Assembly: GCA_963766645.1 (NCBI GenBank) | Contig: CAVYAY010000001.1 | Location: forward strand, 531,020 to 595,019 | Direction of reading: 5' to 3' | DNA: 64,000 nt | DNA from: an uncultured Chloroflexia bacterium | GTDB taxonomy: Bacteria > Chloroflexota > Dehalococcoidia > DSTF01 > WHTK01 | In this document: piece after piece, positions 1 to 64,000 of the stretch | Position numbering within the stretch: the stretch's first letter is position 1 | How the letters are laid out: each line of letters starts with the position of its first letter | Translations under genes and position numbers: made by a program | The notes under the pieces: model-generated | What the model was told of the DNA's origin: nothing | Databases searched by the model: none | Seen by the model: the letters and a program-made list of their open reading frames with translations, nothing else

Positions 1-409
1 GTCCCTCGTAATGCTCTTCGAGCAGTGGGTTATCAAAGGAAGCTGCTTCAACCTCGAATTCGAGACCTGGTCGACGAATCGGAGTTTGACCTTTGAACTC
101 ATCGAGTGTCACATAAACGCCGGCGTCAAAGAGATGAGATAACGCTGGTTCCAATCCCTCGCGGCGAACAAGTTCCTGGACGTCTTCAAAACTGAGGCCC
201 GCATGAAGTAGTAAGCGACGATACGGACTTCGAGGGTGACCGTAGACGCCGTGCGCCAGGACGGTTAAGAAGCTCCTTTCCCTGTTCTGGAGTTGGGCTA
301 GAAAAGCGACTTTGGCCTGCTCTAGATCAGTCGTGGCGGCGATGAAGCTTCTGAGGCCGGCTGCGTATCGCCAGCTTCCGTGGACGAGATCGACGGCGTG
401 TCTGAGCAT
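1..409 (-). CDS. N-terminal part of a PaaK / coenzyme-F390-synthetase-like adenylate-forming enzyme; the gene runs off the left window edge
   Basis: My own translation from ATG 409..407 gives MLRHAVDLVHGSWRYAAGLRSFIAATTDLEQAKVAFLAQLQNRERSFLTVLAHGVY... This aligns position-for-position with the N-terminus of ORF 5718..7325 (MLTLTHLTELVRGSWRFAAGLRGFLSRTIDLDEAKG...). It is absent from the ORF track because no stop lies inside the window. Confidence 0.6.
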   Translation of the reverse strand, partial: MLRHAVDLVHGSWRYAAGLRSFIAATTDLEQAKVAFLAQLQNRERSFLTVLAHGVYGHPRSPYRRLLLHAGLSFEDVQELVRREGLEPALSHLFDAGVYVTLDEFKGQTPIRRPGLEFEVEAASFDNPLLEEHYEG

Positions 410-529
410 ATCGGATTAGTAACGATACCCTGCCCATCACATTACCGTCGTCTTCCATGCTGAGGTCGCACCGTAATCCGATAGCACCGATGTCTTCAAC
501 ATGGGTCAAGTCTCACGAGAAACCAGAAG

Positions 530-1657
530 TTAGATCAGGTCACCAGCTGTCAGATGAAGAGCAGCACCAGGTTCCTTTAGCAGGGCCAGTTTATGTGGTT
601 CCAGCCTGAGCGGCAGGCAGACAAGGTTGTAGGACAGCCGGGCGTCGACGAAGCCGTGAGCAGCCAGCACAGCATTGTACGGATGCAAGCGGACCAGTTG
701 GCAGTGCAGCGCTGCTGCCCCTCGCTGCCGCGCGTAGTTCTCCGCCGACTCAACAAGGGACGAAACCACGTCGTCTCGGCCGGGCGCGACGAACAGATCA
801 TCGAGATACGCGCGACCTTTCGACATCTTCACTGCGACATAGCCCAAGATGTGGCTTCGCTCCTCGCTTACGAGCACGGCGTAGTCCCCGCTCCGGCGAT
901 CGCAGTACCGCCAATTGAGGAAGTCCTTGCGTCGCTCCAGGATGAAGTCGAACTGTCGGGACACCTCCGACCACAAATCGTCAACCCGCTGATCAAATTG
1001 CTCGATCCGATGCGGCTTCGTGGCGAGCGTGGGCCACCGGTTCCGCTGCTGCCTCAAAAAGCTGAAATGCTTCAGGCAACTGAATGCGAGGATTCGTAAC
1101 GGGCCATTGCCTCTCAGGCCGCTACTCGAATGCGGAGCCCGTGCCAACCGTTTTGCATCGATCACCTTGACCCGCAGTCTCACCGCATTTCCGAGGTCGA
1201 CCTCTTGTTCCTCCCTACCAAGCGCCCGGACGACAACAGGGTTCACGGGACTTGTGGCAAACAAATCGTGTTCAAGCCTCGCTTCTTCTAGCCACCGTTC
1301 TCGCAGGCTGGAGTACAGGCCCCGCCCCTGGAACGCGGGAGACGTCGCGCTATCCGTTCCATACCACAGCGAAACTTCCGCCCCGCTGAGCAAGGCCGTT
1401 CTTGCGTATCCGATGTGGATGGAGCCGATCCGGCCGCCGACCTCGGCAACCCAGTTCACGCTGGTTGCTGCAGCAGGTGACTCCAGCTGCCAACGCAGGT
1501 GATCTATTGGGTCGACGTCGATATCAAAGCGAGGCCAGAGGCCGTACGCATCTTCGAGTATCTCGAGAAGCCGCGGCAGATCGTTCGGCTGACAATGACG
1601 AAATTCGTACTCTTGATCGACCGATCGCGACATGGTCCGTAGTCTACTGCGCATCAA
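530..1657 (-). CDS. Tandem GNAT-fold N-acetyltransferase-like protein
   Basis: 375 aa ORF. GNAT motif-A-like FQGRGLYSSL in the first half. The second half has a second GNAT-like segment (ILGYVAVKMSKGRAYLDDLFVAPGRDD...ARQRGAAALHCQL). Confidence 0.55.
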   Translation of the reverse strand: MMRSRLRTMSRSVDQEYEFRHCQPNDLPRLLEILEDAYGLWPRFDIDVDPIDHLRWQLESPAAATSVNWVAEVGGRIGSIHIGYARTALLSGAEVSLWYGTDSATSPAFQGRGLYSSLRERWLEEARLEHDLFATSPVNPVVVRALGREEQEVDLGNAVRLRVKVIDAKRLARAPHSSSGLRGNGPLRILAFSCLKHFSFLRQQRNRWPTLATKPHRIEQFDQRVDDLWSEVSRQFDFILERRKDFLNWRYCDRRSGDYAVLVSEERSHILGYVAVKMSKGRAYLDDLFVAPGRDDVVSSLVESAENYARQRGAAALHCQLVRLHPYNAVLAAHGFVDARLSYNLVCLPLRLEPHKLALLKEPGAALHLTAGDLI

Positions 1658-1715
1658 ATTCGGGGCCGACGGAAATGAAATATGGTAAGAAAAGCGCAGT
1701 GTCTAGCTTGCCAAT

Positions 1716-2717
1716 CTAACGATACGAGGTGTCCCTGGCTGCCAGAGCCGTGTTCAGCTGCCAACCACGGTAGGTGGTTGGGGCGAGTCTCACGTAAGAC
1801 TCCAGCAGACGCGCGTATTCCTCCATTGGCTTGAGGTAGTCTCGAGTATCTGGCAATTCGATTGGCGTTTCAATGACGACATCGAATTGGCGAGGACCTC
1901 TCCGCAGTACGAAGACCGGCACGAGTTGAGCGTTCGCTGCCCGTGCCAGCGTAATCGGACCGGTCGGAAGGTCAATCTCTGAATCGAAGAATCTCACCGC
2001 CCGGGTCTGAGAAGCTCGATCCTGGACGAGTATCGAAACAAGGTTGCCCTGCGACAAGCGCTGCTTCAGCTCGCGGAGGCTCTTTGAAGTCTCCCCGGCC
2101 TGCATCATGATTCGGCCCGCGAGATAGCGATTCTCTGCGTTCTGACGAATGGGGTTAAGGAACCGAACCCCGAATGCGGAACGCGAATACCCGTGATCAG
2201 GCCGTGAGAGATGGAAGGATTCATATCCGTGGCGTGCGAGGCCTATCTTTGCTATGAGGCTAGCCGACTCGAAGTGACCTACCCAGAGGATCACGCCGCG
2301 GCCCCCGCTCAATGCGTCGACTAGGTGAGGTTCTCCATGCAGATCGATTTCTGGATTCCATCCTCCAGGTCGGTGGCATCTGAGCACCTCAACCGCTTCG
2401 CGGTGCCAACCAGCAATGACGTCCAGGCTGATTTGGTCCGCCGGCTTTCCGGATAGATCGATGATGTATTGCGGCACTCGCGCGACCGAGGTCTTTCGCC
2501 GGGCTGGCATCAGAAACCCGGTGAGCTGCGAAATGCGACGGCAGATAGGCAGCCAGAGGCTCTCGGGGGTTAGCCACGCAACGAGAGCAAGAATCGGCAA
2601 GGCGACCAACTTCTCGCAGTCAGTTGTCTCAATCCATCGACGGGACAGAAATACCTCCAAGTATCGGCCTCGGTTGGCGCAGGATTTTGGTCGACATGGC
2701 CGCTCGGCGAGACGCAA
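1716..2717 (-). CDS. Lysophospholipid / LpxL(HtrB)-like acyltransferase family protein (weak call)
   Basis: 333 aa ORF. The segment GRGVILWVGHFESASLIAKIGL resembles the H-F-x-x-W-E region of lauroyl/PIM acyltransferases. It sits in a lipid-related operon. The start codon is uncertain. Confidence 0.4.
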   Translation of the reverse strand: MRLAERPCRPKSCANRGRYLEVFLSRRWIETTDCEKLVALPILALVAWLTPESLWLPICRRISQLTGFLMPARRKTSVARVPQYIIDLSGKPADQISLDVIAGWHREAVEVLRCHRPGGWNPEIDLHGEPHLVDALSGGRGVILWVGHFESASLIAKIGLARHGYESFHLSRPDHGYSRSAFGVRFLNPIRQNAENRYLAGRIMMQAGETSKSLRELKQRLSQGNLVSILVQDRASQTRAVRFFDSEIDLPTGPITLARAANAQLVPVFVLRRGPRQFDVVIETPIELPDTRDYLKPMEEYARLLESYVRLAPTTYRGWQLNTALAARDTSYR

Positions 2718-2778
2718 TCAATGCTTAGCAATGGGCGGCGCGGACCTAGTCAGCATGCAAATCCAGACCCGACTCTAC

Positions 2779-4650
2779 TTAATCGATATGGTCGTTTGAC
2801 GACCAATCCAGTCGTTTTAGCGCCTCTACAAGCTTGCGGTTCTCGACCGGCGTTCTTGACGCCACTCGTATGTACTGGTCGCCGTCCTGCATGGACTTGC
2901 CGCCACAGTCCTTGACTAGTGTGTTGTGGTGCTCGAATAGCCATCTCACTAGACCGGGTCCGCTCATGCAAGAATGCTCAAGCTTGAAGAGAACGAAGTT
3001 TGCGTCCGGCCGGATAGGCTGGATGCCCGGAACCTCATGCAGCATCTCGTAGAGCTCGTCACGGTCTTGTTTCACCATCTCGCAGCTGTCCTCGAATTCC
3101 GTCCTGTAGCGTCCAGCAGCCCTCAGGAACTCCTCGGCGAAACCATTGATGTTCCAGATCGGCAATTCGGCCCGGAGTTGAGACACAAAGGCCTGATTGG
3201 AGCTGATGACGTAACCCAGTCGCAGACCAGCAACTCCGAACACCTTACTCATGCTCTTCAACAGAAGGGTGTTCGGATATTCGTCCAGCAAGGGCTGAAT
3301 GCTATTAGCGAGTCCGCTTCGGGAGAAGTCAATGAAGGACTCATCGACCACTAGGCTGATTCCGTGTTGGTGTAATCGACCGGCTAACCGGGCCAAATCA
3401 TCGACCGCCACAGAGGTAGACGTCGGGTTGTTGGGCGTGACAACTATGGCCGCCTGCGAGCCGGCCGCTATCGCGGACTCAGCGAACGAATCCACATCCA
3501 AGTCGAAAGTCGATTGGTCGAGGGGGAAGCGATTCAAGTTCGCGGCCTCGACCACATTCTCGTACTCGTTGAACGATGGCACTGGAATCGTGATCGAAGA
3601 TGCCAGCGATCTACCCAGAATCTTGATGAGCTCTGAAGCCCCATTGGCAACAACCACGTTGTCCGCAGGTGCCCCGGTCCATTCTCCCACCAGTCTTGCC
3701 AGTTCGTTCTGACCCACCGGGTAACTGGTGACGATGTCCCTCATGTTGGCCTCAAATTGAGCCAACATCTCTCTTGGCGGGAAATACAGGTTGTAAAGAT
3801 AAGAGAAGTCCAGGATGCCGTAGCGCCAGTAGCCGCCGTGCAGGCCCTGGATCCTGGCAAGGCGTTCAGCCGGAGGAGCGAATCGGAAGTTAGCCAATTC
3901 GAGGTCGTTATAGTCGTCCACCTCGTACCAATTCAGATCGCTGACATCGACGGCGGCGAACCACGTCCTGCCGTCGGCTATTGGGGTCTTGAACCGGGAT
4001 TCGTAGAAGCTCTGCACGTCACCGGTCTCCACAGCCTGACACAGTGCAGGAACCAGTTCCTCTTCTAAGGAGGCACGACTCAACTTGTAGATGTTTACTG
4101 TCTTGAACACATCACTGTAGTCGAACGCTTCGCCCTGTTCGGCGATGAGGACCATTTCCTCAACGTAGTGGTGTTCGCCGTCGAGGAGCACTACGGTCCC
4201 GGAATGCCATGCACTGAATTCGGAGACGGCCATGGCATCGCCCTCGGCAGACAACATCCTCTGCAGGACCTCCTTCTCGAAGACGATGTCTCCTTCCAGG
4301 AGCAAGATGTCTTGATCAAGGCTCTCACGCGCTTGCCAGAGTGAGACCAAGTTGTTCGTATTGGCGTAATCAGGCGCCCAGACGTACTGGACATCGAGAC
4401 CCTCGTAGGAATTGCCAACCATGTCGACAATTTTCTCGCCCAGGTGGCCGATCACCAGGGTCACGTTGTCGAGGCCGGCCTCGGCCAGGATGGAAAGCGT
4501 CCGGAGAAGAATCGGCCTCCCAGCAACCTCAGCCAGACACTTCGGTATTCCATCGGTAAGCGGTCTGAGACGGCCTCCCGATCCAGCGGCAAGGATTACA
4601 GCCCTGGAAGGTGGGCGAGTTGTGGCTGGACTGGCAACGCGTCTATTCAT
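2779..4650 (-). CDS. Bifunctional nucleotidyltransferase (LicC/MobA-like) fused to a class I/II PLP enzyme (HisC/CobD-like aminotransferase or phospho-amino-acid decarboxylase)
   Basis: N-terminus VILAAGSGGRLRPLTDGIPKCLAEVAGRPIL is the sugar-phosphate/alcohol-phosphate nucleotidyltransferase signature. The C-terminal half has VVTPNNPTSTSV and the PLP-lysine motif LLKSMSKVFGVAGLRLGY. Confidence 0.75.
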   Translation of the reverse strand: MNRRVASPATTRPPSRAVILAAGSGGRLRPLTDGIPKCLAEVAGRPILLRTLSILAEAGLDNVTLVIGHLGEKIVDMVGNSYEGLDVQYVWAPDYANTNNLVSLWQARESLDQDILLLEGDIVFEKEVLQRMLSAEGDAMAVSEFSAWHSGTVVLLDGEHHYVEEMVLIAEQGEAFDYSDVFKTVNIYKLSRASLEEELVPALCQAVETGDVQSFYESRFKTPIADGRTWFAAVDVSDLNWYEVDDYNDLELANFRFAPPAERLARIQGLHGGYWRYGILDFSYLYNLYFPPREMLAQFEANMRDIVTSYPVGQNELARLVGEWTGAPADNVVVANGASELIKILGRSLASSITIPVPSFNEYENVVEAANLNRFPLDQSTFDLDVDSFAESAIAAGSQAAIVVTPNNPTSTSVAVDDLARLAGRLHQHGISLVVDESFIDFSRSGLANSIQPLLDEYPNTLLLKSMSKVFGVAGLRLGYVISSNQAFVSQLRAELPIWNINGFAEEFLRAAGRYRTEFEDSCEMVKQDRDELYEMLHEVPGIQPIRPDANFVLFKLEHSCMSGPGLVRWLFEHHNTLVKDCGGKSMQDGDQYIRVASRTPVENRKLVEALKRLDWSSNDHID

Positions 4651-4906
4651 CGTCAGCTGACTTCGCGAGATTTGGCTGGGTCGCGGCCTCGCAGACCTCC
4701 GTGCCTGTTGGTGCTCTTTCTGCTATCAAATGAAACGCTCCCCGGCACCTAATGTCACAGTGATAGGTTTGGCGGCCAACAACCGGCCCGTGGCGGTCAG
4801 TATCCAACATGACCCGCTCAAACGAGCGATCCGTGTGCTGTTCGCGTCTATCCGAGTCTCCTTGGCCGACTATCCTTTCGTAGCGAATCGGGATTCTACC
4901 TTCAAG

Positions 4907-5725
4907 CTAACTTTCGGCGCTAGCGCCCGATCCCGGGTGTCCGGGCGAACGTGCCTCGGAAGCTTTGAGATCTTCGCGAACGCCCGAGAGGAGGAGGCCG
5001 AGAAACCTCGCGAGGAGAAAGCCGAGGCGCAGGGCCGACGCGACTAGCAAGACACCCAACAAGGCGTATCCATTCAGAGCCATGGCGATGGCAAGTGCAG
5101 TTATAGCGAGGCTCGTGTCCATCACATGGCGGCCCTGCGAGGCAAGCCTGAAGAAGGCTGTGTCTCCTATGTGCCGCTTTAGAATGCCGGTGCGAGTCCC
5201 GGACGGCGCATTGAGTGCCTGGTTGTGCAGCGCCGCAAACCAGCCGCCGGCACTCAATGCGAAAAGACCCGCCAAGGCCGGAGACAACCCATCTTCCGCT
5301 AGATCGGTAAGAGCAACGACCTTCAGCCAGATGATCGCGAGGACTACCGTATGGCTGAGATAGTCCGCCAAGAGATCGATTACGGCACCCTCACTCGATT
5401 CCCTGCCAGTGGCTCGGGCGACTTGGCCGTCACTGCAGTCAAGGGTGTAGGCGATGTGCCAGCCGACGAATACGACCAGTGCCGCAGCCAACATCGACTG
5501 CGCAGGCAGAACGAGGATTACAGCAGCTGTTACAACGTGGACAAGCAGGCCTAGAGTGGAAATAGTGTTCGGCCCGATTCCCAGCCGAATAAACTCTGCT
5601 GACATCTTGGCCGCGAGTCGCTCATTGAGTTGCTGAGAAAGCACCTCCGGAGAACGTGCTGTATTTTCATAAATGAATGCAGCCGTGAAGTTAGTCGGGT
5701 ATTTCGTGGCTTGTCGCCTATCCAT
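4907..5725 (-). CDS. CDP-alcohol phosphatidyltransferase family membrane protein
   Basis: Motif LDCSDGQVARATGRESSEGAVIDLLADYL fits D-G-x2-A-R-x8-G-x3-D-x3-D, and the rest is multi-helix hydrophobic. I trimmed the start to ATG 5725 (MDRRQATKYP...). That start overlaps the upstream TAG (5720..5718) in ATGGATAG. The 5881 start in the ORF track would overlap the upstream gene by 164 nt. Confidence 0.8.
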   Translation of the reverse strand: MDRRQATKYPTNFTAAFIYENTARSPEVLSQQLNERLAAKMSAEFIRLGIGPNTISTLGLLVHVVTAAVILVLPAQSMLAAALVVFVGWHIAYTLDCSDGQVARATGRESSEGAVIDLLADYLSHTVVLAIIWLKVVALTDLAEDGLSPALAGLFALSAGGWFAALHNQALNAPSGTRTGILKRHIGDTAFFRLASQGRHVMDTSLAITALAIAMALNGYALLGVLLVASALRLGFLLARFLGLLLSGVREDLKASEARSPGHPGSGASAES

Positions 5726-7325
5726 GCGGCTCGCTTCCGGCCTCAACTGACCGCGGCTGGAGCACATGGAGCGGCAGAATCTTGCCCGCTCCAGTGGCGA
5801 AGGGCTCTTTCCTCTGCACTCGAAGCGTTCCGCTCTGACGCCACAACTGAGCCTGACGCCGACTCCAGTCAGCGAAACCAAGGTGTTGGAGCACAGCTTC
5901 CACTACGGCCTCTTCATCCAGAGGCCCGTTTCTCGGAGAAACCACTATACTCACACGCGGTACGCCTTCCTCTTCTTCCTCGACCAACTGATAGTCGAGC
6001 GGGCTCCCGCCAAAGCGTTTTGGTAAAGTCTCTTCCAGGAGTTCATGCAGCATGCTGCCCATGAACATTACGCTTCCGCTGGTGAGCTTCTCGTAGCTGC
6101 GCACGGTGTGGATGTGAGTTGTGAAACCGACGTCCTGCCACGGACATCCACAATCTCGCTCCTCGACTACGCCGTAGTCGCCGCTCTCGACGTTGAGCAT
6201 CAGTTTTGGGGCGCTGGTAAGCAAGGTAGTATGGAAGAACGCCTGAACCGTTGAACCTGATTCCAGCTCTTTGGGATGCTGAAGTACGACCACCTTAGTC
6301 TTCAAGATGTGAAGGTCGTCCGGTCCGGAAGGCGTTCCACAGCTCAGTCCTATCGAACCAACTTCGTGCATTGCGTAAGCAGGCATGGCGTTCGCCCCGA
6401 CTCTCTCTAGGACTGCCGCCTTGCCTTCCGTGTAAGGCTCCCCGCCCCCTCGGAAGGTCGTGCCTGCAATATTGGCACCGGCCGCCTCAGCCGCCGTGCA
6501 TAGCTTCACCCAATCGCTCGGCCCACAAAGAACCAGCCCTGGCGTTCCCTTTTCGACGAGCTTCGCCAGGTCGCCAACGATCCCCCTCGCGTCGGGCATG
6601 AATTTCGGCCAGGGTATAGCCCGACCGCAAAGCCTCCCTACAAGGATCGTGGAGGCAATGACCGCGCGACTCTGGAATCCTTGCCGGTTCCTCCGAAGCC
6701 TGGAGGGGGAGAACCACATCATTGGGCTTTGGCCCATGTGCGCCTGCATGAAGACATTTCGAAGGCCGATGGACTCAGACTGCCAGAGGATACATGGTCG
6801 ATCCGCCACACCCTTAACGTGGTGAGACCAAAGGATGTTTGCAGCGTCCAGAGCAAGCAAATCGAAATCAATGTGAACGCGTGTAGGGTCTCCACGCGAG
6901 CCACCGGTACTGCCCTGGTAGTGTGCTGTTAGCAGTGGATTGTCGAAGTCGAAAGCGGTTACGGGAAACTCCAGGCCATGGCGACGAACGGAAGCACGAC
7001 CCTTAAACTCATCCAGCGTGACATAAACCCCGTCTTTGTATAGCTGAGACAGGGCCCGGTCGAGCCCCTGTTCCGTTACAAGCGACCGAACATCTTCGAA
7101 CGTGTAACCAGCATGCTCAAGCAGTCGACGATATGGGCTGTGTGGGTTGCCAAAAATGCCTCGCTCGAGGACCAACAGGAAGGTTGCTTCCCGGCTCTGA
7201 AGCTGGTCGCTAAGGATTCCTTTGGCTTCGTCTAGATCGATGGTTCGGCTTAGGAAGCCGCGCAGGCCCGCGGCAAATCGCCAGCTGCCCCTGACAAGTT
7301 CAGTGAGGTGAGTCAAGGTCAACAT
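5718..7325 (-). CDS. PaaK / coenzyme-F390-synthetase-like adenylate-forming enzyme
   Basis: 535 aa. Family-typical N-terminus (SPYRRLLEHAGYTFEDVRSLV...VYVTLDEFKG) and a P-loop-like STGGSRGDPTRV. Paralog of the truncated gene at 1..409. Confidence 0.55.
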   Translation of the reverse strand: MLTLTHLTELVRGSWRFAAGLRGFLSRTIDLDEAKGILSDQLQSREATFLLVLERGIFGNPHSPYRRLLEHAGYTFEDVRSLVTEQGLDRALSQLYKDGVYVTLDEFKGRASVRRHGLEFPVTAFDFDNPLLTAHYQGSTGGSRGDPTRVHIDFDLLALDAANILWSHHVKGVADRPCILWQSESIGLRNVFMQAHMGQSPMMWFSPSRLRRNRQGFQSRAVIASTILVGRLCGRAIPWPKFMPDARGIVGDLAKLVEKGTPGLVLCGPSDWVKLCTAAEAAGANIAGTTFRGGGEPYTEGKAAVLERVGANAMPAYAMHEVGSIGLSCGTPSGPDDLHILKTKVVVLQHPKELESGSTVQAFFHTTLLTSAPKLMLNVESGDYGVVEERDCGCPWQDVGFTTHIHTVRSYEKLTSGSVMFMGSMLHELLEETLPKRFGGSPLDYQLVEEEEEGVPRVSIVVSPRNGPLDEEAVVEAVLQHLGFADWSRRQAQLWRQSGTLRVQRKEPFATGAGKILPLHVLQPRSVEAGSEPHG

Positions 7326-7469
7326 CGCTGCATTCTAAACGAGCAAATAGGTTCGCCGTTACTCTTTAGCAAACGGTGCAAGTAACGCATGCGCACGACG
7401 TCCCTTGAGCCAAGCGCTGAAAATTGAGACCTTGGCCGGCCCTTGGACATCGCCATTTAGACTTGGAGT

Positions 7470-7496
7470 TGTTGGTAGCGGTACGGGGATTCGAAC
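7470..7496 (-). repeat. Orphan copy of the tRNA-Glu 3' end (T-loop to CCA plus 3 nt); att-like direct repeat
   Basis: tgttggtagcggtacggggattcgaac at 7470..7496 is identical to 38263..38289, in the same orientation. The latter lies inside and just 3' of the intact tRNA-Glu. No acceptor 5' strand, D arm or anticodon arm can be built upstream of the 7470 copy. Confidence 0.8.
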
Positions 7497-7664
7497 TCGG
7501 GAGTCGACCCCGCCCTTCGCCGCTGGTGACCGCAAACAGATTCGGATCACGCCTCCCACCCCCGCTGAAATCCGCTGGGAGCCGCTGGCTCGGGCCGTCA
7601 GGGCAGACTTAGCCACCCAGCAGCCAACGGCCCTCGAAGCGATCTGTCGCAGGAACGACTCGCG

Positions 7665-9659
7665 CTAGCGGCCGCCCCGCAGCCGTGGGTCGATTACGTC
7701 TCTCATCGCGTCGCCCCACAGGTTGAAAGAGAAGACCAGCAGGCCGATTGCGATGCCGGGGTAGAGCGCGAGGCCGGGCGAGACACGCATGTAATCACGG
7801 CCCTCCAGACTCAGCATCTGGCCCCAGCTCGGGAAGGGAGGCTGGATACCGTAGCCGAGGAAGCTGATGCTTGCCTCTAGAAGGATCACGAGGCCGAGCC
7901 GCAATGTGGCGGTGTAGATGATCAGCGGCATGAGGTTCGGTACAACATATCGAATCATCATTCGCGAATCTCTAATGCCCACGACCCGTGCCGCCTCGAT
8001 ATACGGTTCCGCCATGATTGAGAGGGACTGACCTCGAAGTGGCCGTCCACCGGCGAAGCCGGTCACGGTACCGATGACAAAGACCATCTCCCAAAGGCCT
8101 GTTCCAAACACCCCGAGAACCACGAGCAGAACAAGAAGCGTGGGCAGCGAATCGGCTGCATCGACAAGACGGTACATGATCTTGTCGTACCAGCCGCCAT
8201 AATAGGCGGCCGGTACGTTGATGAGAATCTGCAATATGGCTGAAACGAGCGTAGCCCCAAACGCGACGATGACAGCCGTTCGGGCGCCATACAGAAGTCT
8301 GCTGAGCACGTCCCGCCCCAGGTTATCCGTCCCGAGCAGATGACTCCCACTCGATCCTTCAAGGCGATGCGCGAGGTCGATTTCATCGTAGAGATAGACA
8401 AAACTCAGGCTCTCCGCCATCTGATCGGCCAGATAGGGAGCCGGGTCATCCCCGACTCCCGCCATGCCCGAGACCTTGTTTATCGTCGCCGGTACGAGGT
8501 CACCAACGATCACGAAAAAGAGGATGACGACTCCGCAGAAGGCTCCGAGTGGCTTTCGTCTACCGAATCTTGCAGAGGCTTTCGCGAGCCGAGGCAATAA
8601 CGGCACTCGAGCAGGCGATGCCCATTCACCCGTTTCATCAATTACGCCGAACTCTGAAATCGCCACTCGCGGCCCTCCTAGTTGAACCTGATCCTCAGGA
8701 TCGAGGAACGCATAGCTGAGATCTACCAGAAGAACGGCAATCATCAGCAGAACGGCGTAAACAAGAATCACTCCCTGGATAACCGGATAATCGAGGTTGG
8801 CGATCGCGCTTACGAGATATCGACCCATACCTGGGATCGCGAAGATTTGTTCGAAGAGAACGGTGCCCGAGATGATGCCCGGTATGCCAACACCTATCAC
8901 GGTCACGACCGGAATCAACGCATTGCGAAGGGCATGCTTGTAAAGCACTGTATTCTGGCTCAGACCTTTGGCGCGTGCCGTGCGGACGTAGTCCTGGCGC
9001 AGGACCTCTAGCATCTGGGTGCGAACCAGCCGTATCAGTCCACCGCTGGGGGTTAAGCCGATAATCAACGCCGGCATCAACATGATTTTGAAGTGCGCCA
9101 CCGGATCGTTTTGTATGTAGGCAAACCTCAAAGGTGGCGCCCAGTTGAACCACAATGAGCCGAACGTAATGATAACGATGGCGATCCAGAAGTTCGGCAA
9201 GGCAGCGAGAAGAATCCCGAAGCTTCGAAGCCCGTAGTCCGGCCACTGGTCTTGTCTAACAGCCGCGAAAACACCCATGGGAATCGATGCAATAACAGCA
9301 GTGATTTGACCCCAGAAGCCAAGCTCGAAGCTAACGGGGACCCTCCGCTTTAGTTCCGTGACTACTGGACGATGATCCCTGAGAGAGCTACCGAGGTTTC
9401 CTTGCAGGATGCCGCGATCTCCGCCCCAGAACCAGGACAAACCGATCCAATCAGCGTACTGTTCTGGAACACTGGCACTAAGTCCAAGTTCCTTTTCCAG
9501 TCTCCCTTTTAATTCAGGGTTATCGCGACCATATTCACCAAGTATTACATCGACGACATTGGCCGGTATGACTACACGTAAACCGACGAACGTAACCACC
9601 GTTATAATGAACAGCGTTGGAATCGTAAGAAGCAGACGCTGGAAGATGTATTTTTGCAT
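7665..9659 (-). CDS. Fused ABC peptide/nickel-type permease: DppB/OppB-like N-half plus DppC/OppC-like C-half in one frame
   Basis: N-half begins MQKYIFQRLLLTIPTLFIITVVTF... C-half has ...SHLLGTDNLGRDVLSRLLYGARTAV and ends ...DPRLRGGR. The junction reads LDP-EDQVQLGGPRVAISEF. The +1 frame at the junction reads RIRFN-TAG followed by GGAGG-N6-GTG (see the finding at 8664..8700). Confidence 0.85.
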   Translation of the reverse strand: MQKYIFQRLLLTIPTLFIITVVTFVGLRVVIPANVVDVILGEYGRDNPELKGRLEKELGLSASVPEQYADWIGLSWFWGGDRGILQGNLGSSLRDHRPVVTELKRRVPVSFELGFWGQITAVIASIPMGVFAAVRQDQWPDYGLRSFGILLAALPNFWIAIVIITFGSLWFNWAPPLRFAYIQNDPVAHFKIMLMPALIIGLTPSGGLIRLVRTQMLEVLRQDYVRTARAKGLSQNTVLYKHALRNALIPVVTVIGVGIPGIISGTVLFEQIFAIPGMGRYLVSAIANLDYPVIQGVILVYAVLLMIAVLLVDLSYAFLDPEDQVQLGGPRVAISEFGVIDETGEWASPARVPLLPRLAKASARFGRRKPLGAFCGVVILFFVIVGDLVPATINKVSGMAGVGDDPAPYLADQMAESLSFVYLYDEIDLAHRLEGSSGSHLLGTDNLGRDVLSRLLYGARTAVIVAFGATLVSAILQILINVPAAYYGGWYDKIMYRLVDAADSLPTLLVLLVVLGVFGTGLWEMVFVIGTVTGFAGGRPLRGQSLSIMAEPYIEAARVVGIRDSRMMIRYVVPNLMPLIIYTATLRLGLVILLEASISFLGYGIQPPFPSWGQMLSLEGRDYMRVSPGLALYPGIAIGLLVFSFNLWGDAMRDVIDPRLRGGR

Positions 9660-9810
9660 TCCTAGGACCGTCCGTTACTATCGACTACCAAAAATTCCTT
9701 GGCTCACGCCGTATCGAAACGCGGTATCAATCTGACAATTACCGTTCGGGGCCTCGATCATACTTTATTCAATCGAAAGACCGTCCACACTCGTGATTTA
9801 GCCAAGATAA

Positions 9811-9840
9811 ACTGTGGCGCCTGGCATCAGGCGCCACAGT
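9811..9840 (-). terminator. Perfect 13-bp stem / 4-nt loop hairpin between the binding-protein and permease genes (attenuator or terminator)
   Basis: actgtggcgcctg-gcat-caggcgccacagt lies 25 nt after the binding-protein stop. On the minus strand it is followed by TTTATCTT. Confidence 0.5.
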
Positions 9841-9864
9841 CTCTAAATCAGAGCGTCGACGAGG

Positions 9865-11811
9865 TTAAGCAAGAGGCGGCTTACTCTCGTCAATCCACCA
9901 GTGCAGTCGGTGTTCCACCCATGGCTTTCCGGGCGGCGAATCAACCTCACCGTAGTTCACGAAGTAGCCATAGTTTCCAATGACCGGCCAAGTTAGGGCC
10001 CAGCTGGCTGTGTAAATCTGCGTCTGAATCAGATTAGCCTTCTCGGCCAGCATGCGCTGATAGTTCTTCGCGATTTCCTCTTGCTTCTTCATATCGAACT
10101 CTAGGAAGTAGCTCTCGATAAGCGAGGTGACCTCCGGATCGCCTGCAGCGGCAGAACCGCCGTTAACCGGTGCCCCGGCAAACGCTCGCCCGGCTGGGTG
10201 CATCACGTCGAACATGTGCTGACCTGCGAAGGGCGCCGGAGCTATGCGCCTCGTCGCCATGCCGCTAAATCCCTTGGTGTTACCGCCGCTGTACCCACCG
10301 TATATGTTGGGCAGGAAGTCGTTCTTATAATCGACCTGCTGTGGTTCAGCGTTAATCCCACCCTTCTTCAGGTGTTGCTGAACGATCGCGGTGAGATCGG
10401 CATAGGGGTAGATTTCTGCGTGCGCAGCGCTCAACAACAGGGGCGTCGTGAATCCGTCGGGATAGTTGGCTGCTGAAAGCAGCTTCTGGGCCTCATCCGG
10501 ATTGAAATTCACATACTTCGCTGTGGGTCCGTACTCCTCCTCATTGGTGGGGTCCAGCCAATATCCCTCGAACCCCCCAGGTAGCGGTGAAGGCATGCGG
10601 AACCTGACGTCAATTCCTTCTGCTGCAAAGGCGTCCTGCTGGGTCATCAAGTCCACGTACTCGTTCCTGTCGATGAGCATAGAGACGGCTTGACGCACCC
10701 GCTGGTCCCTGAATGGCTTTCCCACATCCCCTTCGTAGCCGAACACTACGTGGGCATGGCTACTCAGGTCGAATGCAAGGTCCTGCGTCAGCAGGAGATC
10801 AGGCAGATCCTTCTTCGTCGGCAAGATATCTTCGACTCTCTCGATGACGTTCGAGTAGATGCTGCCGGCACGGAACTGAGCCAGGCGGCTCGAGTACTCA
10901 GGCAGAATGGTCTGCTCTACAGTCTCGATGTAGGGTAGGCCCTTCACGTGGTAGTCGGGATTCCTGCGCCAGATCCAGCGCACAGCTGGCTCGTAGGTGT
11001 CCAGGAAGTACGGCCCGTAGCCACGCACATCCTTAACCGGGTCGAATCCGCCGTTAGTAGCCTCTCGAGGCATAACTGGTAAAGAGTTACTAATGGCAAA
11101 GAGGGTCAATAGGGCGGCGTTCGGTTGATGCAGATTGAACACCACTGTATGGGAATCAGGCGTTGAGAGAGACTCGATCGGGCCGTTCTGTGTCTTCTCG
11201 CTGTAGGCAAAAGAACCGCCAAAGGCGCTCAGCTGAGAGAACTTCTCCCAGGTTGCGGTCACGTCCTGCGCATCGATTTCCCGACCGCTGGTAGGCTCGC
11301 GCGAGTCCCATTTCAGGCCGCTGCGGAGCTTCATCGTCAACTGCGTACCGTCGCCAGAGTATTCGAAGCTTTCGACGATATCGCCTTCGACCTCGCCCTG
11401 CGGCGCGTCAGGGTACTTCCCAACTGCGAACTTCAACAGGCCCGGGTACGCGATTCGTCCTGGAGCCGCCTCCGGCGCCGATCGCGCCGCGGCCAGGTCA
11501 AAGCCGCCTTCACCGGTGAGTTCCGTCCCGCTCTCACTCAGGTTGCCACCAACTTTGGCGCTGGACGTTGAGTCTTGCGGTATGTAAACTAGGCCGCTAT
11601 TCGCCGCTGCGCCGCCGCCGCTACTGCCGGAGCCACCCGGGGGGGTACTAGCGCCGCTGCTACTGGAACTACCCGAGCTGGAGCTACTGCTGGAATCGTC
11701 ATCGCCACCGCAAGCAGCCAGGAACAACGCGCTGGCAGTCAAACCAGAACCTGCAACCAGGACTCGCCGCCTGCCGACTCGCTGTTGTGTGTATCTCTTC
11801 CAGTAAGACAT
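9865..11811 (-). CDS. ABC transporter substrate-binding lipoprotein, family 5 (DppA/OppA-like)
   Basis: Twin-arginine/lipobox N-terminus MSYWKRYTQQRVGRRRVLVAGSGLTASALFLAAC followed by a Ser/Gly linker. Length and body are typical of SBP_bac_5. Start trimmed to ATG 11811, preceded by GGAGGAG. Confidence 0.8.
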   Translation of the reverse strand: MSYWKRYTQQRVGRRRVLVAGSGLTASALFLAACGGDDDSSSSSSSGSSSSSGASTPPGGSGSSGGGAAANSGLVYIPQDSTSSAKVGGNLSESGTELTGEGGFDLAAARSAPEAAPGRIAYPGLLKFAVGKYPDAPQGEVEGDIVESFEYSGDGTQLTMKLRSGLKWDSREPTSGREIDAQDVTATWEKFSQLSAFGGSFAYSEKTQNGPIESLSTPDSHTVVFNLHQPNAALLTLFAISNSLPVMPREATNGGFDPVKDVRGYGPYFLDTYEPAVRWIWRRNPDYHVKGLPYIETVEQTILPEYSSRLAQFRAGSIYSNVIERVEDILPTKKDLPDLLLTQDLAFDLSSHAHVVFGYEGDVGKPFRDQRVRQAVSMLIDRNEYVDLMTQQDAFAAEGIDVRFRMPSPLPGGFEGYWLDPTNEEEYGPTAKYVNFNPDEAQKLLSAANYPDGFTTPLLLSAAHAEIYPYADLTAIVQQHLKKGGINAEPQQVDYKNDFLPNIYGGYSGGNTKGFSGMATRRIAPAPFAGQHMFDVMHPAGRAFAGAPVNGGSAAAGDPEVTSLIESYFLEFDMKKQEEIAKNYQRMLAEKANLIQTQIYTASWALTWPVIGNYGYFVNYGEVDSPPGKPWVEHRLHWWIDESKPPLA

Positions 11812-12077
11812 TCCTTGCTCCTCCTGGCGAAGACTCGCCCTTGACCCGGACACTAGTGACCATCGCAGAACCAACCGCTGATGGCAGAATCTTGAGCTGC
11901 CCCCACTCCGTCTTCTCGCTGGGTGGTTGAAGCGAACCGAATCGACTCGAAGTGCCGGTTAGTCGAGAGTCTGACTCCGCTCGGGAGCCGCCAACAACGT
12001 CTATGTCAATTTGTTATGAAAGGTGAGTCTGAGTTCTATAGTCTGATGTCAACGAGTAATCGTGATAAACGATTACT

Positions 12078-13442
12078 TTAGGCTTGTTCGGTTTGACTGA
12101 GTCCGGCATTGGCAATCCGAAGCTTGAAATCAGAATCGATCTCAACGAGCCGCTCGTGGTCCAGGAGGGTGGAGAGGGAGACGGGGAATGGACGCGGTAA
12201 TTGAGCCGGAGACCCACCGAAGGCCGCGACTTCACCTAGTCGGGAGATGCGCTCAGGCGTGTAGCCAAGAAGGCTTCGCAAGACCAGCTCGTTATGCTCG
12301 CTAAAGCCAGGTGCGCGGAGCCTCACTCCGTGCGCGCTCTCGCTGAAATGCCAGGCGGCTCCCGGATGGGGCTTCGGCTCGATACCGGCACTCGCTGGAT
12401 GGCCGAACCATCGGAAGAAATCACGCGCCTTCAAGTGCTCATTCAGCACGAGATCACGCCCGTCAAGCACGGCCCCCGCCGGAATTCCCTGTGACTGCAG
12501 GCTCCACATCAGCGACATAGGCTCCTTCCCGCGTGTCCAGTCACCCAATTGCTGCTCGAGTTCGTCCAGGCTTTCTAGCCGTCCGGCGGCAGATTCGAAG
12601 CACTGGGCGGCGGCCCACTGCGGGTCGCCCATCGCGGCGCGTAGGCCACGAAATTGATCGTCCGTAGTGACCGCGATCGCGATCCAGCGGTCGTTGCCGC
12701 GGCATGGGAAGATCCCGTGCGGTGCAATGGCCGGGTGGCGGTTGGCTCGCCTCGTCGGCGATACCTCGTTAGCTGCCGCGTCCAGGAAGTGCTCGCCGAT
12801 CAAGGAAGCCTGCGCTTCAACCTGAGACAGGTCGATGGCCGAACCCTTGCCGGTACGTCGTCTTCGGAAGAGGGCCAGCAGCACAGCAAGCACGGCCTGT
12901 TCCGCGGCGACGTAGTCGGTATGCGGCACGTCCGGCAGCACAGGTGGACCGTCCGCGTATCCCGTAAGCGAGGCCAGTCCGGACGCCCCCTCCGTGGTCG
13001 GGTTCGCCGCGCGGTAATTTGCCCACGGGCCCGTGTGTCCGTATCCGGTTGACGAGAGCATGATCAGACGCGGGTTGATCTCTTGCAGCGATTCGTAATC
13101 GAAACCGAAGTTCGTCATGACTCGTGGCGTGTAGTTCTCCATCAGGACGTCGCTGACCCGGACCAGGTCGATGAACACTTCGCGGGCTTCGGGGACCCTC
13201 AGGTCTAGCGAGATGCCCAGCTTGCCGCGGTTTTCGTTGTAGAAAGTCCCGCCTCGGTCCCAATAATTTTCGCCGGGCTCGTTGTCCGGGAAAGAGGTGC
13301 GTCGGTATGAGTCGAGGCGGAGCGGCGACTCGACTTTGATGACCTCCGCCCCCAGATCGGCCAACATCCGCGCGGCGAAGGGCACGGCGAGCAGCTGACC
13401 AACCTCAATGATACGAATGCCGGCAAGTGGGGCCTTCTTCAT
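12078..13442 (-). CDS. Family III CoA-transferase (CaiB/BaiF/Frc family)
   Basis: N-terminus MKKAPLAGIRIIEVGQLLAVPFAARMLADLGAEVIKVESP. Start ATG 13442 overlaps the upstream TGA as ATGA. Confidence 0.85.
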   Translation of the reverse strand: MKKAPLAGIRIIEVGQLLAVPFAARMLADLGAEVIKVESPLRLDSYRRTSFPDNEPGENYWDRGGTFYNENRGKLGISLDLRVPEAREVFIDLVRVSDVLMENYTPRVMTNFGFDYESLQEINPRLIMLSSTGYGHTGPWANYRAANPTTEGASGLASLTGYADGPPVLPDVPHTDYVAAEQAVLAVLLALFRRRRTGKGSAIDLSQVEAQASLIGEHFLDAAANEVSPTRRANRHPAIAPHGIFPCRGNDRWIAIAVTTDDQFRGLRAAMGDPQWAAAQCFESAAGRLESLDELEQQLGDWTRGKEPMSLMWSLQSQGIPAGAVLDGRDLVLNEHLKARDFFRWFGHPASAGIEPKPHPGAAWHFSESAHGVRLRAPGFSEHNELVLRSLLGYTPERISRLGEVAAFGGSPAQLPRPFPVSLSTLLDHERLVEIDSDFKLRIANAGLSQTEQA

Positions 13443-14518
13443 AGCACGAACGGGCCTCTTGGTGCAGTGAGCAGACGGCCATCGCGGCTTTCGATCTCGC
13501 GGAAGAAACCGCGCGCTCCGTGCTGCTCGCACTCAAGGGCCTGGGCCGGTGTCATCACGATACCTCCGTTCATGCCCCAGAGTTGTGTGCCCTCGAAGAA
13601 ATCGGCCATTCGCCACGTCTTGAGACGCTCGGACAGCAGCCGCGAGAGCTCCTCCCGGTGCTCCTCGCGTCCTTCGCCTGTCGCGAACTTATCGTCCGCC
13701 AGTTCCGGTGCCTCCATGAAGCGCGCGAAATCTTGGAATTGAGTGCCTAGCCCGGAAGGGATCACGTAACCATCTGCGCAGGGCGTGACCTTCCCGGCGC
13801 CGCCCGCGGCCCGGTCGCTACGACGCCGCACTGCGCCCATATAGGTGTAGTCGGCTATCGTCTCGCGAAGCGCTGAGGCCACCATCTCCATCAGAGAGAT
13901 GTCGACGTGCTCCCCCTCGTCATCGCAGTTGAGAAGGGCGGCGACCGTCGCGCTTGCCGCCACTACGCCACCGCGGTACTCTGCCTGCGGATTGCCGTGG
14001 ATAAGCGGCTCGCGCAACGGATGACCATGGACCAGCGCTGCGCCACCGAGAGCCGTCACGACGATGTCCGTCGCCAAAAAGTCACGATAAGGACCTGTCT
14101 GACCGAAGCCGGTGATTGAGGTCAGGATGAGGCGAGGATTAGCATCATGCAGCCTCTCCCAACCAAGGCCCCATTCGTCCAGCGTGCCCGGCGTGAAGGA
14201 CTCAACAACCACGTCGGCGTCTCGGACGAGCTCAAGCAACTGCTCGCAGCCCTCGTCTGACATCAGGTCAAGCGCCAGGCTCGGCTTGGCGTGGTTGAGA
14301 TAGAGGAAGAAGAGGCTCTCGCGTGAGCCGTCGGCGGCTTCGAGGAAGGGCGGCGTGTCCCGTAATGGATCGCCGCCGGGCCCTTCAATCCGAGTCACAC
14401 TGGCGCCGTAGTCGGCAAGGAGCCGGGTGCAATACGGCCCAGACACACCCGTTGAGAGGTCAATAACCCTGACCCCCTCGAGGACTGGCGCGTCCTGGGC
14501 GTCATCTGAGGCAGCCAT
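13439..14518 (-). CDS. Family III CoA-transferase
   Basis: LEGVRVIDLSTGVSGPYCTRLLADYGASVTRIEGP. Start trimmed to M39 of the track ORF (ATG 14518). Confidence 0.8.
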   Translation of the reverse strand: MAASDDAQDAPVLEGVRVIDLSTGVSGPYCTRLLADYGASVTRIEGPGGDPLRDTPPFLEAADGSRESLFFLYLNHAKPSLALDLMSDEGCEQLLELVRDADVVVESFTPGTLDEWGLGWERLHDANPRLILTSITGFGQTGPYRDFLATDIVVTALGGAALVHGHPLREPLIHGNPQAEYRGGVVAASATVAALLNCDDEGEHVDISLMEMVASALRETIADYTYMGAVRRRSDRAAGGAGKVTPCADGYVIPSGLGTQFQDFARFMEAPELADDKFATGEGREEHREELSRLLSERLKTWRMADFFEGTQLWGMNGGIVMTPAQALECEQHGARGFFREIESRDGRLLTAPRGPFVL

Positions 14519-14570
14519 GTTCAGCGCCCTCTCGTCACGTGCCCGAGTGAGGTCACGCGAGCTCCCGGTT

Positions 14571-15340
14571 CTACCTGACCTTCCACTCTGCCGGCCGCTT
14601 CTCCGCAAACGATTTCGGTCCCTCGATCGCATCCTCAGCCTGCACCAGGCGCTCGTAGATTAGCTGCACCAGCGGGGCCACCGCGTCGGGTGGGTTACCA
14701 ATGGCGCGTGTGACCATCTCCTTCGCGGCCCGTACTGCTAAGGGTGAGTTCTCGCAGATCGACTGGCCCATCTCATCGCGGCGGCCATGAGTTGATCGGC
14801 CGGGACGACCTTGTTGACCAACCCCGCCTCGTAGGCGCGCGCCGCGCTAATCTGCTTCGCGGTAAATAGCATCTCCAGCAGAAGAGTTTTCGGGATTTCA
14901 CCCAGCAGACTCGGCGCAAAGCCTGCCATCAGACTCCAGCGCGCCTCCGGCAGACCAAACGTGGCGCTTTCCGAAGCGATGCGCAGATCGCAGCGAAGCA
15001 TTCGCGCGAAGCCACCGCCAAGGGCGTAGCCGTTCACGGCTGCAATGATCGGCTTCCAGCTTTCCTGCGCGGGACGAGCACGGCGGGCGGGCGGGCGGAC
15101 GGGCTTGCCTTCAGCGCTCTCTTCTGCTGTCCGCTTGAGGTCGCGGCCCACCGAGAATGCCCGGCCGGTCCCTGTGATAATCGCAACCCACATATCGTCG
15201 TCGCTGCGAAAGTCCTCTTCGAACTCAGCCATGAGGGAGCCGGCCTCCGAGCTCAGCGCGTTGAGCCGCTCGGGACGGTTCATTGTGATGATTGCGATGT
15301 GGTCGTCCCGTTTCTCGTACAGGACCTGCGGCTCGCTCAT
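14571..15340 (-). pseudogene. Enoyl-CoA hydratase/isomerase (crotonase) interrupted by a single frameshift near 14763
   Basis: [29 protein letters not shown]... in ORF 14738..15790 continues as ...[16 protein letters not shown]...AEKRPAEWKVR in ORF 14571..14771. It is collinear with the intact paralog 23880..24647. The span is 770 nt, not a multiple of 3. GAGGAG lies upstream of ATG 15340. Confidence 0.7.
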
Positions 15341-15521
15341 GGAATTTCTCCTCTGCTCTTCGTCAGGTAAGACGGCAGCTACATTCCGCCAGCCTGTCGG
15401 ACTCGTCAAGGTCGCAAACAAACTGGCATGGGGACTGGCCGTACCTGCCACTCGTTCGTATAACCCGTGCGACTGTTGCGCGCTATACTCGCCCAACTCC
15501 CGAAATGGAAGAGTTCGCACC

Positions 15522-16864
15522 GTGTTCGTAATCGGAACCGCCGGCCATGTCGACCACGGCAAGTCGCTGCTGATCGAAGCGTTGACCGGCATCGATCCCG
15601 ACCGCCTGCGCGAAGAAAAGAAGCGCGGCATGACCATCGACCTTGGATTCGCTTGGTTAAAGCTGCCGTCCGGGACTGAGGTCAGCATCGTCGATGTCCC
15701 GGGCCACGAGCGGTTCATCAAGAACATGCTGGCCGGTGTGGGCGGCGTCGACCTCGCGCTCCTGGTCGTGGCCGCTGACGAAGGCGTCATGCCTCAGACG
15801 CGAGAGCATCTTGCGATCCTGGACCTGCTGGGCGCTGAGCGGTGCGTCGTTCCGCTCACCAAGTCCGACCTCGTGGATGACGACTGGATCGAGCTAGTTT
15901 GCAGCGAAGTTCAGGCCGTTGTGTGCAAGTCGTCGCTTGTGCGCTCACCCATCGTGCCTTGCTCCGCCGTTACGGGCCCGGGGCCTCCCGGAGCTTATCG
16001 CCGCAATCGAGGAGAAGATCCATAGTCGAGACGCAGGCCCGCCGCGTGTCCCGGCGTCACGCTGACCTCGACCGGCACGCGTCGCAGGTCAACGGCTCCC
16101 CGGAAGACGCTCTCTACGCCACAATCGCGTCGCCGCAGCCCGTCGAGCCTCCGCGCGTCCATGCCCGGATCGACATCGATCCCGGCCGGGCCGAGGACCT
16201 GCTGCAGTCGCTGATCGCGGACGGCCGAGTCGTCCGGCTGGCGGCCGACGACGGCGGTTTCCTGCTCACACATGATCGTTGCGAGGCGCTGACGCGGCAG
16301 GCGGTTGAGATCGCCATGACTTCGTTGCGGGACCGTCCCTTGCGTTCCGGCTTCCCCAAGGAGGAGCTACGCAGTCGTCTTGACCTCTCGCCCGTCCTTC
16401 ACGGCCTCCTGCTCGCCCGCTGGCACTCCGAGGGCATCTTCATCGAGACAGGGCGGAACGTCGCCCCGCCGGACTGGCAGCCTAATCTCACCCAGGCGCA
16501 GCTCGACATCTGCCGGCGTTACATCGCCGGCGTCGCGCCGTTTTTGCCACCCCTCACGGAGCGCCCGGATGATGAACTGGTTTCGCATCTGGTCGATTCC
16601 GGGCGCGTGGTGGAAACCGACGATGACGTCGTCTTCGAGGCGGGCGCGTATCACCGGATGGTTGACTCCATTGCCGAGAGGCTCGCGGATGGACGCCTCT
16701 TCAGCGCGGCCGAGGTCCGAGACCTCTTCGGGACATCCCGGCGCTATGTCTTGTCGCTGCTCAGCTACCTCGACTCGCAACGCGTCAGGCTTCGACGCGG
16801 CGACGACCGGGCGGCTGGGCCAAACCTGACGAAAGCCAAATCGCTCGGATCCTCGCGCGAATAA
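15522..16864 (+). pseudogene. selB: selB-like remnant: GTPase domain and C-terminal winged-helix region of the selenocysteine-specific elongation factor, lacking domains II-III and spread over three frames
   Basis: From GTG 15522: [23 protein letters not shown]...[15 protein letters not shown]...PLTKSDL (G1-G4 motifs). After ~15985 the sequence [24 protein letters not shown] is in another frame and stops at 16063. The third frame (to 16864) carries the SelB C-terminal motif FSAAEVRDLFGTSRRYVLSLLSYLDSQRVRLRRGDDR. Total is ~447 codons, against the ~600+ expected from my recollection of bacterial SelB. Confidence 0.65.
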
Positions 16865-16865
16865 C

Positions 16866-18134
16866 TTATCGCAGCGGTGCGGTGCCGATAATCTGCTCCG
16901 CCTCCAGCTTGTCCAGTTCTTCGTCGGTCAGGCCCAGCAGGTTGTTCAGCACCGATCGGTTGTGCTCGCCAAGGCCCGGGGCGTGGCGTCTGACCCTCGC
17001 TGCCACACCGTCGATCTTCACGGGCACACCCACGGTCAGCTCGTCGCCGGTCCAGGGCCCGGGGACAGTTTCCAGGATCCCGCGACTTTGCACGTGTTCG
17101 TCGTGGACCAGGTCCTCGATCGTGAAAATGGCCTCCGCCGGCACGCCATGGGCCTGCAGCAGCGTCATCGCTGCCTTCCGCTCCCTCGTGGTCGTCCACT
17201 CCTCGATGAGCCTATCGAGGCTGTCCTGATTCTCGATCCGTCGACGCATCGTCGCGAAGCGCTCGTCGTCCGCAAGCTCCGGTCGCCCCATTGCCTCACA
17301 GAGCGCTTTCCACTCGTCTTCGTGGCTGATGGAGACGACCAGCCATTCGTCGACGCCCTGGCAGCGATAGCATCCGTGGGGTGACTTGAAGCGATGCCGG
17401 TTGGCCGTCGTCTCGAGCACGCGGTTGTTCATCTGGTACTCGAGCACGAGCTCTGGTAAGCAGGCGATCATGGCCTCCGACTGTGCCAGGTCGATGAAGA
17501 CGCCTTTGCCGGTGCGTCGGCGGTGGAATAGCGCCGCGAAGAGCCCTGCTGCCGCGAAAGACCCGTTGATCGGATCTGCGTAAAACTCACCCGTCTCCAG
17601 GTACTCGCCCGGTTTGTAACCTGTGAGACTGATCAGTCCAGAGACTGCCTCCTGCACCGGTCCGTAGGAGAGATAATGCGACTCCGGGCCCTTCGAGCCA
17701 AACCCCGGCATCGACATCATGATCAGGTCCGGCTTAATCTCACGCAGGGCTTCATAGTCGATCCCAAAACGCCTCATGACACCAACGCTGTAGTTCTCCA
17801 CAACCACGTCGGAAATCGCCACGAGACGCTTGAACAGGTCAACGCCGGTAGCGGTTGTCAGGTCGAGCGTAATGCCCAGCTTGTTGCAGTTGACCTGGTT
17901 GAATCGTGCCGCTCGGTTGAAATAGGCATCATCGGGGCCGGCTGCCGTCCGGTTGCGAAACGAGATGCGTTCCGAGTCCGGGTGTTGGATCGATTCGACC
18001 TTGATCACTTCGGCGCCCATGTCTGCCAGCCAGCGCGTCGCATAGGGGCCGGCCCACACCTGGGTCACGTCGAGCACGCGAATGCCTTCGAGAGGCAAGT
18101 TTGCCATCCCGTCCTCCCCTGTCGTCGCCATCAC
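16866..18134 (-). CDS. Family III CoA-transferase
   Basis: LEGIRVLDVTQVWAGPYATRWLADMGAEVIKVES. C-terminus GLGEHNRSVLNNLLGLTDEELDKL. GTGA overlap with the upstream gene. Confidence 0.85.
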   Translation of the reverse strand: MMATTGEDGMANLPLEGIRVLDVTQVWAGPYATRWLADMGAEVIKVESIQHPDSERISFRNRTAAGPDDAYFNRAARFNQVNCNKLGITLDLTTATGVDLFKRLVAISDVVVENYSVGVMRRFGIDYEALREIKPDLIMMSMPGFGSKGPESHYLSYGPVQEAVSGLISLTGYKPGEYLETGEFYADPINGSFAAAGLFAALFHRRRTGKGVFIDLAQSEAMIACLPELVLEYQMNNRVLETTANRHRFKSPHGCYRCQGVDEWLVVSISHEDEWKALCEAMGRPELADDERFATMRRRIENQDSLDRLIEEWTTTRERKAAMTLLQAHGVPAEAIFTIEDLVHDEHVQSRGILETVPGPWTGDELTVGVPVKIDGVAARVRRHAPGLGEHNRSVLNNLLGLTDEELDKLEAEQIIGTAPLR

Positions 18135-19349
18135 ATAGCGCCCTGCTGATTCAGCACCATGAGGTCGTGTCCTGTAAGGCCCAGCTCACCCAGCAAAGCG
18201 GCGTTGTGCTCGCCAAGTGTTGGCCCCCTGACCGACCGTGGTAGCTCCGCTCCCGTTACCACGTAGGGCGTCCCCGGCATCTTGATCGCGCCGCCTGGCA
18301 AGTCGGCCTGCCAGAAATAGCCCCGAGTTTCGAGCTGCTTGGATGCCAGGAGGTCCGGCCCCGTGGCGACCATCCCGGCCGGCAGCCGGTGTTCCTGGGC
18401 AATGCGGGTAACCTCGGCCTTTGAGTGCTCAACCAGCCAAGGCAGCGTGTACGCCTCGATTTCGTCCGCATGGGATCCGCGAGTTGCGCGAATCCCGGAA
18501 GCGCGCGTCGTCGAGCTCCTCAGCGCCGACCATGTCGATGAAGTCGTCCCACCAGTCGCGTGCCATGATGAGCGAGAAGACGACGCTACCGTCCGCCGCC
18601 GGAAGAATCCCGGCCGGGAAGGCCCGCCCTCGGTCGCCGACGCGCTGCGGCACGGCGCCAGTCGCCGAGTATCTGCGGACGGAGCTGCCGTGCAGCGTGC
18701 AGAAGCTCTCCAGCACCGAGACGTCCACGTGCGTGCCTTCGCCCGTCGCCTCGCGCTGGTACAGCGCCGCCAGCGTCCCGCTCAGCGCCGTCGTCGCGGC
18801 GATGTACTGGGCGAAGTTGCCTCCCTTCTTCAACGGCGGCTTGTCCGCTTCGCCGGCGATGAACATCTCGCCGCTGATTGCGTGGATTCCAATCTCGTCC
18901 GCTTTGTAGTCGCGGTAAGGGCCCGTCTGACCAAAGTTGGAGATCGAGGTGACCACCAACCGGCGATTCGCCTGCCGGAGTTGTTCGTAGCTCAGGCCCA
19001 GAATCGGCATCACGCGCGGCTCGAAGTTCTCGATCAGGACATCGGCTTTTGCGGCCAGCTTGAGCAGAAGGTCCCTTCCTTCCGACGTCTTGAGATTGAG
19101 CGTCACCCCCAGCTTGTTGCCGTTGAGGTAGTGAAACAGCCCACTCTGCTCGCGGTCCGGGATGTCGTCGCGAAACGGGCCCAGGTCTCGCGAAGCATCT
19201 CCCCACGGCGGCTCGACTTTGATGACCGTGGCGCCGAGACTTCCCGTCAGCCGGGCGCAGTAAGGGCCCGAAATGTAATGACCGAGGTCGATTACCGTGA
19301 GGCCTCCAAGAAGGCCGGAGCCCCTATCAAGCTCTCGCGTGTCTGCCAT
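18131..19349 (-). pseudogene. Family III CoA-transferase with one frameshift in a GGG/CCC run at 18472..18474
   Basis: N-part is ORF 18429..19349 (LGGLTVIDLGHYISGPYCARLTGSLGATVIKVEPP). The C-part continues in another frame (HADEIEAYTLPWLVEHSKAEVTRIAQEHRLPAGMVATG...TLGEHNAALLGELGLTGHDL) into ORF 18131..18373. The span is 1219 nt. Confidence 0.7.
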
Positions 19350-19534
19350 TAAACCCCCTCCGACTGCCCCGAGGCAGCGCGGATCATAGCAGCGGCCCGA
19401 TACCCGTTCGATGGGTATAACCGCTGCTTTGGGGAGATTCTTGCCTATTCAGCGCCCCGCCACGTCCAATCCGCCCGCTCCGAATCATACCGTTTGGTTA
19501 TCGACGACCGGCTTCCGAGCTTCGAGTCCATAGA

Positions 19535-20785
19535 ATGACGAGGCCCTGGCGGTACATCCGTCCAACGGTGAGTAGAACGCGAGGTGCATTCGATATTGTG
19601 ATACCGCTACAAGGACTTCGAGTCCTCGATCTTTCAGAGGGCATCGCGGGCCCCTTTTGCACCAAGCTCCTCGCCGACTACGGCGCCGAGGTCATTAAGG
19701 TCGAGCGGCCGGGCACCGGTGATTGGACCCGTCAACGGCCACCCTTCTACCGCGGTGAGCCGGGTACCGAGCACAGCCTGCTCTTCGCCTATCTGAACAC
19801 GAGTAAACGCAGTCTCACACTCGACCTCGAAAGCGCCGCTGGACGCGACATGGTCTATAGGCTCGCCGCCGAATCGGACATCCTCGTCTTGAGCCAGCCG
19901 CTGACCTTCCTCGACTCGCTGCCGGGTGGCCGTCAGGCGCTGCGCACGGCGAACCCGAAGCTCGTCGTCAGCTCTGTGCCCTACTACGAGGGGGAAGGGC
20001 CATATGCCAACTACAAGGCAACCGAACTGACCCTGTACGCGATGAGCGGGCTAATGTCCATGGCGACCGGCGATCAGCGCGGCCGTCTCAAGGCCGGCGG
20101 CTACCAGGCGCAGTACATGGCCGGCGCCCAGATCTGCTCCTATACGCTGTTCGCGGCGCTGAAGGCGCGTAGGCAAGGCACCGGGAGCTTCATCGAGGCT
20201 TCCGTGGCCGAATGCTGCGCGCGCGTTCTCGCCCACATGCAGAGCTACGTGCCGGGCCAGTCACGAGAGCGCTCAACGCCAATTCAGGAGGGCTCGACCT
20301 GGGAGTGTGGCGAAGGCTCCCTCATGATCATGATGTACTACTACCAGATGGAAACCCTGGGAGCGCTGATCGGCGACCCCACCCTCAAAAGCGACACCAG
20401 CACGGGTGCCGACATCGGGATGCGTGAGAACCGCCGCGTCTGGCAGGACCCGCTGCGTGCATGGCTGAAGACCAAGACCGCGGACGAGGCGGAAACCGAG
20501 GCCCAGCGCGAGCACCTCCTTTTCAGCAAGGTCAATAACACCAGGGACGTCGTCGAGTCTGAACACCTCAACGCCCGCAATTTCTTCGTCGACGTTTTCC
20601 ATCCGGTGATCGGACCGGCAAGGTTTCCCATCGGCTCATACCACCTGACCGGTAACGATCGAAACCCACCGCAGGCCGCCCCCGTCCTGGGTGAAGCGAA
20701 TGACTTCGTGCTGCGACAGCGTCTGGGTCTCACCGAAGCCGATCTCGCCCATGTTTCAAGCGCCAGATCAGGAGCCCAAGAGTGA
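19535..20785 (+). CDS. Family III CoA-transferase
   Basis: LQGLRVLDLSEGIAGPFCTKLLADYGAEVIKVERP. The exact start is uncertain. Confidence 0.8.
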   Translation: MTRPWRYIRPTVSRTRGAFDIVIPLQGLRVLDLSEGIAGPFCTKLLADYGAEVIKVERPGTGDWTRQRPPFYRGEPGTEHSLLFAYLNTSKRSLTLDLESAAGRDMVYRLAAESDILVLSQPLTFLDSLPGGRQALRTANPKLVVSSVPYYEGEGPYANYKATELTLYAMSGLMSMATGDQRGRLKAGGYQAQYMAGAQICSYTLFAALKARRQGTGSFIEASVAECCARVLAHMQSYVPGQSRERSTPIQEGSTWECGEGSLMIMMYYYQMETLGALIGDPTLKSDTSTGADIGMRENRRVWQDPLRAWLKTKTADEAETEAQREHLLFSKVNNTRDVVESEHLNARNFFVDVFHPVIGPARFPIGSYHLTGNDRNPPQAAPVLGEANDFVLRQRLGLTEADLAHVSSARSGAQE

Positions 20786-22020
20786 CTGTAAACTCCGCAA
20801 ACGGCCTCGACCTGCCACTCTCCGGAGTTCGCGTCCTTGACCTCACCCACCGCTTCGCCGGACCAACCCTGACTATGCTCCTCGGCGACTGGGGTGCGGA
20901 CGTCATCAAGATCGAATGGTGGGATCGCATGGACGCATGGCGCGGCATGATCAGCGTCAAACACGATAAGGACGGCGAACAGGCTTACAACAAGCGGCCT
21001 AACTGGCTGAAGCTGAACCGCAGCAAGCGCAGCCTGACCCTCAATCTGAAGGAGGAGAAGGGCCAGGGAGTCTTCCTCGACCTTGTCCGGCAGTCGGACG
21101 TCGTAGTCGACAACTTCAGTGCCAGCGTTCTCGACCGTCTTGGACTCGGCTATGACGTGCTGCGTGCCGCCAACTCGCGCATCATCTCGCTCTCGCTACC
21201 GGGATTCGGCAACTACGGCCCCCATTCTGATTACGTGAGCAACGGCGGGACCATACAGGGTTACGCCGGCGTCGCGTCGATCACCGGCTACGAGGATGAC
21301 CACAAGCCGCGTGTTTCTATCGGCATCTGGGCCGACCCGGTCTGCGGCGTCCACGGCGCCTCGGCCATCGGCATGGCGCTCCTGGCACGAGAGCTCACCG
21401 GCGAAGGGCAGCGTATCGAGCTCGCGCAGGCCGAGAACATGGCCTCGACTCTCGGCGAATCGATTCTCAACTACACCGTCAACGGAATCGTCGACCAGCC
21501 GCTTGGCAACGCCGACGCAGCGATGGCACCGCACGGATGCTACCCCGCTCTCGGTGAGGACGAGTGGATCACGATTGCCGTCGCCGACGATGCGCAGTGG
21601 TCCGCGCTTTGCTTGCTTGCTGGCCATCCGGAATGGCTCAAGGATGAACGGTTTAAGTCGCAGCGGCTGCGCTGGGAGAACAGGGCAGGCCTGGATGAGC
21701 TCATGCGCCAATGGACCGTCGGCGAGGATAAATGGGCGCTCACGGACCGTCTCCAGGAGGTGGATATCGCCGCTGCGCCGGTCGTGACCATCGCCGATTT
21801 CCACGAACGAGAATCGCTCCCCGCGAGCAACTTCTACCAGGAACTCGACTACCCCTACATGAAATCCTACCCCGGCCCGGGCGTGAGGCTCGACGGGGCG
21901 CCGATCGCGCTGCGCCTGCCGCCGCCTATGCTCGGCGAGCACAATGAGGCGATCCTGAGAGAGCTGCTCGGCTATGGTGACGACGACATCGAGGCGCTGC
22001 GTCGGGCCGGCGTGATCTAG
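20782..22020 (+). CDS. Family III CoA-transferase
   Basis: LSGVRVLDLTHRFAGPTLTMLLGDWGADVIKIE. C-terminus MLGEHNEAILRELLGYGDDDIEALRRAGVI. GTGA overlap with the upstream gene. Confidence 0.85.
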   Translation: MTVNSANGLDLPLSGVRVLDLTHRFAGPTLTMLLGDWGADVIKIEWWDRMDAWRGMISVKHDKDGEQAYNKRPNWLKLNRSKRSLTLNLKEEKGQGVFLDLVRQSDVVVDNFSASVLDRLGLGYDVLRAANSRIISLSLPGFGNYGPHSDYVSNGGTIQGYAGVASITGYEDDHKPRVSIGIWADPVCGVHGASAIGMALLARELTGEGQRIELAQAENMASTLGESILNYTVNGIVDQPLGNADAAMAPHGCYPALGEDEWITIAVADDAQWSALCLLAGHPEWLKDERFKSQRLRWENRAGLDELMRQWTVGEDKWALTDRLQEVDIAAAPVVTIADFHERESLPASNFYQELDYPYMKSYPGPGVRLDGAPIALRLPPPMLGEHNEAILRELLGYGDDDIEALRRAGVI

Positions 22021-22042
22021 CCGGGACGAGCCTCCCGGGCCG

Positions 22043-22984
22043 TTACCCGCCTTCGCACAGAAACGGCAACAGCAGGTCGAGGAACTCCTGCGTCTTCTGG
22101 GTGTGCACGTTGTGACCTGCGCCCGCGACCGTTTCCAGCCGAGCGTTTGGCAGGCACGCGATGAATCGCTCCGCCGCGTCCGATTTGATCAGAGGGCTCT
22201 CTTCGCCGCGGATCAACAGCACAGGACAGGAAACTCCGGCAAGCTCCTCCGGGCTAATTGGTGGACGCGCCGGCAAAGGTGCCCCCGAATTCCCGAGGCG
22301 TGGATATTGCTTGCTGACCAGCTTGCCGTCGGATCGCTGCATCAGATTGAAGCGCATTGTTCGCAGAATGCGTTCCTCGCTTCGGTCTGGCTCCCGTTCC
22401 TGCACCCGCGCAACGTAATCTTCAACCGAGTCGAATTCGCGCGTCGAGCGGACAAACTCCACGATTTGCTGGCGTCCTTCGAGCGCTGACTCCGGACCCG
22501 TATCGACGAGAACGAGCCGCTTCGCGACATCATGTCTGGTGACGAGACTGAGCGCGGTGCGGCCGCCCATCGAGTGCCCTACGATGTTCGGTCGCTCCAG
22601 TCCCAATGCCCGGATCACGCCCAGCACGTCGTTGGCCATCAGCTCCGTAGACATCTCGCCGTCGCGCGGCCATTCGCTGTCGCCGTGGCCGCGCTGGTCA
22701 ACGGCAAAGATCTGAAAATCGTGACACAGCGTCGCGGCCACCATGTCCCAGACGTGGGCCGTCTGGTTACCCCCGTGCAGCATGAGCATCGCAGGCTTTG
22801 ATGCGTCTCCCCATTCAAGGAGATGGAAGCGTAATCCGCCGCTCACGACGTTTCGCGAGTAGCACGAAATCGGCAGGACGGGCTCAAGGCCGCGCTCCCG
22901 CATCGCAATCAAGACGTTCGCAAAATCCTCGCTATCGGTCATGTCCAACCGATCGGCGCTCTCTGAGAAGGTGTTCAGGTACAC
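22043..22984 (-). CDS. Alpha/beta-fold hydrolase
   Basis: HGGNQTAHVWD oxyanion region, nucleophile elbow IVGHSMGGRTAL, and C-terminal GAGHNVH. Confidence 0.75.
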   Translation of the reverse strand: MYLNTFSESADRLDMTDSEDFANVLIAMRERGLEPVLPISCYSRNVVSGGLRFHLLEWGDASKPAMLMLHGGNQTAHVWDMVAATLCHDFQIFAVDQRGHGDSEWPRDGEMSTELMANDVLGVIRALGLERPNIVGHSMGGRTALSLVTRHDVAKRLVLVDTGPESALEGRQQIVEFVRSTREFDSVEDYVARVQEREPDRSEERILRTMRFNLMQRSDGKLVSKQYPRLGNSGAPLPARPPISPEELAGVSCPVLLIRGEESPLIKSDAAERFIACLPNARLETVAGAGHNVHTQKTQEFLDLLLPFLCEGG

Positions 22985-22999
22985 GCGCTGTGCCTCTAA

Positions 23000-23878
23000 C
23001 TAGGCGGTCGAGATGGCATCAGCATAGGCGATCAGGTCTCGGGCGCGCCGGACAATCGCAGTGTCCACCATGCGGCCGTCAACCTGGATCGAGGCTTCGC
23101 CCCGCGCCTCGGCCTCAACGAACGCCGCAACGATGCGGCGCGACTCTTCGACGGCTTCAGCCTTGGGCTCGAAGACCCTGTTCACGGGTTCTACCTGAGC
23201 CGGATGGATCAGGTGCTTGCCTTTAAAGCCAATCGATTTCACGTAAGTCGTTTCGGCTACCAGTCCGGCTTCGTCCTTGAAGTCTCCGAATGGCGTGTCC
23301 AGCGGCTGAAGCCCGTATGCGACCGCGCAGTGAGCGATGATACGCCGTACGTACTCCAGCTCGCCGCCGGCGGGAGTGCGGTCCACACCCATGTCGGCGA
23401 CGTAGTCAAAGCCGCTCAGCGCTAGACCGATCGACCGCGGCGCCGCCGAGGCGATATCGCGGCAATTCAGCACTCCCATCGCCGACTCCACATGGGGCAC
23501 CAGGCCGATGCTACCGGCCGCGATCGAGGCGTTGGCTTCCAGACGACCGATCATCTCGTCCAGCCGTCCGATTTCCTCACCGGTTTTCGCCTTCGGAAAC
23601 GCGATGCCGTCTAGCCCCGGGACGATAACTGCTGTCAGGTCCCCCTCCGTAAGCCCGGTTTCAAAGTGGTTGACCCGGACGTGCACCGTTTTACCGGCTG
23701 CCTTCAGTGAAGCCACCGACGCTGCGATACCCGCGCGCGTCGCTTCCTTCTCGGCCGGCGGCACGGAATCCTCCAGGTCGAGGATGATGACGTCGGCCGG
23801 CGTTTGGTGAGCGCGAGCCACCATGTTTTCTCGATTGGCAGGGACGTAAAGCATCGAACGTAGTATCAGCATGGTCAC
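23000..23878 (-). CDS. HpcH/HpaI aldolase / citrate-lyase beta (CitE)-like CoA-ester lyase
   Basis: SMLYVPANRENMVARAHQTPADVIILDLEDSVPPAEKEATR is the CitE / malyl-CoA / citramalyl-CoA lyase N-terminal signature. Confidence 0.8.
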   Translation of the reverse strand: MTMLILRSMLYVPANRENMVARAHQTPADVIILDLEDSVPPAEKEATRAGIAASVASLKAAGKTVHVRVNHFETGLTEGDLTAVIVPGLDGIAFPKAKTGEEIGRLDEMIGRLEANASIAAGSIGLVPHVESAMGVLNCRDIASAAPRSIGLALSGFDYVADMGVDRTPAGGELEYVRRIIAHCAVAYGLQPLDTPFGDFKDEAGLVAETTYVKSIGFKGKHLIHPAQVEPVNRVFEPKAEAVEESRRIVAAFVEAEARGEASIQVDGRMVDTAIVRRARDLIAYADAISTA

Positions 23879-23879
23879 C

Positions 23880-24647
23880 CTAGCGGCCGCTCCACTGCGG
23901 CTGGCGCTTCTCGCGGAAAGCCTTGGGGCCTTCCAGCGCGTCCTCGGCTTCGAGAAGCTCGTCGTACACCTTTCGGACCATCGGCCTTACCTCTTCGGCA
24001 GGCAGCGTCAATGCTCGCTGGATGATCTCTTTGTGGGCCCTGACCGAAAGCGGAGAATTGCGGCAGATCTTCCGTGCATAATCAATCGCCGTGGGCATCA
24101 GCTCCTCCGGCGACACGACCTTGTTGGCGAAGCCGATCTCGTACGCGCGCTGAGCGCCGATCGGCTCGCCCGTCAGGCACAGCTCCATTAGCGCGCTCAG
24201 CGGTATCTGGTTCAGCAACGTGGGCGCAAAACCGGCGAGCAGGTGCCATTTCGTCTCCGTGATGCCGATCTGCGCCGTCTCCGACATGATGCGTATGTCG
24301 CAGCGCTGTGCATGTCCCCACCCGCCGCCATACGCAAACCCGTTGATCGCCGCGATCATCGGCTTGAAGCTCTCGGTCGGCACAACCCCGTTCTCCGGAG
24401 GCCTCGGGGCCTGCCCAGCGTCATCCGCCGCTGCGCGTTCCTTCAAGTCCCGCCCCACGCAGAACCCCCGGCCGGTCCCGGTAACGATGGCCACCCAGGC
24501 GCTGTCATCCGCCTTGAAACGCTCATAGCTCTCTGCCAGCGTCCGTGAAAGCTCTCGGTTCAGGGCGTTCAGCGCCTCCGGCCGGTTCAGTGTGATTACG
24601 ACAATGTGATCGTCGACTCGGTCGTAGAGAACAACAGGTTCTGCCAT
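23880..24647 (-). CDS. Enoyl-CoA hydratase/isomerase (crotonase)
   Basis: ITLNRPEALNAL...VTGTGRGFCVGRDL...AAINGFAYGGG. 255 aa. Confidence 0.85.
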   Translation of the reverse strand: MAEPVVLYDRVDDHIVVITLNRPEALNALNRELSRTLAESYERFKADDSAWVAIVTGTGRGFCVGRDLKERAAADDAGQAPRPPENGVVPTESFKPMIAAINGFAYGGGWGHAQRCDIRIMSETAQIGITETKWHLLAGFAPTLLNQIPLSALMELCLTGEPIGAQRAYEIGFANKVVSPEELMPTAIDYARKICRNSPLSVRAHKEIIQRALTLPAEEVRPMVRKVYDELLEAEDALEGPKAFREKRQPQWSGR

Positions 24648-24874
24648 GTCGGGACCCCTTTCGGGGGTTCACTCTAGCACCCGCACGCACCTGCTTCCGA
24701 AGTATTCCCGTTTGTACTGGAGCGCCTTTCAGCGGCCCACCCCAAAGGAATCTTGTAGACGCTTTCGATCGCCGGGATCGCGGACCTTCATAACCGGTGT
24801 GCACTGTCTTTGACACCCGGAATTACCGATGCTAGCTTCGCAAAGCTGTACAAGCGCTGAGCAAGGAGAATCGC

Positions 24875-25933
24875 ATGGTAACTCAGACTGCCGGAATCGA
24901 AGTTCTCAACCCGGTGGCTCAAACGGCCGCCGACGGCCAGGCGGTCCCGGCCGGCGATCTGCTGATGGCAGACCACGAGACGTTCGCGGGAGCGGACAGC
25001 TTCGACTCCTGGGAGAACTTCAACACCGAGTTCCTTGACCGCGGCTGGGGCGATGGCTTTCCCCTCGTGGCCCCGACCCGCGAGCGCGTAAATGCGTTCC
25101 TCGATTCTGTCAGGCACCTGGAGCTGGGGCCGTTGGACGTCATCGGCAAGCCCGTCGCTCCTGGCAACGGGATCGCGACGGTCGAGAAGCTCGCCATCAA
25201 CTGTGCAATGGCTGGTTGCCGTCCTGAGCACCTGACTGTCCTGATCAGCACGATTGAGGCAATCACCGAGACAGAGGATGTTGCCTTTCAGGCCGACCTC
25301 CAGTCGCCCGCCGGGCACTTCCCGATGATGCTGGTCAGTGGCCCGATAATACAGCAGATGGACATCAACTCCGGCATGTGCAGCCTGGGGCCGGGCAAAC
25401 CCTCGTTGGTCAACACCGTCCTCGGGCGCGCCCTGCGGCTCATCCTGATGAACGTTGGCCACGCATACCCGACTGCCAAGGACCTTGATACGATCGGCGT
25501 ACCGCAGAAGTTCAGTTACTGCCTCGCTGAGAACGAAGCCCAGAACCCCTGGGACGAACCCTTCCACGTTGAAATCGGTTTCCAACCCTCGGACAGCGTC
25601 ATTACCGTCTTCAGCGTCAGCGAAGTGGGCCACTTCGGCGGTTACACGGCAGAGCCGGAGCGTCTTCTCATCAGCCTTGCCAGGGGCATGCGGCACGCCG
25701 GCGGCGGTGAGCACGACGACAGCGGGCATCAGTACCTCATCATGTACTGCCCGGACCACGCGCGCAGCATGCACGTCGGCGGTGAGACCAAGGAGTCGAT
25801 CCGAAAGTTTGTTGTCGAAAACGTGCCCCTGAAGAACGGTGATAACGTGCACTTCACCGTCGTCGGCGGTCCGTCTTCCGGCAGCCACGTCTACAGGGCA
25901 TTGCCCTCCATCAGCAAGACGATTCGGCTCTAA
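24875..25933 (+). CDS. Uncharacterised 'GDGFP...AMAGC' family protein, copy P1 (no adjacent UxxC partner)
   Basis: 352 aa with AAGGAGAA upstream. Shares GWGDGFPLV, ATVEKLAINCAMAGCRPEHL, LGPGKPSLVNTVLGRALRLILMNVG and NPWDEPFHV with three paralogs in the window. I recognise no family name for it. Confidence 0.7.
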   Translation: MVTQTAGIEVLNPVAQTAADGQAVPAGDLLMADHETFAGADSFDSWENFNTEFLDRGWGDGFPLVAPTRERVNAFLDSVRHLELGPLDVIGKPVAPGNGIATVEKLAINCAMAGCRPEHLTVLISTIEAITETEDVAFQADLQSPAGHFPMMLVSGPIIQQMDINSGMCSLGPGKPSLVNTVLGRALRLILMNVGHAYPTAKDLDTIGVPQKFSYCLAENEAQNPWDEPFHVEIGFQPSDSVITVFSVSEVGHFGGYTAEPERLLISLARGMRHAGGGEHDDSGHQYLIMYCPDHARSMHVGGETKESIRKFVVENVPLKNGDNVHFTVVGGPSSGSHVYRALPSISKTIRL

Positions 25934-25990
25934 TACCGGAGGATCGCCTCCCGGCAGCAGGGCGGCGGCATCGAGATCGGGGGGTGCTGC

Positions 25991-28270
25991 GTGGCGGGTG
26001 CACTCGAAGGCATACGCGTCATCGATTTCGGCCAGTACATCGCCGGCCCGCTGGTCGCCATGCTCCTCTCCGACCAGGGCGCCGACGTCATTCGCGTCGA
26101 CCCGCCGGGTGGCCCGCGCTGGAGTCACCCAGCCAACGCCACGCTGAACCGCGGCAAGCGCCGATTAGAACTGGACCTTAGAGACCCGGCCGGCAAGACA
26201 GCCGCACTGAGTCTGATCGGCAGCGCCGACGTTGTTATCGAGAACTTCCGGCCCGGCGTCATGGAGAGTCTCGGGCTCGCCTGGGAGCAGGTGAGCCCTG
26301 ACCACGAGAGGCTCATCTACTGCTCGATTCCAGCCTTCGCCGCTGACGACCCTCGTGCCCGCTTGCCTGGCTGGGAAGGCGTCGTCGCCGCGGCGACTGG
26401 CGCTTTCCCCACTCGCCCCGGCCGCCGTCACCCGGCGAGCGCGGTCGAGCCAGAGGCAGTCGACGCGCCCCGGTTCACGGCGCTGCCGCTCGCGTCGGAG
26501 TACGGCGCGGTGGCGGCCGCGATCGGCATAGCGATGGCGTTGATCGCTCGCGAGCGCGACGGACTCGGGCAATGTCTGGAGATACCCCTCTTCAATGCGA
26601 TGTTTCTCGCCATCGGTTCCAGTGGCCTGCTGGTCAACGGCGGACCCTCGGGTGGACGCCCGATGGATCCCTGGGGCGGCATCTTCCCCGCCAAGGGCGA
26701 AGGCCGTGTGCTCATGAGCCTGCCCACGCCGCGATTCCTCGACACTTTCCTCAAGGCCACTGGCAAAGACCGCGAATGGGAAGACAAAGGCTACCTCGCG
26801 GCGGACGCCGTCAACGACAAGGATCTGATGGCGCGCCTTCAGCAAGACCTCGTCGACGTGTTCATGTCTCGCACTGCCGACGAGTGGGACGAACTGGCGA
26901 CCGAGGTAGGCGTCCCCGTAACGCCGGTGCGTCAGGCCCGCGGCTGGATGGAGGCGAAGCATACGCATGAGGCGGGGATATTCGTCTTGGTCGACGATCC
27001 GGAATTCGGGCCGATGGTCCAGCCCGGTCCGTCGATTAAACTCAACGGCACGCCGGGCGGCGTGCAGGCGCCGCGCGCGGCAACCGCCTCTCCGGGCATC
27101 GATGGCATCGACGTTACAGCCGCTATCGCCGGGCCCACAAAGGAACAACCCCTATCGGCGCCTCTCGAAGGCTTCCGGGTCATTGACACCACGTCGATCC
27201 TCGCCGGGCCCACGGCTGGCCGGACGCTCGCTGAGTTCGGCGCCGAGGTTATCAAGGTCAACAACCCTTGGGAGCAGGGGTCCGGTTATCGCTGGCAGGT
27301 CCACCGCTACCACAGCGACGTCAACCGCGGCAAGAAGTCGATCCTCATCGACCTGAAGCAGCCAGCGGGCCTCGACCTCCTCTGGCGGCTGGTCGAGAAG
27401 TCAGACGTCTACCTGCAGAACATGCGCCTCGGCGTTGCGCAGCGCCTCGGTGTTGCCTACGCGGACGTCAAAAAGCACAAGCCCGACATCGTCTACCTTT
27501 CGATCTCGGCCTTCGGCTACGGCGGGGAGTGGGAGTATCGTCCCGGCTATGAGCCCGTCGCGCAGAGCTTTTCGGGTATGCAGGCCCGCGGGCCCCAACC
27601 CTACGCCGTGAACGATTACTGCACAGGGTTGCTCGGCGCTTTCGGCGTTGGATTGGCTCTCTTTCATAGGCTACGCAGCGGTGAGGGGCAGAGCGTTGAG
27701 ACCTCGTTGGCCCACGCGTCAACCTATCTTCAGCTCCCTTACATGCAGCTCTACGCGGGCAAAAAGTGGGACGAACCCTCCGGCCCCCACGCCCGCGGCT
27801 GGAGCCCGCTACAGCGCATGTATCGCGCCAGCGACGGATGGTTCTTCTTGGGCGCGGCGTCCTCCCAGATAGACGCGCTGGCTTCGATCGCGGGGTTGGA
27901 AGCTGCGAAGCAGCCGACAGGAGACGCCCTGGCCGGCGCCCTCGAGGCCGCGTTCGCGGGGAAGACCGCGGCTGCCTGGGTCAAGTCGCTTACTGCTGCC
28001 GGGCTCGGCGCGTACCCCATCGGTATCACGGAGCCGGAGCTAATGGCCGATCCTTGGGTCGTTGACCACGGCCTCAGCGTCACCCAGACCTACAAGGACG
28101 GCTCGCGTATCACGACCATCGGCCCTCCTTGGCGCCTGTCCCGTACGCCCCCTTCCGTGCGACACCTCGTTTCGCCTCCTGGTGGCGATGCATACGAGGT
28201 TATCGCGAAAGCCGGCCTCAAGGACCGATTCGAAGAGCTTGTGCGCGAGAAAGCGGTTCTCCTCGAATAG
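25991..28270 (+). CDS. Tandem (two-domain) family III CoA-transferase
   Basis: 759 aa. Domain 1 starts LEGIRVIDFGQYIAGPLVAMLLSDQGADVIRVDPP. Domain 2 starts near residue 390 with LEGFRVIDTTSILAGPTAGRTLAEFGAEVIKVNNP. Confidence 0.8.
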   Translation: MAGALEGIRVIDFGQYIAGPLVAMLLSDQGADVIRVDPPGGPRWSHPANATLNRGKRRLELDLRDPAGKTAALSLIGSADVVIENFRPGVMESLGLAWEQVSPDHERLIYCSIPAFAADDPRARLPGWEGVVAAATGAFPTRPGRRHPASAVEPEAVDAPRFTALPLASEYGAVAAAIGIAMALIARERDGLGQCLEIPLFNAMFLAIGSSGLLVNGGPSGGRPMDPWGGIFPAKGEGRVLMSLPTPRFLDTFLKATGKDREWEDKGYLAADAVNDKDLMARLQQDLVDVFMSRTADEWDELATEVGVPVTPVRQARGWMEAKHTHEAGIFVLVDDPEFGPMVQPGPSIKLNGTPGGVQAPRAATASPGIDGIDVTAAIAGPTKEQPLSAPLEGFRVIDTTSILAGPTAGRTLAEFGAEVIKVNNPWEQGSGYRWQVHRYHSDVNRGKKSILIDLKQPAGLDLLWRLVEKSDVYLQNMRLGVAQRLGVAYADVKKHKPDIVYLSISAFGYGGEWEYRPGYEPVAQSFSGMQARGPQPYAVNDYCTGLLGAFGVGLALFHRLRSGEGQSVETSLAHASTYLQLPYMQLYAGKKWDEPSGPHARGWSPLQRMYRASDGWFFLGAASSQIDALASIAGLEAAKQPTGDALAGALEAAFAGKTAAAWVKSLTAAGLGAYPIGITEPELMADPWVVDHGLSVTQTYKDGSRITTIGPPWRLSRTPPSVRHLVSPPGGDAYEVIAKAGLKDRFEELVREKAVLLE

Positions 28271-28292
28271 CCGGGGGCTGAAGTGCGCCGGG

Positions 28293-29489
28293 TCAGATCG
28301 GCCGCGCGGCGTGGATGATCTCTCGCGTCACCGTCGGGTTCCCCATGCACGGCACCAGGTCGCTCTGCCCGTTCGGCCCGCCAACCACGACGATCTGCAC
28401 CTGCTCCGGGTTCTGAAACTCCGGCACGAGCTCTTCCGGGTCCATGGCCTCGAGGCGTTGCTGAAGGTCAGCTGGTAGCGCTTCCCAGCCGACTGACATC
28501 GTCGCCAGTGCCTGCTTCAGGGGCCTCCGCGCGTTTTGCAGCAGGTACTCCCTGATCGAGGTCTTGGTGTGACCCGATTCGCTGAGGACACGAGCGTGGT
28601 CGGGCGCCAGCAGCATCACCTGGCAAGACCCTCCTTCGCCCTCCGTCCGGCTCGGTATCAAGCCCGAAGGACCGCCCGATGCGGACGCCTTGCCGGCCCA
28701 GCCCAGCAATATCTTCTCCGCGTCGGCCTGGTAGTTGTTGTAATGCACCATGCTGTTCGCCCCGTACACGGTGACCGTGCTAGCGCTCCGCTCGAAACCC
28801 TTTTCGACGTGCAGCGGCTCCCAGGGGTTCTGCGCCTCGTTCTCAGCCACGCACATGCTGTACTTGGTCGGGCTGCCGATGGTGTCCATGTCGCCACTGC
28901 CGGGGTAGCAGTGGCCTACGTTCATCAGGACCAGCCGGAGCGCCCGGCCCAGGACTGTATTCACCAGCGACGGTTTGCCGGGGCCGAGGGTGCAGCGCCC
29001 GTTGTTGATACCCAGCTCCTGGACAATTGGCCCGTTGATCACCAGCATCGTCGTCGTCGGGTTCGTCGACATCGTGATGCCGCGGACGGGAAACACCTCC
29101 TGCGGTGTTTCGAGGATCGCCTCCACCGCTGCGATCAGTACCGCGAGATGCTCCGGCCGGCAGCCGGCCATGACTGCATTGACCGCGACCTTCTCCACTG
29201 TCGCGGCACCGTAAAACGGCGCCAGCTTGCCGAGGACGAGGCCGGGCGGCAAGCGCACCGCGCGCAGCGCCGCTTCAACGCGCGCGCGTGTCGGCGGGAC
29301 GAGCGGGAACCCGTCGCCAATGCCGCGCTCGTTGAAATCGCCGTTGAATCGGTCCCACGCCTCGATCAAGTCTTCGCCGTGGTAGCGCTCCCGCCGTGCG
29401 GGCAGCGGTTCCCGCCCGCGCAGGTCTGCCTCCAGCTGAGCCACCGGGTTCAGAACATCTAGCGTGGCGGTATCACTGCGGGAGCTCAT
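28293..29489 (-). CDS. 'GDGFP...AMAGC' family protein, copy P2
   Basis: GIGDGFPLVPPT, ATVEKVAVNAVMAGCRPEHLAVLIAAVEAI, LGPGKPSLVNTVLGRALRLVLMNVGHCYP, NPWEPLHV. The N-terminus has LDVLNPVAQLEAD. Confidence 0.7.
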   Translation of the reverse strand: MSSRSDTATLDVLNPVAQLEADLRGREPLPARRERYHGEDLIEAWDRFNGDFNERGIGDGFPLVPPTRARVEAALRAVRLPPGLVLGKLAPFYGAATVEKVAVNAVMAGCRPEHLAVLIAAVEAILETPQEVFPVRGITMSTNPTTTMLVINGPIVQELGINNGRCTLGPGKPSLVNTVLGRALRLVLMNVGHCYPGSGDMDTIGSPTKYSMCVAENEAQNPWEPLHVEKGFERSASTVTVYGANSMVHYNNYQADAEKILLGWAGKASASGGPSGLIPSRTEGEGGSCQVMLLAPDHARVLSESGHTKTSIREYLLQNARRPLKQALATMSVGWEALPADLQQRLEAMDPEELVPEFQNPEQVQIVVVGGPNGQSDLVPCMGNPTVTREIIHAARPI

Positions 29490-29523
29490 GGCACAGTCCC
29501 AGCACCACAGGGGGAGGCCTGGT

Positions 29524-30027
29524 TCAGGACTCCCGGATCAGGCAAGCGATAATCGAATCGAGAGCCGCCTCGGCTGCCTCTTCCACTTGGCTGTCCGACA
29601 GGGTTGCCAGCAACCTTCGCAACTCCACGAACTCGTAGTTCTGCAGGCCCATCACCCGCGCCATAGAGCGTACGATGTTCGCATAGGCCCGGTTGCATAT
29701 TGTCACGCCCGGCTTGCCGTCCCGTTCGGCGGCATACATGTCGTGCAAACTGCACGACGCGCACGGCGCTCAATCGCCAATCGCAGTGATGAAGACGTCC
29801 GCACGGGGGATGAAGCCCTCAAGCAGCTTGCTGTCGGCCGGCCAGGTTGGCTCGAGCTTGCTTGCCCAGACTACATCCCGCAGGTTGAACCGCGCCCGGA
29901 GGAGCTCAACGACCTTCTCCAGAAAGACCTTGCTCCCATGCTTGTTATTGTCGAGTACGCCTAGCACGAGCCCGTCCAGGCTGACGGGACGTTCCGCGGC
30001 CAGTGTCTCGCCAGAGTCCCTCGACAA
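29524..30027 (-). CDS. Putative small selenoprotein, UxxCxxC variant (U-A-P-C-A-S-C) of the UGSC-type family (U3)
   Basis: ORF 29770..30027 ends ...FITAIGD-TGA (29772..29770). The same frame stays open for 81 more codons: APCASCSLHDMYAAERDGKPGVTICN...ACLIRES (ORF 29524..29748 is its tail). It is collinear with the other two UxxC genes. Confidence 0.65.
29740..29758 (-). promoter_or_regulatory. SECIS-like hairpin, 11 nt after the TGA
   Basis: mRNA GUCGUGC-AGUUU-GCACGAC: perfect 7-bp stem with a 5-nt loop. Confidence 0.55.
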
Positions 30028-30037
30028 AGCTATTTCC

Positions 30038-30283
30038 CTACCTGGCCGGGACGATCTCGACTTCCCTCACGTACGGCGCCTGCGCCTTGCACATCGCCTC
30101 GGCCATCTCCTTGAACGCGTCTGGCTCCATGATGCACTCGGGGCATTCCGCGTTCGTGCCCTCGTAATAACGGACGCGTAGCACGCCGGCTTCAACGTTC
30201 ATGGGCTCGACGATTACGCCCTCGTTGTCCTCCAGGGATGACCTCAGCGTGTTCAGAATGAGCTCGATTTTCTCGTCGATCAT
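30038..30283 (-). CDS. NifU/Nfu C-terminal-domain-like small protein with a CPEC motif
   Basis: 81 aa. IELILNTLRSSLEDNEGVIVEPMNVEAGVLRVRYYEGTNAECPECIM matches the Nfu pattern (dGG..elv....g.v.v...G.C..C). Confidence 0.6.
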   Translation of the reverse strand: MIDEKIELILNTLRSSLEDNEGVIVEPMNVEAGVLRVRYYEGTNAECPECIMEPDAFKEMAEAMCKAQAPYVREVEIVPAR

Positions 30284-30320
30284 GACGTCTCCAGACCAGC
30301 CGCAATTGCGGCCTTCTCTA

Positions 30321-32033
30321 TCAGGTTTCGATAACCTTGCTGATCGAGGCTGGCCCTGTAATGAACTCGCTCACACCGTGGTCGCCGCCAATTACGGCGA
30401 TGTGGATATGACTCGGGTTCGGGTCGCCCCGGATTGGTGTCTCCGGGTCCATGGCTGCGATACGGTCCTTGACCTCCTGCGGCACAGCTTCCCAACCGAT
30501 GAAAGCATACGTTGCGAGGAATTCACGAAGCGGTGTCGCGGGCGCGTTTTGCACCATGTACGCCTGCAGATCGGCTTTGCTGTAGCCGGCCGCGACCAGG
30601 CTGCGAGCGTGTTCCGGCCCCAGGATCAGGAGCTGCCCGCCACGGTCGGCATCACCCTCTGTGCGGCTAGGTATGCCCAACGCTCCGCCACCACCCGCGC
30701 CAGAGCCACCGCCACCCGCCGCACCACGGGCGGCCAGTACCTTGAGCAACGGGCCGACGTCGCCGGGGTCGCTGGCAAACGACGAGACGTCGCCTGCGGC
30801 AAACATCGTTACCACGCTTTGGTCCGCGTCAAAGCCCCGGCTGACGTGGAAAGGCTCACCCCAGGGGTTGGCGTCCTCATTCTCGGCGAGAACGGCGCTG
30901 TACTTGCCGGAAGTCCCAATCGTATCGAGGTCCAGAATCTCCGGATACGCCTGCGCCACGTTCATGATGATCAAACGCATCGCCCGGCCGATTACCGTGT
31001 TGACGCGGCCCGGCTTGCCAGGGCCCCACGCGTTCATTCCTGTGTGCAGTCCAAGCTGCTTCACAATCGGTCCGTTCAGCAGCATCAGCGGATAGCCCGC
31101 GCCGTGAGAAGACAGCAGGATCCGCAACGGAAACTGGCCGATCGGTGACTCCAGCATCGCCTGTATCGCGGCGATCAAGACCGGCATGTGAGCTGGCTCG
31201 CAGCCGGCCATCGCAGCGTTGATCGCGATCTTTTCGATGGTCGCCATGCCGTCGCCGGGCGGGAAGGGGCGTCCCACCACGTCCAGCGGCTGCCAGCGGT
31301 TGCTCACGTAGTCGAGGAACGGTTTTACACGTTCGGGAGTCGGTGGGAACAGCGGGAAACCATCGCCCCAACCTCGCTCCATAAACGCCTCGTTGAACGC
31401 CTCCCATGCGTTGAGCCGGCTGGAGGACCCAAAGGATTCCGTGGCCGCCCGCTGCAGTTCACGCACGACAGCTCCCGAAACGTCCGCCGGTGGCGTCACG
31501 AGCGCCTCCAGCACCTCGGGCAGCGATGCGTCCGCATCCCCGCTGGCCTGGGGCTCTGTCCGGCTTGTCAGGGTGTACGGGATCACGACTTGCACCAGGG
31601 AGGGGAAACCGAACACCTTTGACGATGCGGCAAAATCTGCTTCATAGCCGACCGACGTGATGGAGACCGTGGGGATCCCGAGCTTCTCAAGCTCTGTCAT
31701 GTCATACGCAAGGTACGACGTGCAGGACCCTCAATCGGCTGTCGCGCCGACCACGATGTCGCAGTGATCAGCCTCGATTGCCTCCAGCACCGATTTCTGG
31801 ATCGGACGCCTGCTGTCGTAGTGGAAGGTTTCCATACTTGGAAACTGCTGCTTCAGCCGAGTCTCAACCTGGTTCAGGTAGTGGATGCCACCGGGTTTGC
31901 GGTTCCAGTAGAAGCCGACCCGCTTACCTTCCAATGACCTGGGTCGAGTCGGCATCACAAGCGCCTCACCCAGGTCTGCAGCCAGCTGCGAAACCGGGTT
32001 CAGTACCTCAAATGCATCAGTCTCGGTAACCAT
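30321..32033 (-). CDS. Putative selenoprotein: UGSC-type domain fused to a 'GDGFP...AMAGC' domain (U2-P3), 570 aa if TGA is read as Sec
   Basis: ORF 31731..32033 ends ...DIVVGATAD-TGA (31733..31731). The same frame continues GSCTSYLAYDMTELEKLGIPTVSITSVGYE... into ORF 30321..31700, which carries GWGDGFPLFPPT, NAAMAGCEPAHMPVLIAAIQAM, WGPGKPGRVNTVIGRAMRLIIMNVAQAYP and NPWGEPFHV. Confidence 0.7.
31701..31719 (-). promoter_or_regulatory. SECIS-like hairpin, 11 nt after the TGA
   Basis: mRNA GUCGUAC-CUUGC-GUAUGAC: 7-bp stem (one G.U pair) with a 5-nt loop. Same spacing and geometry as the hairpin at 29740..29758. Confidence 0.55.
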
Positions 32034-32097
32034 CGTCTCCTCCTGCGCAGTAATCGGAACCGTCGCATTAGAATCTAGCCGCGCTCACGCGAAGCGG

Positions 32098-33081
32098 TCA
32101 AAAAGCATAACCATTTGGCTTGACCATTTCCCGGGACGAACGCGTCAGCTCATCTGTCTGCTGATGCCGCTCGAGGAGCCACGCCATGAACACGCGGGCT
32201 ACCGGCGACAAAGGCCTTCGCGGGTGGACAAGGTAAAGCTTCCTGTCAAAGCGAATGCCGCGGATCCGGACCGGAGCTGCGCCGACAACCTCGCCTCGAC
32301 TGAAGGGAAGGTATGAAATCCACGACATGCCGAAGCCGTGTGAAACCGCGTTGAGACAGGCCTGGGCCGAATTCAGCGCCATCACAACACGCCGCTGAGG
32401 ATGCTCGATACCCAACTGACGAAGTTTTGACGCCACCGTGGACACAACCGTCCCCACGTCCGCTGAAGACCTGTCACGGATGATGAACGGCTGTCCCGCA
32501 AGATCTTCCAGGTCGATCTCGCCGCAGGCCGCGAAGCGATGCGTCGACGGCACCGCCAGGACAACTTCGTCATCCGCCACCGGATAGCATCGAAGCGATT
32601 CGGAGGCGGGGCTGCGACCGATGAAGCCGAGTTCGGAGCCGCCCTCCAGAAGGTCTTCCTCGACGCCGTCGCTGTCTGAAATAAAGACGTGGGGCGCAAC
32701 GTCCGGGTTCTCGGCGCTAAACTCTCGCACCCAGCCCAGCACCAGGAAGTCGCAGAGCGTGGTGCTGGCGCCGATTCGCAAATCGCCCCTCGCTTCGCTG
32801 GATTCCCGTCGTATCTCCTCCATGACGTTGTCGAACCGGCCGAGCGTGTCGCGCGCGTCGGCCAGGAACTTCTCGCCCATGGTGGTCAGCTCCAGGTGCC
32901 TCGCATCGCGCTCGAACAGCGTCACGCCCAGGCGCCCCTCCAACTTCATAAGCTGCCGGCTGACTGCCGGCTGCGTAACGCCGAGACGCTTGGCCGCCGC
33001 CGTAAAGGTGCCCGTCTCCTCGGCTGCAATCAACGTCCGCATCTCGTTCAGCGAAACTTCGGCTTCCTTCCGGGTTCTCAT
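32098..33081 (-). CDS. LysR-family transcriptional regulator
   Basis: HTH LNEMRTLIAAEETGTFTAAAKRLGVTQPAVSRQLMKLEGRLGVTLFERDARHLELT. Start trimmed to ATG 33081, preceded by GGAGGC. Confidence 0.85.
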   Translation of the reverse strand: MRTRKEAEVSLNEMRTLIAAEETGTFTAAAKRLGVTQPAVSRQLMKLEGRLGVTLFERDARHLELTTMGEKFLADARDTLGRFDNVMEEIRRESSEARGDLRIGASTTLCDFLVLGWVREFSAENPDVAPHVFISDSDGVEEDLLEGGSELGFIGRSPASESLRCYPVADDEVVLAVPSTHRFAACGEIDLEDLAGQPFIIRDRSSADVGTVVSTVASKLRQLGIEHPQRRVVMALNSAQACLNAVSHGFGMSWISYLPFSRGEVVGAAPVRIRGIRFDRKLYLVHPRRPLSPVARVFMAWLLERHQQTDELTRSSREMVKPNGYAF

Positions 33082-33183
33082 GATAGCCTCCTGACGACGA
33101 CAGCCTATGCATTTCTGGCATATTGTAGCCAAGTTCCATACCTGATTGGTATGATGGCCGCTCGTCAGAGACCTCTCGGGTAC

Positions 33184-34128
33184 TTAGGAGTTCCTCTCGC
33201 CGCGATTCTTGAGATAACGGTAAGCGGCGACCGCCGCCGTTGCCCCGTCGCCGGCGACGGCAGCTAGCTGAGCCACCGAATTCTGGCGGATGTCGCCCGC
33301 TGCGAAGACCCCAGGCGCCGACGTCTGCATCATGATGTCGGTCACTATGTGGCCACTCGGGTCGAGATCGACAGCTCCCTGGAGGAACGTCGTATTCGGG
33401 TCAAGGCCCACGAAGATAAATACGCCGGCAAACTCCTGGGTCTCGCTCTTCCCGGTAGCGAGATCCACTAACCGGACGCCCGTCACAGCGTCGCTGCCGA
33501 TGATTTCTTCGACCTGGCGCCCATAGGCCACCTTCAGGTTTGGTTTTGCCTCGGCCTTCTCGACAATGGCCCGCTGCAATCGCAGCTCCGCGCCGCGGTG
33601 AAACAGCGTCACGTCAGACGCGAATTCGGTCAGCACGACGGCTTCGTCCACCGCCGCGTCGCCGCCGCCGACTACGCAGACCGACTGCCCGGAAAAGAAG
33701 GGACCATCGCAGGACGCGCAATGCGAGACGCCTTTCCCCACCAACTCCTCTTCGCCCGGCACGCCGAGGCTACGCAGCGTCGAACCCGAAGCGATGACCA
33801 GCGTCCGCCCGGTCACCTCGCTCTCATCGCACCTTACGAGCTTCTCATCGCCGCCAGTGTCGATCGAGAGGGCCGAATCAAAAACAAACTCGGCGCCCGC
33901 CATCTGGGCCTGCTCTTGCAGCATCGGCCCGAGTTCATACCCCGGGACGCCTTCTGGGAACCCCGGGAAGTTCTCAACTTTGTCGACGTTGATGATCTGA
34001 CCGCCCGAAGTGCCCCTGTCGATCACGGCGACACTTAGCCCGAAGCGGCTGGCCGTCAAAGCGGCCGTCAGTCCGGCGACGCCTGCGCCAATAACCAGCA
34101 AATCGTAGTCACTCATGTCCGTTCCCAC
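33184..34128 (-). CDS. trxB: Thioredoxin-disulfide reductase
   Basis: YDLLVIGAGVAGLTAALTASRFG (FAD GxGxxG), redox-active VSHCASCDGPFF, second dinucleotide site VVGGGDAAVDEA, C-terminal FAAGDI. Confidence 0.85.
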   Translation of the reverse strand: MGTDMSDYDLLVIGAGVAGLTAALTASRFGLSVAVIDRGTSGGQIINVDKVENFPGFPEGVPGYELGPMLQEQAQMAGAEFVFDSALSIDTGGDEKLVRCDESEVTGRTLVIASGSTLRSLGVPGEEELVGKGVSHCASCDGPFFSGQSVCVVGGGDAAVDEAVVLTEFASDVTLFHRGAELRLQRAIVEKAEAKPNLKVAYGRQVEEIIGSDAVTGVRLVDLATGKSETQEFAGVFIFVGLDPNTTFLQGAVDLDPSGHIVTDIMMQTSAPGVFAAGDIRQNSVAQLAAVAGDGATAAVAAYRYLKNRGERNS

Positions 34129-34164
34129 CGCTCACTTCCCAGTACATCAGATAGCCCGCCCTGA

Positions 34165-35881
34165 TTAGCCGCCCGAGCGCACCAGTTCGGGCCCAAGCTC
34201 TCGCACGTCCTGAATTGGGCCGGAGCTGTAGTCGCCAAGCCGAAGCTGCACCGACGCTTGCTGATCTCCGAAAGCCTCATGGCGAAGAACGACATTGCTC
34301 AGACCGCATTGCGATACCGCCGCCCGCGCTAACGAAAGCATCTGTGCATCGCCCGGGGCTCCCTTTAGCGTGGCGATGCAAGGTGGCGACAAGAAGCGCG
34401 CCAGCGCGCCACCGAAGCCTGCCGCCATGGCGCCGTACTCGCGGTGAAACTCGTCGAACGGCCAGAGAGCCCCAGTAGGCCCCTTCTCGGTAGACGGACT
34501 CGCCGGTGAGGTCCGCCAACCGTGTTAGGAACGCAGCCGCTTGAGCGTTCTGAGCCGGGAGCGTCAACGGACGACCCAACCCTCCCGGGCCTGTTGCGCT
34601 GATATCGGAGTAGCCTCCGGCCGGATTGCGGTGCTCCGAGACAACGTAGACCGCCAGGTCCAGGGCCCGCTGCAGTTGCGTCACATCGCCCAGCAGGGCA
34701 TACGCGTCCAGCATCGCCGACCCGGCTGCGACAGCATCTAGCAACAAACCGTAAATCAAAGGTTCGCCATCCCAGTAGTGAGACAGGCCGCCATCCTGCT
34801 GGTGAAGCGTGACCCAGAGCCACTCAAGGACTGTTACCGCGCGGTCTCGGCAGTCCTCTCGGCCCAGGATTAGCCATGCCTGCATGTATGCAGATGCGGC
34901 GCGGGCGTTCTGGTCGGCGTAGACGCAATCGTCGAGGTACGAGTCCAGCGGGCCGTCCACACCTTCCGGACCCGCAACGCGTCGGATGTAGTCCTGGCAG
35001 CCGAGGAACACGCCCTTGTCAGCGTCCAGTAGCGTCCCGTCCATGTCGTCGATCAGCTCCTCCGCGCAACCGCGGTAGAAGTCATCACCGGTCAATAAAA
35101 AGGTATGTAGGAAGTTGCGGAGCATCCCGGCCTGGTCGTCGAGCAGCTTCTCCGGGTGCGGCTCCTCCCAGTCCAGGCGAGACGAGTAGCGATAGTAGCC
35201 TCCTCCGCCTTCAGAGTGATACATGCTGCTGGAACGCATTTTCTCTAGCGTCAGCTGTACATGGGTTAGAAATAATCCCTCTCCGGTCACCTCGTACAGG
35301 TATAGGAAAAGGTCGTTCGCTTCGCTATGCGGGAACTTCGATTCGAGGCCGTATCCACCGTGTACTGGGTCGGCGAGGCCCTGCACCATGCCTGCGATCT
35401 CGCCCACGAGCGAGACGTTGAGACCCGCCCGGTTAGGGGTAGCCACGGGCCGGTCTGTCTGGGTTGCCCGTACCCGTTCGATTAGCTCTTCCTTCTTCTC
35501 GTGGTACGTGTTGGCGGCCTGCGCCAGGATGTCAACCATCGGCTTGGGACCGAGCGAGTTGAGCGTGAACATGTGGTCACCACCGGGTGTAAGAATCGCC
35601 AGGGTCGGCCAGCCGTTTTGCGTGTAGCGCGCGTCTATGTCCGGCCGGCGCGCTTCCTCCACGCGGATTGGCAGGAAGTTCGCGTTCAGCGATGCAATGA
35701 CCTCGTCGTCGGAGAACGTAACCTCGTCCATGCGCTGGCAGGCGCCACACCAGAAGGCCACAATCTCAAGGAAGACGGGCTTGTCCAGCTGTTTCGCTTC
35801 TGCGAAAGCGGCGTCGCCCCACGGCCGCCATTCGATCAGGTGAGCCTTGTTCGGCCGCGCCGAGAAGCGGAACTCCCTCAT
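34165..35881 (-). pseudogene. Thioredoxin-domain (DUF255 / YyaL-like) protein with a CGAC motif; one frameshift near 34459-34461
   Basis: N-terminus FLEIVAFWCGACQRMDEVTFSDDEVIASLNANFLPIRVEEARRPDIDARY. The body is like the six-hairpin-glycosidase-type domain of YyaL. The C-terminus continues in ORF 34165..34428 (FDEFHREYGAMAAGFGGALARFLSPP...). The span is 1717 nt. Confidence 0.65.
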
Positions 35882-35945
35882 GCCGCGGCCACGGAAGCGC
35901 GAGTAACCGATCGACCGTGATTAGGGCTGGCGAAGGGTCTCGCCG

Positions 35946-37064
35946 CTAGTCCCATTCCCAGTTGATCTTCTTGGTGACCATGCCGCCGCCGTCGCGCTTG
36001 GAGTGGTTGCCGCCCGTGAACAGGTAGCTCACATGGCCGCCGCCCCATCCACCACTCACCATGACCTGCATGTGTGACGGGTCGGTGATGTGATAGACCT
36101 TGGCCTCGCCGTCATTGAGGTCGACGCGATTAGCCCAGTGGTTCGCCGCTGTGTGGGTTTCCTGCGGCACCCCCGGAGACTGCAAATCGTGCTGCGCCTG
36201 CTTGTCTTTGACCAAGTGATACGTGTTCTCCCACACCGTGTCGCGGAAGCGTTCCTTGCTCCAGCCGGCGTCGGCAAGCATCTTCGCCGCATCCGGATTA
36301 AGTGCTATGACCGTGCAGGCGCCGCTGCGTAACTGTGCGATCCGGCGGCCCATATCGGCCACATTGCGCTCCAGGTCGGCGCCCGTCCTGACGAAGCCCG
36401 TACCCAGATACGTGCCGTGAGCGTCGAGCACCGTGACCGCACTGTCTTCAGCCTTCAGTCCAGCCGCGCTGACGTGGAAGGGCTCCCACGGGTTTCCGTC
36501 GTCGGTAGGCCGCTCGCAGATCAGATGGCCCCAACGGTCGGCCTGAGCGAAGACACACTTCGCCAGTTCCCCTGGCTTCGTCAGCCCGACATTCCACTGG
36601 ATCAGCCGTATCGCCCTCGCGATCGTGCCATTCGCACGGTTGCCGGAACCCGCCAGCGCGCCTTCGGCATAGTGGAAGCCGAGCTTCTTCACCACGGGTC
36701 CGCTGATGATTGCGAGCGGCGGACCCCCCACCGTACTGACTGAATTCAGGATGTGGTAGTCGTCATCCAGGATCGCCTCCATGGCGGTAATCACCACTGG
36801 CACGTACTCCGGCCGGCAGCCTGCCATCGCGCAGTTGATAGCGATCGCCTCCATCGTGACCTCGCCCTCACCAGGCATGAGGACACCGAGACTCTCGTCC
36901 GCCGGGCGACCGATGTAGTCGAGAATCTGCCGCACCCGCCGCTCGGTGGGCACGAAGACCGGGAAGCCATCCGTCCAGCCCTGTTCGAAGACGAAGTCGG
37001 TGAAATCGTCGATGTCTTCGATGCTGAACTTCTTCGCCGCCAGCTTGAAATCTTCCGCAACCAT
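35946..37064 (-). CDS. 'GDGFP...AMAGC' family protein, copy P4 (most divergent)
   Basis: GWTDGFPVFVPT, EAIAINCAMAGCRPEYVPVVITAMEAI, GNRANGTIARAIRLIQWNVG, NPWEPFHV. Start trimmed to ATG 37064, 2 nt after the TAA of the upstream UGSC gene. Confidence 0.7.
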   Translation of the reverse strand: MVAEDFKLAAKKFSIEDIDDFTDFVFEQGWTDGFPVFVPTERRVRQILDYIGRPADESLGVLMPGEGEVTMEAIAINCAMAGCRPEYVPVVITAMEAILDDDYHILNSVSTVGGPPLAIISGPVVKKLGFHYAEGALAGSGNRANGTIARAIRLIQWNVGLTKPGELAKCVFAQADRWGHLICERPTDDGNPWEPFHVSAAGLKAEDSAVTVLDAHGTYLGTGFVRTGADLERNVADMGRRIAQLRSGACTVIALNPDAAKMLADAGWSKERFRDTVWENTYHLVKDKQAQHDLQSPGVPQETHTAANHWANRVDLNDGEAKVYHITDPSHMQVMVSGGWGGGHVSYLFTGGNHSKRDGGGMVTKKINWEWD

Positions 37065-37066
37065 CG

Positions 37067-37708
37067 TTATTCCCCTGTTTCCTGCGAGGACGATTCCCGG
37101 CCGCGGCGCGGTTGCGAGCCCCGCTGACTCTCCTGCGGCTGCCACTTCTGAGCCGTCAGCATGTCTTTCAGCTTCATCGCCTGCTCGTGTGCCTTGAGCA
37201 CGACTTCCTCGTGTGACTCCGCGGACGGCTTGTCCGCCGGGTACGCGATCACGACATTGCTAGAGTCTTCGATGCCCAGCAACTTCAACTCCGTCCGAGC
37301 AAGCCTTTCGAAGTGCTCGTGGACCATAACCACGGAGGGGATACCTTCTTTTAGCATGTTTGCCGCGTCACGCACGGCTGCAGTACTGCAGGATCCTCAA
37401 GCCCCGACGCCGGTGATCGCATAGTCGATCTTCGGCGCCATCTCCTGGATATCTGAGATGGGGGATGGTATCCACGTGTTGCCGTGGAACTTACCGTCGC
37501 CCATGTCGTGTTTGTAGTGACGTTGGATGTCGCGGGGCTCGTAGAGCTCGGTCACCGCGTTTTCCATCTCCGGCCAGAACTTCGTCGAGATATCGTGCAT
37601 GCCCCAGAGGAACCCGACACGCTGGCCCTCAACTGTCTCAATCGTCTTCAACGGCTTCCGCTGCGTCGCTGCCGTTGAGCCTTCGGGAGAAAGGAACTCA
37701 ATGCTCAT
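37067..37708 (-). CDS. Putative UGSC-type selenoprotein (U1), 213 aa if TGA is read as Sec
   Basis: ORF 37397..37708 ends ...DYAITGVGA-TGA (37399..37397). The same frame continues GSCSTAAVRDAANMLKEGIPSVVMVHEHF... into ORF 37067..37375. Confidence 0.7.
37362..37378 (-). promoter_or_regulatory. SECIS-like hairpin, 18 nt after the TGA
   Basis: mRNA GCCGUG-CGUGA-CGCGGC: 6-bp stem (one G.U pair) with a 5-nt loop. An alternative smaller hairpin, CUGCA-GUAC-UGCAG, lies 5 nt after the TGA. Confidence 0.4.
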
Positions 37709-37987
37709 CTAAACCGCACCTTTCTTGATCGAGCGCCCGAGCGTTCCATGCACAACTGTAGGGTGGGCCGCGAAAGGCTCCAAAATTCATGCAAGCTGGT
37801 TATACGTTTCGTTGCGTCTTCGGCCGCTCGCTGCAGCCCACAGCCTACCGCGGCCGCGTGGTCGGGAGCGGCAGAGGCAGCGCCAGCCCGACCTTCTGCT
37901 GACGCGGCGTCCTGATTGCCTCGGAAGCGATCGCCACTTCCGCAGCCCCGGTGCCAATGCTGTCGAAGACAATGATCGCTCTGGGGT

Positions 37988-38095
37988 CTAGTGAATCGTC
38001 ACCGCGGAGAGTTCGTAACCCTCCCTGGCGGCCACGGCAGCCACGGTTTTTGAGTCCAGGCCACCCGAAAGCAAGACCATTCCAAGCTTCTTCAT
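37988..38095 (-). pseudogene. queC: 5' fragment (35 codons) of queC (7-cyano-7-deazaguanine synthase)
   Basis: MKKLGMVLLSGGLDSKTVAAVAAREGYELSAVTIH-stop. This is the SGGxDS PP-loop N-terminus typical of QueC, and no continuation exists in any frame. Confidence 0.6.
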
Positions 38096-38265
38096 CTGCT
38101 TCCCTCTACCAACGATGGCTGCGGTTGAATTTCCTGGCAGTCCAGTGTCTTCCCGCCGAAAGTCCCATCTCGGACTGAAGAAACATAGCCAGTCTCTTGA
38201 TACTGGTGGACGTCTTGTTGACGCGACCGCCATAGACCGCGAGGCCTAATTTAGATTCGAAATGT

Positions 38266-38341
38266 TGGTAGCGGTACGGGGATTCGAACCCCGGTTTTAG
38301 CCTTGAGAGGGCTACGTCCTGGTCCCCTAGACGATACCGCC
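38266..38341 (-). tRNA. tRNA-Glu (anticodon CUC), CCA encoded
   Basis: Hand-folded 76 nt: acceptor GGCGGUA/UACCGCU (G1.U72), D stem GUCU/GGAC, anticodon stem UAGCC/GGCUA with loop CU-CUC-AA, T arm CGGGG-UUCGAAU-CCCCG, discriminator A, CCA. Confidence 0.9.
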
Positions 38342-38356
38342 CTGCGAAAGTCGTAG

Positions 38357-38430
38357 TGGCTGGGGAGGGAGGATTCGAACCCCCGCATACGGATCCAGAG
38401 TCCGCTGTCCTACCACTAGACGACTCCCCA
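38357..38430 (-). tRNA. tRNA-Gln (anticodon CUG), CCA encoded
   Basis: Hand-folded 74 nt: acceptor UGGGGAG/CUCCCCA, anticodon stem GCGGA/UCCGU with loop CU-CUG-GA, T arm GGGGG-UUCGAAU-CCUCC, discriminator G, CCA. Confidence 0.9.
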
Positions 38431-38482
38431 TCGGGGCTTCATCCTAGCATAGCGATTTCCGGCGATCCAAACCGCATAAACC

Positions 38483-39973
38483 CTACTGCAGCATCTGCAC
38501 AGCCTCGCGCAACCGCAGCACGCAAAGCTCCCGCCCCAGCACCTCCATCGACTCCGTCAGCGGCGGCGACACCGGCCGCCCTGTGATCGCGACCCGCAGC
38601 ATCCCCGCCAGGTCGCGGAACTTGACCTCGATGCGGTCCGCCAGCGCGCGATACGCCTCCAGCAGCGCTTCGTGCTCCCACGCCGCCGTCTGCTCCGAGG
38701 CCACCAGCACCTCCGACAGCACCGCCGCCGCCTCGGCCCGCTTGCCGGCGTACGGCTTGCCCAGCAGGTCGTCGACCGCCGGCTCGACGCCGCCCGGCAG
38801 GTAGAAGAACCCCATCATCTCGTGTGCCTTCGAGGCCAGCTTTACACGCTCCTGCACCAGCGGCACGATGCGCTTCGAGTACTCGCGGTCCAGCGGCCGC
38901 GGCACGATCGACGGCAGGCCGCCCTCCGCGTCCGGCTTCTCCAGCCACGGCGTCACCACGTCGACGAACTCGTCCGGGCTCAGCGCCCGCATGTACTCGC
39001 CGTTGATCCAGTCCAGCTTCTCAATATTGAACACGGCCGGGCTTTTCAGCAGCCGCTCCAGGCTGAAGTGCTGCACGAACTCGTCGCGCGAGATGATCTC
39101 CGTCTTGTCGTCCAGCGACCACCCCAGCAACCCGAGGAAGTTGAACACCGCCTGCGGCAGGTACCCCTGATCGCGGTACTCCAAAACCGACTGCGCGCCG
39201 TGTCGCTTCGACAGCTTCGACCGGTCCGTCCCCAGGATCAGCGGCGTGTGCACCCACACGGGTGGCTCGTAGCCCAGCGCCTCGTACACTCGGAGGTGCA
39301 GCGGCGCCGACGGCAGCCACTCCTCGCCGCGCAGTACGTGCGTGATTTCCATCTCGTGGTCGTCCACCACCACCGCCAGGTGGTACGTCGGGAAGCCGTC
39401 CGACTTCAGCAACACCGCGTCGTCGATGCGGTTGTTCTCGAAGCGCACCTCGCCGCGCAGGAAGTCGTACACCACCGTCTCGCCCTCGCCCGGCGCGCGG
39501 AAGCGCACCACGGGCGGCCGGTCGCCGGCGTCCGCTTTCGCCTTGGCCCGACCCTCGTCCGTGCTGCACAGTCCGTCGTAGCCCGGCGGCAGCTTCTGTT
39601 CGCGCTGCCGGTTCCGCATCGCGTCCAGCCGCTCCGGCGTGCAGTAGCACTCGTAAGCCTGTCCCGACGCGAGCAGACGCTTCGCCGCGTCCTGGTACAG
39701 CGGCAGACGCTCCGACTGGAAGTACGGTGCGTGCCGCCCACCCACCTCCGGTCCCTCGTCCCACTGCAGCCCCAGCCAGCGCAACGACTCGTAAATCTCG
39801 TCCAGCGACTCCGGCACGTACCGGTTCTGGTCCGTATCCTCGATGCGCAGGATGAACTGCCCGCCGCTATTGCGCGCCGCCAGCCAGTCAAAGATCGCGG
39901 TGCGCGCCGTCCCCAGATGTGGCGTCCCGGTGGGACTAGGCGCAAGGCGAACACGGACGGGGCCTGTACTCAT
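38483..39973 (-). CDS. gltX: Glutamate--tRNA ligase
   Basis: RVRLAPSPTGTPHLGTARTAIFDW (HIGH-type motif), FILRIEDTD, KLSKRHG (KMSKS). Confidence 0.95.
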   Translation of the reverse strand: MSTGPVRVRLAPSPTGTPHLGTARTAIFDWLAARNSGGQFILRIEDTDQNRYVPESLDEIYESLRWLGLQWDEGPEVGGRHAPYFQSERLPLYQDAAKRLLASGQAYECYCTPERLDAMRNRQREQKLPPGYDGLCSTDEGRAKAKADAGDRPPVVRFRAPGEGETVVYDFLRGEVRFENNRIDDAVLLKSDGFPTYHLAVVVDDHEMEITHVLRGEEWLPSAPLHLRVYEALGYEPPVWVHTPLILGTDRSKLSKRHGAQSVLEYRDQGYLPQAVFNFLGLLGWSLDDKTEIISRDEFVQHFSLERLLKSPAVFNIEKLDWINGEYMRALSPDEFVDVVTPWLEKPDAEGGLPSIVPRPLDREYSKRIVPLVQERVKLASKAHEMMGFFYLPGGVEPAVDDLLGKPYAGKRAEAAAVLSEVLVASEQTAAWEHEALLEAYRALADRIEVKFRDLAGMLRVAITGRPVSPPLTESMEVLGRELCVLRLREAVQMLQ

Positions 39974-40026
39974 GCCCGCATCTTATCAGCGGGCCGACTC
40001 CAACCCCATTCGCGTACAATTGCGAT

Positions 40027-40215
40027 ATGCAAAACGTCCGCCTGCCGGTAATTCTCAGCGAAGGCGAGGACGGCTTCGTCGTCGCCCAGATACCTCTCAT
40101 CCCGGGATGCATCTCGCAGGGGAGCACCGCGGAGGAGGCCCTGGCGAATATCAAAGAGGCTGCCGAGCTCTGCCTTGAAAATCGCGTGGCCGAGGGATGG
40201 GATCTGCCTGCCTAA
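40027..40215 (+). CDS. HicB-like / UPF0150 family small protein (putative orphan antitoxin)
   Basis: 62 aa. EDGFVVAQIPLIPGCISQGSTAEEALANIKEAAELCLE matches the HicB N-domain pattern. No HicA partner was seen. Confidence 0.6.
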   Translation: MQNVRLPVILSEGEDGFVVAQIPLIPGCISQGSTAEEALANIKEAAELCLENRVAEGWDLPA

Positions 40216-40221
40216 AGCGCG

Positions 40222-41107
40222 CTAGCCTTCTAGCTGCCTCAACGCCCTTTCTAAATCCACCGCCAGCGGCGTCTCGAAGCTAAGCTCCCGTCCGTCGATC
40301 GGATGGCTCAGCGTCAACCGCCATGCGTGCAGGAACTGCCGCGATACCAGCTTCGTCGGCCGCCCGTACACCGCGTCCCCCACCACCGGGTGCCCCAACG
40401 ACGCGAAGTGCACCCGTATCTGGTGCGTCCGTCCCGTCACCGGCGAAGCCTCGGCGTACGTGTAGCCCGGCAAGCGCTCCCGCACCCGGTACGACGTCTG
40501 CGCCTCCCGCGACGCCGCGCCGTTGACCATCATCCGCTTGCGGTTATTTGGGTCGCGACCGATCGGCGCGTCAATCAGCGCCTCGTCCGGCTGCAGCGCC
40601 CCCTCGACCAGCGTCAGGTACGTCTTGTGCATGCGGCGCTCCGCCAGCTGCCGCGTCAGCCCGTGGTGCGCCCGCTCGTCCTTCGCCGCCACGATCAGCC
40701 CCGACGTGTCCTTGTCCAGCCGGTGCACGATACCCGGCCGCTGTACACCGCCGATCCCCGGCAGGTCAGGGCAGTGCGCCAGCAGCGCGTTGACCAGCGT
40801 GTGGCCGCTGTGCCCCGGCCCCGGGTGCACCGGCATCCCCGCCGGCTTGTCGACCACGATCATGTGCTCGTCCTCGTAGACGATAGTCAGCGGGATCGAC
40901 TCCGGAAGCGGCTCCGCCGGCACCGCCGCCGGCACGCGCACCGTCAGACGCTCGCTGCCCGTCCATACGGTCGCCCGGCTTGTGCCGCACGCGACCCTCG
41001 TGGCTGACCAGCCCTTCGGCGATCAGACGGTGCGCCTGCGCCCGCGATACGTCGCAGAGTCGCGCCACCGCCACGTCCAGCCTCTCGCCGGCCTGGTTGG
41101 CGACCAC
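40222..41107 (-). pseudogene. rluD: RluD-type 23S rRNA pseudouridine synthase with one frameshift near 40954
   Basis: The S4 domain ([32 protein letters not shown]) is in ORF 40766..41107. The catalytic part ([22 protein letters not shown]...GIVHRLDKDTSGL) is in ORF 40222..40941. The span is 886 nt. Confidence 0.75.
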
Positions 41108-41120
41108 CTCCAGCAGCGTG

Positions 41121-41660
41121 TCAGCCGCCGTCAGGGCTGGCCTCGCGTTGTGCCTTTTCGAAAAACAGGAAGAACCCGGCGATCACGAACAGCCCGATCA
41201 CGATCGACGAATCCGCCACGTTGAACTCTGGATACCGCGGAAAGTCGATGAAGTCGGTCACGTGCCCGAAGCGCAGGCGATCGGCCAGGTTGCCCGCGGC
41301 GCCGCCAAGTAGCAGCCCCATCGCGACCCGCAGCAGCCCGTGCTCCATCGGTGGATATAAGTAGTAGAAGACGATGGCGCCTATCGCGATCACCGCCGTG
41401 ATCGTCAGGAACACGCCCGCGTCCTGCAGCATGCCGAACGCCGCGCCCGTGTTCGTGACGTGCGTAATCTTGATCAGCCACCCGTCCGAAGGCCACGACT
41501 CGCCTACGGCCAGCCAGTCGCGGATTAAAGCCTTCGTCACCTGGTCCAGCGCGAATACCAGCCCCGCCACTAGGAAGAACGGTGCGCCGCGGCGGGCCTG
41601 CCGCGCGACGGCTCCCGCCCAGTCGCTGTCGCTTCGAGTCGTGGCGTCGGTAGTAGACAT
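41121..41660 (-). CDS. lspA: Lipoprotein signal peptidase II
   Basis: [49 protein letters not shown]. Confidence 0.9.
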
Positions 41661-41714
41661 CGCCTTGATCTTAGCAAGTCGCGCCGGGATGGCCCGATTC
41701 TCAGCGGTGTACTT

Positions 41715-42353
41715 CTACGCGCCGGGCGTTTCGACTCTTCGCTTCAGGCCCTTGCACATGCTCCGAGCCATCAAGAAGTCGGCTGGCCCGATGAAAAAGT
41801 GAGCGAACGCAAGGAGCCACAACGGCCGCGCCCTGAGACGGACGCGGAAGTGGTATCGAGTGCTTCCCGGTCCATCCGGCGTCAGCGAGAACGTCCACGT
41901 CCAGCTCAACTTAACTCGCGGATCGTGGAGCAGCTTCGCCGGCAGGTGGGTAGTGGAATGAAGCACGAGCAGCCGGTTCTCCTCAATCTGCTCCACCTTG
42001 AAAAAGCACCCCGATTCCGGCGGGCCGTCCGGGATGATGTCACCCACCAGCAACGTCTGGTACTCGGGGAGGATCGTTACCGCGCTCGGCCCGTTATTCG
42101 GGAAAAGCAGCCTATCTATCCAGCGATACGTGTACCATCCGGCGCGGCCCCAGCCGACCTGGAGCAACCAGGGCCAGACCTGCTCTGGTGCCGCCTCTAT
42201 GCTTATCGCGTGGTCTGTAATGAACTCTGCATGCGGGACGATTTCGTCACCCGGCAACTCGCGTCGGCGCTCAGCCGCTGTCGAACCCCACGTCCGCCCC
42301 AGATAGTACACAATCGCGTACAACACGCCGAGGGCCGCGGCCAACCTCACCAT
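41715..42353 (-). CDS. SRPBCC-superfamily protein
   Basis: ELPGDEIVPHAEFITDHAISIEAAPEQVWPWLLQVGWGRAGWYTYRWID is the common SRPBCC/DUF-type pattern. Confidence 0.5.
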   Translation of the reverse strand: MVRLAAALGVLYAIVYYLGRTWGSTAAERRRELPGDEIVPHAEFITDHAISIEAAPEQVWPWLLQVGWGRAGWYTYRWIDRLLFPNNGPSAVTILPEYQTLLVGDIIPDGPPESGCFFKVEQIEENRLLVLHSTTHLPAKLLHDPRVKLSWTWTFSLTPDGPGSTRYHFRVRLRARPLWLLAFAHFFIGPADFLMARSMCKGLKRRVETPGA

Positions 42354-42424
42354 TTCCAGCGAATCCTAACTTACGCTTCGCAATCACTCCGCTATCATGG
42401 ATTCGATCTGGAACGGGAGACGCG

Positions 42425-43021
42425 ATGAACATCTTTAGCCGACGCAACGCCGACAAAGAGAAGTGGGGCGAGCGCCTGCCGCCCGGCCAGTCGGCCACCG
42501 ACGGCTGGCCCATCTTGCACTACGGCTCGATCCCCCTGATCGAAACCAAAGACTGGACCTTCGAGCTCGGCGGCGCCATCGAAGCGCCGGTCAAGCTGAG
42601 CTGGGACGAGTTCATGGCCCTGCCCCATGTCACGCTCGAAAACGACATCCACTGCGTCACCTCCTGGAGCAAGTTCGACAACTCCTGGACCGGCGTGCCG
42701 GTGCGCGAGGTGCTCAAGCTCGCCCAGATCAAGCCCGAAGCAACCCACGTCATGGTCCATTCCTACGGCGGCTACACCACCAACCTCGCGCTCGTAGACC
42801 TCGACCGCGACGACAACCTCTTCGCCCACACCCACAACGGCGAGGCGTTGACCCGCGAACACGGCTGGCCCCTGCGCCTCGTCGTCCCCCACCTCTACTT
42901 CTGGAAGTCGGCGAAATGGGTGCGCGGCCTCAACTTCATGGTTCAGGATCAGCCCGGCTTCTGGGAGATGTACGGCTACCACAACCGCGGCGATCCGTTC
43001 AAAGAGGAGCGCTACTCCTGA
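42425..43021 (+). CDS. Sulfite-oxidase-like molybdopterin-dependent oxidoreductase (short form)
   Basis: DWTFELGGAIEAPVKLSWDEFMALPHVTLENDIHCVTSWSKFDNSWTGVPV...HGWPLRLVVPHLYFWKSAKWV. Confidence 0.7.
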   Translation: MNIFSRRNADKEKWGERLPPGQSATDGWPILHYGSIPLIETKDWTFELGGAIEAPVKLSWDEFMALPHVTLENDIHCVTSWSKFDNSWTGVPVREVLKLAQIKPEATHVMVHSYGGYTTNLALVDLDRDDNLFAHTHNGEALTREHGWPLRLVVPHLYFWKSAKWVRGLNFMVQDQPGFWEMYGYHNRGDPFKEERYS

Positions 43022-43186
43022 GGCCTCTTGCTTAGGCCGGACGCCGTGTGCTGGCGCTACCGAATTCACATGCGCGTATGCTCCATGTTGGTTACGCGCG
43101 ATGCCCCGCACTATGGTCTATGATCGCCCCGAAATGACCCGCCGGCACGTAACCGCGGCTACCGCTGTCCCGATTCACCTCGACGC

Positions 43187-44443
43187 ATGAACCAAACCGC
43201 AGTTGGTGTCCTTGCTGTCGCGCTGTTGATCTTCGGAACTGCCGTTATCAACAGCGTCGAAATCGCTGTAATCAGCGCCAACCGTATTCGCGTCCACCAC
43301 ATGGCCGAAGAAGGCAGCCGCCGGGCGCAGGCCCTGGAGCGATTGCACCTCAACCAGGAGCACTTCTTCGCCGCCGTCGTCGTCCTCCAAACGTTCCTCG
43401 TCGTGGTCGCCGGCGTCGTCGGCGGTCAGACCGCCGAGCGCATCTCGAATAGCTTCTGGGTCGTGGCCGGCGCCACCGTCCTCACAGCCTGGGTCACAGC
43501 GCAATTCGGTGACTTGATTCCTAAAGTCCTCGCCGCGCGGGCCAGCGTTTCCTTCGCGCTCGCTGTTGCGCAGCCTGCTGAGGCCCTCCTGCGGGTCCTC
43601 AGTCCTATCGTCCAGGCGCTCGCCTTCCTGCCCAGCCTCATGTCGCGCTGGCTCTTCGGCGTCGACCTCGAGCGCGGGCCCAGCGTCACAGAGGCCGAAC
43701 TGCGGATGCTTATCGACCTCAACGCCGAGTCCGGCACCATGGAGGAGCACGAGGCCGAACTGCTCGACCGCGTCTTCCACTTCGGCGACCGACACGTCCA
43801 CGAGGTCATGACCCCGCGTACTGAGGCCGTCGGCATTGATCGAGCGGCTTCGCTAGGCGACTTCTACGCCGTCTACCGCGAGGCGCACCACTCCCGCTTC
43901 CCCGTCTACGACGAGAGCCTCGATAGCGTCGTCGGCATCCTCGTCATCAAAGACGTGCTCTCCAAGCTCGCAGCCGGCGAGGTCGACATGGACAGTCCCG
44001 TCGAGCCCATTGCGCGCCAGGCGCTCTTCGTTCCCGAAACCAAGCTGATCGGCGAGCTGTTTCGCGAGATGCAGGCCCGCGGCGACCAGATGGCGATCGC
44101 CATCGACGAGTTCGGTGGCACCGCCGGCATCGTCACCCTGGAGCAGCTCCTCGAGGAGATGGTCGGCCGCGTCCGCGACGAGCTTTGGCCTGAAGAAACC
44201 GAGATAACCACGATCGACGAGAACACGAAGCAGGTCGACGGCGGACTCGGCATCGAAGAGGCGCGCGACGAGCTGTCGCTCAACATCCCCGACGGCGACT
44301 ACGACACCGTGGCCGGGTACGTCCTCAGTATGCTCGGCCACATCCCCAAGGTCGGTGAAACCGTAACCCTGGACGGCTGCAGCATCGTCGTAGCTGAAAT
44401 GCGCGGCCTGAAGATCGAGCAGCTGCGGGTAACCCGGGCGTGA
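43187..44443 (+). CDS. CNNM(DUF21)-CBS-CorC/HlyC family membrane protein
   Basis: N-terminal hydrophobic DUF21 region, a CBS pair (HVHEVMTPRTE...RFPVYDESLDSVVGIL) and a C-terminal CorC_HlyC region (DGDYDTVAGYVLSMLGHIPKVGE). Confidence 0.8.
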   Translation: MNQTAVGVLAVALLIFGTAVINSVEIAVISANRIRVHHMAEEGSRRAQALERLHLNQEHFFAAVVVLQTFLVVVAGVVGGQTAERISNSFWVVAGATVLTAWVTAQFGDLIPKVLAARASVSFALAVAQPAEALLRVLSPIVQALAFLPSLMSRWLFGVDLERGPSVTEAELRMLIDLNAESGTMEEHEAELLDRVFHFGDRHVHEVMTPRTEAVGIDRAASLGDFYAVYREAHHSRFPVYDESLDSVVGILVIKDVLSKLAAGEVDMDSPVEPIARQALFVPETKLIGELFREMQARGDQMAIAIDEFGGTAGIVTLEQLLEEMVGRVRDELWPEETEITTIDENTKQVDGGLGIEEARDELSLNIPDGDYDTVAGYVLSMLGHIPKVGETVTLDGCSIVVAEMRGLKIEQLRVTRA

Positions 44444-44946
44444 GGTTCGTACTCGTCCTGCACGGCGAGAGCACGGGCAGCGGGGACGGCCCGTCGCTGA
44501 CCGAAACGGGACGCCTCCAGGCTCGCGCCGTCGGCGCCGAGCTGCATCAGCCCGCCACCGTCATCACCAGCCCGTCGCCTGCCGCCACCCAGACCGCGAC
44601 CATCATCGCCGCGACACTCGGCGCCCCCGCCGCTGAGCCGCGTCCCGAGCTCGACGCCCCCGGCAAAGACAGCTCGCCTGAGGCCGTCCAGGAGGACGCC
44701 TGGGCCATCATCGAGGCCGCCAAAAAGGAACTCGACGCCGACGCGACTCTGGTCATCGTCACGCACGAGGTCACCATCCGGCTCCTCGTCTGCCGCGCCC
44801 TCGCCATGCCCCTCACCGAGATGGGCCGCTTCGCCCTCGCCCCCGGCTCAATGTCGACCATCGAATGGCGCACCCAGCCTCGCGAGCGCCTCCTCATAGC
44901 CTCCCTCAACGAGGTCTGCCACCTCGACAGCCCTGCCGAAAACTAA
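44440..44946 (+). CDS. Histidine phosphatase (phosphoglycerate-mutase-like) family protein
   Basis: RFVLVLHGES...LTETGRLQA...IVTHEVTIRLL. GTGA overlap with the upstream gene. Confidence 0.55.
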   Translation: MRFVLVLHGESTGSGDGPSLTETGRLQARAVGAELHQPATVITSPSPAATQTATIIAATLGAPAAEPRPELDAPGKDSSPEAVQEDAWAIIEAAKKELDADATLVIVTHEVTIRLLVCRALAMPLTEMGRFALAPGSMSTIEWRTQPRERLLIASLNEVCHLDSPAEN

Positions 44947-45536
44947 GGGGTCAGACGGAACGGCGGGTACACGTCCGTGACCAGCAGGAACGCGTATGCC
45001 TCCACACGGTTGCTCCATCGCAGCACCCCCTCAACGAAGTTGAAGAAGCCTCTCGGGTATCGACCCGTGAAGAGGACGGCGAACCACGCCATGATCAGAA
45101 CGATGACCACCGCTACGTAAAGGAAGGCGAGCACCACATAGTGCGGTATCGCCAGCAGCCACTTCACCAGAGGAAGCCATCTATTGAGTTCGTTGGCGGC
45201 GTCCGGATAGGCGATGGAGAGATGGACCGCCTGCTCCTCTTCCGTCGAGGGATAGCGGTCGTCCATCATCGCTAGATAGACGCAGAGGCGGTTGCCAAAA
45301 CGCCAGAGCTGTAGGTTCCAGTCGAACCACCATCTCGGGTACTTTCGCCTGAAAAGGATCATGAGCAGCGGGCCCAGGAATAGCATGCCGCCCGCGCCGC
45401 TCTCGCTGCCGGCTACGGCGAGGTAAACGATGAGGATCGGTATCACCACGATGATCCGAAAGGCCGTGCTGAGCCGATTCAGCGGCCGGTCGGGGTAATC
45501 CACGGAGAACTGCACCGGATGCGGTGTTTCTTGCAA
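44943..45536 (-). CDS. DUF4389-like membrane protein
   Basis: HPVQFSVDYPDRPLNRLSTAFRIIVVIPILIV ... KWLLAIPHYVVLAFL ... FTGRYPRGFFNF. Confidence 0.6.
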   Translation of the reverse strand: MQETPHPVQFSVDYPDRPLNRLSTAFRIIVVIPILIVYLAVAGSESGAGGMLFLGPLLMILFRRKYPRWWFDWNLQLWRFGNRLCVYLAMMDDRYPSTEEEQAVHLSIAYPDAANELNRWLPLVKWLLAIPHYVVLAFLYVAVVIVLIMAWFAVLFTGRYPRGFFNFVEGVLRWSNRVEAYAFLLVTDVYPPFRLTP

Positions 45537-45760
45537 TGTCTCGATGCCTTCCTGTCTGTTGCAAGCTCTCGCCTGACCAGCGAAGCGACAGTCCCAGAAT
45601 CATAGCAAAGCGGCAACGAAGAACAGGGCCATCCGGCCTCGGTTCCTGCCCATCGGCCCAATACGTGCGGCTTGTCTGGAACGGCCACGCGTGAACTCTA
45701 GGCCCGCGATTTCGGATTCAGTGCACCACCAGCCGCCCCACCAACCCCTTTGGCGCCTCG

Positions 45761-45867
45761 CAGGGGTAGCGGGCAGCAGATGCGAGGGGGCGGGGTGTCC
45801 CTTGGAGACCCTCTTCTCGTTGGGGTCGGGGAGCCGCGGCGCGCAAGCGACGCGCAGCAAGCGCGCC
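45761..45867. repeat. Copy A of a GC-rich intergenic repeat of ~110 nt
   Basis: caggggtagcggg..gcgagggg..ggggtgtccct.ggag.ccctc.tctc.t.ggggtcggg.agc...cgcgcagcaa.cgcg aligns by eye with 52085..52200 at about four positions in five, in the same orientation. Confidence 0.7.
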
Positions 45868-45960
45868 GAGTTATCGACCAGCACCCGGGCCACCTCGGCC
45901 CCTCGTCGCCACGCCCGGCCGGCATCGTCGACGATTACACCACCAGCGCCCGGTAGTCAG

Positions 45961-48015
45961 CTAGAACAACCACGGCGTCGTCGTGTTCACGATTTCCTCA
46001 AACGTCATGATGCAATCGACGCCCGAGATCGTCGTGATGATCTGCGTCGTCCCGGTCGCGCTCGTGAAGTCCTCCGACCAGACGAGCTCCTTGTGATAGT
46101 GGATCCCGCCCTGGAACCGATCTCCGACCAGTGTCCGGGACTGGATGTCCAGCGTCCCGTTGAAGCCCCCGGCGGTCATGATCGTGGCTTGCGTCGCCGA
46201 AATCCTCGTCATCGTCCAGGAACCAACGTTGTTGAACACAGTCCCAATTGGCGGGTTGTTGTCGATGAAGACCTGTAGACACGCGAAGTAGGATTTCAAC
46301 GTGTTCGTCGAAGTCGTCTCAATCGTCTGTATCGTAGGTGGAACTGTAGTGGGCGGCACTGGCGCCTCCGTCGGTGGCAGGGTCACGGTCGTCGGCTCCT
46401 CCGTCGGCGGCACGATGGCAGGCGGTTCGGTCGGTGGTTGTGCCACCGCCGGCGTCGCGGTCGGTGGCAGCGCAACCGCGGGCAGCGTTGGGCCCGGCGT
46501 CGCGACCACCGCGGTAGGCTGATCGCTGATGCTGCTGCCTCCACCCCCGCCAAATACGATGAGGGTCGTAATGACCGTCACGATCAACCCCGTGAGGATG
46601 CCGATGGGAATCCACGACGGTGGCTTCCAGCCGAACGGTAACCACGGTCTGCCACCACCCCCACCGTCTTCCGGCGTCCACGGCACGAACACCTTGCCCG
46701 GCCTCCCTCGCACGATTTGCCCGCCGCCGACGCCGTAGCGGTCCGCCGGCAGCAGCGCATTCGAGACCTCGATGTCGTCGAAGAAACCCGGCTCGCCGGC
46801 CTGGAAGTGATCTCGCAGGATTCGCCCCGAAGGTGTCTCCAGGTAGGACTGCAGCAGGTCATCGAGCTCCCCCAGCCTGACCAGGTTCGCGAACGTCTCC
46901 AAATACACTTCCGGGACGCTGACGACCGCCGATCGATCGCCGCCGGTGATGCGATAGGCAACGTAAGCCCAGGTCGCCGAGACCGGCTCCAGCGAGAACC
47001 CGCCGCGCGAAATCGACCCCACGCCCGCGAAGCCGCTGCCAGTCGGCAGGTGCCCATTCCTGCTCACCGCGTGCAGGTCGCGCAGCTCAGACGGCAGGGG
47101 CAGCCGCCCTGCAACGAGGTCGTCGGCAACAGCGAGATCGGCCTTGGCCCCGGCGCCCTTCAGCGCCTCGCGCGCAATCTGCCAGGACGACTCGAGCTGC
47201 TCCTGCGCCGTAATCGTGTCGTGGCGCGACCGCAGCAGCGCATCCCGCCCCGCCGCGTAAAGGTCCGGCCCGAAGGCGTTGCGGTCGACGTACCAGCCGT
47301 ATCGCTGGCGCCCCGGCTCAACCGCGACGTCCAGGATCGGTGGGAGGGTTGACGTCTCGCCCCGCAGCCGCTGCTCCAGCGCAAGCACACTGCCCGCCGC
47401 GTACGCCGCCGCCGCCCGCAGGCGAAGGCCGTCGACGAACTCGCCGCAGAGTTCCGCTCGCCCCGGCCGCGGCCGGAACAGCATTCCCGGCGAGTCCGTA
47501 TTGTCCATCAGCAGCATCAGGCCCGGCGCGAACGTCCGTGTGTAGAGATTGCAGAGCGCATCATTAAGAGAGGGGTCCGTCTCCACCGAGATATGCGTCG
47601 ACCCTGCCTCCAGCGTCATCGACGCCGGCGTGATCTCATCCAGCTCCGCCCGTCCGCCGGCCGCCCAACCCTCGAGCGCACCCGTGAAGCCCCGCACCAG
47701 CCGCTCCGGCGGCGACGCCACCTCGGCGACGATGCCGTCCGCCATCAACCCGAGACCGCTGCGCGTCAGGTAGAAATCGGGGTTGGTCGGATGCAGCCGA
47801 AGGCCGTCGACACCAACCTTGTGGATGACCTCACGAAAATCGATCTGCTGGTCACCTTCGAAAACCGCGTACTCATGCTCCAGGCCGATACGCCGCCCCT
47901 GCGGCACGTGATTCGCCGCCGTCAGGCGCTGCGCCAGCAGCTCGTCCAGCTGCTCAATCGCGCTGTTCAGACGACGATCCTGCGGCCACGATAGCGCTGG
48001 AATCCCGATCTGCAC
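45961..48015 (-). CDS. Hypothetical membrane protein: N-terminal carboxylate-amine-ligase-like region (weak), one TM helix, Pro/Thr linker, C-terminal extracytoplasmic domain
   Basis: 684 aa with a GTG start. RIGLEHEYAVF and ADGIVAEVASPPE resemble GCS2/GS-type ligase motifs (weak). TM helix WIPIGILTGLIVTVITTLIVFGG, followed by PT-rich TLPPTEAPVPPTTVPPT. Confidence 0.5.
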   Translation of the reverse strand: MQIGIPALSWPQDRRLNSAIEQLDELLAQRLTAANHVPQGRRIGLEHEYAVFEGDQQIDFREVIHKVGVDGLRLHPTNPDFYLTRSGLGLMADGIVAEVASPPERLVRGFTGALEGWAAGGRAELDEITPASMTLEAGSTHISVETDPSLNDALCNLYTRTFAPGLMLLMDNTDSPGMLFRPRPGRAELCGEFVDGLRLRAAAAYAAGSVLALEQRLRGETSTLPPILDVAVEPGRQRYGWYVDRNAFGPDLYAAGRDALLRSRHDTITAQEQLESSWQIAREALKGAGAKADLAVADDLVAGRLPLPSELRDLHAVSRNGHLPTGSGFAGVGSISRGGFSLEPVSATWAYVAYRITGGDRSAVVSVPEVYLETFANLVRLGELDDLLQSYLETPSGRILRDHFQAGEPGFFDDIEVSNALLPADRYGVGGGQIVRGRPGKVFVPWTPEDGGGGGRPWLPFGWKPPSWIPIGILTGLIVTVITTLIVFGGGGGSSISDQPTAVVATPGPTLPAVALPPTATPAVAQPPTEPPAIVPPTEEPTTVTLPPTEAPVPPTTVPPTIQTIETTSTNTLKSYFACLQVFIDNNPPIGTVFNNVGSWTMTRISATQATIMTAGGFNGTLDIQSRTLVGDRFQGGIHYHKELVWSEDFTSATGTTQIITTISGVDCIMTFEEIVNTTTPWLF

Positions 48016-48028
48016 TGCTGTTGGGTTG

Positions 48029-48715
48029 CTACTGGTTCACGGGTGTTTGGTCCCCGTTTCCTTTTTCCAGGCCGTAAATCAGCGGCCGCACCGCTCCCGT
48101 CTGCCCGGCCGGGTTGTAGCCCGCCAGGACGATCGAGCCGGCGGAAACCGGGCGCTGCCCGCTGCCGCCCGCACCGCCACTGGGCTCTTCTGGCACAAAG
48201 TTCGGGTCGGGGTCCATGAAACTCAGAGCGGAAACATGCTGCCCGGAGCTGTCGACGATCGCTGGTTCCAGTACTCCCGAGCTATCGGACGGCGCTTCGG
48301 AACCAGTTTCCGCGCTGGTCTCAGGCCCGACCTCGAGTTTCGGGCTCGCGTCAAAATTGACCGCCGGTGGAATCGATAAGGGGCCTGGGCCAGCCCCCGT
48401 CTGTCCTTCCAACGGCGAAGCCGTTCCGGTCTCAGGACCGACCTCGAGTCTTGGACTGTCGGCAAACATGACGTCCGGCGGAATCGTCAGGGAGGTCGGT
48501 TCCGCGCCGTCTGGCCAGTCCGTGCCTGTTTGCGGGTCGACATCAAGTTTCGGACTCGCGGTGAAGCTGACGTCCGGCGGAATCGACAAGGGTTCCGAAC
48601 CGTGCTGCTCCTCTTCAGCCGCCAACTCCTCGAGCACGCGCTGCTCTTCCGCCGCCTGACGCGCCCGCTCCGCTGCCCGCTCAGCCGCTCCCGGGTCTTC
48701 CGGTTCGCTCGTCAC
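48029..48715 (-). CDS. Hypothetical acidic/disordered protein with 3 x ~35-aa tandem repeats and a C-terminal PLIYGLEKGN motif (B3)
   Basis: Repeats L(S/T)IPP(D/A)V.F.(A/D)SP(K/R)L(D/E)V(D/G)P(Q/E)T. The ~105-nt DNA periodicity is visible across 48330-48600. The protein ends RPLIYGLEKGNGDQTPVNQ. GTGA overlap with B2. Confidence 0.55.
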   Translation of the reverse strand: MTSEPEDPGAAERAAERARQAAEEQRVLEELAAEEEQHGSEPLSIPPDVSFTASPKLDVDPQTGTDWPDGAEPTSLTIPPDVMFADSPRLEVGPETGTASPLEGQTGAGPGPLSIPPAVNFDASPKLEVGPETSAETGSEAPSDSSGVLEPAIVDSSGQHVSALSFMDPDPNFVPEEPSGGAGGSGQRPVSAGSIVLAGYNPAGQTGAVRPLIYGLEKGNGDQTPVNQ

Positions 48716-49194
48716 GCGAAACCACCACCCATCGCGCCACCCGCACCGGTGCCCGTGCCGGGGGGTTGGCCCGTGTCCTGGTTGCCTTTCTCGATGCCGA
48801 AGATCAGCGGTTGCGGCGCCGCACCACTGCTCGGTGGTGTCAGGCCGCTGCTCGGTGGGGAATCGCCGGTACCTGGGCGCTCCTGCGCAGGTGGCGAGCC
48901 GGTTTGCGGGCGTGGCGGCTGCGATGACTCCGGAGCCGTCGGCGCCGATCCGGTTTGCGGACGTGGTTGAGATGGCTCCGCGGCTGCCGGTGCCGCAGGA
49001 GGTGCGCCTCCGCCGGTACGTGGGCGAGAAACTGCCTCGCGCCAGCGCACCCGGTCTGGGTTCCTCTCGTCCATTTGTTTCTCGCGGGCGGCTCGTCGCG
49101 CGTCGCCGCCGGGGAAAAGGTCAGTGAACCGATTCCAGACGCGGACGAGAAGAGACCGGTCATCATAAAAACTCGGATACTCGCTAGCCATCAC
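48712..49194 (-). CDS. Hypothetical Pro-rich protein with a PLIFGIEKGN motif (B2)
   Basis: 160 aa, ending ...APQPLIFGIEKGNQDTGQPPGTGTGAGGAMGGGFA. Confidence 0.5.
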   Translation of the reverse strand: MMASEYPSFYDDRSLLVRVWNRFTDLFPGGDARRAAREKQMDERNPDRVRWREAVSRPRTGGGAPPAAPAAAEPSQPRPQTGSAPTAPESSQPPRPQTGSPPAQERPGTGDSPPSSGLTPPSSGAAPQPLIFGIEKGNQDTGQPPGTGTGAGGAMGGGFA

Positions 49195-49239
49195 TCGCCC
49201 CGATTCGCTGCATATGCTCGCGGAGGCAACGAAGCCACC

Positions 49240-50382
49240 TCACGCATTGATGATGCCTGTATTGCCTTTTTCCAGTCCCAGGATTGCCGGGGGCCTGGGC
49301 GGCTCGTCCCCTGTCCTCGGTTGTGGCGACGTACCCTGACCCTGCTGGCCTTCAGACCCGGACCCGCTTGGCTGGCCGCCCTGCCCCGCTCCCGGACCGC
49401 CACCTCCAGCCGAGCTGCCTCCGCCGGCGCCACCCTGGCCACCGGGAGGAGCCGGCGGGCCGCCCGAGCCTTGCGGCACGGGGACCACAGGCGACGCCGT
49501 CAGAGGAGCTTCACCACTTCCACCACCGCTAAGCCCGCTGCCGCCGCCACCAGACGAAGCCGACTTCAGGTTGAATTCGTCATACAACCGATCCAAATAA
49601 TCGTCGTCGTCGGCGCGGACCCCTCCTGCCGCCATGCGATGCCGAAACGCTTCAAGGGCGTTCATGAACTCCAGGTAGCCCGGATCGCCGGGAGTAAGCC
49701 CTTGCTCGGCCGCAATAGATCGATGGAGAGTCTCGGCGTACTCTTGCTGGCCTTCGGGTGTTGCAAGGCGCTCCGCCTGTTCGCGGGTAACCCGGTCCGC
49801 GAATGTCTCGCCGCCCCCTTCCTCCTGCCCCGCTTGCTCGTCCGCTTCGACTCCACCACCGCTGCCTACGGCCCCCGCCGCTTCGGCTGCCTTTGCGTCG
49901 CGGTATGTCTTGGTGGCACGGCCGTCTGCTCGAGGCCCAAGAGTTGGCGGCGTCAGGCTGCCGGATTGTTTAAGTTGACCCTCAACCCACTCATCTCGCC
50001 CGCCGCTTTCGAGCCACTCCTGGTTTCGCTGTTCCGACTGAGCCCTCTCAGCTTCATTGGCCTGAACTGTGAAGCCAAATCCTGAGCCCCCGCCTATGGT
50101 TGAACCCCAATCGAGAGTGTGCGGACCATCACTGAGTTCTGGGACCACGGCCTCCCACACGCGGCCATCGCCGTGGTAGCGGACCGGGACTTCTATCGCG
50201 TTCGGGGTATCAGAATCAATGGTTACCGTCACGATTCCACCCGGTGGTGCTATCCCGCCGATACGTGGAGTCGCTTCGTTCGTAACTTCCTCCGTGCCTT
50301 GCTGCCTGAGAACTAGGTCGGAGAAGGATTCGGTAAAGATCGGGACATCATCTGCGCTCGGTACTTCGTCAGGCATTTCCAC
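49240..50382 (-). CDS. Hypothetical protein with a Gly/Pro-rich tail and an AILGLEKGN motif (B1)
   Basis: 380 aa, ending ...DEPPRPPAILGLEKGNTGIINA. Confidence 0.5.
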   Translation of the reverse strand: MEMPDEVPSADDVPIFTESFSDLVLRQQGTEEVTNEATPRIGGIAPPGGIVTVTIDSDTPNAIEVPVRYHGDGRVWEAVVPELSDGPHTLDWGSTIGGGSGFGFTVQANEAERAQSEQRNQEWLESGGRDEWVEGQLKQSGSLTPPTLGPRADGRATKTYRDAKAAEAAGAVGSGGGVEADEQAGQEEGGGETFADRVTREQAERLATPEGQQEYAETLHRSIAAEQGLTPGDPGYLEFMNALEAFRHRMAAGGVRADDDDYLDRLYDEFNLKSASSGGGGSGLSGGGSGEAPLTASPVVPVPQGSGGPPAPPGGQGGAGGGSSAGGGGPGAGQGGQPSGSGSEGQQGQGTSPQPRTGDEPPRPPAILGLEKGNTGIINA

Positions 50383-50733
50383 CTCTTGGCGCGATTCACT
50401 GCCAGGCAGCGGGAAGCCTGCTCATGACCGGGGTTTCGAGAATATAATGCCGCCGGATATATTATTCCAGCCTCCCGCGCCCGAGTACCCCGAGGTGAGT
50501 CGACGAACCGCCCCCGCGCAGCGAAAGAGCGACCATGACTAGCGACGACGCCTCGGTAAACGGGATCCTTCACCAGCTGTCTGCCTTTGGCGGCTCCGGC
50601 GACCTCGCAGGTCTGTGGCGCGACTACATGCAAGCCCGCACCTCGCTCTGGCCCTCCCTGTCCGAGGCCCAGCAGAACCAGAATCACCGCCCGTTTCCGA
50701 GAAGTCGCGTTTGGCATCACCGGCGTCTCTTCG

Positions 50734-52026
50734 ATGGAAGAGCTGCGGCCCCTGCTCACGGCGGCGTCCGCGGCCCCGGGCACGCCCGAAGCCTTACAGC
50801 CCCCGGAACCCGGATCGCAGCCAGCTGAAGACACGCCTGCTCCCGCTGCCCAACCCGAGTCGGTCGTACCGCCCCCGGCGAGTCCACCCGCGGCCTCCGC
50901 TCCCCGCTCGTCTCGCGGCCTGCCGAAAGGCCTGATCATCGCCGGCGCCGGCATCCTTGGCCTGGTCGTCCTCGGCGTCATCGCCGTCGTCGCGTTCGGT
51001 GGCGATAGCAAGGACGACCCTCAGGACGCCAGCCAGGCCGCCGCCGCGACGTCCACCCGCCCGGCAGCGACCCGCCCGGCCCCAACGCCGACATCTCAGC
51101 CGTCCCCGACCCCAGAGCCCGAACTCCTGCTGGTAGCCGCCGGCGACGTCGAAGGCTCTTTTCAGCACGTCGTCGCCGTGATCACCGGCGACTGCTCGCC
51201 GCTTCAGCTCGCCAGCGGGCCTGTACAGATCGGCAGCGTCATCCCCGGCGCGGGGACATGGGGCCTCGGCGCGCTCGACCCCGCAACCGGCCTCGTCGAG
51301 CTCCATACCGCGGACGGCCTCGCCGGCCGGCTCAACCCGGACGACCTCAGCTTCGAAGTAGCAACCGCCGACAACGCGCGTTCCGGCAACGGCACGTTCA
51401 GCCAGGACGGCGCCTCCTTCACTGGCAAGTCGTTCCTCAGTCCCGCCCCCGGCTGCTCGCTGGAGCTCGACTCCACCGCCACCTTCGCCTCGCCGCTGTT
51501 CCGCTTCGAAGCCCAGCAGGCTTCCGCCGTCCCGGCAGCCACACTCGCTGGCCCGGCTCCGGCAGCAACTGCAGTGGCGACAACGGCCCCCGCGGCGCCC
51601 ACCCAGCCTCCAGTGCCGACCGCCCCACCCACGCCAACCCAGCCTCCGCTACCGGACATCCCTGCTCTGATCCAGGCCGCCGTCACCGGCGAATACACCC
51701 AGGCCATCCGCAGCGGCAACAGCGCCTACCTGCTTTCCCACCTCGACCCGATCGCAACGTCCTTCTACGGTCAGCAGGCCTGCACTTCTTACCTGCCGAC
51801 CATCAGCGCTGACCCCACCTTCACAATTCAAATCAACGGGATCACCGGACCCGCGTCGTGGACCTGGATGATCTACGGCGAGACAGTAGGGACGATCCCG
51901 GACGCCTACACCTTGCAGGTCACGCTCACGCAACGCGGGAACACCGTGAACGCGTCAGTCCACTTCGCCTGGAACAGCGCTTCCCAGCAGCTACGGGTTT
52001 ACTCGCCCTGCCACCCGGCGCCCTGA
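50734..52026 (+). CDS. Hypothetical single-pass membrane protein with Pro/Ala/Thr-rich linkers and two extracytoplasmic domains
   Basis: Start trimmed to MEELRPLL (ATG 50734). TM helix GLIIAGAGILGLVVLGVIAVVAFGG. Transcribed divergently from B1. Confidence 0.5.
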   Translation: MEELRPLLTAASAAPGTPEALQPPEPGSQPAEDTPAPAAQPESVVPPPASPPAASAPRSSRGLPKGLIIAGAGILGLVVLGVIAVVAFGGDSKDDPQDASQAAAATSTRPAATRPAPTPTSQPSPTPEPELLLVAAGDVEGSFQHVVAVITGDCSPLQLASGPVQIGSVIPGAGTWGLGALDPATGLVELHTADGLAGRLNPDDLSFEVATADNARSGNGTFSQDGASFTGKSFLSPAPGCSLELDSTATFASPLFRFEAQQASAVPAATLAGPAPAATAVATTAPAAPTQPPVPTAPPTPTQPPLPDIPALIQAAVTGEYTQAIRSGNSAYLLSHLDPIATSFYGQQACTSYLPTISADPTFTIQINGITGPASWTWMIYGETVGTIPDAYTLQVTLTQRGNTVNASVHFAWNSASQQLRVYSPCHPAP

Positions 52027-52060
52027 GGCAATCGATTCGTGGCCCGCGACAATTAGACGC

Positions 52061-52098
52061 CCCCGCTACCCCTTCTTCGCAAAGCTGGGGTAGCGGGG
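52061..52098 (+). terminator. 12-bp perfect hairpin 35 nt after the stop at 52026; also forms the left end of repeat copy B
   Basis: ccccgctacccc-(14 nt)-ggggtagcgggg. There is no T-tract, so a terminator function is uncertain. Confidence 0.35.
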
Positions 52099-52200
52099 GC
52101 GCAGCCCATGCGAGGGGAGCCCGAGGGGTGTCCCTCGGAGGCCCTCCTCTCCTGGGGGTCGGGTAGCAGCAACGCGCTAGCGGCGCGCAGCAAACGCGGC
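52085..52200. repeat. Copy B of the GC-rich intergenic repeat
   Basis: Aligns with 45761..45867 in the same orientation. A partial third unit (ggggtgcaacccctgcggggggaggctgaggggtctcccgcagggc) follows at about 52265..52310. Confidence 0.7.
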
Positions 52201-52418
52201 TTGTCCAGGATTGCGCCCGAGCCCGCGCCACCACCCCCTTCGGCCCCAAGCAGCGGGGTCAATAGGGGTGCAACCCCTGCGGGGGGAGGCTGAGGGGTCT
52301 CCCGCAGGGCTCGAACTAGAAAGAAGGCGGAGCGAACAAGCCCGACCGTAAGGAAGGGCAGGACGCGGAGCTTTCGGCGACCCGCGCGCGCTGCCGCTGG
52401 GGGCTCCACACCGGCAGC

Positions 52419-52778
52419 CTACTGGTCCAGCCGCGCAACCAGCCCCTTCGGCGCCACGCACCGATACGCATCGTCCACTATCAACCCAACCGCGTCCCAG
52501 TCCACCGCAACGTCGAGATACACCCCCAGCCAGCCACGACGCCCCACGTACGGCGGCACGAAATAGCGCTCCGGCTCTGCGCCCACCAGCACGTCCTGGC
52601 CGCCCTCCGGCGCCGCGCACCAGAACGCCAGCCGGTCCGTGTGGTGATACGCCGCGTAGCTGACGAACGTCTTCTTCCCCCGCACGAACCAGGACGGCTC
52701 GCCGTGAGAAATACGTTCCGTCACCTCCGGATACGAAAGGCAAAGCACCCGCAGTCGATCAAGCGGACTGTCAGTCAT
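52419..52778 (-). CDS. MmcQ/YjbR family protein
   Basis: LRVLCLSYPEVTERISHGEPSWFVRGKKTFV...PPYVGRRGWLGVYLD. Start trimmed to MTDSPLD (ATG 52778). Confidence 0.65.
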   Translation of the reverse strand: MTDSPLDRLRVLCLSYPEVTERISHGEPSWFVRGKKTFVSYAAYHHTDRLAFWCAAPEGGQDVLVGAEPERYFVPPYVGRRGWLGVYLDVAVDWDAVGLIVDDAYRCVAPKGLVARLDQ

Positions 52779-52860
52779 CGCCCCACGCCTCAAGCCCTCA
52801 TCACCCGATCGCAGGCCATCTTTAGCTGCCACTGTCGGGCCTCGTCAGGTTCTTGGCAGG

Positions 52861-53220
52861 CTACTTGCTCAATTCAGCGGCGCTCTCAAGGAAGGTGTCC
52901 ATTTGCCTTTCAACCTCTTGACCGAGGGAGACGTTAACAACCCTCATGCTGTCCACCACGATCTGGGCTCTCATCGTGATTCGCAAGAATTCGTCCGACG
53001 CCACCATTGCATCCAGCTTGCTTCGCTCTCCCCGTACAACAACGAATCCGCCGAGGTCGCCGCTGTGCGGTTGCAGGAAGCCTGCCTCGAAATTTTCCAG
53101 GTGGCCTTGCTGAGCCTGACCACCCAGGAACGCCAGCAGTTCCCGAAAGACCCCAGCGGCCTACTGCTCCCTTCGACGAGCAGGAAACCCGAACGCAATA
53201 AAGCCTCCAAAATCGGCCAT
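52861..53220 (-). pseudogene. Hypothetical ~119-codon gene interrupted by an in-frame TAG at 53163..53161
   Basis: GGAGG-N8-ATG at 53220. MADFGGFIAFGFPARRREQ-TAG-AAGVFRELLAFLGGQAQQGHLENFEAGFLQPHSGDLGGFVVVRGERSKLDAMVASDEFLRITMRAQIVVDSMRVVNVSLGQEVERQMDTFLESAAELSK-TAG is all one frame (my own translation). Confidence 0.4.
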
Positions 53221-53319
53221 TTCTATCACCTCCGTTACGCCGTTGGCGCATAGTCCAGTCCATGGCTTCCTGAATGGCGTGATGAGGGACAAAGCGAAAA
53301 CGGAATGCCTGTTGGAGTC

Positions 53320-53466
53320 CTACGCCTTTAGTAGCCCCCGGCGCCCCAGGGCACGCTCGAGAGCAGGCCGCATCTTCATCTCCCGGAACTCGGCGCTGGC
53401 GAAGTCGAAGCGCTCGATGGCGGCGTCGACCAGATCGCTCACAAAGCTTGCGAACTGATCGTGACT
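53320..53466 (-). pseudogene. Remnant of the conserved C-terminal tail of a TPR-regulator paralog
   Basis: My own translation: ...FVSDLVDAAIERFDFASAEFREMKMRPALERALGRRGLLKA-TAG. Compare ...AAIEHLDFAIAEFREMKMQPALERALGRRGLLKA at 54305 and 63620. It is preceded by TGA TGA in frame. Confidence 0.6.
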
Positions 53467-54308
53467 TCATCACCGACCTCAAGTGTCATCAGGTCGTGCC
53501 CCATCTCCAGCGGGCCCTTGTAGGTCGTTCGAGTTCCCTCGATCACCTCACCCTCACACCCCGGTGGCCCGACGATGTGCGAGAACACGGCCAGCCTCGG
53601 ATGAAGCTGGCTGAACAGCTCGCCGGCCTGCTGCGGCGTCGTGTGGTGGTTGATGATTTGCTCCGTCGTTTCAGGAGCCCGATTCGACGTGCGCCGCATC
53701 AGCTCCGGCGCGCACACTTCATGCACGATCAAGTCGGCTTCGGCGGCGTGCTTGATCAGGTTGGGCGAATACCTTGTATCGCCGGACAGGACGACACTTC
53801 GACCCTCGCTGTCGATACGGAACCCCACGGCAGGCGCCACCGGCCCGTGATCTACCACGAAGGCGGTAACCCTCACGCCGTCCTCCTCGTAGACAAGCCC
53901 CTCCTCGAATTCGCTGACGATCGCTTCGATGCCTTCCTGCGGAAAGCGCTCGTCGAGGTCGCGGCGAATGTGAATGTCCGCCTCGTACGCCAGCTCCAGG
54001 TGTCGCATCAAGTTCTCGGTGCCGGCGGGACCCCAAACGCGGAACGGGGTCGTGCGGCCGAAGATCCATCCCGTCAGCCAGAGATCCGGGATTCCGACTA
54101 CGTGATCGGAATGAAGGTGGGTCAGGAACAACCGATCCGCTCGGCTAAACGGGATGTTGAGCTGCATCAAGCGCTGCGCGGCGCCACGCCCGCAGTCGAA
54201 GAGCAGGCACCGCTCGCCGGCTTCCACCAGAATGCTGGGGCCGAAACGGTCCATCCGTGGCGGCGGAGAGCCTGTGCCCAGCAGAGTCACGCGCATCCTC
54301 GCTGTCAT
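53439..54308 (-). CDS. MBL-fold metallo-hydrolase (RNase Z/BN-like)
   Basis: RVTLLGTGSPPP...LLFDCGRGAAQRL...LFLTHLHSDHVVGIPDL. The ATG 54308 start overlaps the upstream TGA as ATGA. The longer N-terminus in the ORF track is an out-of-frame reading of the upstream gene's tail. Confidence 0.8.
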   Translation of the reverse strand: MTARMRVTLLGTGSPPPRMDRFGPSILVEAGERCLLFDCGRGAAQRLMQLNIPFSRADRLFLTHLHSDHVVGIPDLWLTGWIFGRTTPFRVWGPAGTENLMRHLELAYEADIHIRRDLDERFPQEGIEAIVSEFEEGLVYEEDGVRVTAFVVDHGPVAPAVGFRIDSEGRSVVLSGDTRYSPNLIKHAAEADLIVHEVCAPELMRRTSNRAPETTEQIINHHTTPQQAGELFSQLHPRLAVFSHIVGPPGCEGEVIEGTRTTYKGPLEMGHDLMTLEVGDEVTISSQAL

Positions 54309-57300
54309 GCCTTCAGCAGCCCCCGACGCCCCAGCGCCCGCTCCAGCGCCGGCTGCATCTTCATCTCCCGGAACTCTGCAATGGCGAAGTCGAGGTGCTC
54401 GATCGCGGCGTCGTGCTCGTTGGGGTATTGGTCGAGGAGGAGCTCCGCGAGGCCAAGCCGGATCAACGCCGCTTCCGGCCGGAAACGAATCTTGAGGCAT
54501 GCTTCGAGCCCGGCCTGATAGTACTCAATGGCTTTCTCTGATTCGCCCAGGAAGGCTGCGCCGGCACCGAGGCGGCGCCCAACCGACGATGAGTCAAGCC
54601 ACCAGCCGGCAAATAAGAACGGCGTCAGCCTCTGCATTAACCCGGCGACCATTTCCCGGTCGCCAACGAGAGTCGCGACCTCAAGCAGACTGCTTAGCAC
54701 GGCACCGGCGGATTCATCGTCTGGGTCTAATGGTGTTTCAAAGCGCGCCAGAATCTCGCGGGCCTCGTCAAACCGGCCCATCTCTGCCAGAAGGACAGCT
54801 CGGGCGGACTGCATTGGCCGGCTGGAGTCCTCACGGTAGGTCAGGCACTCCTCCTTATAGCCGAGGAGATCCAGGATTCGGATGACCGCCCAGGAACCAC
54901 CCGAGGGCGCGGCTGCCTGCTCGGAGTCGGCGATGCCCATAGCTCTCGCGGCGGACCCTGCCGTCTCGAGTTTCCCATCCAAAAGGTCCAGCACAAACAT
55001 CGACCAGGTGGTCCTGTAACCGAGCGAAACGTCTCGCGTGCGTTCTGCAAGTGCCTTCATCTCCGCCAACGACTGCTCCGCTCTTGCTCGGTCTCCGAGT
55101 TCGAGCAAGAGGCTGGTTGCCAGGCTCTGCAGCGCGTCCGCAGTGACCTTCGCGCTGACGCCTTCACGAGGTCGCTGCCAGTATTCCTCAACCAGGTCGT
55201 AGAGTGCTTCACGGTCTTGGAGCGCGCGTAGGTTGCGAAACGCCCAGCCGGCCGCGACAGCAAACGCTTTGTTGTCCCTGCTGGCTCGGGCAGATTCGAT
55301 GGCGCGCCTCAAGAAGACGTGACCCTCCTTGGGGCGGACTGTGAAGAGGAGGCGCAGTCCCTCGTAGACGTCGGCGTAAACCCGTTCCACCGTCCCCGCC
55401 CTAGAGTGCGTATTCGCGCGTTTGCACCACAGGTCGAACTCTGCCGAACGGTACATGACGGGGCCGGCAAACGTACGCTCCAATGCCTCGAGCGTCAGGA
55501 TCGAAATGCGGGCCAACTGCGCCTGGTCTCCGGTCGCCTCGGCGAGCTTGAACGCCTCGGGCATCACGACATCCACCACCCGCCGCGGCTCACCCAGCGG
55601 CATCAATGCCTCCGAAAGCGCCACCAGTAGGTCACAACGCTTCAGCTTGTCCTCCGGGTCCAGCACCTCCTGCACCTTGAGGGCCTGTTGCAGGTGGCGC
55701 TCGGCCTCGCCGTAATCGAAAACGTTTGTGGCGCGCGCCGCCGCCAGCTCGCCATACTCCACCGCCTTCTTGAGGTCTTCGGGCGTCGAAGAGTACGAGT
55801 AGTGCTCCGCCAGCTCGGCCGCGTGCTCTTCGAGCCGGCCGCCCGTAGACCGCCTCGAGCGCTCGCGCCACCTGCTGGTGTAGCCGGATGCGCCGCGGCG
55901 CGATCGTCTCCTCGTAGAGCGTCTGGCGGAAGAAGGCGTGCGCGAACCGATATGCCACCGCCGCGCCGACGCCGCTGCGCTCCTCGACGACCGCGCGCTC
56001 GACGGCCTCTTCCAAGCGCGCCGTAGATCTCCTCTTCCGGCAGCCCGGCGACCTGCTGCAGCACATCAAGCCTGAACTCGCGTCCCATCACAGCCGCGAT
56101 AGCGAGGACCTGGTTTGTCTTCTCGCTGAGGCGCGAAAGCCGTCTGCCGACCACATCGCGTAGGCCCTCCGGTATGCCGACACCTTCGCCACCCTGGGCA
56201 ACGTAGCGGTTGCCTTCCCGTACGACGATGCCTTCCTCGACCAGATAGCGCAGGACCTCCTGCACGAACAGCGGGTTGCCCTCGGTCTGGCGGTGCACGG
56301 CTTCGGCCTGACCCCAGGGCGTCGCCTGGCCGCGAATCGCTTCGTACATGCGATGCACCTCGTCGACGGTCAGGCCGCGCAGGGGGATGCGCGCGAAAGT
56401 GCCGACGCGGCGCAGCTCGCCCAACGTGGCGGAGAGCGGGTGGCTGCGGTCGACCTCGACGTCGCGGTATGTGCCGACGATGAGCAGCCGGGCGCCCTCC
56501 AGGTTGCGCGCGACGTGCAGCAGCAGATCCAGCGTGCCGCGGTCGGCCCAGTGCAGGTCCTCCAGCACGATGACCAGCGGCTGCACCGACGCCGCGTTGT
56601 GCAAGAACGTCGTGATGGCATTGAGCAGCCTCCAGCGGTCGTCCTCCGGGTCTGAAGCCCCGCGCAGTCCGACCTGGACGCGGTCTCTAACCTCGGACAC
56701 AATGCGCGCCACGTCGGCCGCACCGCTTCCCAGTTCGGAGCGCAGCGCCTCCGGGTCGCGGTCGAGGACGTAGCTGCGCATCGCCTCGACGAAGGCCAGG
56801 TAGGGCAGGCTCAGCGAGCCTTCCTCGTAGCAGTGACCGACGAGCAGGCGGCCGCCGCGCATTGAAGCGTACGTCGCGAGTTGCTCGCAAACCGTCGTCT
56901 TGCCGATGCCGGGCTCACCGACGACCATCACAAGCCCGCCTTGCCCGGAGACCGCGGCATCGTAGGCCTGTTGCATCTGCCGCAGCTCCGCCTCCCGCCC
57001 CACGAAAACCCGGCGGTACAGGGGATCTGCCCCGCGCGGTTCCGCAGGTTGTTCCACTGACCCCCCGGTTCCGCCTGCCAGATTGCTCGATTGGCCGATT
57101 GCTGCCAGCGCCTCGCGTACCTCAGTGGCAGATCCAGGGCGCTTAGTAGCGTCCTTCTCCAACAGGCGCAGGATTAGCGCCTCCAGCCCCGGCGGGCAGT
57201 CGGGCCGATGCCAGGTCGGCGCCACCGGCGGCGTGTTGAGGTGCTGCCCGATGATCGCCACGCTCTCGTCACCGACGAAGGGCGGCCTGCCACAGACCAT

Positions 57301-58206
57301 CTCATACAGCATCGCGCCGAGGCTGTAGAGGTCGGATTGAGGCGTCACCTCACCACCCATCGCCTGCTCCGGCGGCATGTAGGAAACGGTCCCCACCATC
57401 ATCCCCGCCTGCGTCAGCCTGCTGCGGTCCACCGCGACCGCGAGGCCGAAGTCGCCGATCATCGCCCGCCCGTCCTCCGCCAGCCAGACGTTCCCCGGCT
57501 TGAGGTCCCTATGGATGATGCCCTTCGAGTGTGAGAACTCGAGCCCCAGGCAGGTCTCCGTGGCGATCTTCACGGCCTGCTCGATCGAGAGCTTGTGCTC
57601 CGGGGCGTCCTCGATCACGCCCTCCACGTCGCCGCCGGGCAGCACCGGCAGGACGAGGTAGGGCTGGCCGTTCTCTTCACCGATGTCGTAGACGGTGACA
57701 ATGTGGGGGTGGGAACCGAGGCGTCCCATAGCCTGCGCCTCTCGGGTGACGCGGACTCGCGCTGCCTCGTCCAGGCCCTCGGTCTTGATCAGCGCGAAGG
57801 CGACGTCGCGGTCGAGCTGGGCGTCGTGGGCCAGGTAGACCTTCTTCTTGCCGCCCTCGCCGAGGAACTTGCTTACGGTGTAGCGGCCGTTGGCGAAGGA
57901 GGCGGGCTCGGACCGAGCCTCTGGTTCTGTACCCATCTGGGAAGCAGGCTTCCCGGCGTTTGCGCCGAGGCCACGCTCCGCTGCTGCGACAAGGGCACGC
58001 GCGTCGCCATTGTCTGGATCGAGCGTCAGGGCGTCGCTTGCCGACTGATGTACCTTTCGCCAATCACGGCCAACGACAGCTGCCTCCGCTTCGTCCAGGA
58101 GGCGGTCAATCTGTCGTTGGACTCGCTCGCTCGTCACTCTATCGCCCGTCACAGCATGTACTTTGTTGCCGGCTGCCATGGTCTTACGGGAGCGTGAGGG
58201 TGTCAA
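54305..58206 (-). pseudogene. Ser/Thr protein kinase - AAA/STAND ATPase - TPR regulator, spread over three frames (frameshifts near 56030 and 55860)
   Basis: Kinase motifs: FLGEGGKKKVYLAHD, HRDLKPGNVWL, DFGLA, SYMPPE. P-loop VVGEPGIGKTTV. Frame 2 has LEEAVERAVVEERSGVGAAVAYRFAHAFFRQTLYEE...EAVYG. Frame 3 has RLEEHAAELAEHYSYSS...VEYGELAAARATNVFDYGEAERHLQQAL plus TPRs running to LLKA. The span is 3902 nt. Confidence 0.75.
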
Positions 58207-58522
58207 CGCGACTTCGAAGGACAGAATGTTTGCTGACTGCGTCCAGGGTGTGGGTGCCAGTGTCCCGCCTCAAGTGCAACTTGCCGATGCTGCTTTGCGA
58301 GACTTCGAGGAATCCGGGGCGTCTTTTTGTCACGCGGCTCGCTGCGGCCGGCCTTCTGGCGGGCGTTGGGCTGGAGTGGGCGCTGCTGGTGGTGGGCGGC
58401 GGCGGCGGTGCGATGGGCGTTGGGGCCAGGCCGGCCGCCTGTGGGAGATGATCGGCGGTCCGCTGGTGGCGCATACTGACCGGCACAGGCTCAGGGGGAT
58501 CACAGCAAACAGGAGGGCGAAA

Positions 58523-58825
58523 ATGCTACATATTGCAGTATTGACTCACGGCCCGGACACGTGCGCTGCCGGCCATGCCGAGATTGGCGAACTTGCCCGC
58601 AACGGCTTTGGCAAGATGGAAGAGAGCGCCGGCAAGCTCGGGATCAAGACGCAGGGCTTCTGGGTCGACGCGCCCGGCCACACCTTCTTCATGCTGCTCG
58701 ATGCGCCGCACGCCCACGCTGTTAACCAGCTCATGATCGAAACCCAGGCTTTCCTCTGGAACACGATCGAAATTCACCCGGTGATCACTTCGGAAGAGGC
58801 GATGCCGCTCACGGCCCGGGGTTAG
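58523..58825 (+). CDS. Small hypothetical protein (100 aa)
   Basis: AGGAGGG lies 5 nt upstream of ATG 58523. MLHIAVLTHGPDTCAAGHAEIGELARNGFGKMEE... No family was recognised with confidence. Confidence 0.5.
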   Translation: MLHIAVLTHGPDTCAAGHAEIGELARNGFGKMEESAGKLGIKTQGFWVDAPGHTFFMLLDAPHAHAVNQLMIETQAFLWNTIEIHPVITSEEAMPLTARG

Positions 58826-58953
58826 CGAAAGGGGCAACGCATCGCCGGGGGCCGGTTAAGGCAGCTTCAGGCGCGAGGGCCCACGGCGTAGCCGTGTTCG
58901 AGAACGTCTCGTTTCGAACATGCCCTAGGCCGGGCCCGGCGGCGGTTGAGCCC

Positions 58954-59451
58954 TCAGCTCACTGCTTGCTTCAGGAGCGCGGCGATCCTTGCCTCGGCGG
59001 CGGCGGTCAACTTGGTCAGCGCGAAGGCGGTGGGCCACAAGGCGCCATCGTCGAGGTTCGCCTTGTCACTGAAACCGAACGTTGCGTACCGCGTCTTGAA
59101 CTTGTGGGCGCTCTGGAAGAAGCAGACGACATCGCCGTCTCGGGCATAGGCGGGCATTCCGTACCAGGTCCTCGGCGAGAGGGCCGGCGCGCTGGCTTTG
59201 ACGATGGCATGGAGCCGCTCGGCCATGCCGCGATCGGGTTGCGGCATCTCGGCGATCTTCGCGAGCAGATCGCTTTCGCCGTCCGCCTTGCTCGCTCGCG
59301 GGCCGCGGCGCGCAGCAGCTCTGAGCTCCCGGGCGCGCTGCTGCATCGCGTCTCGTTCGTCGGCGGTGAAGCCCGCGGCCGTCCTCTCGACGGCTGTGGC
59401 GCTCTGGGCGGGCTGCCCCGTTGCCTTCTTTGCGGGTTTCCTGTCAGCCAT
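58954..59451 (-). CDS. DUF1801/YdhG-like protein
   Basis: FTADERDAMQQRARELRAAARRG...MPQPDRGMAERLHAIV...WYGMPAYARDGDVVCFFQSAHKFKTRYATFGF is a pattern common in actinobacterial hypothetical proteins. Confidence 0.5.
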   Translation of the reverse strand: MADRKPAKKATGQPAQSATAVERTAAGFTADERDAMQQRARELRAAARRGPRASKADGESDLLAKIAEMPQPDRGMAERLHAIVKASAPALSPRTWYGMPAYARDGDVVCFFQSAHKFKTRYATFGFSDKANLDDGALWPTAFALTKLTAAAEARIAALLKQAVS

Positions 59452-59528
59452 AGCTTTCTGTCCTCGTTGCCGCTCGTCATGTCCCGATCTGTCAGGCGGA
59501 ACCGCAGATCGATTGTCGTAGTGATCGA

Positions 59529-59765
59529 TCAGTCCTCGGGAAGGGCAGCAAAATCACGCCTGGTTCTGCGATACCACCCCATTCCTGCGATGGGATTTCT
59601 CCAGCGACCTTTCATTGCCTTCAAGGCGCTTTCGTGGGTTGTATCACCGGTTGCGACCACTTCCTTGAGATGGCGGTCTTGCGCCTTTATGACCTCATCG
59701 GCGGTATTGCCCTGGAGCGCAAAGTCGCACGGTCCACCCAATTGTTTACATGTCATCGTCTTCAA
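59529..59765 (-). CDS. DUF1059-like small protein
   Basis: MKTMTCKQLGGPCDFALQGNTADEVIKAQDRHLKE... Confidence 0.55.
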   Translation of the reverse strand: MKTMTCKQLGGPCDFALQGNTADEVIKAQDRHLKEVVATGDTTHESALKAMKGRWRNPIAGMGWYRRTRRDFAALPED

Positions 59766-59861
59766 CGGTTCGCCTCCCTCCTCCTGATTCGGCCGTCAAC
59801 CGGGAGCCGTCTTCGCGGTCCCCGCCGGAGTCGCCTGTCGCGCACAACGGCAGTGTGTTCG

Positions 59862-60224
59862 CTACCAGTATGACTCGGCGGGCCGGACCTCGACCGCGCC
59901 ACCGAGACGCGATGCTGGAACCCGTCCGGCCAATTCGATTGCGGCGTCCAGCGAGTCTGCTTCGAAGATCAGGTAGCCCCCGACCGCTCGCGTGGCGTCA
60001 ACGAAGGGACCAGCGCTCGCAACGACATGCCCGTCCTCCACTCGCACGGTGGTTGCCTTCTGCGGCAGCCCCAGAGGCAGCCCGGGAGTGACGCCCGGGG
60101 TGTGGTTTATCGCGTTGTAGTCAGCGTATACCGCCTGCTGTTCGTCCTCCGAGAGAGTCGTCCAGGCTTCGGGTGAGCTGGGAAGAGGCGTAGTTCCCAG
60201 ATAGATCAGCATGACAAATTTCAT
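59862..60224 (-). CDS. YciI (DGPF-domain) family protein
   Basis: MKFVMLIY...SEDEQQAVYADY...GPFVDATRAVGGYLIFEADSLDAAIELAGRVP. Confidence 0.7.
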   Translation of the reverse strand: MKFVMLIYLGTTPLPSSPEAWTTLSEDEQQAVYADYNAINHTPGVTPGLPLGLPQKATTVRVEDGHVVASAGPFVDATRAVGGYLIFEADSLDAAIELAGRVPASRLGGAVEVRPAESYW

Positions 60225-60424
60225 CGTCGTTCTCCTCTGCACTCAAACTTTGCTAGCAGCGATAAGGGGCCGGTTTGGCCGGGAGTCAGCCCTGCCAAGA
60301 CACCTGCGTTAACACGACCGGTTGCAGGTCAGCTGCTCTTCGTGCTTCTAGTCTCCTTTCTGTCACGTTAGCCTTGTGTGGTTCGTCAACCTCTATGACG
60401 AAACCAAACGGGAGAATGTGACCG

Positions 60425-61302
60425 ATGGACGGCGAATTGCTGGCGGAGCGCTTCGAGGCCGACCGCACGCGATTGCAGGCGGTGGCCTATCGGCTGCTCG
60501 GCTCGGCCAGCGAGGCCGACGACGCGGTGCAGGAGGCCTGGCTGCGGCTGAGCCGTTCCGACACCAGTGAAGTGGAGAACCTGAGCGGCTGGCTGACGAC
60601 GGTCGTGGCGCGGGTGTGTCTGGACATGCTGCGCTCGCGCCGGTCGCGGCGGGAGGAGCCGCTGGCGCCGGACGGCGAATCGATTCCGGACGCTGCCGAT
60701 CCGGAGCGCGAGGCGATGCTGGCGGAGTCGGTCGGGCTGGCCATGCTGGCGGTGCTCCAGCGCCTGGCGCCGGCCGAGCGCGTGGCGTTCGTGCTGCACG
60801 ACGTCTTCGGCGTGTCCTTCGAGGAGATTGCCGGCATCGTCGGCCGCTCGCCTGTGGCCGCCCGTCAGCTCGCCAGCCGAGGCCGCCGGCGGGTGCAGGG
60901 CGCGTCGGAGGATGGCCGCGCGGCGGACGTGGCGCGACAGCGGGACATCGTGGAGGCGTTCTTCAGGGCCTCGCGCGGCGGCGACTTTCAGGCGCTGCTG
61001 GCGGTGCTCGATCCGGACGTCGCGCTGCGACGTTGACGAGGCGGCGCTGCGGATGGGCGTGCGGAGCGGTTGGCTTACGTCGGAGCTGCATGGAGCAGAG
61101 GCGGTGGCGCGAGCAGTTCACCGGCCAGGCACAGGCCGCGCAGCTGGCGCTGATCGATGGTGTGCCGGGCGCGGTGTGGGCCACCGGCGGCATACCGCGA
61201 GTGGTGTTTGGGTTCACGATCCGGAACGGCAAGGTGGTCGAGATCGAGCTGGCGGCTGATACCGAGCGGCTCAGCCGGCTGAAGATCGAGATTCTGTCGT
61301 AG
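60425..61302 (+). pseudogene. ECF-type sigma-70 factor with a SnoaL-like C-terminal extension (SigJ/ECF41-like); two frameshifts near 61031 and 61116
   Basis: Region 2: LQAVAYRLLGSASEADDAVQEAWLRL. Region 4: ERVAFVLHDVFGVSFEEIAGIVGRSPVAARQLASRGRRRV. The tail continues in two other frames (VDEAALRMGVRSGWLTSELHGAEAVARA, then FTGQAQAAQLALIDGVPGAVWATGG...VEIELAADTERL). The span is 878 nt. Confidence 0.7.
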
Positions 61303-61747
61303 CGCCCGACCCAGATTGGTGGGCCTGTGGATCCGCATGTTCATGCCTCCACCACTGCTCGTGCCTCGCGGACCAACGATCCGCTCAACAATCACCTACC
61401 GCGTCTTTGTATACCTCAAATTGCCTCAACACATGATCGCACACGGGCCGCCACAACCTGCCTCTGTAGGTCACTCAAAGTCACATGATTCACCTCGTGG
61501 AGCCTTCCTGACCCCAGCGTCTGGTAACACCATCGGACGATAGTGTCAGGCCTAGTTTCGTTCGAACTGGGAGATGACCAGACGGCGCTCTCGCCTGAGC
61601 CGTTGGCCAGACATCTCCGATTCTGAGCGAGTCGAAGCATTGCTCGGAAACCTATGTCACAGGCTCCCCTAACTCGATTCCCACCCGTCCCATAGCTAGT
61701 TCTCCATTGCTGATGTATCTTTCGTCTGTTCATTTTCACGGCTTGAT

Positions 61748-63094
61748 ATGCGCACGTTAGCTGGAGGTATTTCCCTCATGAGTCAACGACTGTTCGATTC
61801 AGGGCGGCAGGGTTCTTCGCGCCTGAGATGGCTCCTTATCGGAGTTGCCGCAACGATGGCCGTCCTTGGGGCGGCACAATTGGCCGGGGCGACCAGTTCC
61901 GTCGCCACCATTAGAGGATGCTATGGTCCCCTTGCGGGCAATCTCCGCATACTCGATTCGCCGTCGAAGCACTGCACCGTTTTGGAACAGGAAATCTCTT
62001 GGGCGAAGGAGGGTCAGCCTGGCCCCGCAGGCCCACAGGGAGAAAACGGCACCAATGGCGCGCCCGGTGTTCCGGGACAGCCAGGTCCCAAGGGCGATAA
62101 GGGAGACACAGGGGCCACAGGGCCCCAAGGTGACCCTGGCCCGCAGGGCATTCCCGGTCCCAAAGGCGACGAAGGAGATTCAGCCGGCGGAGGCCTGGCC
62201 GCGCTCGATGACCTTGATGGATTGCCGTGTGACGGCCCCGGCCACGTCGCGCTCAACTACGGACCCAATGGCGAAGTAATGCTGCTCTGTGTCGGCGGCG
62301 GCGCCGGGAACATCGATGGCGACGGCGACGGCTACACTCCCAACGGCGGCGACTGTGACGATGCCGACCCTACGCGAAACCCTAGCGCGTCGGATGATCC
62401 CAGCACCCCCGACGGTATCGACAACGACTGCGACGGCCTCGTCGACGGGATCATCCCAAATTGTGACGACGGCAACCCTGGAACCATTGATTCGTACGAC
62501 GTCGTTACGGGGAGTTGCATATACTCGTTCGTGCCCGATGGCACTCCTTGCAACGACGGCGACCCGTTAACAATCAACGATTCCTACCTCTACGGTATCT
62601 GCCAGGGCGGCACGCCGGTACTCGATTTCGACGTCGACGGTTATACCGTAGCGGCAGGCGACTGCGACGATGCAGACGCCACCGTCTACCCTGGTGCGCC
62701 GGAACTGCCGGACGGCAAGGACAACGACTGTGACCAGCAGATCGATGAAGGAACGGGTCTCGCTACTGCGATCGACATGGGAGCGCTGCCATGTGACGAC
62801 GCTGAGATCTACCAAATCAGCGGGCAGATACAAGCACCGGGGCAGGTCATTGTCTACAGGTTCTATGTGACTGAGCAGTTCGGTTGCCAATTTGACGCCG
62901 TCGCGCACCTGAACGGCGACCCCGGAATCGTCTTCGATTTGCAAATGGACTTCGACGGCATCCTTTACCAGGACCAGATCACGTTGAACGAATCAAAGGG
63001 GAACACCTTCTTGGATGACTCCGGCTACGCCTACATCTGGGTACACGGAGTCGGGGCAGCTACCGGCGGGTTCACCTTGATGGGCCATTGGTAA
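61748..63094 (+). CDS. Secreted collagen-like (Gly-X-Y) repeat protein with two Asp/Cys-rich 'DCDD...DNDCDG' putative metal-binding motifs
   Basis: Signal-like [100 protein letters not shown]...[13 protein letters not shown] and [38 protein letters not shown]. Confidence 0.7.
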
Positions 63095-63619
63095 TGCGTC
63101 GCCCACAGTCGTAATTTCTTCGGGCCCGGGCTTGAACCGGGCCCTTTGATTCGAGTCTCAAAAAGCCTCCGCTGAACGCCGCAGTCTGGACACGCACCAG
63201 CGTCGCTACCAACGCGACGGCTCAAGACCATCCCGATCCTGCTCGAGGCGGATCGCCGAGCAGTCCGAAATAGGCTAGCGCCGCGATCTCCAGCGCCCTG
63301 ACTCGAAGCGCGGAAAGCACTCCTGCTTGACCGACGCCCATCTCCCGGCTGCGAAGCCCTCGCCCTTGATAGGCGCCCACCGACGTGGCTGCGGACGCCT
63401 CGATGGCGGCCGCTTCGCTCCTGACTCGAACCCGTGTTGCCATGATCTGCTCTCCTTTCAAACCCACGGCTTTGCTGCAATCGTTTACCGATCTCACGGT
63501 AGGTTCGAGGCGGATTGGTTCACATGACCACGGCTGGCTGTTTTGCGACGCTAGGATTGGCCATCTTGGGCTGAAGGGCATGCCATGACGCCGGCTGACG
63601 CTATGGCTGGATAGTGTGC

Positions 63620-64000
63620 CTATGCCTTCAGAAGCCCCCTGCGCCCAAGGGCTCGCTCCAGCGCCGGCTGCATCTTCATCTCCTGGAACTCGGCGATGGC
63701 AAAGTCGAGGTGCTCGATGGCGGCGCCGTGCTCGTCGGGGTAGTGGTCGAGGAGCACCTCAGCGAGGCCGAGGTGGCTCAGCGCAAGCTCGGCGCGCATC
63801 CGAAACGTGTCACAATCCTCCAAGGCCTGCTCATAATAGTCCCGCGCTTTGGAGGGCTCTGCCAGCAATGCAGTTATGTCGCCAAACTGGCGTGCGCTGG
63901 AGATATGCCAGATGGGCCCGCCGAGGAATCGCTCGTCCGAAACGTCAGGCATTCTGGCACGGGCCAGGCGCACAGAATCGACATCACCCACTCGCATAGA
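63620..64000 (-). CDS. C-terminal part of a second TPR regulator paralog; the gene runs off the right window edge
   Basis: ...ALSHLGLAEVLLDHYPDEHGAAIEHLDFAIAEFQEMKMQPALERALGRRGLLKA-stop. Near-identical to the tail of the gene ending at 54305. Confidence 0.7.
   Translation of the reverse strand, partial: SMRVGDVDSVRLARARMPDVSDERFLGGPIWHISSARQFGDITALLAEPSKARDYYEQALEDCDTFRMRAELALSHLGLAEVLLDHYPDEHGAAIEHLDFAIAEFQEMKMQPALERALGRRGLLKA

Follow-up and report, generated by a model that had tools for sequence, protein, structure and literature searches.

A selB remnant with a 566-nt internal deletion and UGSC genes that keep an in-frame TGA in a soil Chloroflexota

Bacteria have lost selenocysteine (Sec) decoding on many occasions, and intermediates of this process are rarely caught. 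In the decoding factor SelB, the beta-barrel domains II and III are needed for binding of Sec-tRNA. A disrupted selB gene has been described for Yersinia pestis (Romero et al. 2005, PMC1273633). The gene is a pseudogene in Y. pestis CO92/biovar Mediaevalis and is intact in strain KIM. In the former, a frameshift within a poly-G tract disrupts the gene. In CO92, selA, selC and selD have been retained, and a UGA codon is still present in the gene for formate dehydrogenase, which the authors interpreted as a very recent loss of Sec decoding (PMC1273633). A second system that is relevant here is the UGSC/Unknown_1 fusion, which has been described from ocean metagenomes (Zhang & Gladyshev 2008, PMC2398784).

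We analysed a 64-kb stretch of DNA (64,000 nucleotides, referred to as the window) from an uncultured soil Chloroflexota. It contains a remnant of selB and three genes related to the UGSC family, each with an in-frame TGA. The organism is present in public soil-metagenome runs of one study, and the runs X1, X4 and X7 were used for comparison. X1 represents the same strain as the window (0-1 differences per contig).

Architecture of the selB remnant

The remnant is located on the forward strand (15522-16864). Its 5' part (15522-15976, frame 0) has a GTG start and codes for the GTPase domain, as assigned by Pfam, by TIGR00475 and by alignment to the homologues P0001-P0005. Pfam matched GTP_EFTU in 15522-16025 (E 1e-32), and the top NCBIfam match of this piece is TIGR00475 (selB; 214 bits, profile positions 2-167 of 581). 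The G motifs of SelB are invariant in the homologue alignment, and the remnant shows DVPGHERF, TKSDL and SAVTG. The final 15 codons of the G domain (15978-16022, forward strand) align to QGLPVLLDVIDAKIQ of P0001 and reach as far as the left border of the deletion. The 3' part (16023-16864, forward strand, frame 2) codes for the last codons of domain III (IVETQARR), a linker and the winged-helix (WH) domains WH1-4, and it closes with a TAA (16862-16864). SelB-wing_2 (PF09106, E 8e-7) and SelB-wing_3 (PF09107, E 2e-10) were matched by Pfam in 16031-16864. Both the G domain and the C-terminal WH region had been recognised in an earlier note on this DNA, and the domain matches confirm this.

The same note considered domains II and III to be absent, which holds true: there is no Pfam match to GTP_EFTU_D2 (PF03144) or Beta-barrel_SelB (PF25461) in 15522-16864, and the remnant has a 566-nt gap relative to the closest homologue, P0001, and its gene, L001. 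P0001 is intact (631 aa, 74% identity) and originates from a JGI metagenome. It reaches 675 bits with a query that reads through the three frames, far above the remaining matches, and it has 69% identity to the WH part over 58% of the query (BLASTP). The nucleotide identity of L001 to the window is 76%. Protein and DNA alignments agree that one block of 566 nt, the middle third of the gene, has been lost between 16022 and 16023, so that single-base indels cannot explain the loss of about 0.5 kb, as had been argued before. The missing block corresponds to about residues 168-356 of P0001 and covers domains II and III; in P0001, Pfam places GTP_EFTU_D2 at 192-266 and Beta-barrel_SelB at 282-362. 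Its counterpart in E. coli SelB, about residues 163-340, is what we take to be domains II and III of that protein. P0001 aligns to residues 2-359 of E. coli SelB (5LZB).

The edges of the deletion can be delineated with L001, with a contig from run X4 that spans the junction (see below) and with a relative found in run X7. Across the junction, the window has GAAGATCCA directly followed by TAGTCGAGACG, while L001 holds 566 nt between these points; the junction sequence is GAAGATCCATAGTCGAGACG. At the right edge, the X7 relative has ACCATCGGCGGTGGGA followed by CCATAGTCGAG (thus GGGA precedes CCATAGTCGAG), and on the left side L001 has AAGATCCA followed by GCAG. When these two sides are compared, CCA (16020-16022) emerges as a 3-nt microhomology at the 16022/16023 junction (16020-16023, forward strand). 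Such a microhomology suggests that illegitimate recombination or replication slippage is the putative mechanism. AGACGC, a motif from L001, was also considered as the microhomology underlying the deletion. It was rejected because the junction is located upstream of this motif and because the X7 relative shows that CCA alone is shared.

A single SelB reading frame of about 620 aa is absent from 15522-16864, the frame being broken at the junction. As 566 equals 3 x 189 - 1, the deletion is out of frame, and the 5' frame consequently ends at a TGA (16063-16065, forward strand), which is 13 codons past the junction in the translation of the corrected sequence. This correction concerns a C-run (15977-15979, forward strand) which has one C more than the short-read data and which shifts the assembly from frame 0 to frame 1. 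Without this additional C, the 5' ORF has 180 aa and is out of frame past the junction. Leaving the deletion aside, both halves of the gene lack internal stop codons. The three frames reported in the earlier note are indeed present in the assembly (frame 0 until 15976, frame 1 until 16022, frame 2 until 16864). The two frameshifts are probably not both biological, however: the one at 15977 is probably an error, and the other is inherent to the deletion.

The earlier note also had a spacer of about 100 nt ahead of the WH region. There is no such spacer and the junction is direct, since SRDAGPPRVP is the frame-1 reading of bases which, in frame 2, code for the end of domain III and the linker. 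Likewise, RDAGPPRVP was rejected as the start of domain II, because the same bases code for IVETQARR when they are read in the frame of the WH part. The description of a SelB that is "reduced to" a GTPase and a WH domain thus has to be replaced by that of a pseudogene, the halves of which are out of frame.

The locus in relatives and the age of the lesion

The X7 relative has 87-96% DNA identity to the window across the region. One of its contigs (463 nt) matches 16020-16208 and then extends upstream for a further 274 nt, which are absent from the window. This extension ends with CGTGATGCCAACGAGACCATCGGCGGTGGGA, which codes for RDANETIGGG; P0001 has LRDANDTIGGG where its domain III ends. A second X7 contig runs from the 3' end of selB into the neighbouring CoA-transferase gene. 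As this contig crosses the boundary between the two genes, the locus is syntenic. Since the X7 relative retains the end of domain III here, the deletion is confined to the lineage to which the window and X4 belong; a comparison of orthologous loci had been proposed in the earlier note. The deletion is common only to strains that are about 99% identical. In the C-terminal tail of SelB, which is variable among homologues, 12 nt are absent in the X7 relative at 16841 (NLTKAKSLGSSRE).

The best 120 database matches have lengths of 616-665 aa, and all of them show the complete set of SelB domains. The listed selB loci (80 from a genome collection and 80 from metagenomes) have about 1.83-1.9 kb each, except for those cut at contig ends. 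Thus, no short SelB was found among the approximately 280 relatives listed (120 proteins and 160 loci). The best of the listed genome-collection loci is 76% identical to the window, and the metagenome loci listed are distant ones. None of the 80 listed genome-collection loci shares flanking genes with the window, so that these are silent with respect to the ancestral context; this context is supplied by the X7 reads. Taken together, the end of domain III in the X7 relative and the full length of the approximately 280 relatives indicate a recent lineage-specific pseudogene at its native locus rather than a short SelB architecture.

Substitution patterns were compared with respect to the age of the lesion. 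In alignment columns that are otherwise invariant (misaligned columns removed), the window has 16 unique substitutions, compared to 9 in P0001. Between the remnant and the X7 relative, there are 12 synonymous and 16 non-synonymous changes, compared to 19 and 8 in the first UGSC gene (g1, see below). The ratio in the remnant would fit a relaxed constraint, and would also fit a weak conservation of the WH domains in general. The substitution counts and the synonymous and non-synonymous counts are compatible with a recent event, while being too weak for dating. The remnant appears to be young, as the little decay beyond the deletion itself fits a recent event.

UGSC genes and their neighbourhood

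All three UGSC genes are encoded on the reverse strand. The first one, g1 (29524-30027), is a member of the UGSC family with a TGA at 29770-29772, in the context IGD-U-APC, and a hairpin at 29739-29758. The second, g2 (30321-32033), is a fusion of a UGSC domain with a domain of about 400 aa and has its TGA at 31731-31733 (TAD-U-GSC). The third, g3 (37067-37708), again belongs to the UGSC family and has its TGA at 37397-37399 (VGA-U-GSC). Each gene has exactly one in-frame TGA, and this is located at the U position. When Cys is inserted at the TGA, the proteins match the whole NF041046 profile (for g1, positions 2-146 of 147). The scores (101 bits for g1, 87 bits for g2, 66 bits for g3) are below the curated cut-off of 125, so that the three are related proteins and not equivalogs by the threshold of NCBI. 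A hairpin is found 14-21 nt downstream of each TGA. The earlier statement that three nearby genes keep their TGA is upheld by the profile matches, which extend across the TGA. The hairpins that were part of this statement are present, but their folding z-scores are only -2.2, -2.6 and -1.2, values that do not decide the matter.

Same-strain contigs are identical to the window in 31540-31845 and 37328-37490, which include the TGA of g2 and of g3, respectively. In the comparison of g1 with the X7 relative, the TGA is unchanged, and there are no base differences at all in 29735-29784. Downstream of the TGA, 6 changes are synonymous and 2 are non-synonymous. With 6 of 8 downstream changes being synonymous, the part of g1 beyond the UGA has been translated for most of the time since the split. 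Between the window and the X7 relative, the codons past the TGA have evolved under purifying selection.

Domains of about 400 aa, paralogous to each other, are encoded at 28293-29489, 30321-31700 and 35946-37145 (all reverse strand) and share the motifs GWGDGFP and INAAMAGC. Each of them adjoins a UGSC domain or is fused to it; the first and the third are free-standing, and the second is part of g2. They have no match to Pfam or NCBIfam and are probably the "Unknown_1" partner known from ocean metagenomes (PMC2398784).

The region between the UGSC genes (32098-35881, reverse strand) codes for a LysR regulator, a thioredoxin reductase and a DUF255/Thioredox_DsbH protein. The top match of the regulator is the selenium-metabolism-associated LysR family (176 bits, with a cut-off of 250), and the thioredoxin reductase matches TIGR01292 (319 bits). 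It is possible that the genes in 32098-35881 form a selenium/redox block. Directly upstream of g1, an 81-aa ORF (30038-30283, reverse strand) has a CPEC motif and lacks a family match.

The selB remnant is located in the middle of a dense gene cluster (12078-28270). This codes for at least seven family III CoA-transferases (one of which is a tandem double-domain protein of 759 aa), two enoyl-CoA hydratases, an HpcH/HpaI aldolase and an alpha/beta hydrolase. The cluster looks like a catabolic island for carboxylic acids/CoA esters. Further away, the genes for tRNA-Glu(CTC) and tRNA-Gln(CTG) are directly 3' of a glutamyl/glutaminyl-tRNA synthetase gene (38266-39973, reverse strand). A Ser/Thr protein kinase is fused to an AAA_16 ATPase domain and is followed by a TPR protein (55642-58206, reverse strand). 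A protein with collagen triple-helix repeats and MopE-type metal-binding motifs is encoded at 61748-63094 (forward strand).

Fate of Sec decoding and comparison with known systems

The explanation that we favor, with some reserve, is that the native selB has been inactivated by a recent deletion and that Sec decoding has probably just been lost. In this scenario, the native selB of a soil Chloroflexota (Dehalococcoidia-like) lineage suffered a recent 566-bp internal deletion, which stripped it of domains II and III and set the SECIS-binding WH part out of frame. The 5' frame is left with a G-domain stub of 180 aa at most, and the 3' part is left without a credible start. SelB-dependent UGA recoding would then most probably be lost, and the UGSC genes, which still have their TGA, would terminate at this codon. 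The deletion with its junction and its occurrence in independent reads, the end of domain III in the X7 relative and the TGA at the Sec position of three genes are observed; we infer both that a second selB does not exist and that Sec decoding has been lost. As the broken copy is found at the native syntenic locus, a very recent loss is judged to be likelier than a second copy.

It is nevertheless conceivable, even though we consider it rather unlikely, that an intact selB is encoded elsewhere in the genome, having been acquired by duplication or horizontal transfer. Sec decoding would then continue, and the copy in the window would be redundant and decaying. Bacterial genomes with two selB genes are uncommon. 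All three UGSC genes keep their TGA, have intact frames downstream of it and have hairpins. With at least three intact selenoprotein genes, a loss of Sec decoding would be costly, which argues for a backup copy or for a polymorphic population. Also, the strain with the deletion was encountered in at least two soil samples, which indicates that it is not strongly counter-selected. No tRNA-Sec was found in the 64-kb window, and neither selA nor selD was found among its scanned ORFs, so that this machinery is located elsewhere anyway. However, the X7 relative keeps selB (the end of domain III) at the same locus, which makes the broken copy the native one and not a stray duplicate. The kept TGA codons carry no weight here, since selection is measurable only over a divergence that is far older than the deletion. 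As the deletion is shared only by strains that are about 99% identical, these codons cannot separate a recent loss from a second selB.

A technical explanation, which we regard as improbable, would be that the deletion arose during assembly or is an allele of a minority of the cells, most cells having an intact selB at this locus. The contig does contain homopolymer errors. Contigs from X1 add a G after 14774, which corrects a homopolymer frameshift in an enoyl-CoA hydratase gene, and they drop an extra G at 34470 in the gene for the DUF255/thioredoxin-domain protein; these two errors are thus proven. The extra C at 15977 is probably another assembly error, because the X4 contig lacks this base and because X1 corrects the two other homopolymer indels; L001 lacks the same base. 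A fourth assembly error is likely in the C-run near 18472 (about 18472-18474), within a CoA-transferase gene (18131-19349). In view of its homopolymer errors, single-base frameshifts of this contig should not be counted as pseudogenes. A loss of 566 nt, however, is not explicable by homopolymer indels. A check of the junction by reads had been suggested in the earlier note. An X4 short-read contig (153 nt, depth 5.9) covers 15946-16097, including the junction, with one mismatch. This is an independent short-read assembly from another sample, it has exactly the same junction, and it does not restore domains II and III. The junction is supported by this one short contig from one run, the available runs having 2-6x coverage; X1 has no contig that covers this position. 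In the large runs X5 and X6 of the same study, only conserved GTPase motifs of other organisms were matched. Among the near-identical strains, loose contig ends were not observed at 16022, and domain III is carried only by the contig of the 87-96% identical X7 relative.

The earlier note had also raised an unusual split or short factor, which is very unlikely given that the listed relatives are full length and that the X7 relative keeps the end of domain III at the locus. Here, a GTPase of 180 aa would work together with a separate WH protein, which would bind SECIS elements and be regulatory. Both halves are free of internal stop codons, and the WH protein might start, for example, from GTG 16046. 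This codon shares the frame of the WH part and overlaps with the 3' end of the 5' ORF, which makes translational coupling conceivable. However, a Shine-Dalgarno-like sequence was not found before this GTG, a short SelB-like protein does not occur among the listed relatives, domains II and III are required for Sec-tRNA binding, and the excess of non-synonymous changes in the remnant (16, with 12 synonymous) is not seen in g1. Isolated C-terminal domains of SelB are said to bind SECIS RNA in vitro (a result attributed to Kromayer and colleagues in 1996). It is tempting to speculate that both halves are used, the GTPase and WH1-4 binding the SECIS hairpins of the UGSC mRNAs and controlling, for example, their translation or stability, with canonical Sec insertion given up or passed to another factor, but we give this hardly any credence.

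When returning to a recent inactivation of the native gene, the case is not extraordinary, but it clearly shows an early stage in a type of gene loss that is already known. With SelB disrupted and the selenoprotein genes still untouched, it would represent an intermediate of Sec loss. The strain with the deletion and the X7 relative form a natural pair, in which the fate of stranded UGA genes is traceable (conversion to Cys, decay or rescue).

The remnant resembles bacterial SelB (TIGR00475; 5LZB from E. coli and 4ZU9 from Aquifex aeolicus) in that its G domain and its WH part are clearly homologous. It differs from bacterial SelB because the counterpart of about residues 163-340 of the E. coli protein is absent and because the halves are out of frame, and it is thus a remnant and not a functional member. 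The three nearby genes are similar to the UGSC selenoprotein family (PMC2398784; NF041046) with respect to the UxxC motif and the TGA at the position of U, and g2 is similar to the UGSC/Unknown_1 fusion (PMC2398784), being joined to an unknown conserved domain. In contrast to the UGSC family, they score 66-101 bits, which is below the cut-off of 125, and the motif of g1 is UAPC and not UGSC. The overall situation is similar to that in Y. pestis CO92: selB is disrupted in the window and in X4, while the close relative from X7 keeps the end of domain III, and the selenoprotein genes (the three UGSC genes) still have an in-frame UGA. It is different from Y. pestis in that domains II and III have been removed by a 566-bp deletion, that the organism is an uncultured soil Chloroflexota and that the stranded genes belong to the UGSC family and do not code for a formate dehydrogenase.

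What the first reader, a model, noticed from the sequence alone, without database searches (positions are those of the whole stretch)
24875..25933. Four-member uncharacterised protein family (P1-P4); P1 is an orphan copy coupled instead to the tandem CoA-transferase
P1 (24875-25933), P2 (28293-29489), P3 (the C-terminal part of 30321-32033) and P4 (35946-37064) share these blocks:
- G(W/I)(G/T)DGFP(L/V)
- (A/E)(T/A)(V/I)EK(L/V/I)A(I/V)N(C/A)(A/V)MAGC(R/E)PE
- GPGKP..VNTV(L/I)GRA(L/M)RL(I/V)(L/I)MNV
- NPW(D/G/-)EP(F/L)HV

P1 has no U partner. It is followed 57 nt later by the two-domain CoA-transferase. P1 and P2 begin with (I/L)(E/D)VLNPVAQ..AD, the same motif that opens the U2 domain (FEVLNPVSQLAAD). 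This suggests they derive from a U::P fusion by loss of the U domain.
Basis: seen in the sequence. Interest (0 to 1): 0.65.

Follow-up and report, generated by a model that had tools for sequence, protein, structure and literature searches.

The report
Orphan partner domain of UGSC selenoproteins
P1 is a rare copy, stripped of its selenocysteine domain, of a very large uncharacterised enzyme-like domain that is otherwise almost always fused or adjacent to the UGSC selenoprotein domain, so it offers a way into the unknown function of one of the commonest environmental selenoproteins.

Summary
The window has four paralogous P domains (P1 is 50, 47 and 32% identical to P2, P3 and P4) and three UGSC selenoprotein domains with in-frame TGA. 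P1 has no U nearby and lies 57 nt upstream of a tandem family-III CoA-transferase.

P is not a small orphan family. It has 5,557 clusters at 50% identity and at least 577 hits in GTDB species genomes. It has no Pfam, NCBIfam or PDB sequence match, and the confident AF2 model has no close solved fold.

Of 150 P domains with enough flanking DNA, 145 have a same-strand U within 600 nt. In 76 of 80 genome loci, U and P share one reading frame interrupted only by a Sec TGA. All 80 fusions start with LEV(L/V)NPVA, the motif that opens P1 and P2.

In a bootstrapped NJ tree P1 nests among U::P fusions and is not sister to P2. P1 and P2 therefore each descend from fusions that lost the U core, most simply by separate losses.

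Fusions of P to ferredoxin-thioredoxin-reductase, AhpC/TSA and NifU-like domains, plus thioredoxin reductase genes nearby, suggest a thiol/selenol redox enzyme, probably acting on organic-acid or CoA-ester substrates. That mechanism is inferred and the substrate is unknown.

The parts
24875..25933 (+). P1: U-less P-domain protein, 352 aa
   Evidence: Intact ORF with an RBS. It carries every family-invariant residue. AF2 gives pLDDT 90.2 and pTM 0.91. Orthologues at 76-78% identity have the same architecture.
24893..24934 (+). N-terminal strand motif GIEVLNPVAQTAAD, homologous to the first strand of UGSC::P fusions
   Evidence: The U HMM weakly aligns here at positions 4-21. DSSP assigns a strand at residues 8-11 in the model.
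25217..25219 (+). Codon of Cys115 in the AMAGC motif
   Evidence: Cys in 261 of 270 P domains. The codon is read directly.
24863..24868 (+). Shine-Dalgarno-like AAGGAG, 6 nt before the ATG
   Evidence: Sequence.
25991..28270 (+). Tandem (two-domain) family-III CoA-transferase, 57 nt downstream of P1
   Evidence: Two PF02515 stretches, E 3e-148. A 69%-identical orthologue lies next to the P2 orthologue in L141, and a homologue lies next to the P1 orthologue in L081.
28293..29489 (-). P2: P domain that carries the N-terminal strand motif and lacks a U core
   Evidence: The orthologue P0034 has the same architecture.
29524..30027 (-). U1: UGSC selenoprotein without the N-terminal strand, variant motif D-U-A-P-C-A-S-C, TGA at 29770-29772
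   Evidence: The orthologue in L141 has the same features.
30038..30283 (-). Small NifU-like protein with a CPEC motif
   Evidence: Weak PF01106 hit. Homologues occur in 16 of 80 loci. One P protein has a weak C-terminal NifU-like match.
30321..32033 (-). U2::P3 fusion selenoprotein, TGA at 31731-31733 in TAD-U-GSC
33184..34128 (-). Thioredoxin-reductase-like flavoprotein with a CASC motif
   Evidence: TrxR homologues occur in 6 of 80 loci.
34277..35881 (-). DUF255 / thioredoxin-domain protein
35946..37064 (-). P4: stand-alone P domain (GWTDGFP type) without the strand motif
   Evidence: It has 2,559 homologues, all unnamed.
37067..37708 (-). U3: UGSC selenoprotein with strand motif IEFLSPEG, TGA at 37397-37399; its stop codon (37067-37069) is separated from the P4 start codon by 2 nt
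22043..24647 (-). Divergent operon of enoyl-CoA hydratase, HpcH/CitE-like lyase and alpha/beta hydrolase, upstream of P1

Best explanation
P1 is a functional, U-less descendant of a two-domain selenoprotein (UGSC domain fused to the P domain).

Shown:
- P is a large, conserved domain of about 340 aa with enzyme-like conservation. Residues present in at least 86% of 270 P domains include D60, T102, C115, N180, R185, R188, N193, E219, W226, H231 and H295.
- P is almost always fused or adjacent to a UGSC Sec-x-x-Cys domain.
- P1 keeps the N-terminal strand of the fusion and the whole P core. It has lost the U core and a segment of about 35 aa near the C-terminus.
- P1-clade genes always sit beside a tandem or paired family-III CoA-transferase.

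Inferred:
- P holds the substrate pocket. The conserved arginines suggest a carboxylate or CoA-ester substrate.
- The Sec of U is the redox nucleophile, and Cys115 of P usually acts as relay or resolving thiol.
- The oxidised Se-S or S-S bond is re-reduced by thioredoxin reductase, NifU-like CxxC or ferredoxin-thioredoxin-reductase-type modules.
- P1 performs the P-domain chemistry on an intermediate of the neighbouring CoA-transferase / hydratase / lyase pathway. It either uses Cys115 alone or borrows a U domain in trans. U1, which lacks its own N-terminal strand, is the obvious candidate.
For: - Family size and conservation.
- U-P linkage: 145 of 150 P domains have an adjacent U. 76 of 80 loci are single-frame Sec fusions and 4 of 80 are Cys forms. 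P::U-order fusions also exist.
- AF2 model of a Cys-type fusion: pLDDT 92 and pTM 0.92, consistent with a defined U-P arrangement.
- Redox-module fusions: U::P::FeThRed_B, FeThRed_B::P, AhpC/TSA::P, and a weak P::NifU-like match.
- Redox genes nearby: TrxR in the window and in 6 of 80 loci; NifU-like in 16 of 80 loci, mostly in one Dehalococcoidia lineage.
- Descent of P1 from a fusion.
- P1 is under selection: orthologues at 76-78% identity share the same deletions and clade-specific substitutions.
- CoA-transferase adjacency is kept through rearrangements.
- CoA-transferase III, ECH, MmgE/PrpD, TctC, HIBADH-like and acyl-CoA dehydrogenase genes recur next to U::P in several phyla.
Against: - No biochemical datum exists for any member.
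- I could not read model coordinates, so the proximity of Sec to Cys115 or to the conserved pocket is untested.
- Cys115 is Ala in 9 of 270 P domains, including 7 U-P fusions that keep every other conserved residue. Cys115 is therefore not indispensable.
- Neighbouring genes are heterogeneous, and these genomes are rich in CoA-transferase paralogues (at least six in this window). Part of the CoA association could be background.
- P1 lost a segment of about 35 aa and changed six otherwise conserved positions. It may have shifted function.
Confidence: 0.5

Rival explanations
1. P is a non-redox enzyme (hydrolase, hydratase or isomerase) whose chemistry rests on the conserved Asp/Glu/Arg/Asn/His set. 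The U domain only regulates or protects it. P1 is then simply the catalytic core working alone on a dicarboxylate or CoA-pathway intermediate.
For: - Best fold matches are a Toblerone-fold cyclic amide hydrolase (E 1.2e-4) and class I fumarate hydratase (E about 5e-4), plus domain-level chorismate-mutase / YjgF-like hits.
- Cys115-to-Ala variants keep all other conserved residues.
- P1 survives without U.
- Many neighbours are hydratases, lyases or MmgE/PrpD proteins.
Against: - The fold matches are poor: TM 0.22-0.25 and rmsd 12-16 A.
- hhalign finds no internal three-fold repeat.
- This reading does not explain the near-obligate Sec-x-x-Cys partner or the repeated fusions to FeThRed_B and AhpC/TSA modules.
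Confidence: 0.25
2. P1 is a decaying remnant of a U::P selenoprotein gene and has no function of its own.
For: It lacks the U core and a C-terminal segment of about 35 aa, and it differs at six otherwise conserved positions.
Against: - The ORF is intact and has an RBS.
- All invariant family residues are kept.
- The AF2 model is confident.
- Four orthologues at 76-78% identity from other samples share the same architecture and length.
- Adjacency to CoA-transferase genes is conserved despite rearrangement.
Confidence: 0.05
3. U-P is not a substrate-converting enzyme. It is a metal, Fe-S or selenium/sulfur trafficking module in which Sec and Cys are ligands, and P1 is a Cys-only carrier.
For: Fusions and neighbours include NifU-like (Fe-S scaffold type) and FeThRed_B ([4Fe-4S]) domains.
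Against: - P has only one strongly conserved Cys, at 97% (Cys216 is at 86%).
- Extensive paralogue expansion, with more than 10 copies in one Chloroflexi MAG.
- Varied catabolic and transporter neighbours fit substrate-diversified enzymes better than a housekeeping carrier.
Confidence: 0.1

Closest known systems
UGSC-containing selenoprotein with fused 'Unknown_1' domain (Zhang & Gladyshev 2008, PMC2398784; UGSC = PF24696 / NF041046)
   Same: P2, P3 and P4 are partnered with or fused to UGSC domains carrying Sec-x-x-Cys. P carries a conserved Cys, as the paper reports for Unknown_1.
   Different: P1 has no UGSC core. The P domain has no model in Pfam or NCBIfam. The identity of P with 'Unknown_1' could not be verified because the figure is held only as an image. 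The paper guessed a thioredoxin-like fold for UGSC, whereas the AF2 model matches flavodoxin-like alpha/beta folds, weakly.
Glycine/betaine/D-proline reductase B components (GrdB/PrdB selenoprotein with GrdE/PrdA partner, recycled by thioredoxin)
   Same: The logic is similar: a UxxC selenoprotein paired with a larger substrate-handling partner, thioredoxin-system genes nearby, and betaine-type and peptide-type ABC transporters next to some loci. What I say about the Grd/Prd enzymes themselves comes from my own background knowledge, not from a tool.
   Different: No sequence match to any Pfam family other than UGSC, even at E up to 10. None of the 50 listed Foldseek matches is described as such a protein. 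A pyruvoyl-forming site was not examined.
Toblerone-fold cyclic amide hydrolases (cyanuric acid hydrolase / barbiturase, e.g. 5hy4) and class I fumarate hydratase (e.g. 6uq8)
   Same: These are the best Foldseek matches for the P1 model. Sub-domains resemble the chorismate-mutase / YjgF-like alpha+beta unit.
   Different: TM-scores are 0.22-0.25, rmsd 12-16 A and identity 7-14%. No internal repeat is detectable. P does not have the three conserved Cys needed for a cluster of the fumarase type.
Thiol-dependent reductases fused to their reductant modules (for example Msr-Trx fusions)
   Same: Catalytic domains recur fused to Trx-fold, FTR-type or CxxC modules, with a variable resolving Cys. The comparison with Msr-type enzymes is from my own background knowledge.
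   Different: No sequence or fold relationship was found. The substrate is unknown.

Membership tests
P domain of UGSC::P proteins (probable 'Unknown_1') | Signature blocks GxxDG(F/L)P, A(T)VEKxAxNxxMAGC, LGPGxxxxxNxxxGRAxRLxxxN, ENExxNPWxxxH | tested here: met
   P1 has all of them. These residues are 85-100% conserved over 270 domains.
P domain of UGSC::P proteins (probable 'Unknown_1') | UGSC domain fused or adjacent on the same strand | tested here: not met
   There is no U within 3.5 kb of P1, and the nearest one is on the other strand. The feature is met in 145 of 150 other P domains and for P2-P4.
P domain of UGSC::P proteins (probable 'Unknown_1') | N-terminal L-E-V-(L/V)-N-P-V-A strand of the fusion | tested here: met
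   P1 residues 8-15 read IEVLNPVA. The motif is present in 80 of 80 fusions.
P domain of UGSC::P proteins (probable 'Unknown_1') | Same domain as the published 'Unknown_1' alignment | not testable with these tools
   Figure S1A is stored as an image only.
UGSC family (seleno)protein (PF24696 / NF041046) | Alpha/beta core with a D-U/C-G-x-C motif | tested here: not met
   P1 has no Pfam or NCBIfam hit. The U HMM aligns only to about 18 N-terminal residues, with i-E 0.29.
Glycine/proline reductase component B (PF07355 GRDB, PF09338 Gly_reductase) | Sequence match to the family models | tested here: not met
   No hit for P1-P4, or for 89 family members at E up to 10.
Glycine/proline reductase component B (PF07355 GRDB, PF09338 Gly_reductase) | Self-cleaving pyruvoyl-forming site in the partner subunit | not tested
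   No test is available here. Mass spectrometry of the protein would be needed.
Toblerone-fold cyclic amide hydrolase | Global fold match and three-fold internal repeat | tested here: not met
   Best TM 0.23-0.24 with rmsd 12.6 A. hhalign between the three thirds of P gives probabilities of 1% or less.
Class I fumarate hydratase | Three conserved Cys ligating a [4Fe-4S] cluster, and a global fold match | tested here: not met
   Only Cys115 (97%) and Cys216 (86%) are conserved. TM is 0.19-0.25.

The most novel reading that the evidence does not exclude
UGSC::P is a previously unrecognised class of selenoenzyme with a new catalytic fold. It would be a selenol/thiol-driven reductase (or isomerase) acting on carboxylate or CoA-ester metabolites, diversified into many substrate-specific paralogues in Dehalococcoidia/SAR202-like bacteria, Rokubacteria and others. 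The P1 clade would show that the P domain can work without selenium, wired directly to a CoA-transferase pathway.
Probability: 0.35. Interest if true: 0.8.

Novelty: new variant of a known kind. Interest (0 to 1): 0.62.

Why it matters
- UGSC proteins are among the most abundant selenoproteins in ocean and freshwater metagenomes, and their function has been unknown since 2007-2008.
- This analysis shows that their near-universal partner is a very large enzyme-like domain with no Pfam or NCBIfam model.
- Gene callers routinely split the protein at the Sec codon, so databases hold it as anonymous 'hypothetical proteins' of about 447 aa.
- The redox-module fusions and the catabolic gene neighbourhoods turn 'function unknown' into a testable hypothesis.
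- The naturally U-less P1 and P2 forms, the strand-less U1, and the Cys-type fusions are ready-made constructs for testing which part does what.

Tried and rejected
- PDB sequence searches with profiles A1, A3 and A6 and with a U domain found nothing significant. A recurrent E of about 1 match to pyrrolidone-carboxylate peptidase covers one 46-residue stretch, and I treat it as chance.
- Lenient Pfam and NCBIfam scans of 89 members looked for consistent weak hits. Only UGSC appeared.
- Foldseek of the fusion model returned only weak flavodoxin-like hits to U.
- hhalign between the three thirds of P found no internal repeat.
- I tested whether the extra Cys110 of the P1 clade replaces the missing U thiol. 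Cys110 also occurs in 26 of 177 U-P fusions, so I rejected the idea.
- I tested whether one half of the P-P tandems is a Cys-less pseudo-domain. Both halves keep the Cys, so I rejected this too.
- The sigma-70 promoter scan found none around P1.
- A literature search for 'selenoprotein' plus 'SAR202' returned nothing.
- The supplement of the 2008 paper could not confirm the identity of Unknown_1.
- Model coordinates are not exposed, so no Sec-Cys distance could be measured.
- MAFFT did not align the P1 N-terminus to the fusion N-termini. The low pLDDT of P1 residues 1-30 is therefore uninformative.

Full report
**What is in the window**

P1 (24875-25933, +) is an intact 352-aa ORF preceded by AAGGAG. 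It aligns over its whole length with three other proteins: P2 (28293-29489, -), the C-terminal 382 residues of 30321-32033 (-), and P4 (35946-37064, -). Identities to P1 are 50, 47 and 32%.

- U1 is 29524-30027 and has the motif D-U-APCASC.
- U2 is fused to P3 and has TAD-U-GSC.
- U3 is 37067-37708 and has GA-U-GSC.

All three in-frame stops are TGA, each followed by a hairpin that begins roughly 15-20 nt downstream. An apparent selB lies in the same window.

A six-frame HMM scan finds exactly four P and three U domains, and nothing U-like beside P1. P1 is followed 57 nt later by a 759-aa protein with two family-III CoA-transferase domains.

**The family is large and unmodelled**

- P1 finds 671 homologues, and P4 finds 2,559. 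Apart from one fragment labelled UGSC family (seleno)protein, none carries a name other than 'hypothetical protein'.
- A profile search of the 50%-identity representative library gives 5,557 clusters at E no greater than 1e-3, and 1,514 at no greater than 1e-30.
Most are in Dehalococcoidia and other Chloroflexota. Others are in Rokubacteria/Methylomirabilota, Betaproteobacteria, Nitrospinota, Synergistaceae, Desulfobacteraceae, Sphingomonadales and Actinobacteria.
- No Pfam or NCBIfam model matches P. This holds even when 89 diverse members are scanned at E up to 10 or 1 to look for consistent weak hits.
- No PDB chain matches by sequence.
- AF2 models are confident: P1 has pLDDT 90.2 and pTM 0.91, and a Cys-type fusion has pLDDT 92 and pTM 0.92.
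- The best Foldseek matches in the PDB are poor. A Toblerone-fold cyclic amide hydrolase gives E 1.2e-4 and TM 0.23. Class I fumarate hydratase gives TM about 0.22. There are also domain-level chorismate-mutase / YjgF-like hits.
- hhalign shows no internal repeat.
- The U domain resembles flavodoxin-like alpha/beta folds, but only weakly.

**P is the obligate partner of UGSC**

In all 80 genome loci a U domain lies directly upstream of P on the same strand. In 76 of them the first in-frame stop upstream of P, in P's own reading frame, is a TGA inside (T/S)xD-U-G-x-C-T-S-W. U and P are therefore one fusion selenoprotein of about 560 aa. Gene callers cut it into a fragment of about 100 aa and a 'hypothetical protein' of about 447 aa. 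In the other 4 loci Cys replaces Sec.

Over all 139 fetched loci, 145 of the 150 P domains with enough flanking DNA have a same-strand U within 600 nt. In 139 cases U is upstream and in 6 it is downstream. Four of the five exceptions sit in P-P arrays that include a U gene. P::U-order fusions and P-P tandems also exist.

Zhang and Gladyshev (2008) noted a 'UGSC/Unknown_1' fusion with a conserved Cys. This is very probably the same domain, but the figure is held only as an image. Reviews up to 2026 still list UGSC as uncharacterised.

**Origin of P1**

Every one of the 80 fusions begins with L-E-V-(L/V)-N-P-V-A, 84-104 residues (median 87) before the Sec/Cys. In the window the strict motif occurs only at the N-termini of P1, P2 and U2. 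P1 and U2 share 14 of their first 21 residues.

P1 and P2 look like fusions with the U core cut out. The N-terminal strand runs straight into the 'ETFxG...AW..FN' segment that starts the P domain. Both strands are predicted in the fusion model (11-16 and 201-206) and in P1 (8-11 and 34-37). This fits U being an excursion between two neighbouring strands. That last point is inference from secondary structure only.

In an NJ tree of 136 P domains, P1, P2, P3 and three U-P fusions form a clade in 81 of 100 bootstraps. P1's closest neighbours are U-P fusions in 95 of 100. P1 and P2 are sisters in only 2 of 100. The simplest reading is two independent losses of the U core.

The P1 clade (five sequences, 76-78% identical to P1) has further derived features:
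- It uniquely lacks about 35 residues between the PDHAR and VVGG motifs (32 residues against a family median of 67).
- It differs at six positions that are 80-93% conserved elsewhere: A110C, P121T, A125S, T145P/H, N155S and G200T.
- It keeps all invariant residues.

I read this as a functional but shifted protein, not a pseudogene.

The U1/P2 arrangement, with a strand-less U carrying U-APCASC next to a strand-bearing P, is conserved in another organism. That organism has a 76%-identical P2 and a 69%-identical tandem CoA-transferase lying convergent to it.

**Link to CoA-transferases**

P1-clade genes are always next to the tandem or paired CoA-transferase, but the orientation varies.
- In the window and in a Logan assembly the CoA-transferase is downstream on the same strand.
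- In L081 it is divergent upstream.
- In the two P0005 contigs, CoA-transferase genes (two on the longer contig, one called on the shorter) lie divergent upstream.

Adjacency that survives rearrangement argues for functional coupling.

The link is not unique to P1, however. CoA-transferase III or enoyl-CoA hydratase genes directly flank U::P fusions in Rokubacteria, Betaproteobacteria, Sphingomonadales, Nitrospinota and Chloroflexi. After de-duplication, the recurrent neighbours are family-5 solute-binding proteins with Dpp-type permeases, TctC, ECH, MmgE/PrpD, HIBADH-like dehydrogenases, CoA-transferase III and acyl-CoA dehydrogenases. In one Dehalococcoidia lineage there is also a ProV-type ABC ATPase. 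This looks like substrate-diversified catabolic enzymes for organic acids or CoA esters. These genomes are very rich in such paralogues, so part of the signal may be background.

**Mechanism (inferred)**

Four lines of evidence point to thiol/selenol redox chemistry:
- The partner domain carries Sec-x-x-Cys.
- P is independently fused to ferredoxin-thioredoxin-reductase catalytic domains (U::P::FeThRed_B and FeThRed_B::P), to an AhpC/TSA redoxin domain and, weakly, to a NifU-like domain.
- A NifU-like CPEC protein, a thioredoxin reductase and a DUF255 thioredoxin-domain protein lie among the U/P genes in this window.
- TrxR and NifU-like genes recur in other loci.

The strongly conserved Arg, Asn, Asp and Glu residues fit a carboxylate-type substrate pocket.

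There are caveats. Cys115 is Ala in 9 of 270 domains, including 7 U-P fusions that are otherwise intact. It is more likely a relay or resolving thiol than the essential nucleophile. I could not access model coordinates, so the position of Sec relative to P is untested. The substrate is unknown.

**Verdict**

The main correction is one of scale. P is the unmodelled second domain of a major environmental selenoprotein family, and P1 is a rare U-less derivative tied to a CoA-transferase.

I rate it a new variant of a known but uncharacterised kind, of moderately high interest. It gives concrete handles on a long-standing unknown.

Noticed in passing
window 15045-16864 (+): An apparent selB is split into two overlapping ORFs in different frames. 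15045-16025 carries the EF-Tu-type GTPase domain, and 15899-16864 carries the SelB winged-helix domains. This could be a frameshift, a sequencing error or an unusual gene structure.
   Followed up: partly
window 29524-30027 (-); L141 2487-2996: U1 has a variant redox motif D-U-A-P-C-A-S-C (UxxCxxC) in place of UGSC, and it lacks the N-terminal LEVLNPVA strand, which sits on its partner P2 instead. Both features are conserved in a second organism.
   Followed up: partly
window 12078-28270: Family-III CoA-transferase genes are very dense here: 12078-13532, 13439-14632, 16866-18134, 19535-20785, 20782-22020, and the tandem two-domain 25991-28270. Enoyl-CoA hydratases and an HpcH/CitE-like lyase lie among them.
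   Followed up: partly
proteins P0175, P0238, P0206 (metagenomic): The P domain is fused to ferredoxin-thioredoxin-reductase catalytic-chain domains, at either end, and to an AhpC/TSA redoxin domain.
   Followed up: yes
proteins P0189, P0228 (metagenomic): Some stand-alone P proteins have an N-terminal Tat-signal or lipoprotein-like leader, followed by a 'W-L-Y-N-P-(V/A)-G' stretch that recalls the VLNPVA strand. Some family members may be exported.
   Followed up: no
L084/L085 8613-14040; proteins P0122, P0124, P0138, P0142, P0213, P0216: P domains also occur as adjacent P-P gene pairs and as tandem P-P fusions of about 710-740 aa. Both halves keep the AMAGC Cys. In L084/L085 one U gene apparently serves several P genes.
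   Followed up: partly
L004, L006, L009, L036, L040, L045, L049, L055, L064, L067 (one groundwater Chloroflexi MAG, JACPQD01): A single genome carries well over ten U::P or P paralogues spread over many contigs. This is an extreme expansion of the family.
   Followed up: no
window 38266-39973 (-): tRNA-Glu and tRNA-Gln genes lie directly downstream of a 496-aa ORF (38483-39973) that looks like a glutamyl-tRNA synthetase by its sequence motifs. This is ordinary housekeeping context that bounds the U/P island.
   Followed up: no

What the first reader, a model, noticed from the sequence alone, without database searches (positions are those of the whole stretch)
28293..37708. Candidate undescribed selenium/thiol redox system: three UxxC selenoprotein genes, each coupled to a 'GDGFP...AMAGC' protein, with NifU-like, TrxB, YyaL-like thioredoxin-fold and LysR genes
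All nine genes lie on the minus strand with short gaps:
- U1 (37708-37067), with only 2 nt before P4 (37064-35946)
- the YyaL-like gene (CGAC motif)
- trxB (CASC motif)
- the LysR regulator
- the U2::P3 fusion
- the NifU-like gene (CPEC motif)
- U3 (UAPCASC motif)
- P2

The module therefore carries six U/CxxC redox motifs. The same two-component unit (a small UxxC domain plus a ~370-aa domain with an invariant AMAGC cysteine) appears three times, once as a gene fusion. Fusion is the classical sign of a functional partnership.

UGSC-containing selenoproteins were, to my recollection, listed as a function-unknown family in marine metagenome selenoproteome surveys. I know of no described partner or pathway.

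A trxB gene embedded among selenoprotein genes recalls the thioredoxin-dependent glycine/proline reductase operons. In those, selenoprotein B (to my recollection) carries a UxxCxxC motif. The surrounding 8 CoA-transferase domains suggest acyl-CoA or organic-acid substrates. Both of these points are inference.
Basis: partly seen in the sequence, partly recalled or inferred. Interest (0 to 1): 0.9.

Follow-up and report, generated by a model that had tools for sequence, protein, structure and literature searches.

The report
UGSC selenoproteins with obligate partner domain
The window holds three genuine selenocysteine-encoding genes of the known but functionally uncharacterised "UGSC" family, each fused or adjacent to the same unnamed ~360-residue partner domain; across hundreds of environmental genomes the two parts almost never occur apart, which marks them as one two-part enzyme of unknown substrate.

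Summary
Three minus-strand genes carry an in-frame TGA at the U of a UxxC motif. All three match Pfam PF24696 (UGSC). The TGA aligns with Cys in homologues, and a covarying SECIS-type hairpin follows it. Each gene is fused or adjacent to a "GDGFP…AMAGC" protein (P); a fourth P copy lies at 24875-25933.

The family is not undescribed. UGSC selenoproteins were reported in 2007-2008, and a "UGSC/Unknown_1" fusion was noted in 2008. Their function was still listed as unknown in a 2026 review.

New here:
- U and P are mutually near-obligate. 93 of 108 P domains have a fused or adjacent U, and 89 of 93 assessable U genes have a P.
- 97 of 101 U domains use Sec.
- P has no Pfam, NCBIfam or PDB relative, although its AlphaFold models are confident.
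- P is occasionally fused to an AhpC/TSA-like domain or a ferredoxin-thioredoxin-reductase domain instead.
- Thioredoxin reductase, thioredoxin-fold and small CPEC (NifU-like) genes recur beside the P4 branch but not the P2/P3 branch.

Best reading: a two-part selenol/thiol oxidoreductase recycled by the thioredoxin system and embedded in organic-acid catabolic islands. Substrate unknown. No link to glycine/proline reductases was found.

The parts
37067..37708 (-). U1: standalone UGSC-family selenoprotein gene. The Sec codon TGA is at 37397-37399 (motif GVGA-U-GSC).
   Evidence: Translation. PF24696 E 8.8e-27. Cys-form homologue in L206.
37362..37378 (-). Candidate SECIS hairpin of U1: GCCGUG-CGUGA-CGCGGC, starting 18 nt after the UGA.
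   Evidence: Fold. Less canonical than the U2 and U3 hairpins and not tested by covariation.
35946..37064 (-). P4: divergent partner-domain protein (GWTDGFPV...INCAMAGC). It starts 2 nt after the U1 stop.
   Evidence: About 30% identity to P1-P3. No Pfam or NCBIfam hit. 2559 homologues.
34277..35881 (-). Thioredoxin-fold DUF255/YyaL-like protein with WCGAC motif.
   Evidence: PF03190 E 2e-23. The same gene follows P4 homologues in L202 and in the P0283 contig.
33184..34128 (-). Thioredoxin reductase-like flavoprotein (CASC).
   Evidence: TIGR01292 scores 318.8 bits against a cutoff of 343. TrxB-like genes lie beside U/P in L017, L018, L203 and L206.
32098..33132 (-). LysR-family regulator.
   Evidence: PF00126 and PF03466. 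The best NCBIfam match is NF040786 'selenium metabolism-associated LysR' at 176 bits, below the cutoff of 250. It is not a conserved neighbour.
30321..32033 (-). U2::P3: UGSC domain fused to a P domain. The Sec codon is at 31731-31733 (TAD-U-GSC).
   Evidence: Translation. PF24696 E 5.7e-28. 40 comparable fusions in other genomes.
31701..31719 (-). SECIS-type hairpin of U2: GUCGUAC-CUUGC-GUAUGAC, starting 11 nt after the UGA.
30038..30283 (-). Small NifU-C-terminal-like protein with CPEC motif.
   Evidence: PF01106 E 2e-3, below the gathering score. A similar CPEC protein lies in the U-P cluster of L206.
29524..30027 (-). U3: standalone UGSC-family gene with the variant motif U-APC-ASC. The Sec codon is at 29770-29772. 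It lacks the family's first beta-strand.
   Evidence: Translation. PF24696 E 4e-33. The HMM match starts at model position 14.
29740..29758 (-). SECIS-type hairpin of U3: GUCGUGCA-GUU-UGCACGAC, starting 11 nt after the UGA.
   Evidence: Fold z = -2.1. Covariation in the family.
28293..29489 (-). P2: partner-domain protein (GDGFPL...VNAVMAGC). Its N-terminus, LDVLNPVAQ, resembles the first strand of U in the fusions.
   Evidence: More than 5319 homologues. AF2 pLDDT 91 and pTM 0.91. No PDB relative.
24875..25933 (+). P1: fourth P copy. It has no adjacent U and lies upstream of a double CoA-transferase gene (25991-28270).
   Evidence: tblastn shows 49% identity to P2. Alignment A3.

Best explanation
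The locus encodes three copies of a two-part selenoenzyme, one fused and two split.

Part U is a small alpha/beta domain. It carries a selenocysteine-x-x-cysteine motif at the N-terminus of a helix.

Part P is a ~360-residue domain with no recognisable relatives. It has an invariant cysteine (AMAGC) and many invariant polar residues, so it is probably the substrate-binding catalytic part.

Shown:
- The TGAs are Sec codons with SECIS hairpins.
- U and P are mutually near-obligate partners across many phyla.

Inferred mechanism:
- The selenol of U attacks or reduces a substrate or intermediate held by P.
- The resulting Se-S bond is resolved within the UxxC motif, or with the P cysteine.
- The selenenylsulfide is then re-reduced by a thioredoxin-type system.
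- In this locus that system would be TrxB plus the DUF255 thioredoxin-fold protein, possibly with the CPEC protein.

The substrate is unknown. The gene neighbourhoods point to catabolism of organic acids or aromatics.
For: Sec decoding:
- Conservation runs across the TGA.
- Homologues carry Cys at the TGA position.
- 97 of 101 related U domains have TGA at this position, and UxxC is kept in 99 of 101.
- The SECIS hairpin covaries.
- A selB-derived sequence lies in the window.

Partnership:
- 108 P domains in 80 loci: 40 fused, 29 U>P adjacent, 24 P>U adjacent.
- 120 loci chosen by the Sec motif alone: 89 have P within 1.2 kb, and only 4 assessable loci lack it.
- The AF2 model of a Cys-form fusion is confident as a whole (pLDDT 93.7, pTM 0.93).

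Redox reading:
- UxxC sits at a helix N-terminus.
- P is alternatively fused to an AhpC/TSA-redoxin domain (P0253).
- A U::P fusion carries a C-terminal ferredoxin-thioredoxin reductase catalytic domain (P0217).
- TrxB-like, thioredoxin, DUF255 and CPEC genes recur beside U-P in L017, L018, L202, L203 and L206 and in the P0283 contig.

Catalytic P:
- 18 invariant and about 60 near-invariant columns, many of them polar, across 110 sequences of about 38% mean identity.
- 7198 representatives at 50% clustering.
Against: - No substrate or chemistry is shown.
- Thioredoxin-system genes are absent from most P2-type loci.
- The neighbourhoods are heterogeneous: luciferase-like monooxygenases, TctC, enoyl-CoA hydratase, CoA-transferase, NHL, FMN_dh and MmgE/PrpD.
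- The selB-like sequence in the window looks degraded.
- No tRNA-Sec, selA or selD was seen in the window.
Confidence: 0.6

Rival explanations
1. U-P is a metal- or Fe-S-cluster-dependent hydro-lyase or isomerase. Sec, the UxxC cysteine and the AMAGC cysteine would together ligate a metal or cluster at the domain interface. It would not run a redox cycle.
For: - The best, though weak, Foldseek hits of P are class I (Fe-S) fumarate hydratases (6uqn_B E 1e-3, 7xky_A). Much weaker hits go to the Fe-S cysteine desulfidase CyuA (E >= 1.4).
- A NifU-like CPEC protein recurs.
- Neighbours include dehydratase-type families: enoyl-CoA hydratase and MmgE/PrpD.
Against: - TM-scores are 0.2-0.27 with rmsd 15-19 A, which is not a real superposition.
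- P has only one invariant cysteine. The second, C213, is Val in P3.
- The alternative fusion partners of P are thiol-redox modules.
Confidence: 0.12
2. U-P is a protective or repair oxidoreductase, such as a peroxidase or a reductase of oxidised sulfur, selenium or electrophile adducts. It would not be a catabolic enzyme.
For: - An AhpC/TSA::P fusion exists.
- Thioredoxin-system genes are neighbours.
- UxxC selenoproteins are typically antioxidant (PMC2398784).
Against: - Many paralogues occur per genome: 4 in this window, and up to 5 in a single ~20-kb locus in L002/L004.
- The genes are embedded in varied catabolic and transport clusters. This fits substrate-diversified enzymes better.
Confidence: 0.2
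3. The TGAs are real stops, so U1, U2 and U3 are split or decaying genes and Sec decoding has been lost in this organism.
For: - The selB-like sequence at about 15510-16864 is frameshifted and lacks domains II-III.
- No tRNA-Sec is in the window.
- Another gene (18429-19349) looks truncated.
Against: - All three frames remain open and conserved after the TGA, including 459 codons in U2::P3.
- The SECIS hairpins of U2 and U3 are intact.
- The window is only 64 kb of a contig of at least 916 kb, so intact sel genes may lie elsewhere.
Confidence: 0.06

Closest known systems
UGSC-containing selenoprotein family (Pfam PF24696; NCBIfam NF041046; Zhang & Gladyshev 2007/2008), including the reported 'UGSC/Unknown_1' fusion
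   Same: The domain is the same, with Sec at the same UxxC position and a SECIS directly downstream. There is a fusion to a conserved domain containing one conserved Cys. The habitat (aquatic and soil metagenomes) also matches.
   Different: - The window genes fall below NCBIfam's equivalog cutoff.
- U3 has the rare UAPCASC motif and lacks the first strand.
- The literature treats the fusion as an occasional curiosity and guesses a thioredoxin-like fold.
- Here the partner is near-obligate, and the predicted fold is a parallel beta-alpha-beta (flavodoxin/Rossmann-like) domain.
- That Unknown_1 is the P domain is likely but could not be verified, because the figure is held only as an image.
Glycine/sarcosine/betaine and D-proline reductases (GrdB/PrdB selenoproteins with GrdE/PrdA)
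   Same: A UxxC selenoprotein working with a separate substrate-specific protein. Dependence on a thioredoxin-type reductant is plausible. Substrate-diversified paralogues occur in both.
   Different: No sequence or fold relationship was detected. No GrdA-, GrdC- or GrdD-like genes are present. The hosts are mostly aerobic or facultative heterotrophs, not Stickland fermenters. There is no evidence of a pyruvoyl group.
Thioredoxin-fold UxxC/CxxU selenoproteins (Prx-like, Trx-like, DsbA-like, SelW-like)
   Same: A redox motif at a helix N-terminus, existence of Cys homologues, and a link to the thioredoxin system.
   Different: The predicted topology of U is not the thioredoxin fold. U is tied to a large dedicated catalytic partner.

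Membership tests
UGSC family (Pfam PF24696) | Match to the family HMM above the gathering score (25 bits) | tested here: met
   U1 94.8 bits, U2 98.6 bits, U3 115.4 bits.
UGSC family (seleno)protein, NCBIfam NF041046 equivalog | Score at or above the curated cutoff of 125 bits | tested here: not met
   66.1, 86.7 and 101.2 bits. These are family-level relatives, not equivalogs of the 147-aa standalone form.
UGSC family | Sec (or Cys) in a U-G-S-C / UxxC motif | tested here: met
   U1 and U2 have UGSC and U3 has UAPC. In 101 relatives the motif counts are UGSC 66, UGGC 14, UGAC 9, UGTC 4 and UAPC 2.
Bacterial selenoprotein gene | SECIS stem-loop immediately downstream of the UGA | tested here: met
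   U2 and U3 have hairpins starting 11 nt after the UGA. Covariation holds on 71 sequences. U1 has a plausible but untested hairpin.
Bacterial selenoprotein gene | Host has selA, selB, selC and selD | tested here: inconclusive
   The window holds only a degraded selB-like sequence and no tRNA-Sec.
Glycine/proline reductase selenoprotein B (Pfam PF07355 GRDB) and GrdE/PrdA (PF09338) | Sequence or fold similarity of U to GrdB/PrdB, or of P to GrdE/PrdA | tested here: not met
   No Pfam hit at E<=10. A profile search against PDB sequences gave 0 hits at E<=10. No such protein appears in the top 50 Foldseek hits of either model.
Thioredoxin-fold oxidoreductases | beta-alpha-beta-alpha-beta-beta-alpha thioredoxin topology in U | tested here: not met
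   The AF2 model shows five beta-alpha units. The best structural matches are flavodoxin-like, periplasmic-binding-protein and MccF-type domains (3fni TMt 0.49). The U domain was not searched on its own.
Thioredoxin reductase (TIGR01292) | Equivalog cutoff of 343 bits and a CxxC active site | tested here: inconclusive
   318.8 bits, just below the cutoff. The CASC motif is present.

The most novel reading that the evidence does not exclude
U-P is a widespread, previously unrecognised class of two-component selenocysteine-dependent reductase. Its catalytic domain, P, has a fold with no solved relative. It is recycled by thioredoxin-type systems and has diversified into many substrate-specific paralogues in heterotrophs that degrade organic acids and aromatics. 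That would make it a functional analogue of the glycine/proline reductases outside fermentative anaerobes.
Probability: 0.35. Interest if true: 0.8.

Novelty: new member of a known kind. Interest (0 to 1): 0.55.

Why it matters
UGSC proteins ranked fifth by selenoprotein count among the families found in ocean and freshwater metagenomes (255 Sec sequences in GOS). Almost two decades later they still have no function.

If they are one half of an obligate two-part enzyme, the problem changes:
- The unit to express, crystallise and assay is U+P, not U alone.
- The partner family is large: about 7200 clusters at 50% identity. It currently has no Pfam or NCBIfam model and no structure.
- Gene callers split all of these genes at the TGA. 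The fusions appear in databases as 100-aa and 447-aa "hypothetical proteins".
- Cys-form versions exist in named genera: Sphingomonas and Sphingorhabdus (as MAGs) and the culture-collection strain Natrialba asiatica DSM 12278. A Sec form was reported in Hyphomonas neptunium. These make experiments feasible.

Tried and rejected
- A homologue search with the U2 domain gave only 7 hits, all 100-aa fragments ending at the TGA. It was of little use for building an alignment.
I modelled the Cys-form homologue P0041 instead.
- The first locus scan, with the 118-sequence alignment, failed for lack of a conserved stretch. It was redone with 13 sequences.
- Neighbour clustering on TGA-readthrough ORFs was swamped by antisense shadow ORFs. 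It was redone with a GC3 filter and shadow removal.
- Supplement text of the 2008 paper did not let me confirm that Unknown_1 is P, because the figure is an image and the dataset is cut.
- Rfam gave no SECIS family hit at gathering threshold, only the two tRNAs.
- The GrdB/PrdB-GrdE/PrdA analogy was rejected for lack of any sequence or fold signal.
- The idea that CoA-transferases are specific partners was rejected. They occur in about a quarter of loci, and these families are expanded in the same genomes anyway.


Full report
OBSERVATION

The nine genes are present on the minus strand at the stated coordinates. The intergenic gaps are 2 to 148 nt.

Translating through the three suspected positions gives continuous, family-like proteins:
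- U1: ...AITGVGA-U-GSCSTAAVRD...
- U2::P3: ...VGATAD-U-GSCTSYLAYD..., running on into a 459-residue P domain
- U3: ...TAIGD-U-APCASCSLHD...

Third-position GC content stays high on both sides of each TGA. All three match Pfam PF24696 'UGSC family' well above its gathering score, and each match spans the TGA. They also hit NCBIfam NF041046 'UGSC family (seleno)protein', but below its strict equivalog cutoff.

- WCGAC in a DUF255/Thioredox_DsbH protein
- CASC in a thioredoxin-reductase-like protein
- CPEC in an 81-residue weak NifU-domain protein
- AMAGC in each P protein

A fourth P copy, P1, lies on the plus strand at 24875-25933, just upstream of a double CoA-transferase gene. The eight CoA-transferase III domains, two enoyl-CoA hydratases, an HpcH-type aldolase and a hydrolase are confirmed.

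ARE THE TGAs SELENOCYSTEINE CODONS?

Homologues carry Cys at the same position.
- Full-length fusion proteins of about 560 residues have Cys exactly where the window has TGA (STADCGSCTS, TTADCGACSS).
- A U1-type homologue in locus L206 reads VGVGGCGSCSTATVRD.

Sec dominates in relatives. I translated 80 related genome loci with TGA read through and searched them with HMMs of U and P. Of 101 U domains found, 97 have TGA at this column, 3 have Cys and 1 has Gly. UxxC is kept in 99 of the 101.

A SECIS-type hairpin follows the UGA.
- In U2 and U3 an 8-bp (7-bp in U2) hairpin starts 11 nt after the UGA.
- On 71 distinct homologous sequences the hairpin is 87.5% paired.
- Six of its eight pairs show changes on both sides. 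For example, one pair is G-C in 51 sequences and C-G in 17.
- No shuffle out of 500 reaches its covariation score, and slid registers collapse.
- In U2 the W-to-Y and H-to-Y codon changes compensate each other in the stem.
- U1 has a different 6-bp GC-rich hairpin 18 nt downstream. It is plausible but untested.

The Sec machinery is the weak point. The window contains a selB-derived sequence at about 15510-16864.
- It has a GTPase domain (TIGR00475 positions 2-153).
- It has two SelB winged-helix domains.
- These lie in different frames, and domains II-III are missing.
- It therefore looks like a pseudogene or an assembly artefact.
- No tRNA-Sec is in the window.

The window is 64 kb of a contig of at least 916 kb, so this does not decide the matter.

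IS THE U-P COUPLING REAL?

From the P side: 108 P domains were found in 80 independent loci. The loci come from Dehalococcoidia and other Chloroflexota, Betaproteobacteria, Sphingomonadales, Binatia, Rokubacteria/Methylomirabilota, Poribacteria, an actinomycete and the archaeon Natrialba.
- 40 are fused to U in the same read-through frame.
- 29 have U immediately upstream.
- 24 have U immediately downstream.
- 9 have a U elsewhere in the locus.
- 6 have none.

From the U side: I scanned metagenome contigs with a DNA pattern covering only the Sec codon, the UGSC motif and the SECIS stem.
- All 120 stretches returned lie in U domains.
- 89 have a P domain within 1.2 kb on the same strand.
- 27 end too close to a contig edge to judge.
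- 4 lack P, and only one of those has ample flanks.

For the P4 branch, gene tables around ten homologues show U directly upstream in every case that has upstream sequence. U and P are therefore mutually near-obligate, as fusions in either order or as neighbours.

Gene callers split the Sec forms. The database holds them as 100-residue N-terminal pieces and roughly 447-residue C-terminal pieces that carry the tail of PF24696.

WHAT ARE THE TWO PARTS?

P is a large family.
- More than 5319 hits at 90% clustering in a capped search.
- 7198 representatives at 50% clustering with E<=1e-3, and 2134 with E<=1e-30.

P has no recognisable relative.
- No Pfam or NCBIfam hit, even at E<=10.
- No PDB sequence hit with a profile at E<=10.

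The AlphaFold2 models are confident.
- pLDDT 91 and pTM 0.91 for P2.
- pLDDT 93.7 and pTM 0.93 for a whole Cys-form fusion.

Foldseek against the PDB finds nothing convincing for P.
- The best hits are class I fumarate hydratases at E about 1e-3, but with TM 0.2-0.27 and rmsd 15-19 A.
- After those come Toblerone-fold amide hydrolases and CyuA at E>0.1.

The alignment shows 18 invariant and about 60 near-invariant columns. They include D-G-F-P, T-V-E-K, A-G-C, H, S-T, N-G-P, L-G-P-G, N-T..G-R-A.R, D.D-T.G and K-Y-S.C. This is the signature of an enzyme active site, with one invariant Cys.

U is predicted as five beta-alpha units, with the Sec/Cys at the N-terminus of the third helix. Its structural neighbours are flavodoxin-like, periplasmic-binding-protein and MccF-type domains at modest scores. 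The thioredoxin fold guessed in 2008 was not among them.

One detail supports physical contact in the split pairs.
- U3 lacks the family's first strand; its HMM match starts at position 14.
- P2 and P1 begin with LDVLNPVAQ and IEVLNPVAQ, the motif that forms that strand at the N-terminus of the fusions.

WHAT DOES IT DO?

Nothing here shows a substrate. The evidence for a thiol/selenol redox mechanism is indirect but consistent.

The motif itself:
- UxxC is conserved and sits at a helix N-terminus.
- Sec is used overwhelmingly, and Cys variants occur.

Rosetta-stone fusions:
- P0253 is an AhpC/TSA-redoxin domain fused to P.
- P0217 is U::P with a C-terminal ferredoxin-thioredoxin-reductase catalytic domain.

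Recurrent thioredoxin-system neighbours in the P4 branch:
- Thioredox_DsbH follows P in L202 (85% identity to P4) and in the P0283 contig (65%).
- A TrxB-like gene precedes U in L203/L204.
- L206 has TrxB::thioredoxin, thioredoxin, an aldehyde dehydrogenase, a CPEC NifU-like protein, a dehydrogenase, a Cys-form U and P in one string.

Among the P2-type loci, TrxB abuts U or U::P in L017 and L018.

Against a fixed 'system': in the 80 P2-type loci DUF255 occurs in 0, LysR in 1, the NifU-like gene in 1 and TrxB in 5.

The commonest neighbours in those loci are catabolic and transport families:
- luciferase-like monooxygenases (16 loci)
- TctC/Bug binding proteins (16)
- enoyl-CoA hydratases (12)
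- CoA-transferase III (11, or about 19 by phmmer)
- NHL/SGL propellers (10)
- short-chain dehydrogenases, FMN-dependent dehydrogenases and MmgE/PrpD

Elsewhere Meth_synt_2, Rieske/LigXa and ring-cleavage dioxygenases appear.

Several features suggest a substrate-diversified enzyme family that may work as a P dimer:
- many paralogues per genome, with four P copies in this window and up to five in a single ~20-kb locus in L002/L004
- tandem P-P' gene pairs
- P-P fused proteins of about 715-741 residues

My best reading follows. U delivers a selenol to a reaction in the P active site. The Se-S bond formed is resolved by the UxxC cysteine or the AMAGC cysteine, and is then re-reduced by thioredoxin-type proteins.

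Rivals:
- a protective or repair oxidoreductase
- a metal- or cluster-binding hydro-lyase that uses Sec and Cys as ligands
- decayed genes (least likely)

COMPARISON WITH WHAT IS KNOWN

The UGSC-containing protein was reported in 2007 as a selenoprotein of unknown function, also present in Hyphomonas neptunium (PMC1976440). In the 2008 GOS analysis it ranked fifth by selenoprotein count, with 255 Sec sequences and 21 Cys homologues, and was more frequent in non-marine samples. [quoted passage not shown] A 2026 review still lists it among families whose functions are largely uncharacterised (PMC13188914).

So the family, and very probably the fusion partner, are not new. I could not verify that Unknown_1 is P, because the figure is not held as text.

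I found no prior statement of the following:
- the near-obligate two-way linkage
- the split, fused and reversed architectures
- the size and orphan status of the P family
- the predicted non-thioredoxin fold of U
- the alternative redox fusions
- the branch-specific association with the thioredoxin system

The comparison with glycine/proline reductases remains an analogy only. No sequence or fold similarity was detected.

VERDICT

This is a new set of members of a known but uncharacterised selenoprotein family, and it shows clearly that the functional unit is U plus P. Interest is moderate to high for selenium biology and for the annotation of environmental genomes, because a very abundant selenoprotein family becomes experimentally tractable as a defined two-part enzyme.

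Noticed in passing
window 15510-16864 (+): A selB-derived sequence. The GTPase domain (TIGR00475 positions 2-153) lies in one frame and the SelB winged-helix domains (PF09106, PF09107) in another. There are at least two frameshifts near 15975-16060, and domains II-III are missing. It is either a pseudogene or an assembly artefact, and it bears on whether this organism still decodes Sec.
   Followed up: partly
window 18131-19349 (-): The CoA-transferase III ORF at 18429-19349 matches only positions 1-273 of the 366-position model. A short ORF in another frame (18131-18373) follows. This looks like a frameshifted gene, so the contig may carry indel errors or several pseudogenes.
   Followed up: no
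window 12078-28270: A dense acyl-CoA island: eight CoA-transferase family III domains (one gene is a double-domain 759-aa protein), two enoyl-CoA hydratases, an HpcH/HpaI aldolase and an alpha/beta hydrolase. A similar 762-aa double CoA-transferase lies near a U-P pair in L205.
   Followed up: partly
window 29462-29489 and 24890-24925; U3 at 29524-30027: P2 and P1 start with LDVLNPVAQ and IEVLNPVAQ, the motif that forms the first beta-strand of the U domain in the fusion proteins. U3 lacks that strand. This suggests strand complementation between the split partners, or descent from a fusion by excision of the U core.
   Followed up: partly
P0160, P0157, P0177, P0258; L203 6970-9074; L207/L210: Tandem P-P' gene pairs and P-P fused proteins of 616-741 residues, each half keeping the AMAGC cysteine. 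P may act as a (hetero)dimer served by a single U.
   Followed up: partly
L016 2998-3861 and L018 1046-1918: In two Dehalococcoidia loci a DUF6282 (PF19799) TIM-barrel-like gene sits between U and P. In L018 a trxB-like gene lies directly upstream of U.
   Followed up: partly
L205 8142-9353 and L209 7073-8230: Meth_synt_2 (MetE C-terminal-like) genes lie directly beside U-P pairs. Ring-cleavage dioxygenase genes are nearby in both loci and a Rieske/LigXa gene in L209. This hints at aromatic or lignin-derived substrates for that sub-branch.
   Followed up: no
window 38266-39973 (-): tRNA-Glu(CTC), tRNA-Gln(CTG) and a glutamyl-tRNA synthetase gene lie directly upstream of the cluster, where housekeeping genes resume. 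GC3 jumps to about 0.9 there, against about 0.75-0.8 in the U-P cluster.
   Followed up: no
window 5718-7325 (-), 45961-48015 (-), 48029-48715 (-): Long ORFs with coding-like GC3. 5718-7325 has no Pfam or NCBIfam match. 45961-48015 and 48029-48715 have no NCBIfam match and were not scanned against Pfam.
   Followed up: no

What the first reader, a model, noticed from the sequence alone, without database searches (positions are those of the whole stretch)
29524..30027. Third UxxC gene is a U-A-P-C-A-S-C variant with the same SECIS geometry
...FITAIGD-TGA-APCASCSLHDMYAAERDGKPGV... aligns without gaps to UGSCTSYLAYD and UGSCSTAAVRD, with U, C+3 and D+10 conserved. A perfect 7-bp/5-nt hairpin (GUCGUGC-AGUUU-GCACGAC) begins 11 nt after the UGA, exactly as in the fusion gene. 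An extra Cys gives UxxCxxC. TGA sits at the homologous codon in three diverged paralogs, each with its own hairpin. That is hard to explain by chance or by sequencing error.
Basis: seen in the sequence. Interest (0 to 1): 0.7.

Follow-up and report, generated by a model that had tools for sequence, protein, structure and literature searches.

The report
UGSC-family selenoprotein gene, UAPC variant
This is a real but ordinary selenoprotein gene of the already described "UGSC" family, with its recoding hairpin in the standard place. Its only unusual features are a rare U-A-P-C active-site motif and a damaged copy of the required SelB factor gene nearby.

Summary
A minus-strand gene (30027..29524) has an in-frame TGA at 29772..29770. 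A perfect 7-bp/5-nt hairpin (29758..29740) starts 11 nt after it.

The read-through protein matches Pfam PF24696, "UGSC family", in one stretch across the TGA (115 bits). This selenoprotein family has been described since the 2000s and has its own NCBIfam model, NF041046.

In 78 UGSC genes from other genomes the same hairpin sits in the same codon register:
- One stem pair covaries (G-C in 53 genes, C-G in 23).
- Synonymous codon choice is extreme: Ser+5 is TCG in 56/59, and Ser+7 is AGT in 53/53 against 7.6% background.

A covariance model trained without this genome finds only genes B and A in the 64-kb window.

The new points are small. The U-A-P-C dipeptide is seen only here and in one other lineage; Gly after U is invariant in the other 74 sequences. 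Public gene calls truncate the gene at the TGA.

- The extra Cys (UxxCxxC) is common in the family.
- Paralog C has a different, weaker hairpin.

One caveat: the only selB in the window lacks domains II/III and is frame-shifted, so present-day decoding in this organism is unproven.

The parts
29524..30027 (-). Gene A: stand-alone UGSC-family (seleno)protein, 167 codons including the in-frame TGA. The TTG start at 30027 lies 10 nt after the stop of the upstream ORF. Its own stop codon is TGA (29526..29524).
   Evidence: Translation. Pfam PF24696 115.4 bits, one stretch covering residues 6-163. NCBIfam NF041046 101.2 bits against a cutoff of 125.
29770..29772 (-). In-frame UGA, the predicted selenocysteine codon (U of U-A-P-C).
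   Evidence: Aligns with the TGA of 85+ UGSC domains and with Cys of Cys-homologs. The same TGA is present in a separately built Logan assembly, L003, and in the ortholog L001/L002/L084.
29740..29758 (-). bSECIS upper hairpin: 7-bp stem (8 bp with the A-U closing pair), loop A22-G23-U24-U25-U26, starting 11 nt after the UGA.
   Evidence: -10.9 kcal/mol, z -4.3. Family covariation. The leave-out covariance model hits 29772..29725 at 26.3 bits, E 4e-6.
28293..29489 (-). Partner A: 398-aa protein of the uncharacterised ~400-aa domain that is fused or adjacent to UGSC domains. It carries invariant GDGFP..PPT and MAGC motifs.
   Evidence: No Pfam or NCBIfam hit. More than 5315 relatives, many carrying PF24696. 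Alignment A2. Fused in 36 and separate in 54 UGSC cases in the fetched loci.
30321..32033 (-). Gene B: UGSC-partner fusion. UGA at 31733..31731 (UGSC); hairpin at 31719..31701 in the same register as gene A.
   Evidence: Covariance model hit at 49.1 bits, E 8e-13. Hairpin -6.3 kcal/mol, z -3.6.
37067..37708 (-). Gene C: stand-alone UGSC paralog. UGA at 37399..37397 (UGSC). Candidate hairpin at 37378..37362: 6 bp, loop CGUGA, 18 nt after the UGA.
   Evidence: The hairpin lies within shuffled background. The covariance model matches only the first 13 nt.
35946..37145 (-). Partner C: a paralog of the partner domain directly after gene C. The likely real start is the ATG at 37064, just after gene C's stop.

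Best explanation
Gene A (30027..29524, minus strand) encodes a ~167-residue selenoprotein of the known UGSC family. Its active-site motif is U-A-P-C instead of U-G-[SAGT]-C.

Proposed recoding mechanism (inferred, standard bacterial route):
- The UGA at 29772..29770 is read as selenocysteine rather than stop.
- The hairpin 11 nt downstream (nt 15-33) acts as a bacterial SECIS. G23 and U24 sit in its apical loop.
- The hairpin tethers SelB carrying Sec-tRNA(Sec) to the ribosome while the UGA is in the A site.

Proposed protein function (inferred):
- In AlphaFold models of Cys homologs, Sec sits at the N-terminal end of an alpha-helix, directly after a beta-strand. The fold is flavodoxin-like beta/alpha.
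- The Cys three residues later lies in the first helical turn. This is the usual arrangement of a redox-active selenenylsulfide/dithiol pair.
- The domain works with the co-transcribed 398-aa partner protein (29489..28293), which has an invariant Cys in a MAGC motif. In many genomes, and in gene B next door, this partner is fused to the UGSC domain.
- A thioredoxin-reductase-like gene nearby may supply electrons.

Shown here:
- family membership;
- the TGA at the family's U/C column;
- a conserved, covarying hairpin in a fixed register;
- the linkage to the partner domain.

Inferred:
- actual Sec insertion in this organism;
- the redox role and the electron route;
- any effect of the A-P dipeptide on redox potential.
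For: Family membership:
- PF24696 at 115 bits in one stretch across the TGA, and NF041046 'UGSC family (seleno)protein' at E 5e-29.
- The Cys homolog P0001 has ...TAIGD-C-GSC... at the same column.

Conservation of the TGA and hairpin:
- The ortholog at 47% identity keeps the TGA, UAPCASC and an identical stem. Its loop is AGUGU.
- Across 78 distinct Sec-type genes, 90.8% of stem cells are paired, against 18-52% when the 3' arm is slid.
- The covariation score is 0.230 against 0.101 +/- 0.010 in shuffles, 0/500 reaching it.
- Pair 21-27 is G-C in 53 genes, C-G in 23 and other in 2.

Synonymous sites:
- Ser+5 is TCG in 56/59, against 22% background.
- Ser+7 is AGT in 53/53, against 7.6%.
- Leu+7 is CTT in 13/15, against 8.8%.
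- Pair 21-27 is paired in 76/78 Sec genes but in 3/7 Cys homologs.

Recognition by a model that never saw this genome: a covariance model trained only on other genomes scores gene A at 26.3 bits, E 4e-6. It finds nothing else in the window except gene B.

Fit to the published bSECIS consensus (PMC13188914):
- loop of 3-9 nt;
- stem of 4-16 bp;
- G followed by U early in the loop;
- 18 nt from the UGA to the loop, within the 16-37 range;
- -10.9 kcal/mol, below the -7.5 limit.
The 11-nt spacing and G23/U24 match the E. coli minimal SECIS as described in PMC8659212.

Other points:
- Gene A ends in a TGA stop, so the genome uses the standard code.
- Partner linkage is shown.
- AF2 models have pLDDT 93.5 and 88.9, with the U-equivalent Cys102 just before helix 103-118.
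Against: - No tRNA-Sec, selA or selD is present in the 64-kb window.
- The only selB sequence (15528..16864) lacks domains II/III and changes frame. Either Sec decoding has recently been lost, or an intact copy lies elsewhere, or the assembly is wrong there.
- NF041046 scores 101 bits, below its 125-bit cutoff. The literal G-S of the family motif is replaced by A-P.
- Part of the stem is forced by conserved residues (S-C/W...H-D). Some Cys homologs still form 6-7 of the 7 pairs.
- The 78 sequences are related, so the shuffle statistics and Fisher p-values are nominal.
- No Rfam family matches.
- The redox function of the family has never been tested experimentally (PMC13188914).
Confidence: 0.85

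Rival explanations
1. Relic selenoprotein gene. The sequence is a genuine UGSC Sec gene by descent, but this organism no longer decodes the UGA because SelB is broken. Translation would then stop after 85 residues, with the rest either unexpressed or expressed separately.
For: The selB homolog in the window aligns to a 649-aa SelB only at residues 3-158 (15528..15989, frame +3) and residues 378-632 (16091..16810, frame +2). About 220 residues, domains II/III, are missing. No other Sec-machinery gene is seen in the window.
Against: All three UGA genes keep long open frames after the UGA, and genes A and B keep intact hairpins. The remaining selB pieces are still open and 72% identical to an intact SelB in the G domain, so any loss would be very recent. 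The lesion could instead be a strain variant or an assembly error. Only 64 kb of a 916-kb contig is visible, and a second selB cannot be excluded.
Confidence: 0.15
2. The hairpin is only a by-product of conserved amino acids (Ser-Cys/Trp ... His-Asp encoded by TCG TGS ... CAC GAC). It would then have no RNA function.
For: The stem arms overlap conserved residues. Cys-containing homologs still form 3-7 of the 7 pairs, and two of seven form all 7.
Against: Amino-acid conservation cannot explain the synonymous choices: TCG 56/59, AGT 53/53 and CTT 13/15 against 8-22% background. It also cannot explain why the third position of codon +8 tracks TGG versus TGC at codon +6 (G-C 53, C-G 23, unpaired 2). 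That pair is broken in 4 of 7 Cys homologs.
Confidence: 0.04
3. The TGA is a sequencing or assembly error for TGC/TGT, or a true nonsense mutation in a pseudogene.
For: Public gene calls split the gene at the TGA. The 85-aa N-terminal ORF, P0122, is the only product on record.
Against: The same TGA occurs in a separately built Logan assembly of run ERR11718635, which may share reads with the source genome. It also occurs in the 47%-identical ortholog on contigs from three other samples, and at the same column in about 85 related genes. The frame stays open and conserved for 81 codons after it.
Confidence: 0.02
4. The UGA is read under an alternative genetic code (UGA as Trp or Gly), not as Sec.
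For: None beyond the in-frame TGA itself.
Against: Gene A's own stop codon is TGA. Homologs carry Cys, not Trp or Gly, at this column. Only five in-frame TGAs with long open flanks exist in the window. Three of these are the UGSC sites; the other two lie in overlapping frames of one region.
Confidence: 0.01

Closest known systems
UGSC-containing selenoprotein family (Pfam PF24696 'UGSC family'; NCBIfam NF041046 'UGSC family (seleno)protein'; Zhang & Gladyshev, PLoS Genet 2008, PMC2398784)
   Same: The domain matches end to end. Sec is encoded by TGA at the family's active-site column, with the resolving Cys at +3 and Asp at +10. The hairpin is in the same register. Most members are Sec forms and few are Cys forms (255 against 21 in GOS; here about 85 against 3 in the genome loci).
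   Different: The dipeptide after U is Ala-Pro. It is Gly in 74/74 other sequences at +1 and S/A/G/T/H at +2. The gene scores 101 bits, below NF041046's 125-bit cutoff, and so do paralogs B (87) and C (66). It is only 18-30% identical to the other members compared.
UGSC/Unknown_1 fusion selenoproteins (Fig. S1A of PMC2398784)
   Same: Gene B next door is such a fusion. Gene A plus partner A is the same pair split into two adjacent genes. Both arrangements are common (36 fused, 54 separate in the fetched loci).
   Different: I could not read the published figure, which is held as an image, so the identity of 'Unknown_1' with the partner domain here is assumed, not checked.
E. coli fdhF-type minimal bacterial SECIS and the bSECIS consensus model (as summarised in PMC8659212 and PMC13188914)
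   Same: The upper stem-loop begins 11 nt after the UGA. G23 and U24 sit in the apical loop. The loop has 5 nt (3 nt with the closing A-U), the stem has 7-8 bp, the UGA-to-loop distance is 18 nt, and the energy is -10.9 kcal/mol.
   Different: There is no bulged U17; the stem is continuous. A lower stem seen in gene A (45-nt fold, z -4.1) is not conserved in the ortholog (z -0.7). No Rfam model covers it.
Thioredoxin-type CxxC redox motifs (e.g. C-G-P-C)
   Same: The motif is U/C-x-x-C with the first residue at the N-terminal end of a helix that follows a beta-strand. Pro lies before the second Cys, as in thioredoxin's CGPC. This comparison rests on general knowledge, not on a test here.
   Different: The predicted fold is flavodoxin-like (beta-alpha repeated five times), not a thioredoxin fold. 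The 50 best PDB matches listed for each model are TIR, flavodoxin, RecJ DHH, B12-binding and SIS domains, and no thioredoxin-fold protein.

Membership tests
UGSC family (Pfam PF24696) | Whole-protein score above the Pfam gathering threshold (25 bits), with the match covering the domain | tested here: met
   115.4 bits, E 4e-33. Residues 6-163 match profile positions 13-170 of 172, in one stretch across the TGA position.
UGSC family (seleno)protein (NCBIfam NF041046, equivalog) | Score at or above the curated cutoff of 125 bits | tested here: not met
   101.2 bits for gene A, 86.7 for B and 66.1 for C. NCBI's pipeline would not name any of the three from this model.
UGSC family | Sec (TGA) or Cys at the conserved active-site column, with Cys at +3 | tested here: met
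   The TGA at 29772..29770 aligns with the TGA or Cys of all compared members. The TGY codon at +3 is invariant.
UGSC family | The literal U-G-S-C motif (Gly at +1, small residue at +2) | tested here: not met
   Gene A has U-A-P-C. GGN at +1 is invariant in the 74 sequences from other genomes. A-P occurs only in this gene and its ortholog on L001/L002/L084.
Bacterial SECIS (consensus model in PMC13188914) | Apical loop of 3-9 nt and upper stem of 4-16 bp | tested here: met
   7-bp stem with a 5-nt loop, or 8 bp with 3 nt.
Bacterial SECIS (consensus model in PMC13188914) | G in the first two loop positions, followed by G or U | tested here: met
   The loop is A-G-U-U-U, and A22 with U26 can form the N1-N2 pair. 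The family consensus loop is A-G-U-G-U.
Bacterial SECIS (consensus model in PMC13188914) | 16-37 nt between the UGA and the apical loop; MFE at or below -7.5 kcal/mol | tested here: met
   18 nt of spacing and -10.9 kcal/mol for the hairpin alone.
Bacterial SECIS | Conservation with compensatory changes in homologous genes | tested here: met
   pair 21-27 is G-C in 53 and C-G in 23 genes, with synonymous-codon bias at stem and loop positions.
Bacterial SECIS | Binds SelB and directs Sec insertion; Sec machinery present in the genome | tested here: inconclusive
   Binding cannot be tested here. The window holds no selA, selD or tRNA-Sec, and its selB lacks domains II/III. The rest of the genome is not visible.
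Thioredoxin-fold oxidoreductases (fold suggested for UGSC proteins in PMC2398784) | Thioredoxin fold (beta-alpha-beta-alpha-beta-beta-alpha core) | tested here: not met
   AF2 models of the Cys homologs P0042 and P0001 show five beta-alpha units. The listed Foldseek matches are flavodoxin-like folds, with TM 0.4-0.5. This is a prediction on homologs, not on gene A itself.

The most novel reading that the evidence does not exclude
The U-A-P-C clade could be a functionally distinct branch of the UGSC family, with a thioredoxin-like Ala-Pro dipeptide that shifts the redox potential of the selenenylsulfide. It sits in a genome where three intact UGA-containing genes with conserved SECIS hairpins coexist with a gutted selB. 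That would mean either a snapshot of very recent loss of the Sec trait, or decoding by a non-canonical or second factor.
Probability: 0.08. Interest if true: 0.55.

Novelty: new member of a known kind. Interest (0 to 1): 0.3.

Why it matters
- Annotation: public gene calls cut this gene at the TGA into an 85-residue fragment. None of the three paralogs reaches NCBI's naming cutoff. Diverged UGSC selenoproteins like this one are therefore systematically missed.
- The family: UGSC proteins were among the most abundant selenoprotein families in aquatic metagenomes (PMC2398784). They still have no known function and no solved structure. A natural variant with a different dipeptide between Sec and Cys gives a small handle for redox-tuning experiments.
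- Gene finding: the family-wide analysis gives a clean coding-region SECIS with covariation and extreme synonymous bias. It could serve as a specific covariance model for finding these genes.

None of this changes current understanding of selenoproteins.

Tried and rejected
- Rfam: nothing but two tRNAs at gathering thresholds over the window. An E-value scan of 29600..29900 gave only noise.
I used that job for the selB fragment instead.
- The word-indexed search with U changed to C found only one relative, P0001.
- Locus search with the four-sequence UGSC alignment was rejected as too divergent.
- The metagenome scan for close relatives of gene A found only two contigs, both carrying the already known ortholog.
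- PDB sequence searches with the UGSC and partner profiles found nothing meaningful.
- Foldseek against the PDB gave only generic flavodoxin/Rossmann-like matches and nothing for the partner domain.
- No weak Pfam link to the GrdB/PrdB family appeared at E up to 10.
- The Cys-homolog control has only seven genes and is only suggestive.
- I tried to confirm the selB deletion in another assembly, but the only other contig (951 bp) starts after the junction.
- Figure S1 of PMC2398784 is stored as an image, and the stored sequence data set is cut before the UGSC entries.
- tblastn of the 81-aa NifU-like ORF found no relatives near UGSC genes elsewhere.
- I did not search for orthologs of paralog C, so its hairpin remains unverified.

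Full report
**What is there.** On the minus strand, an ORF runs from a TTG at 30027 to a TGA stop at 29526..29524. It contains one in-frame TGA at 29772..29770. The read-through translation is ...RADVFITAIGD-U-APCASCSLHDMYAAERDGKPGV....

A scan of all six frames found only five in-frame TGA-x-x-Cys sites flanked by at least 40 open codons on both sides. The other two lie in overlapping frames of one region.

The three proteins align without gaps around the TGA, sharing U, Cys+3 and Asp+10. Overall they are only 18-26% identical to gene A.

**Which family.** With U written as C, all three match Pfam PF24696 'UGSC family' far above its threshold: 115, 99 and 95 bits against 25. Each match is a single stretch across the TGA.

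They also hit NCBIfam NF041046 'UGSC family (seleno)protein', at 101, 87 and 66 bits. All three are below that model's strict 125-bit cutoff.

The family is not new. 'UGSC-containing protein' was one of the most abundant selenoprotein families in the Global Ocean Sampling data, with 255 Sec forms and 21 Cys forms. A 'UGSC/Unknown_1' fusion was reported there (PMC2398784). The family is listed with NF041046 in a 2026 review, which notes that the functions of these selenoproteins remain largely uncharacterised (PMC13188914).

**The hairpin in gene A.** GUCGUGC-AGUUU-GCACGAC occupies nt 15-33 counted from the U of UGA. It therefore starts 11 nt after the codon, at window 29758..29740.

| Segment folded | Energy (kcal/mol) | z-score | Shuffles as good |
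|---|---|---|---|
| Hairpin alone, 19 nt | -10.9 | -4.3 | 0/200 |
| 45 nt from the UGA | -24.4 | -4.1 | 0/200 |
| 60 nt from the UGA | -28.7 | -2.5 | 4/200 |

Perfect Watson-Crick 7-bp/5-nt hairpins begin at only 6 positions per strand in the whole window.

The fusion gene's hairpin, GUCGUAC-CUUGC-GUAUGAC, occupies the same nt 15-33 (-6.3 kcal/mol, z -3.6).

**Conservation in relatives.** The partner protein downstream of gene A (398 aa, 29489..28293) has more than 5315 relatives. Those that carry an organism name are mostly from Chloroflexota/Dehalococcoidia, and many carry part of PF24696.

A 76%-identical partner on contig L001 is preceded by an ortholog of gene A. The ortholog is 47% identical and keeps the TGA, U-A-P-C-A-S-C and an identical stem, with loop AGUGU. 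The same protein occurs on two further metagenome contigs.

A scan of representative genomes with the partner alignment returned 80 loci. A profile search of their translations found about 90 UGSC domains next to the partner or fused to it. Almost all have TGA at the active-site column. Of these, 36 are fused and 54 are separate genes.

In codon register, the DNA after the TGA has this consensus: TGA GGG TCC TGC ACG TCG TGG AGT GTC CAC GAC.

**RNA-level selection.** I tested the stem 15-21/27-33 on 78 distinct Sec-type sequences.
- 90.8% of cells are paired, against 18-52% when the 3' arm is slid by 1-3 columns.
- The covariation score is 0.230, against 0.101 +/- 0.010 in shuffles (0/500 reach it).
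- Pair 21-27 is G-C in 53 sequences, C-G in 23 and unpaired in 2.

That pair links the third base of codon +6 (TGG Trp or TGC Cys) to the synonymous third base of codon +8 (GTC/ATC or GTG/TTG). Gene A belongs to the C-G class.

Synonymous codon choice at the hairpin is extreme compared with the same genes elsewhere:

| Position | Preferred codon | Count | Background frequency |
|---|---|---|---|
| Ser +5 | TCG | 56/59 | 22% |
| Ser +7 | AGT | 53/53 | 7.6% |
| Leu +7 | CTT | 13/15 | 8.8% |

Gene A uses TCG and AGT.

In seven Cys-type homologs, pair 21-27 is formed in only 3, against 76/78 in Sec genes (nominal p 2e-4). Some Cys genes do keep most of the stem, because the arms overlap the conserved residues Ser-Trp/Cys and His-Asp. 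The sequences are related, so these p-values are nominal. The direction and size of the effects are clear all the same.

**An independent recognition test.** I built a covariance model from 74 TGA-plus-48-nt segments, none from this genome or from gene A's ortholog. I searched the whole window with filters off.
- Gene B scored 49.1 bits, E 8e-13.
- Gene A scored 26.3 bits, E 4e-6.
- Nothing else scored below E 0.1.
- Gene C matched only in the first 13 nt (E 0.16).

**Comparison with known SECIS rules.** Gene A meets every point of the published bacterial consensus (PMC13188914):
- loop of 3-9 nt;
- stem of 4-16 bp;
- G followed by G or U early in the loop;
- 16-37 nt from the UGA to the loop (here 18 nt);
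- MFE at or below -7.5 kcal/mol.

The E. coli minimal SECIS is described as an upper stem-loop 11 nt from the UGA, with G23 and U24 in the apical loop (PMC8659212). Gene A and the family consensus have G23 and U24 at the same numbered positions, which accounts for the invariant AGT codon. There is no bulged U17.

The lower stem predicted in gene A is not conserved in the ortholog (z -0.7).

**What is unusual about gene A.**
- Gly at +1 (GGN) is invariant in the 74 sequences from other genomes, and residue +2 is S, A, G, T or H. Ala-Pro is found only in gene A and its one known orthologous lineage. This is a rare active-site variant.
- The 'extra' Cys at +6 is not unusual. It is the TGC class, 23 of 78.
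- Public gene calls hold only the 85-residue N-terminal fragment, P0122.

**Paralog C.** Its best hairpin is GCCGUG-CGUGA-CGCGGC at 37378..37362. It starts 18 nt after the UGA and is not distinguishable from shuffled sequence (z -1.8 alone, -0.3 over 60 nt). It still fits the loose consensus, but I did not test it in orthologs.

**Protein structure and likely role.** AlphaFold models of Cys-type relatives are confident:
- the fusion P0042 has pLDDT 93.5 and pTM 0.93;
- the stand-alone P0001 has pLDDT 88.9.

The UGSC domain is built of five beta-alpha units. The U-equivalent Cys102 lies directly before helix 103-118, and Cys105 lies in its first turn.

The PDB matches are weak and are flavodoxin-like folds: TIR, flavodoxin, RecJ DHH, B12-binding and SIS domains. 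No thioredoxin-fold protein appears among the 50 best matches listed for either model. The 'likely Trx-like fold' guess of 2008 is therefore not supported by these models. Neither domain has a solved relative by sequence.

The partner domain has invariant GDGFP..PPT and MAGC motifs.

A TrxB-like gene (34128..33184) and a thioredoxin-domain gene (35881..34277) lie between loci B and C. A TrxB-like gene also follows the fusion on L086.

From this I infer a Sec/Cys redox domain that serves the partner enzyme, possibly fed by a thioredoxin-reductase-like protein. That is inference. The surrounding genes (many family III CoA-transferases, enoyl-CoA hydratases, an HpcH aldolase) point only vaguely to organic-acid metabolism.

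**A caveat found on the way.** The window contains a selB gene that looks broken. A 649-aa SelB, P0152, aligns as follows:
- residues 3-158 to 15528..15989 (72% identity, frame +3);
- residues 378-632 to 16091..16810 (frame +2).

Only about 100 nt lie between the two pieces, where about 220 residues (domains II and III) should be. No domain-II hallmark is found anywhere in the window.

No tRNA-Sec was found by ARAGORN or Rfam. No ORF scanned against Pfam or NCBIfam matched selA or selD.

Only 64 kb of a 916-kb contig is visible. An intact copy elsewhere, a strain variant and an assembly error all remain possible, and I could not find an independent contig spanning the junction. This lowers confidence that the UGA is decoded in this organism today. 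It does not affect the conclusion that gene A is a Sec-type UGSC gene with the family's SECIS.

**Verdict.** The thing is a new, somewhat diverged member (U-A-P-C) of a selenoprotein family already known from the literature and from curated protein-family models. Interest is modest.

Noticed in passing
window 15528..16864 (+): A selB gene that looks disrupted. The G domain (15528..15989) and the winged-helix C-terminal part (16091..16810) are present in different frames. About 220 residues (domains II/III) are missing between them. This is odd in a window carrying three UGA-containing selenoprotein genes.
   Followed up: partly
window 24875..25933 (+): A fourth paralog of the ~400-aa partner domain (352 aa, identical to P0072). 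It has no UGSC domain attached or adjacent, and it sits just upstream of a double CoA-transferase III gene.
   Followed up: partly
window 30038..30283 (-): An 81-aa ORF with a CxxC motif and a weak NifU-like match (Pfam E 0.002), wedged between fusion gene B and gene A in the same operon-like run. No relative was found near UGSC genes in the other loci.
   Followed up: partly
window 12078..28270: An unusual density of family III CoA-transferase genes: 12078..13532, 13439..14632, 16866..18134, 19535..20785, 20782..22020, and a double-domain gene at 25991..28270. Enoyl-CoA hydratases and an HpcH/HpaI aldolase are also there. CoA-transferase III genes also lie near UGSC/partner genes in 12 other loci.
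   Followed up: partly
window 33184..35881 (-): A thioredoxin-reductase-like gene (34128..33184, TIGR01292 at 319 bits) and a DUF255/thioredoxin-domain gene (35881..34277) lie between UGSC loci B and C. A TrxB-like gene also follows a UGSC fusion on L086.
   Followed up: partly
window 29489..29400 and 32033..31990; P0042 residues 11-16: A short 'VLNPV' strand is found at the N-terminus of stand-alone partner proteins. In fusions it comes before the UGSC domain. The UGSC domain therefore looks like an insertion into the partner rather than a simple N-terminal addition.
   Followed up: no
window 37362..37378 (-): Paralog C's only plausible SECIS is shifted 7 nt downstream relative to A and B. 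It is not better than shuffled sequence. Three other UGSC genes of a 'TPAVVRA' subtype (L056, L018, L004) show different candidate hairpins. Those of L056 and L018 are 7-bp stems with a 4-nt loop that start 11 nt after the UGA; L004's is less clear.
   Followed up: partly
L004, L006, L056, L074 and the hit list (contigs JACPQD01...): A single groundwater Chloroflexi genome bin carries at least 14 paralogs of the partner domain, several with UGSC domains. The family is strongly expanded in some Chloroflexota.
   Followed up: no
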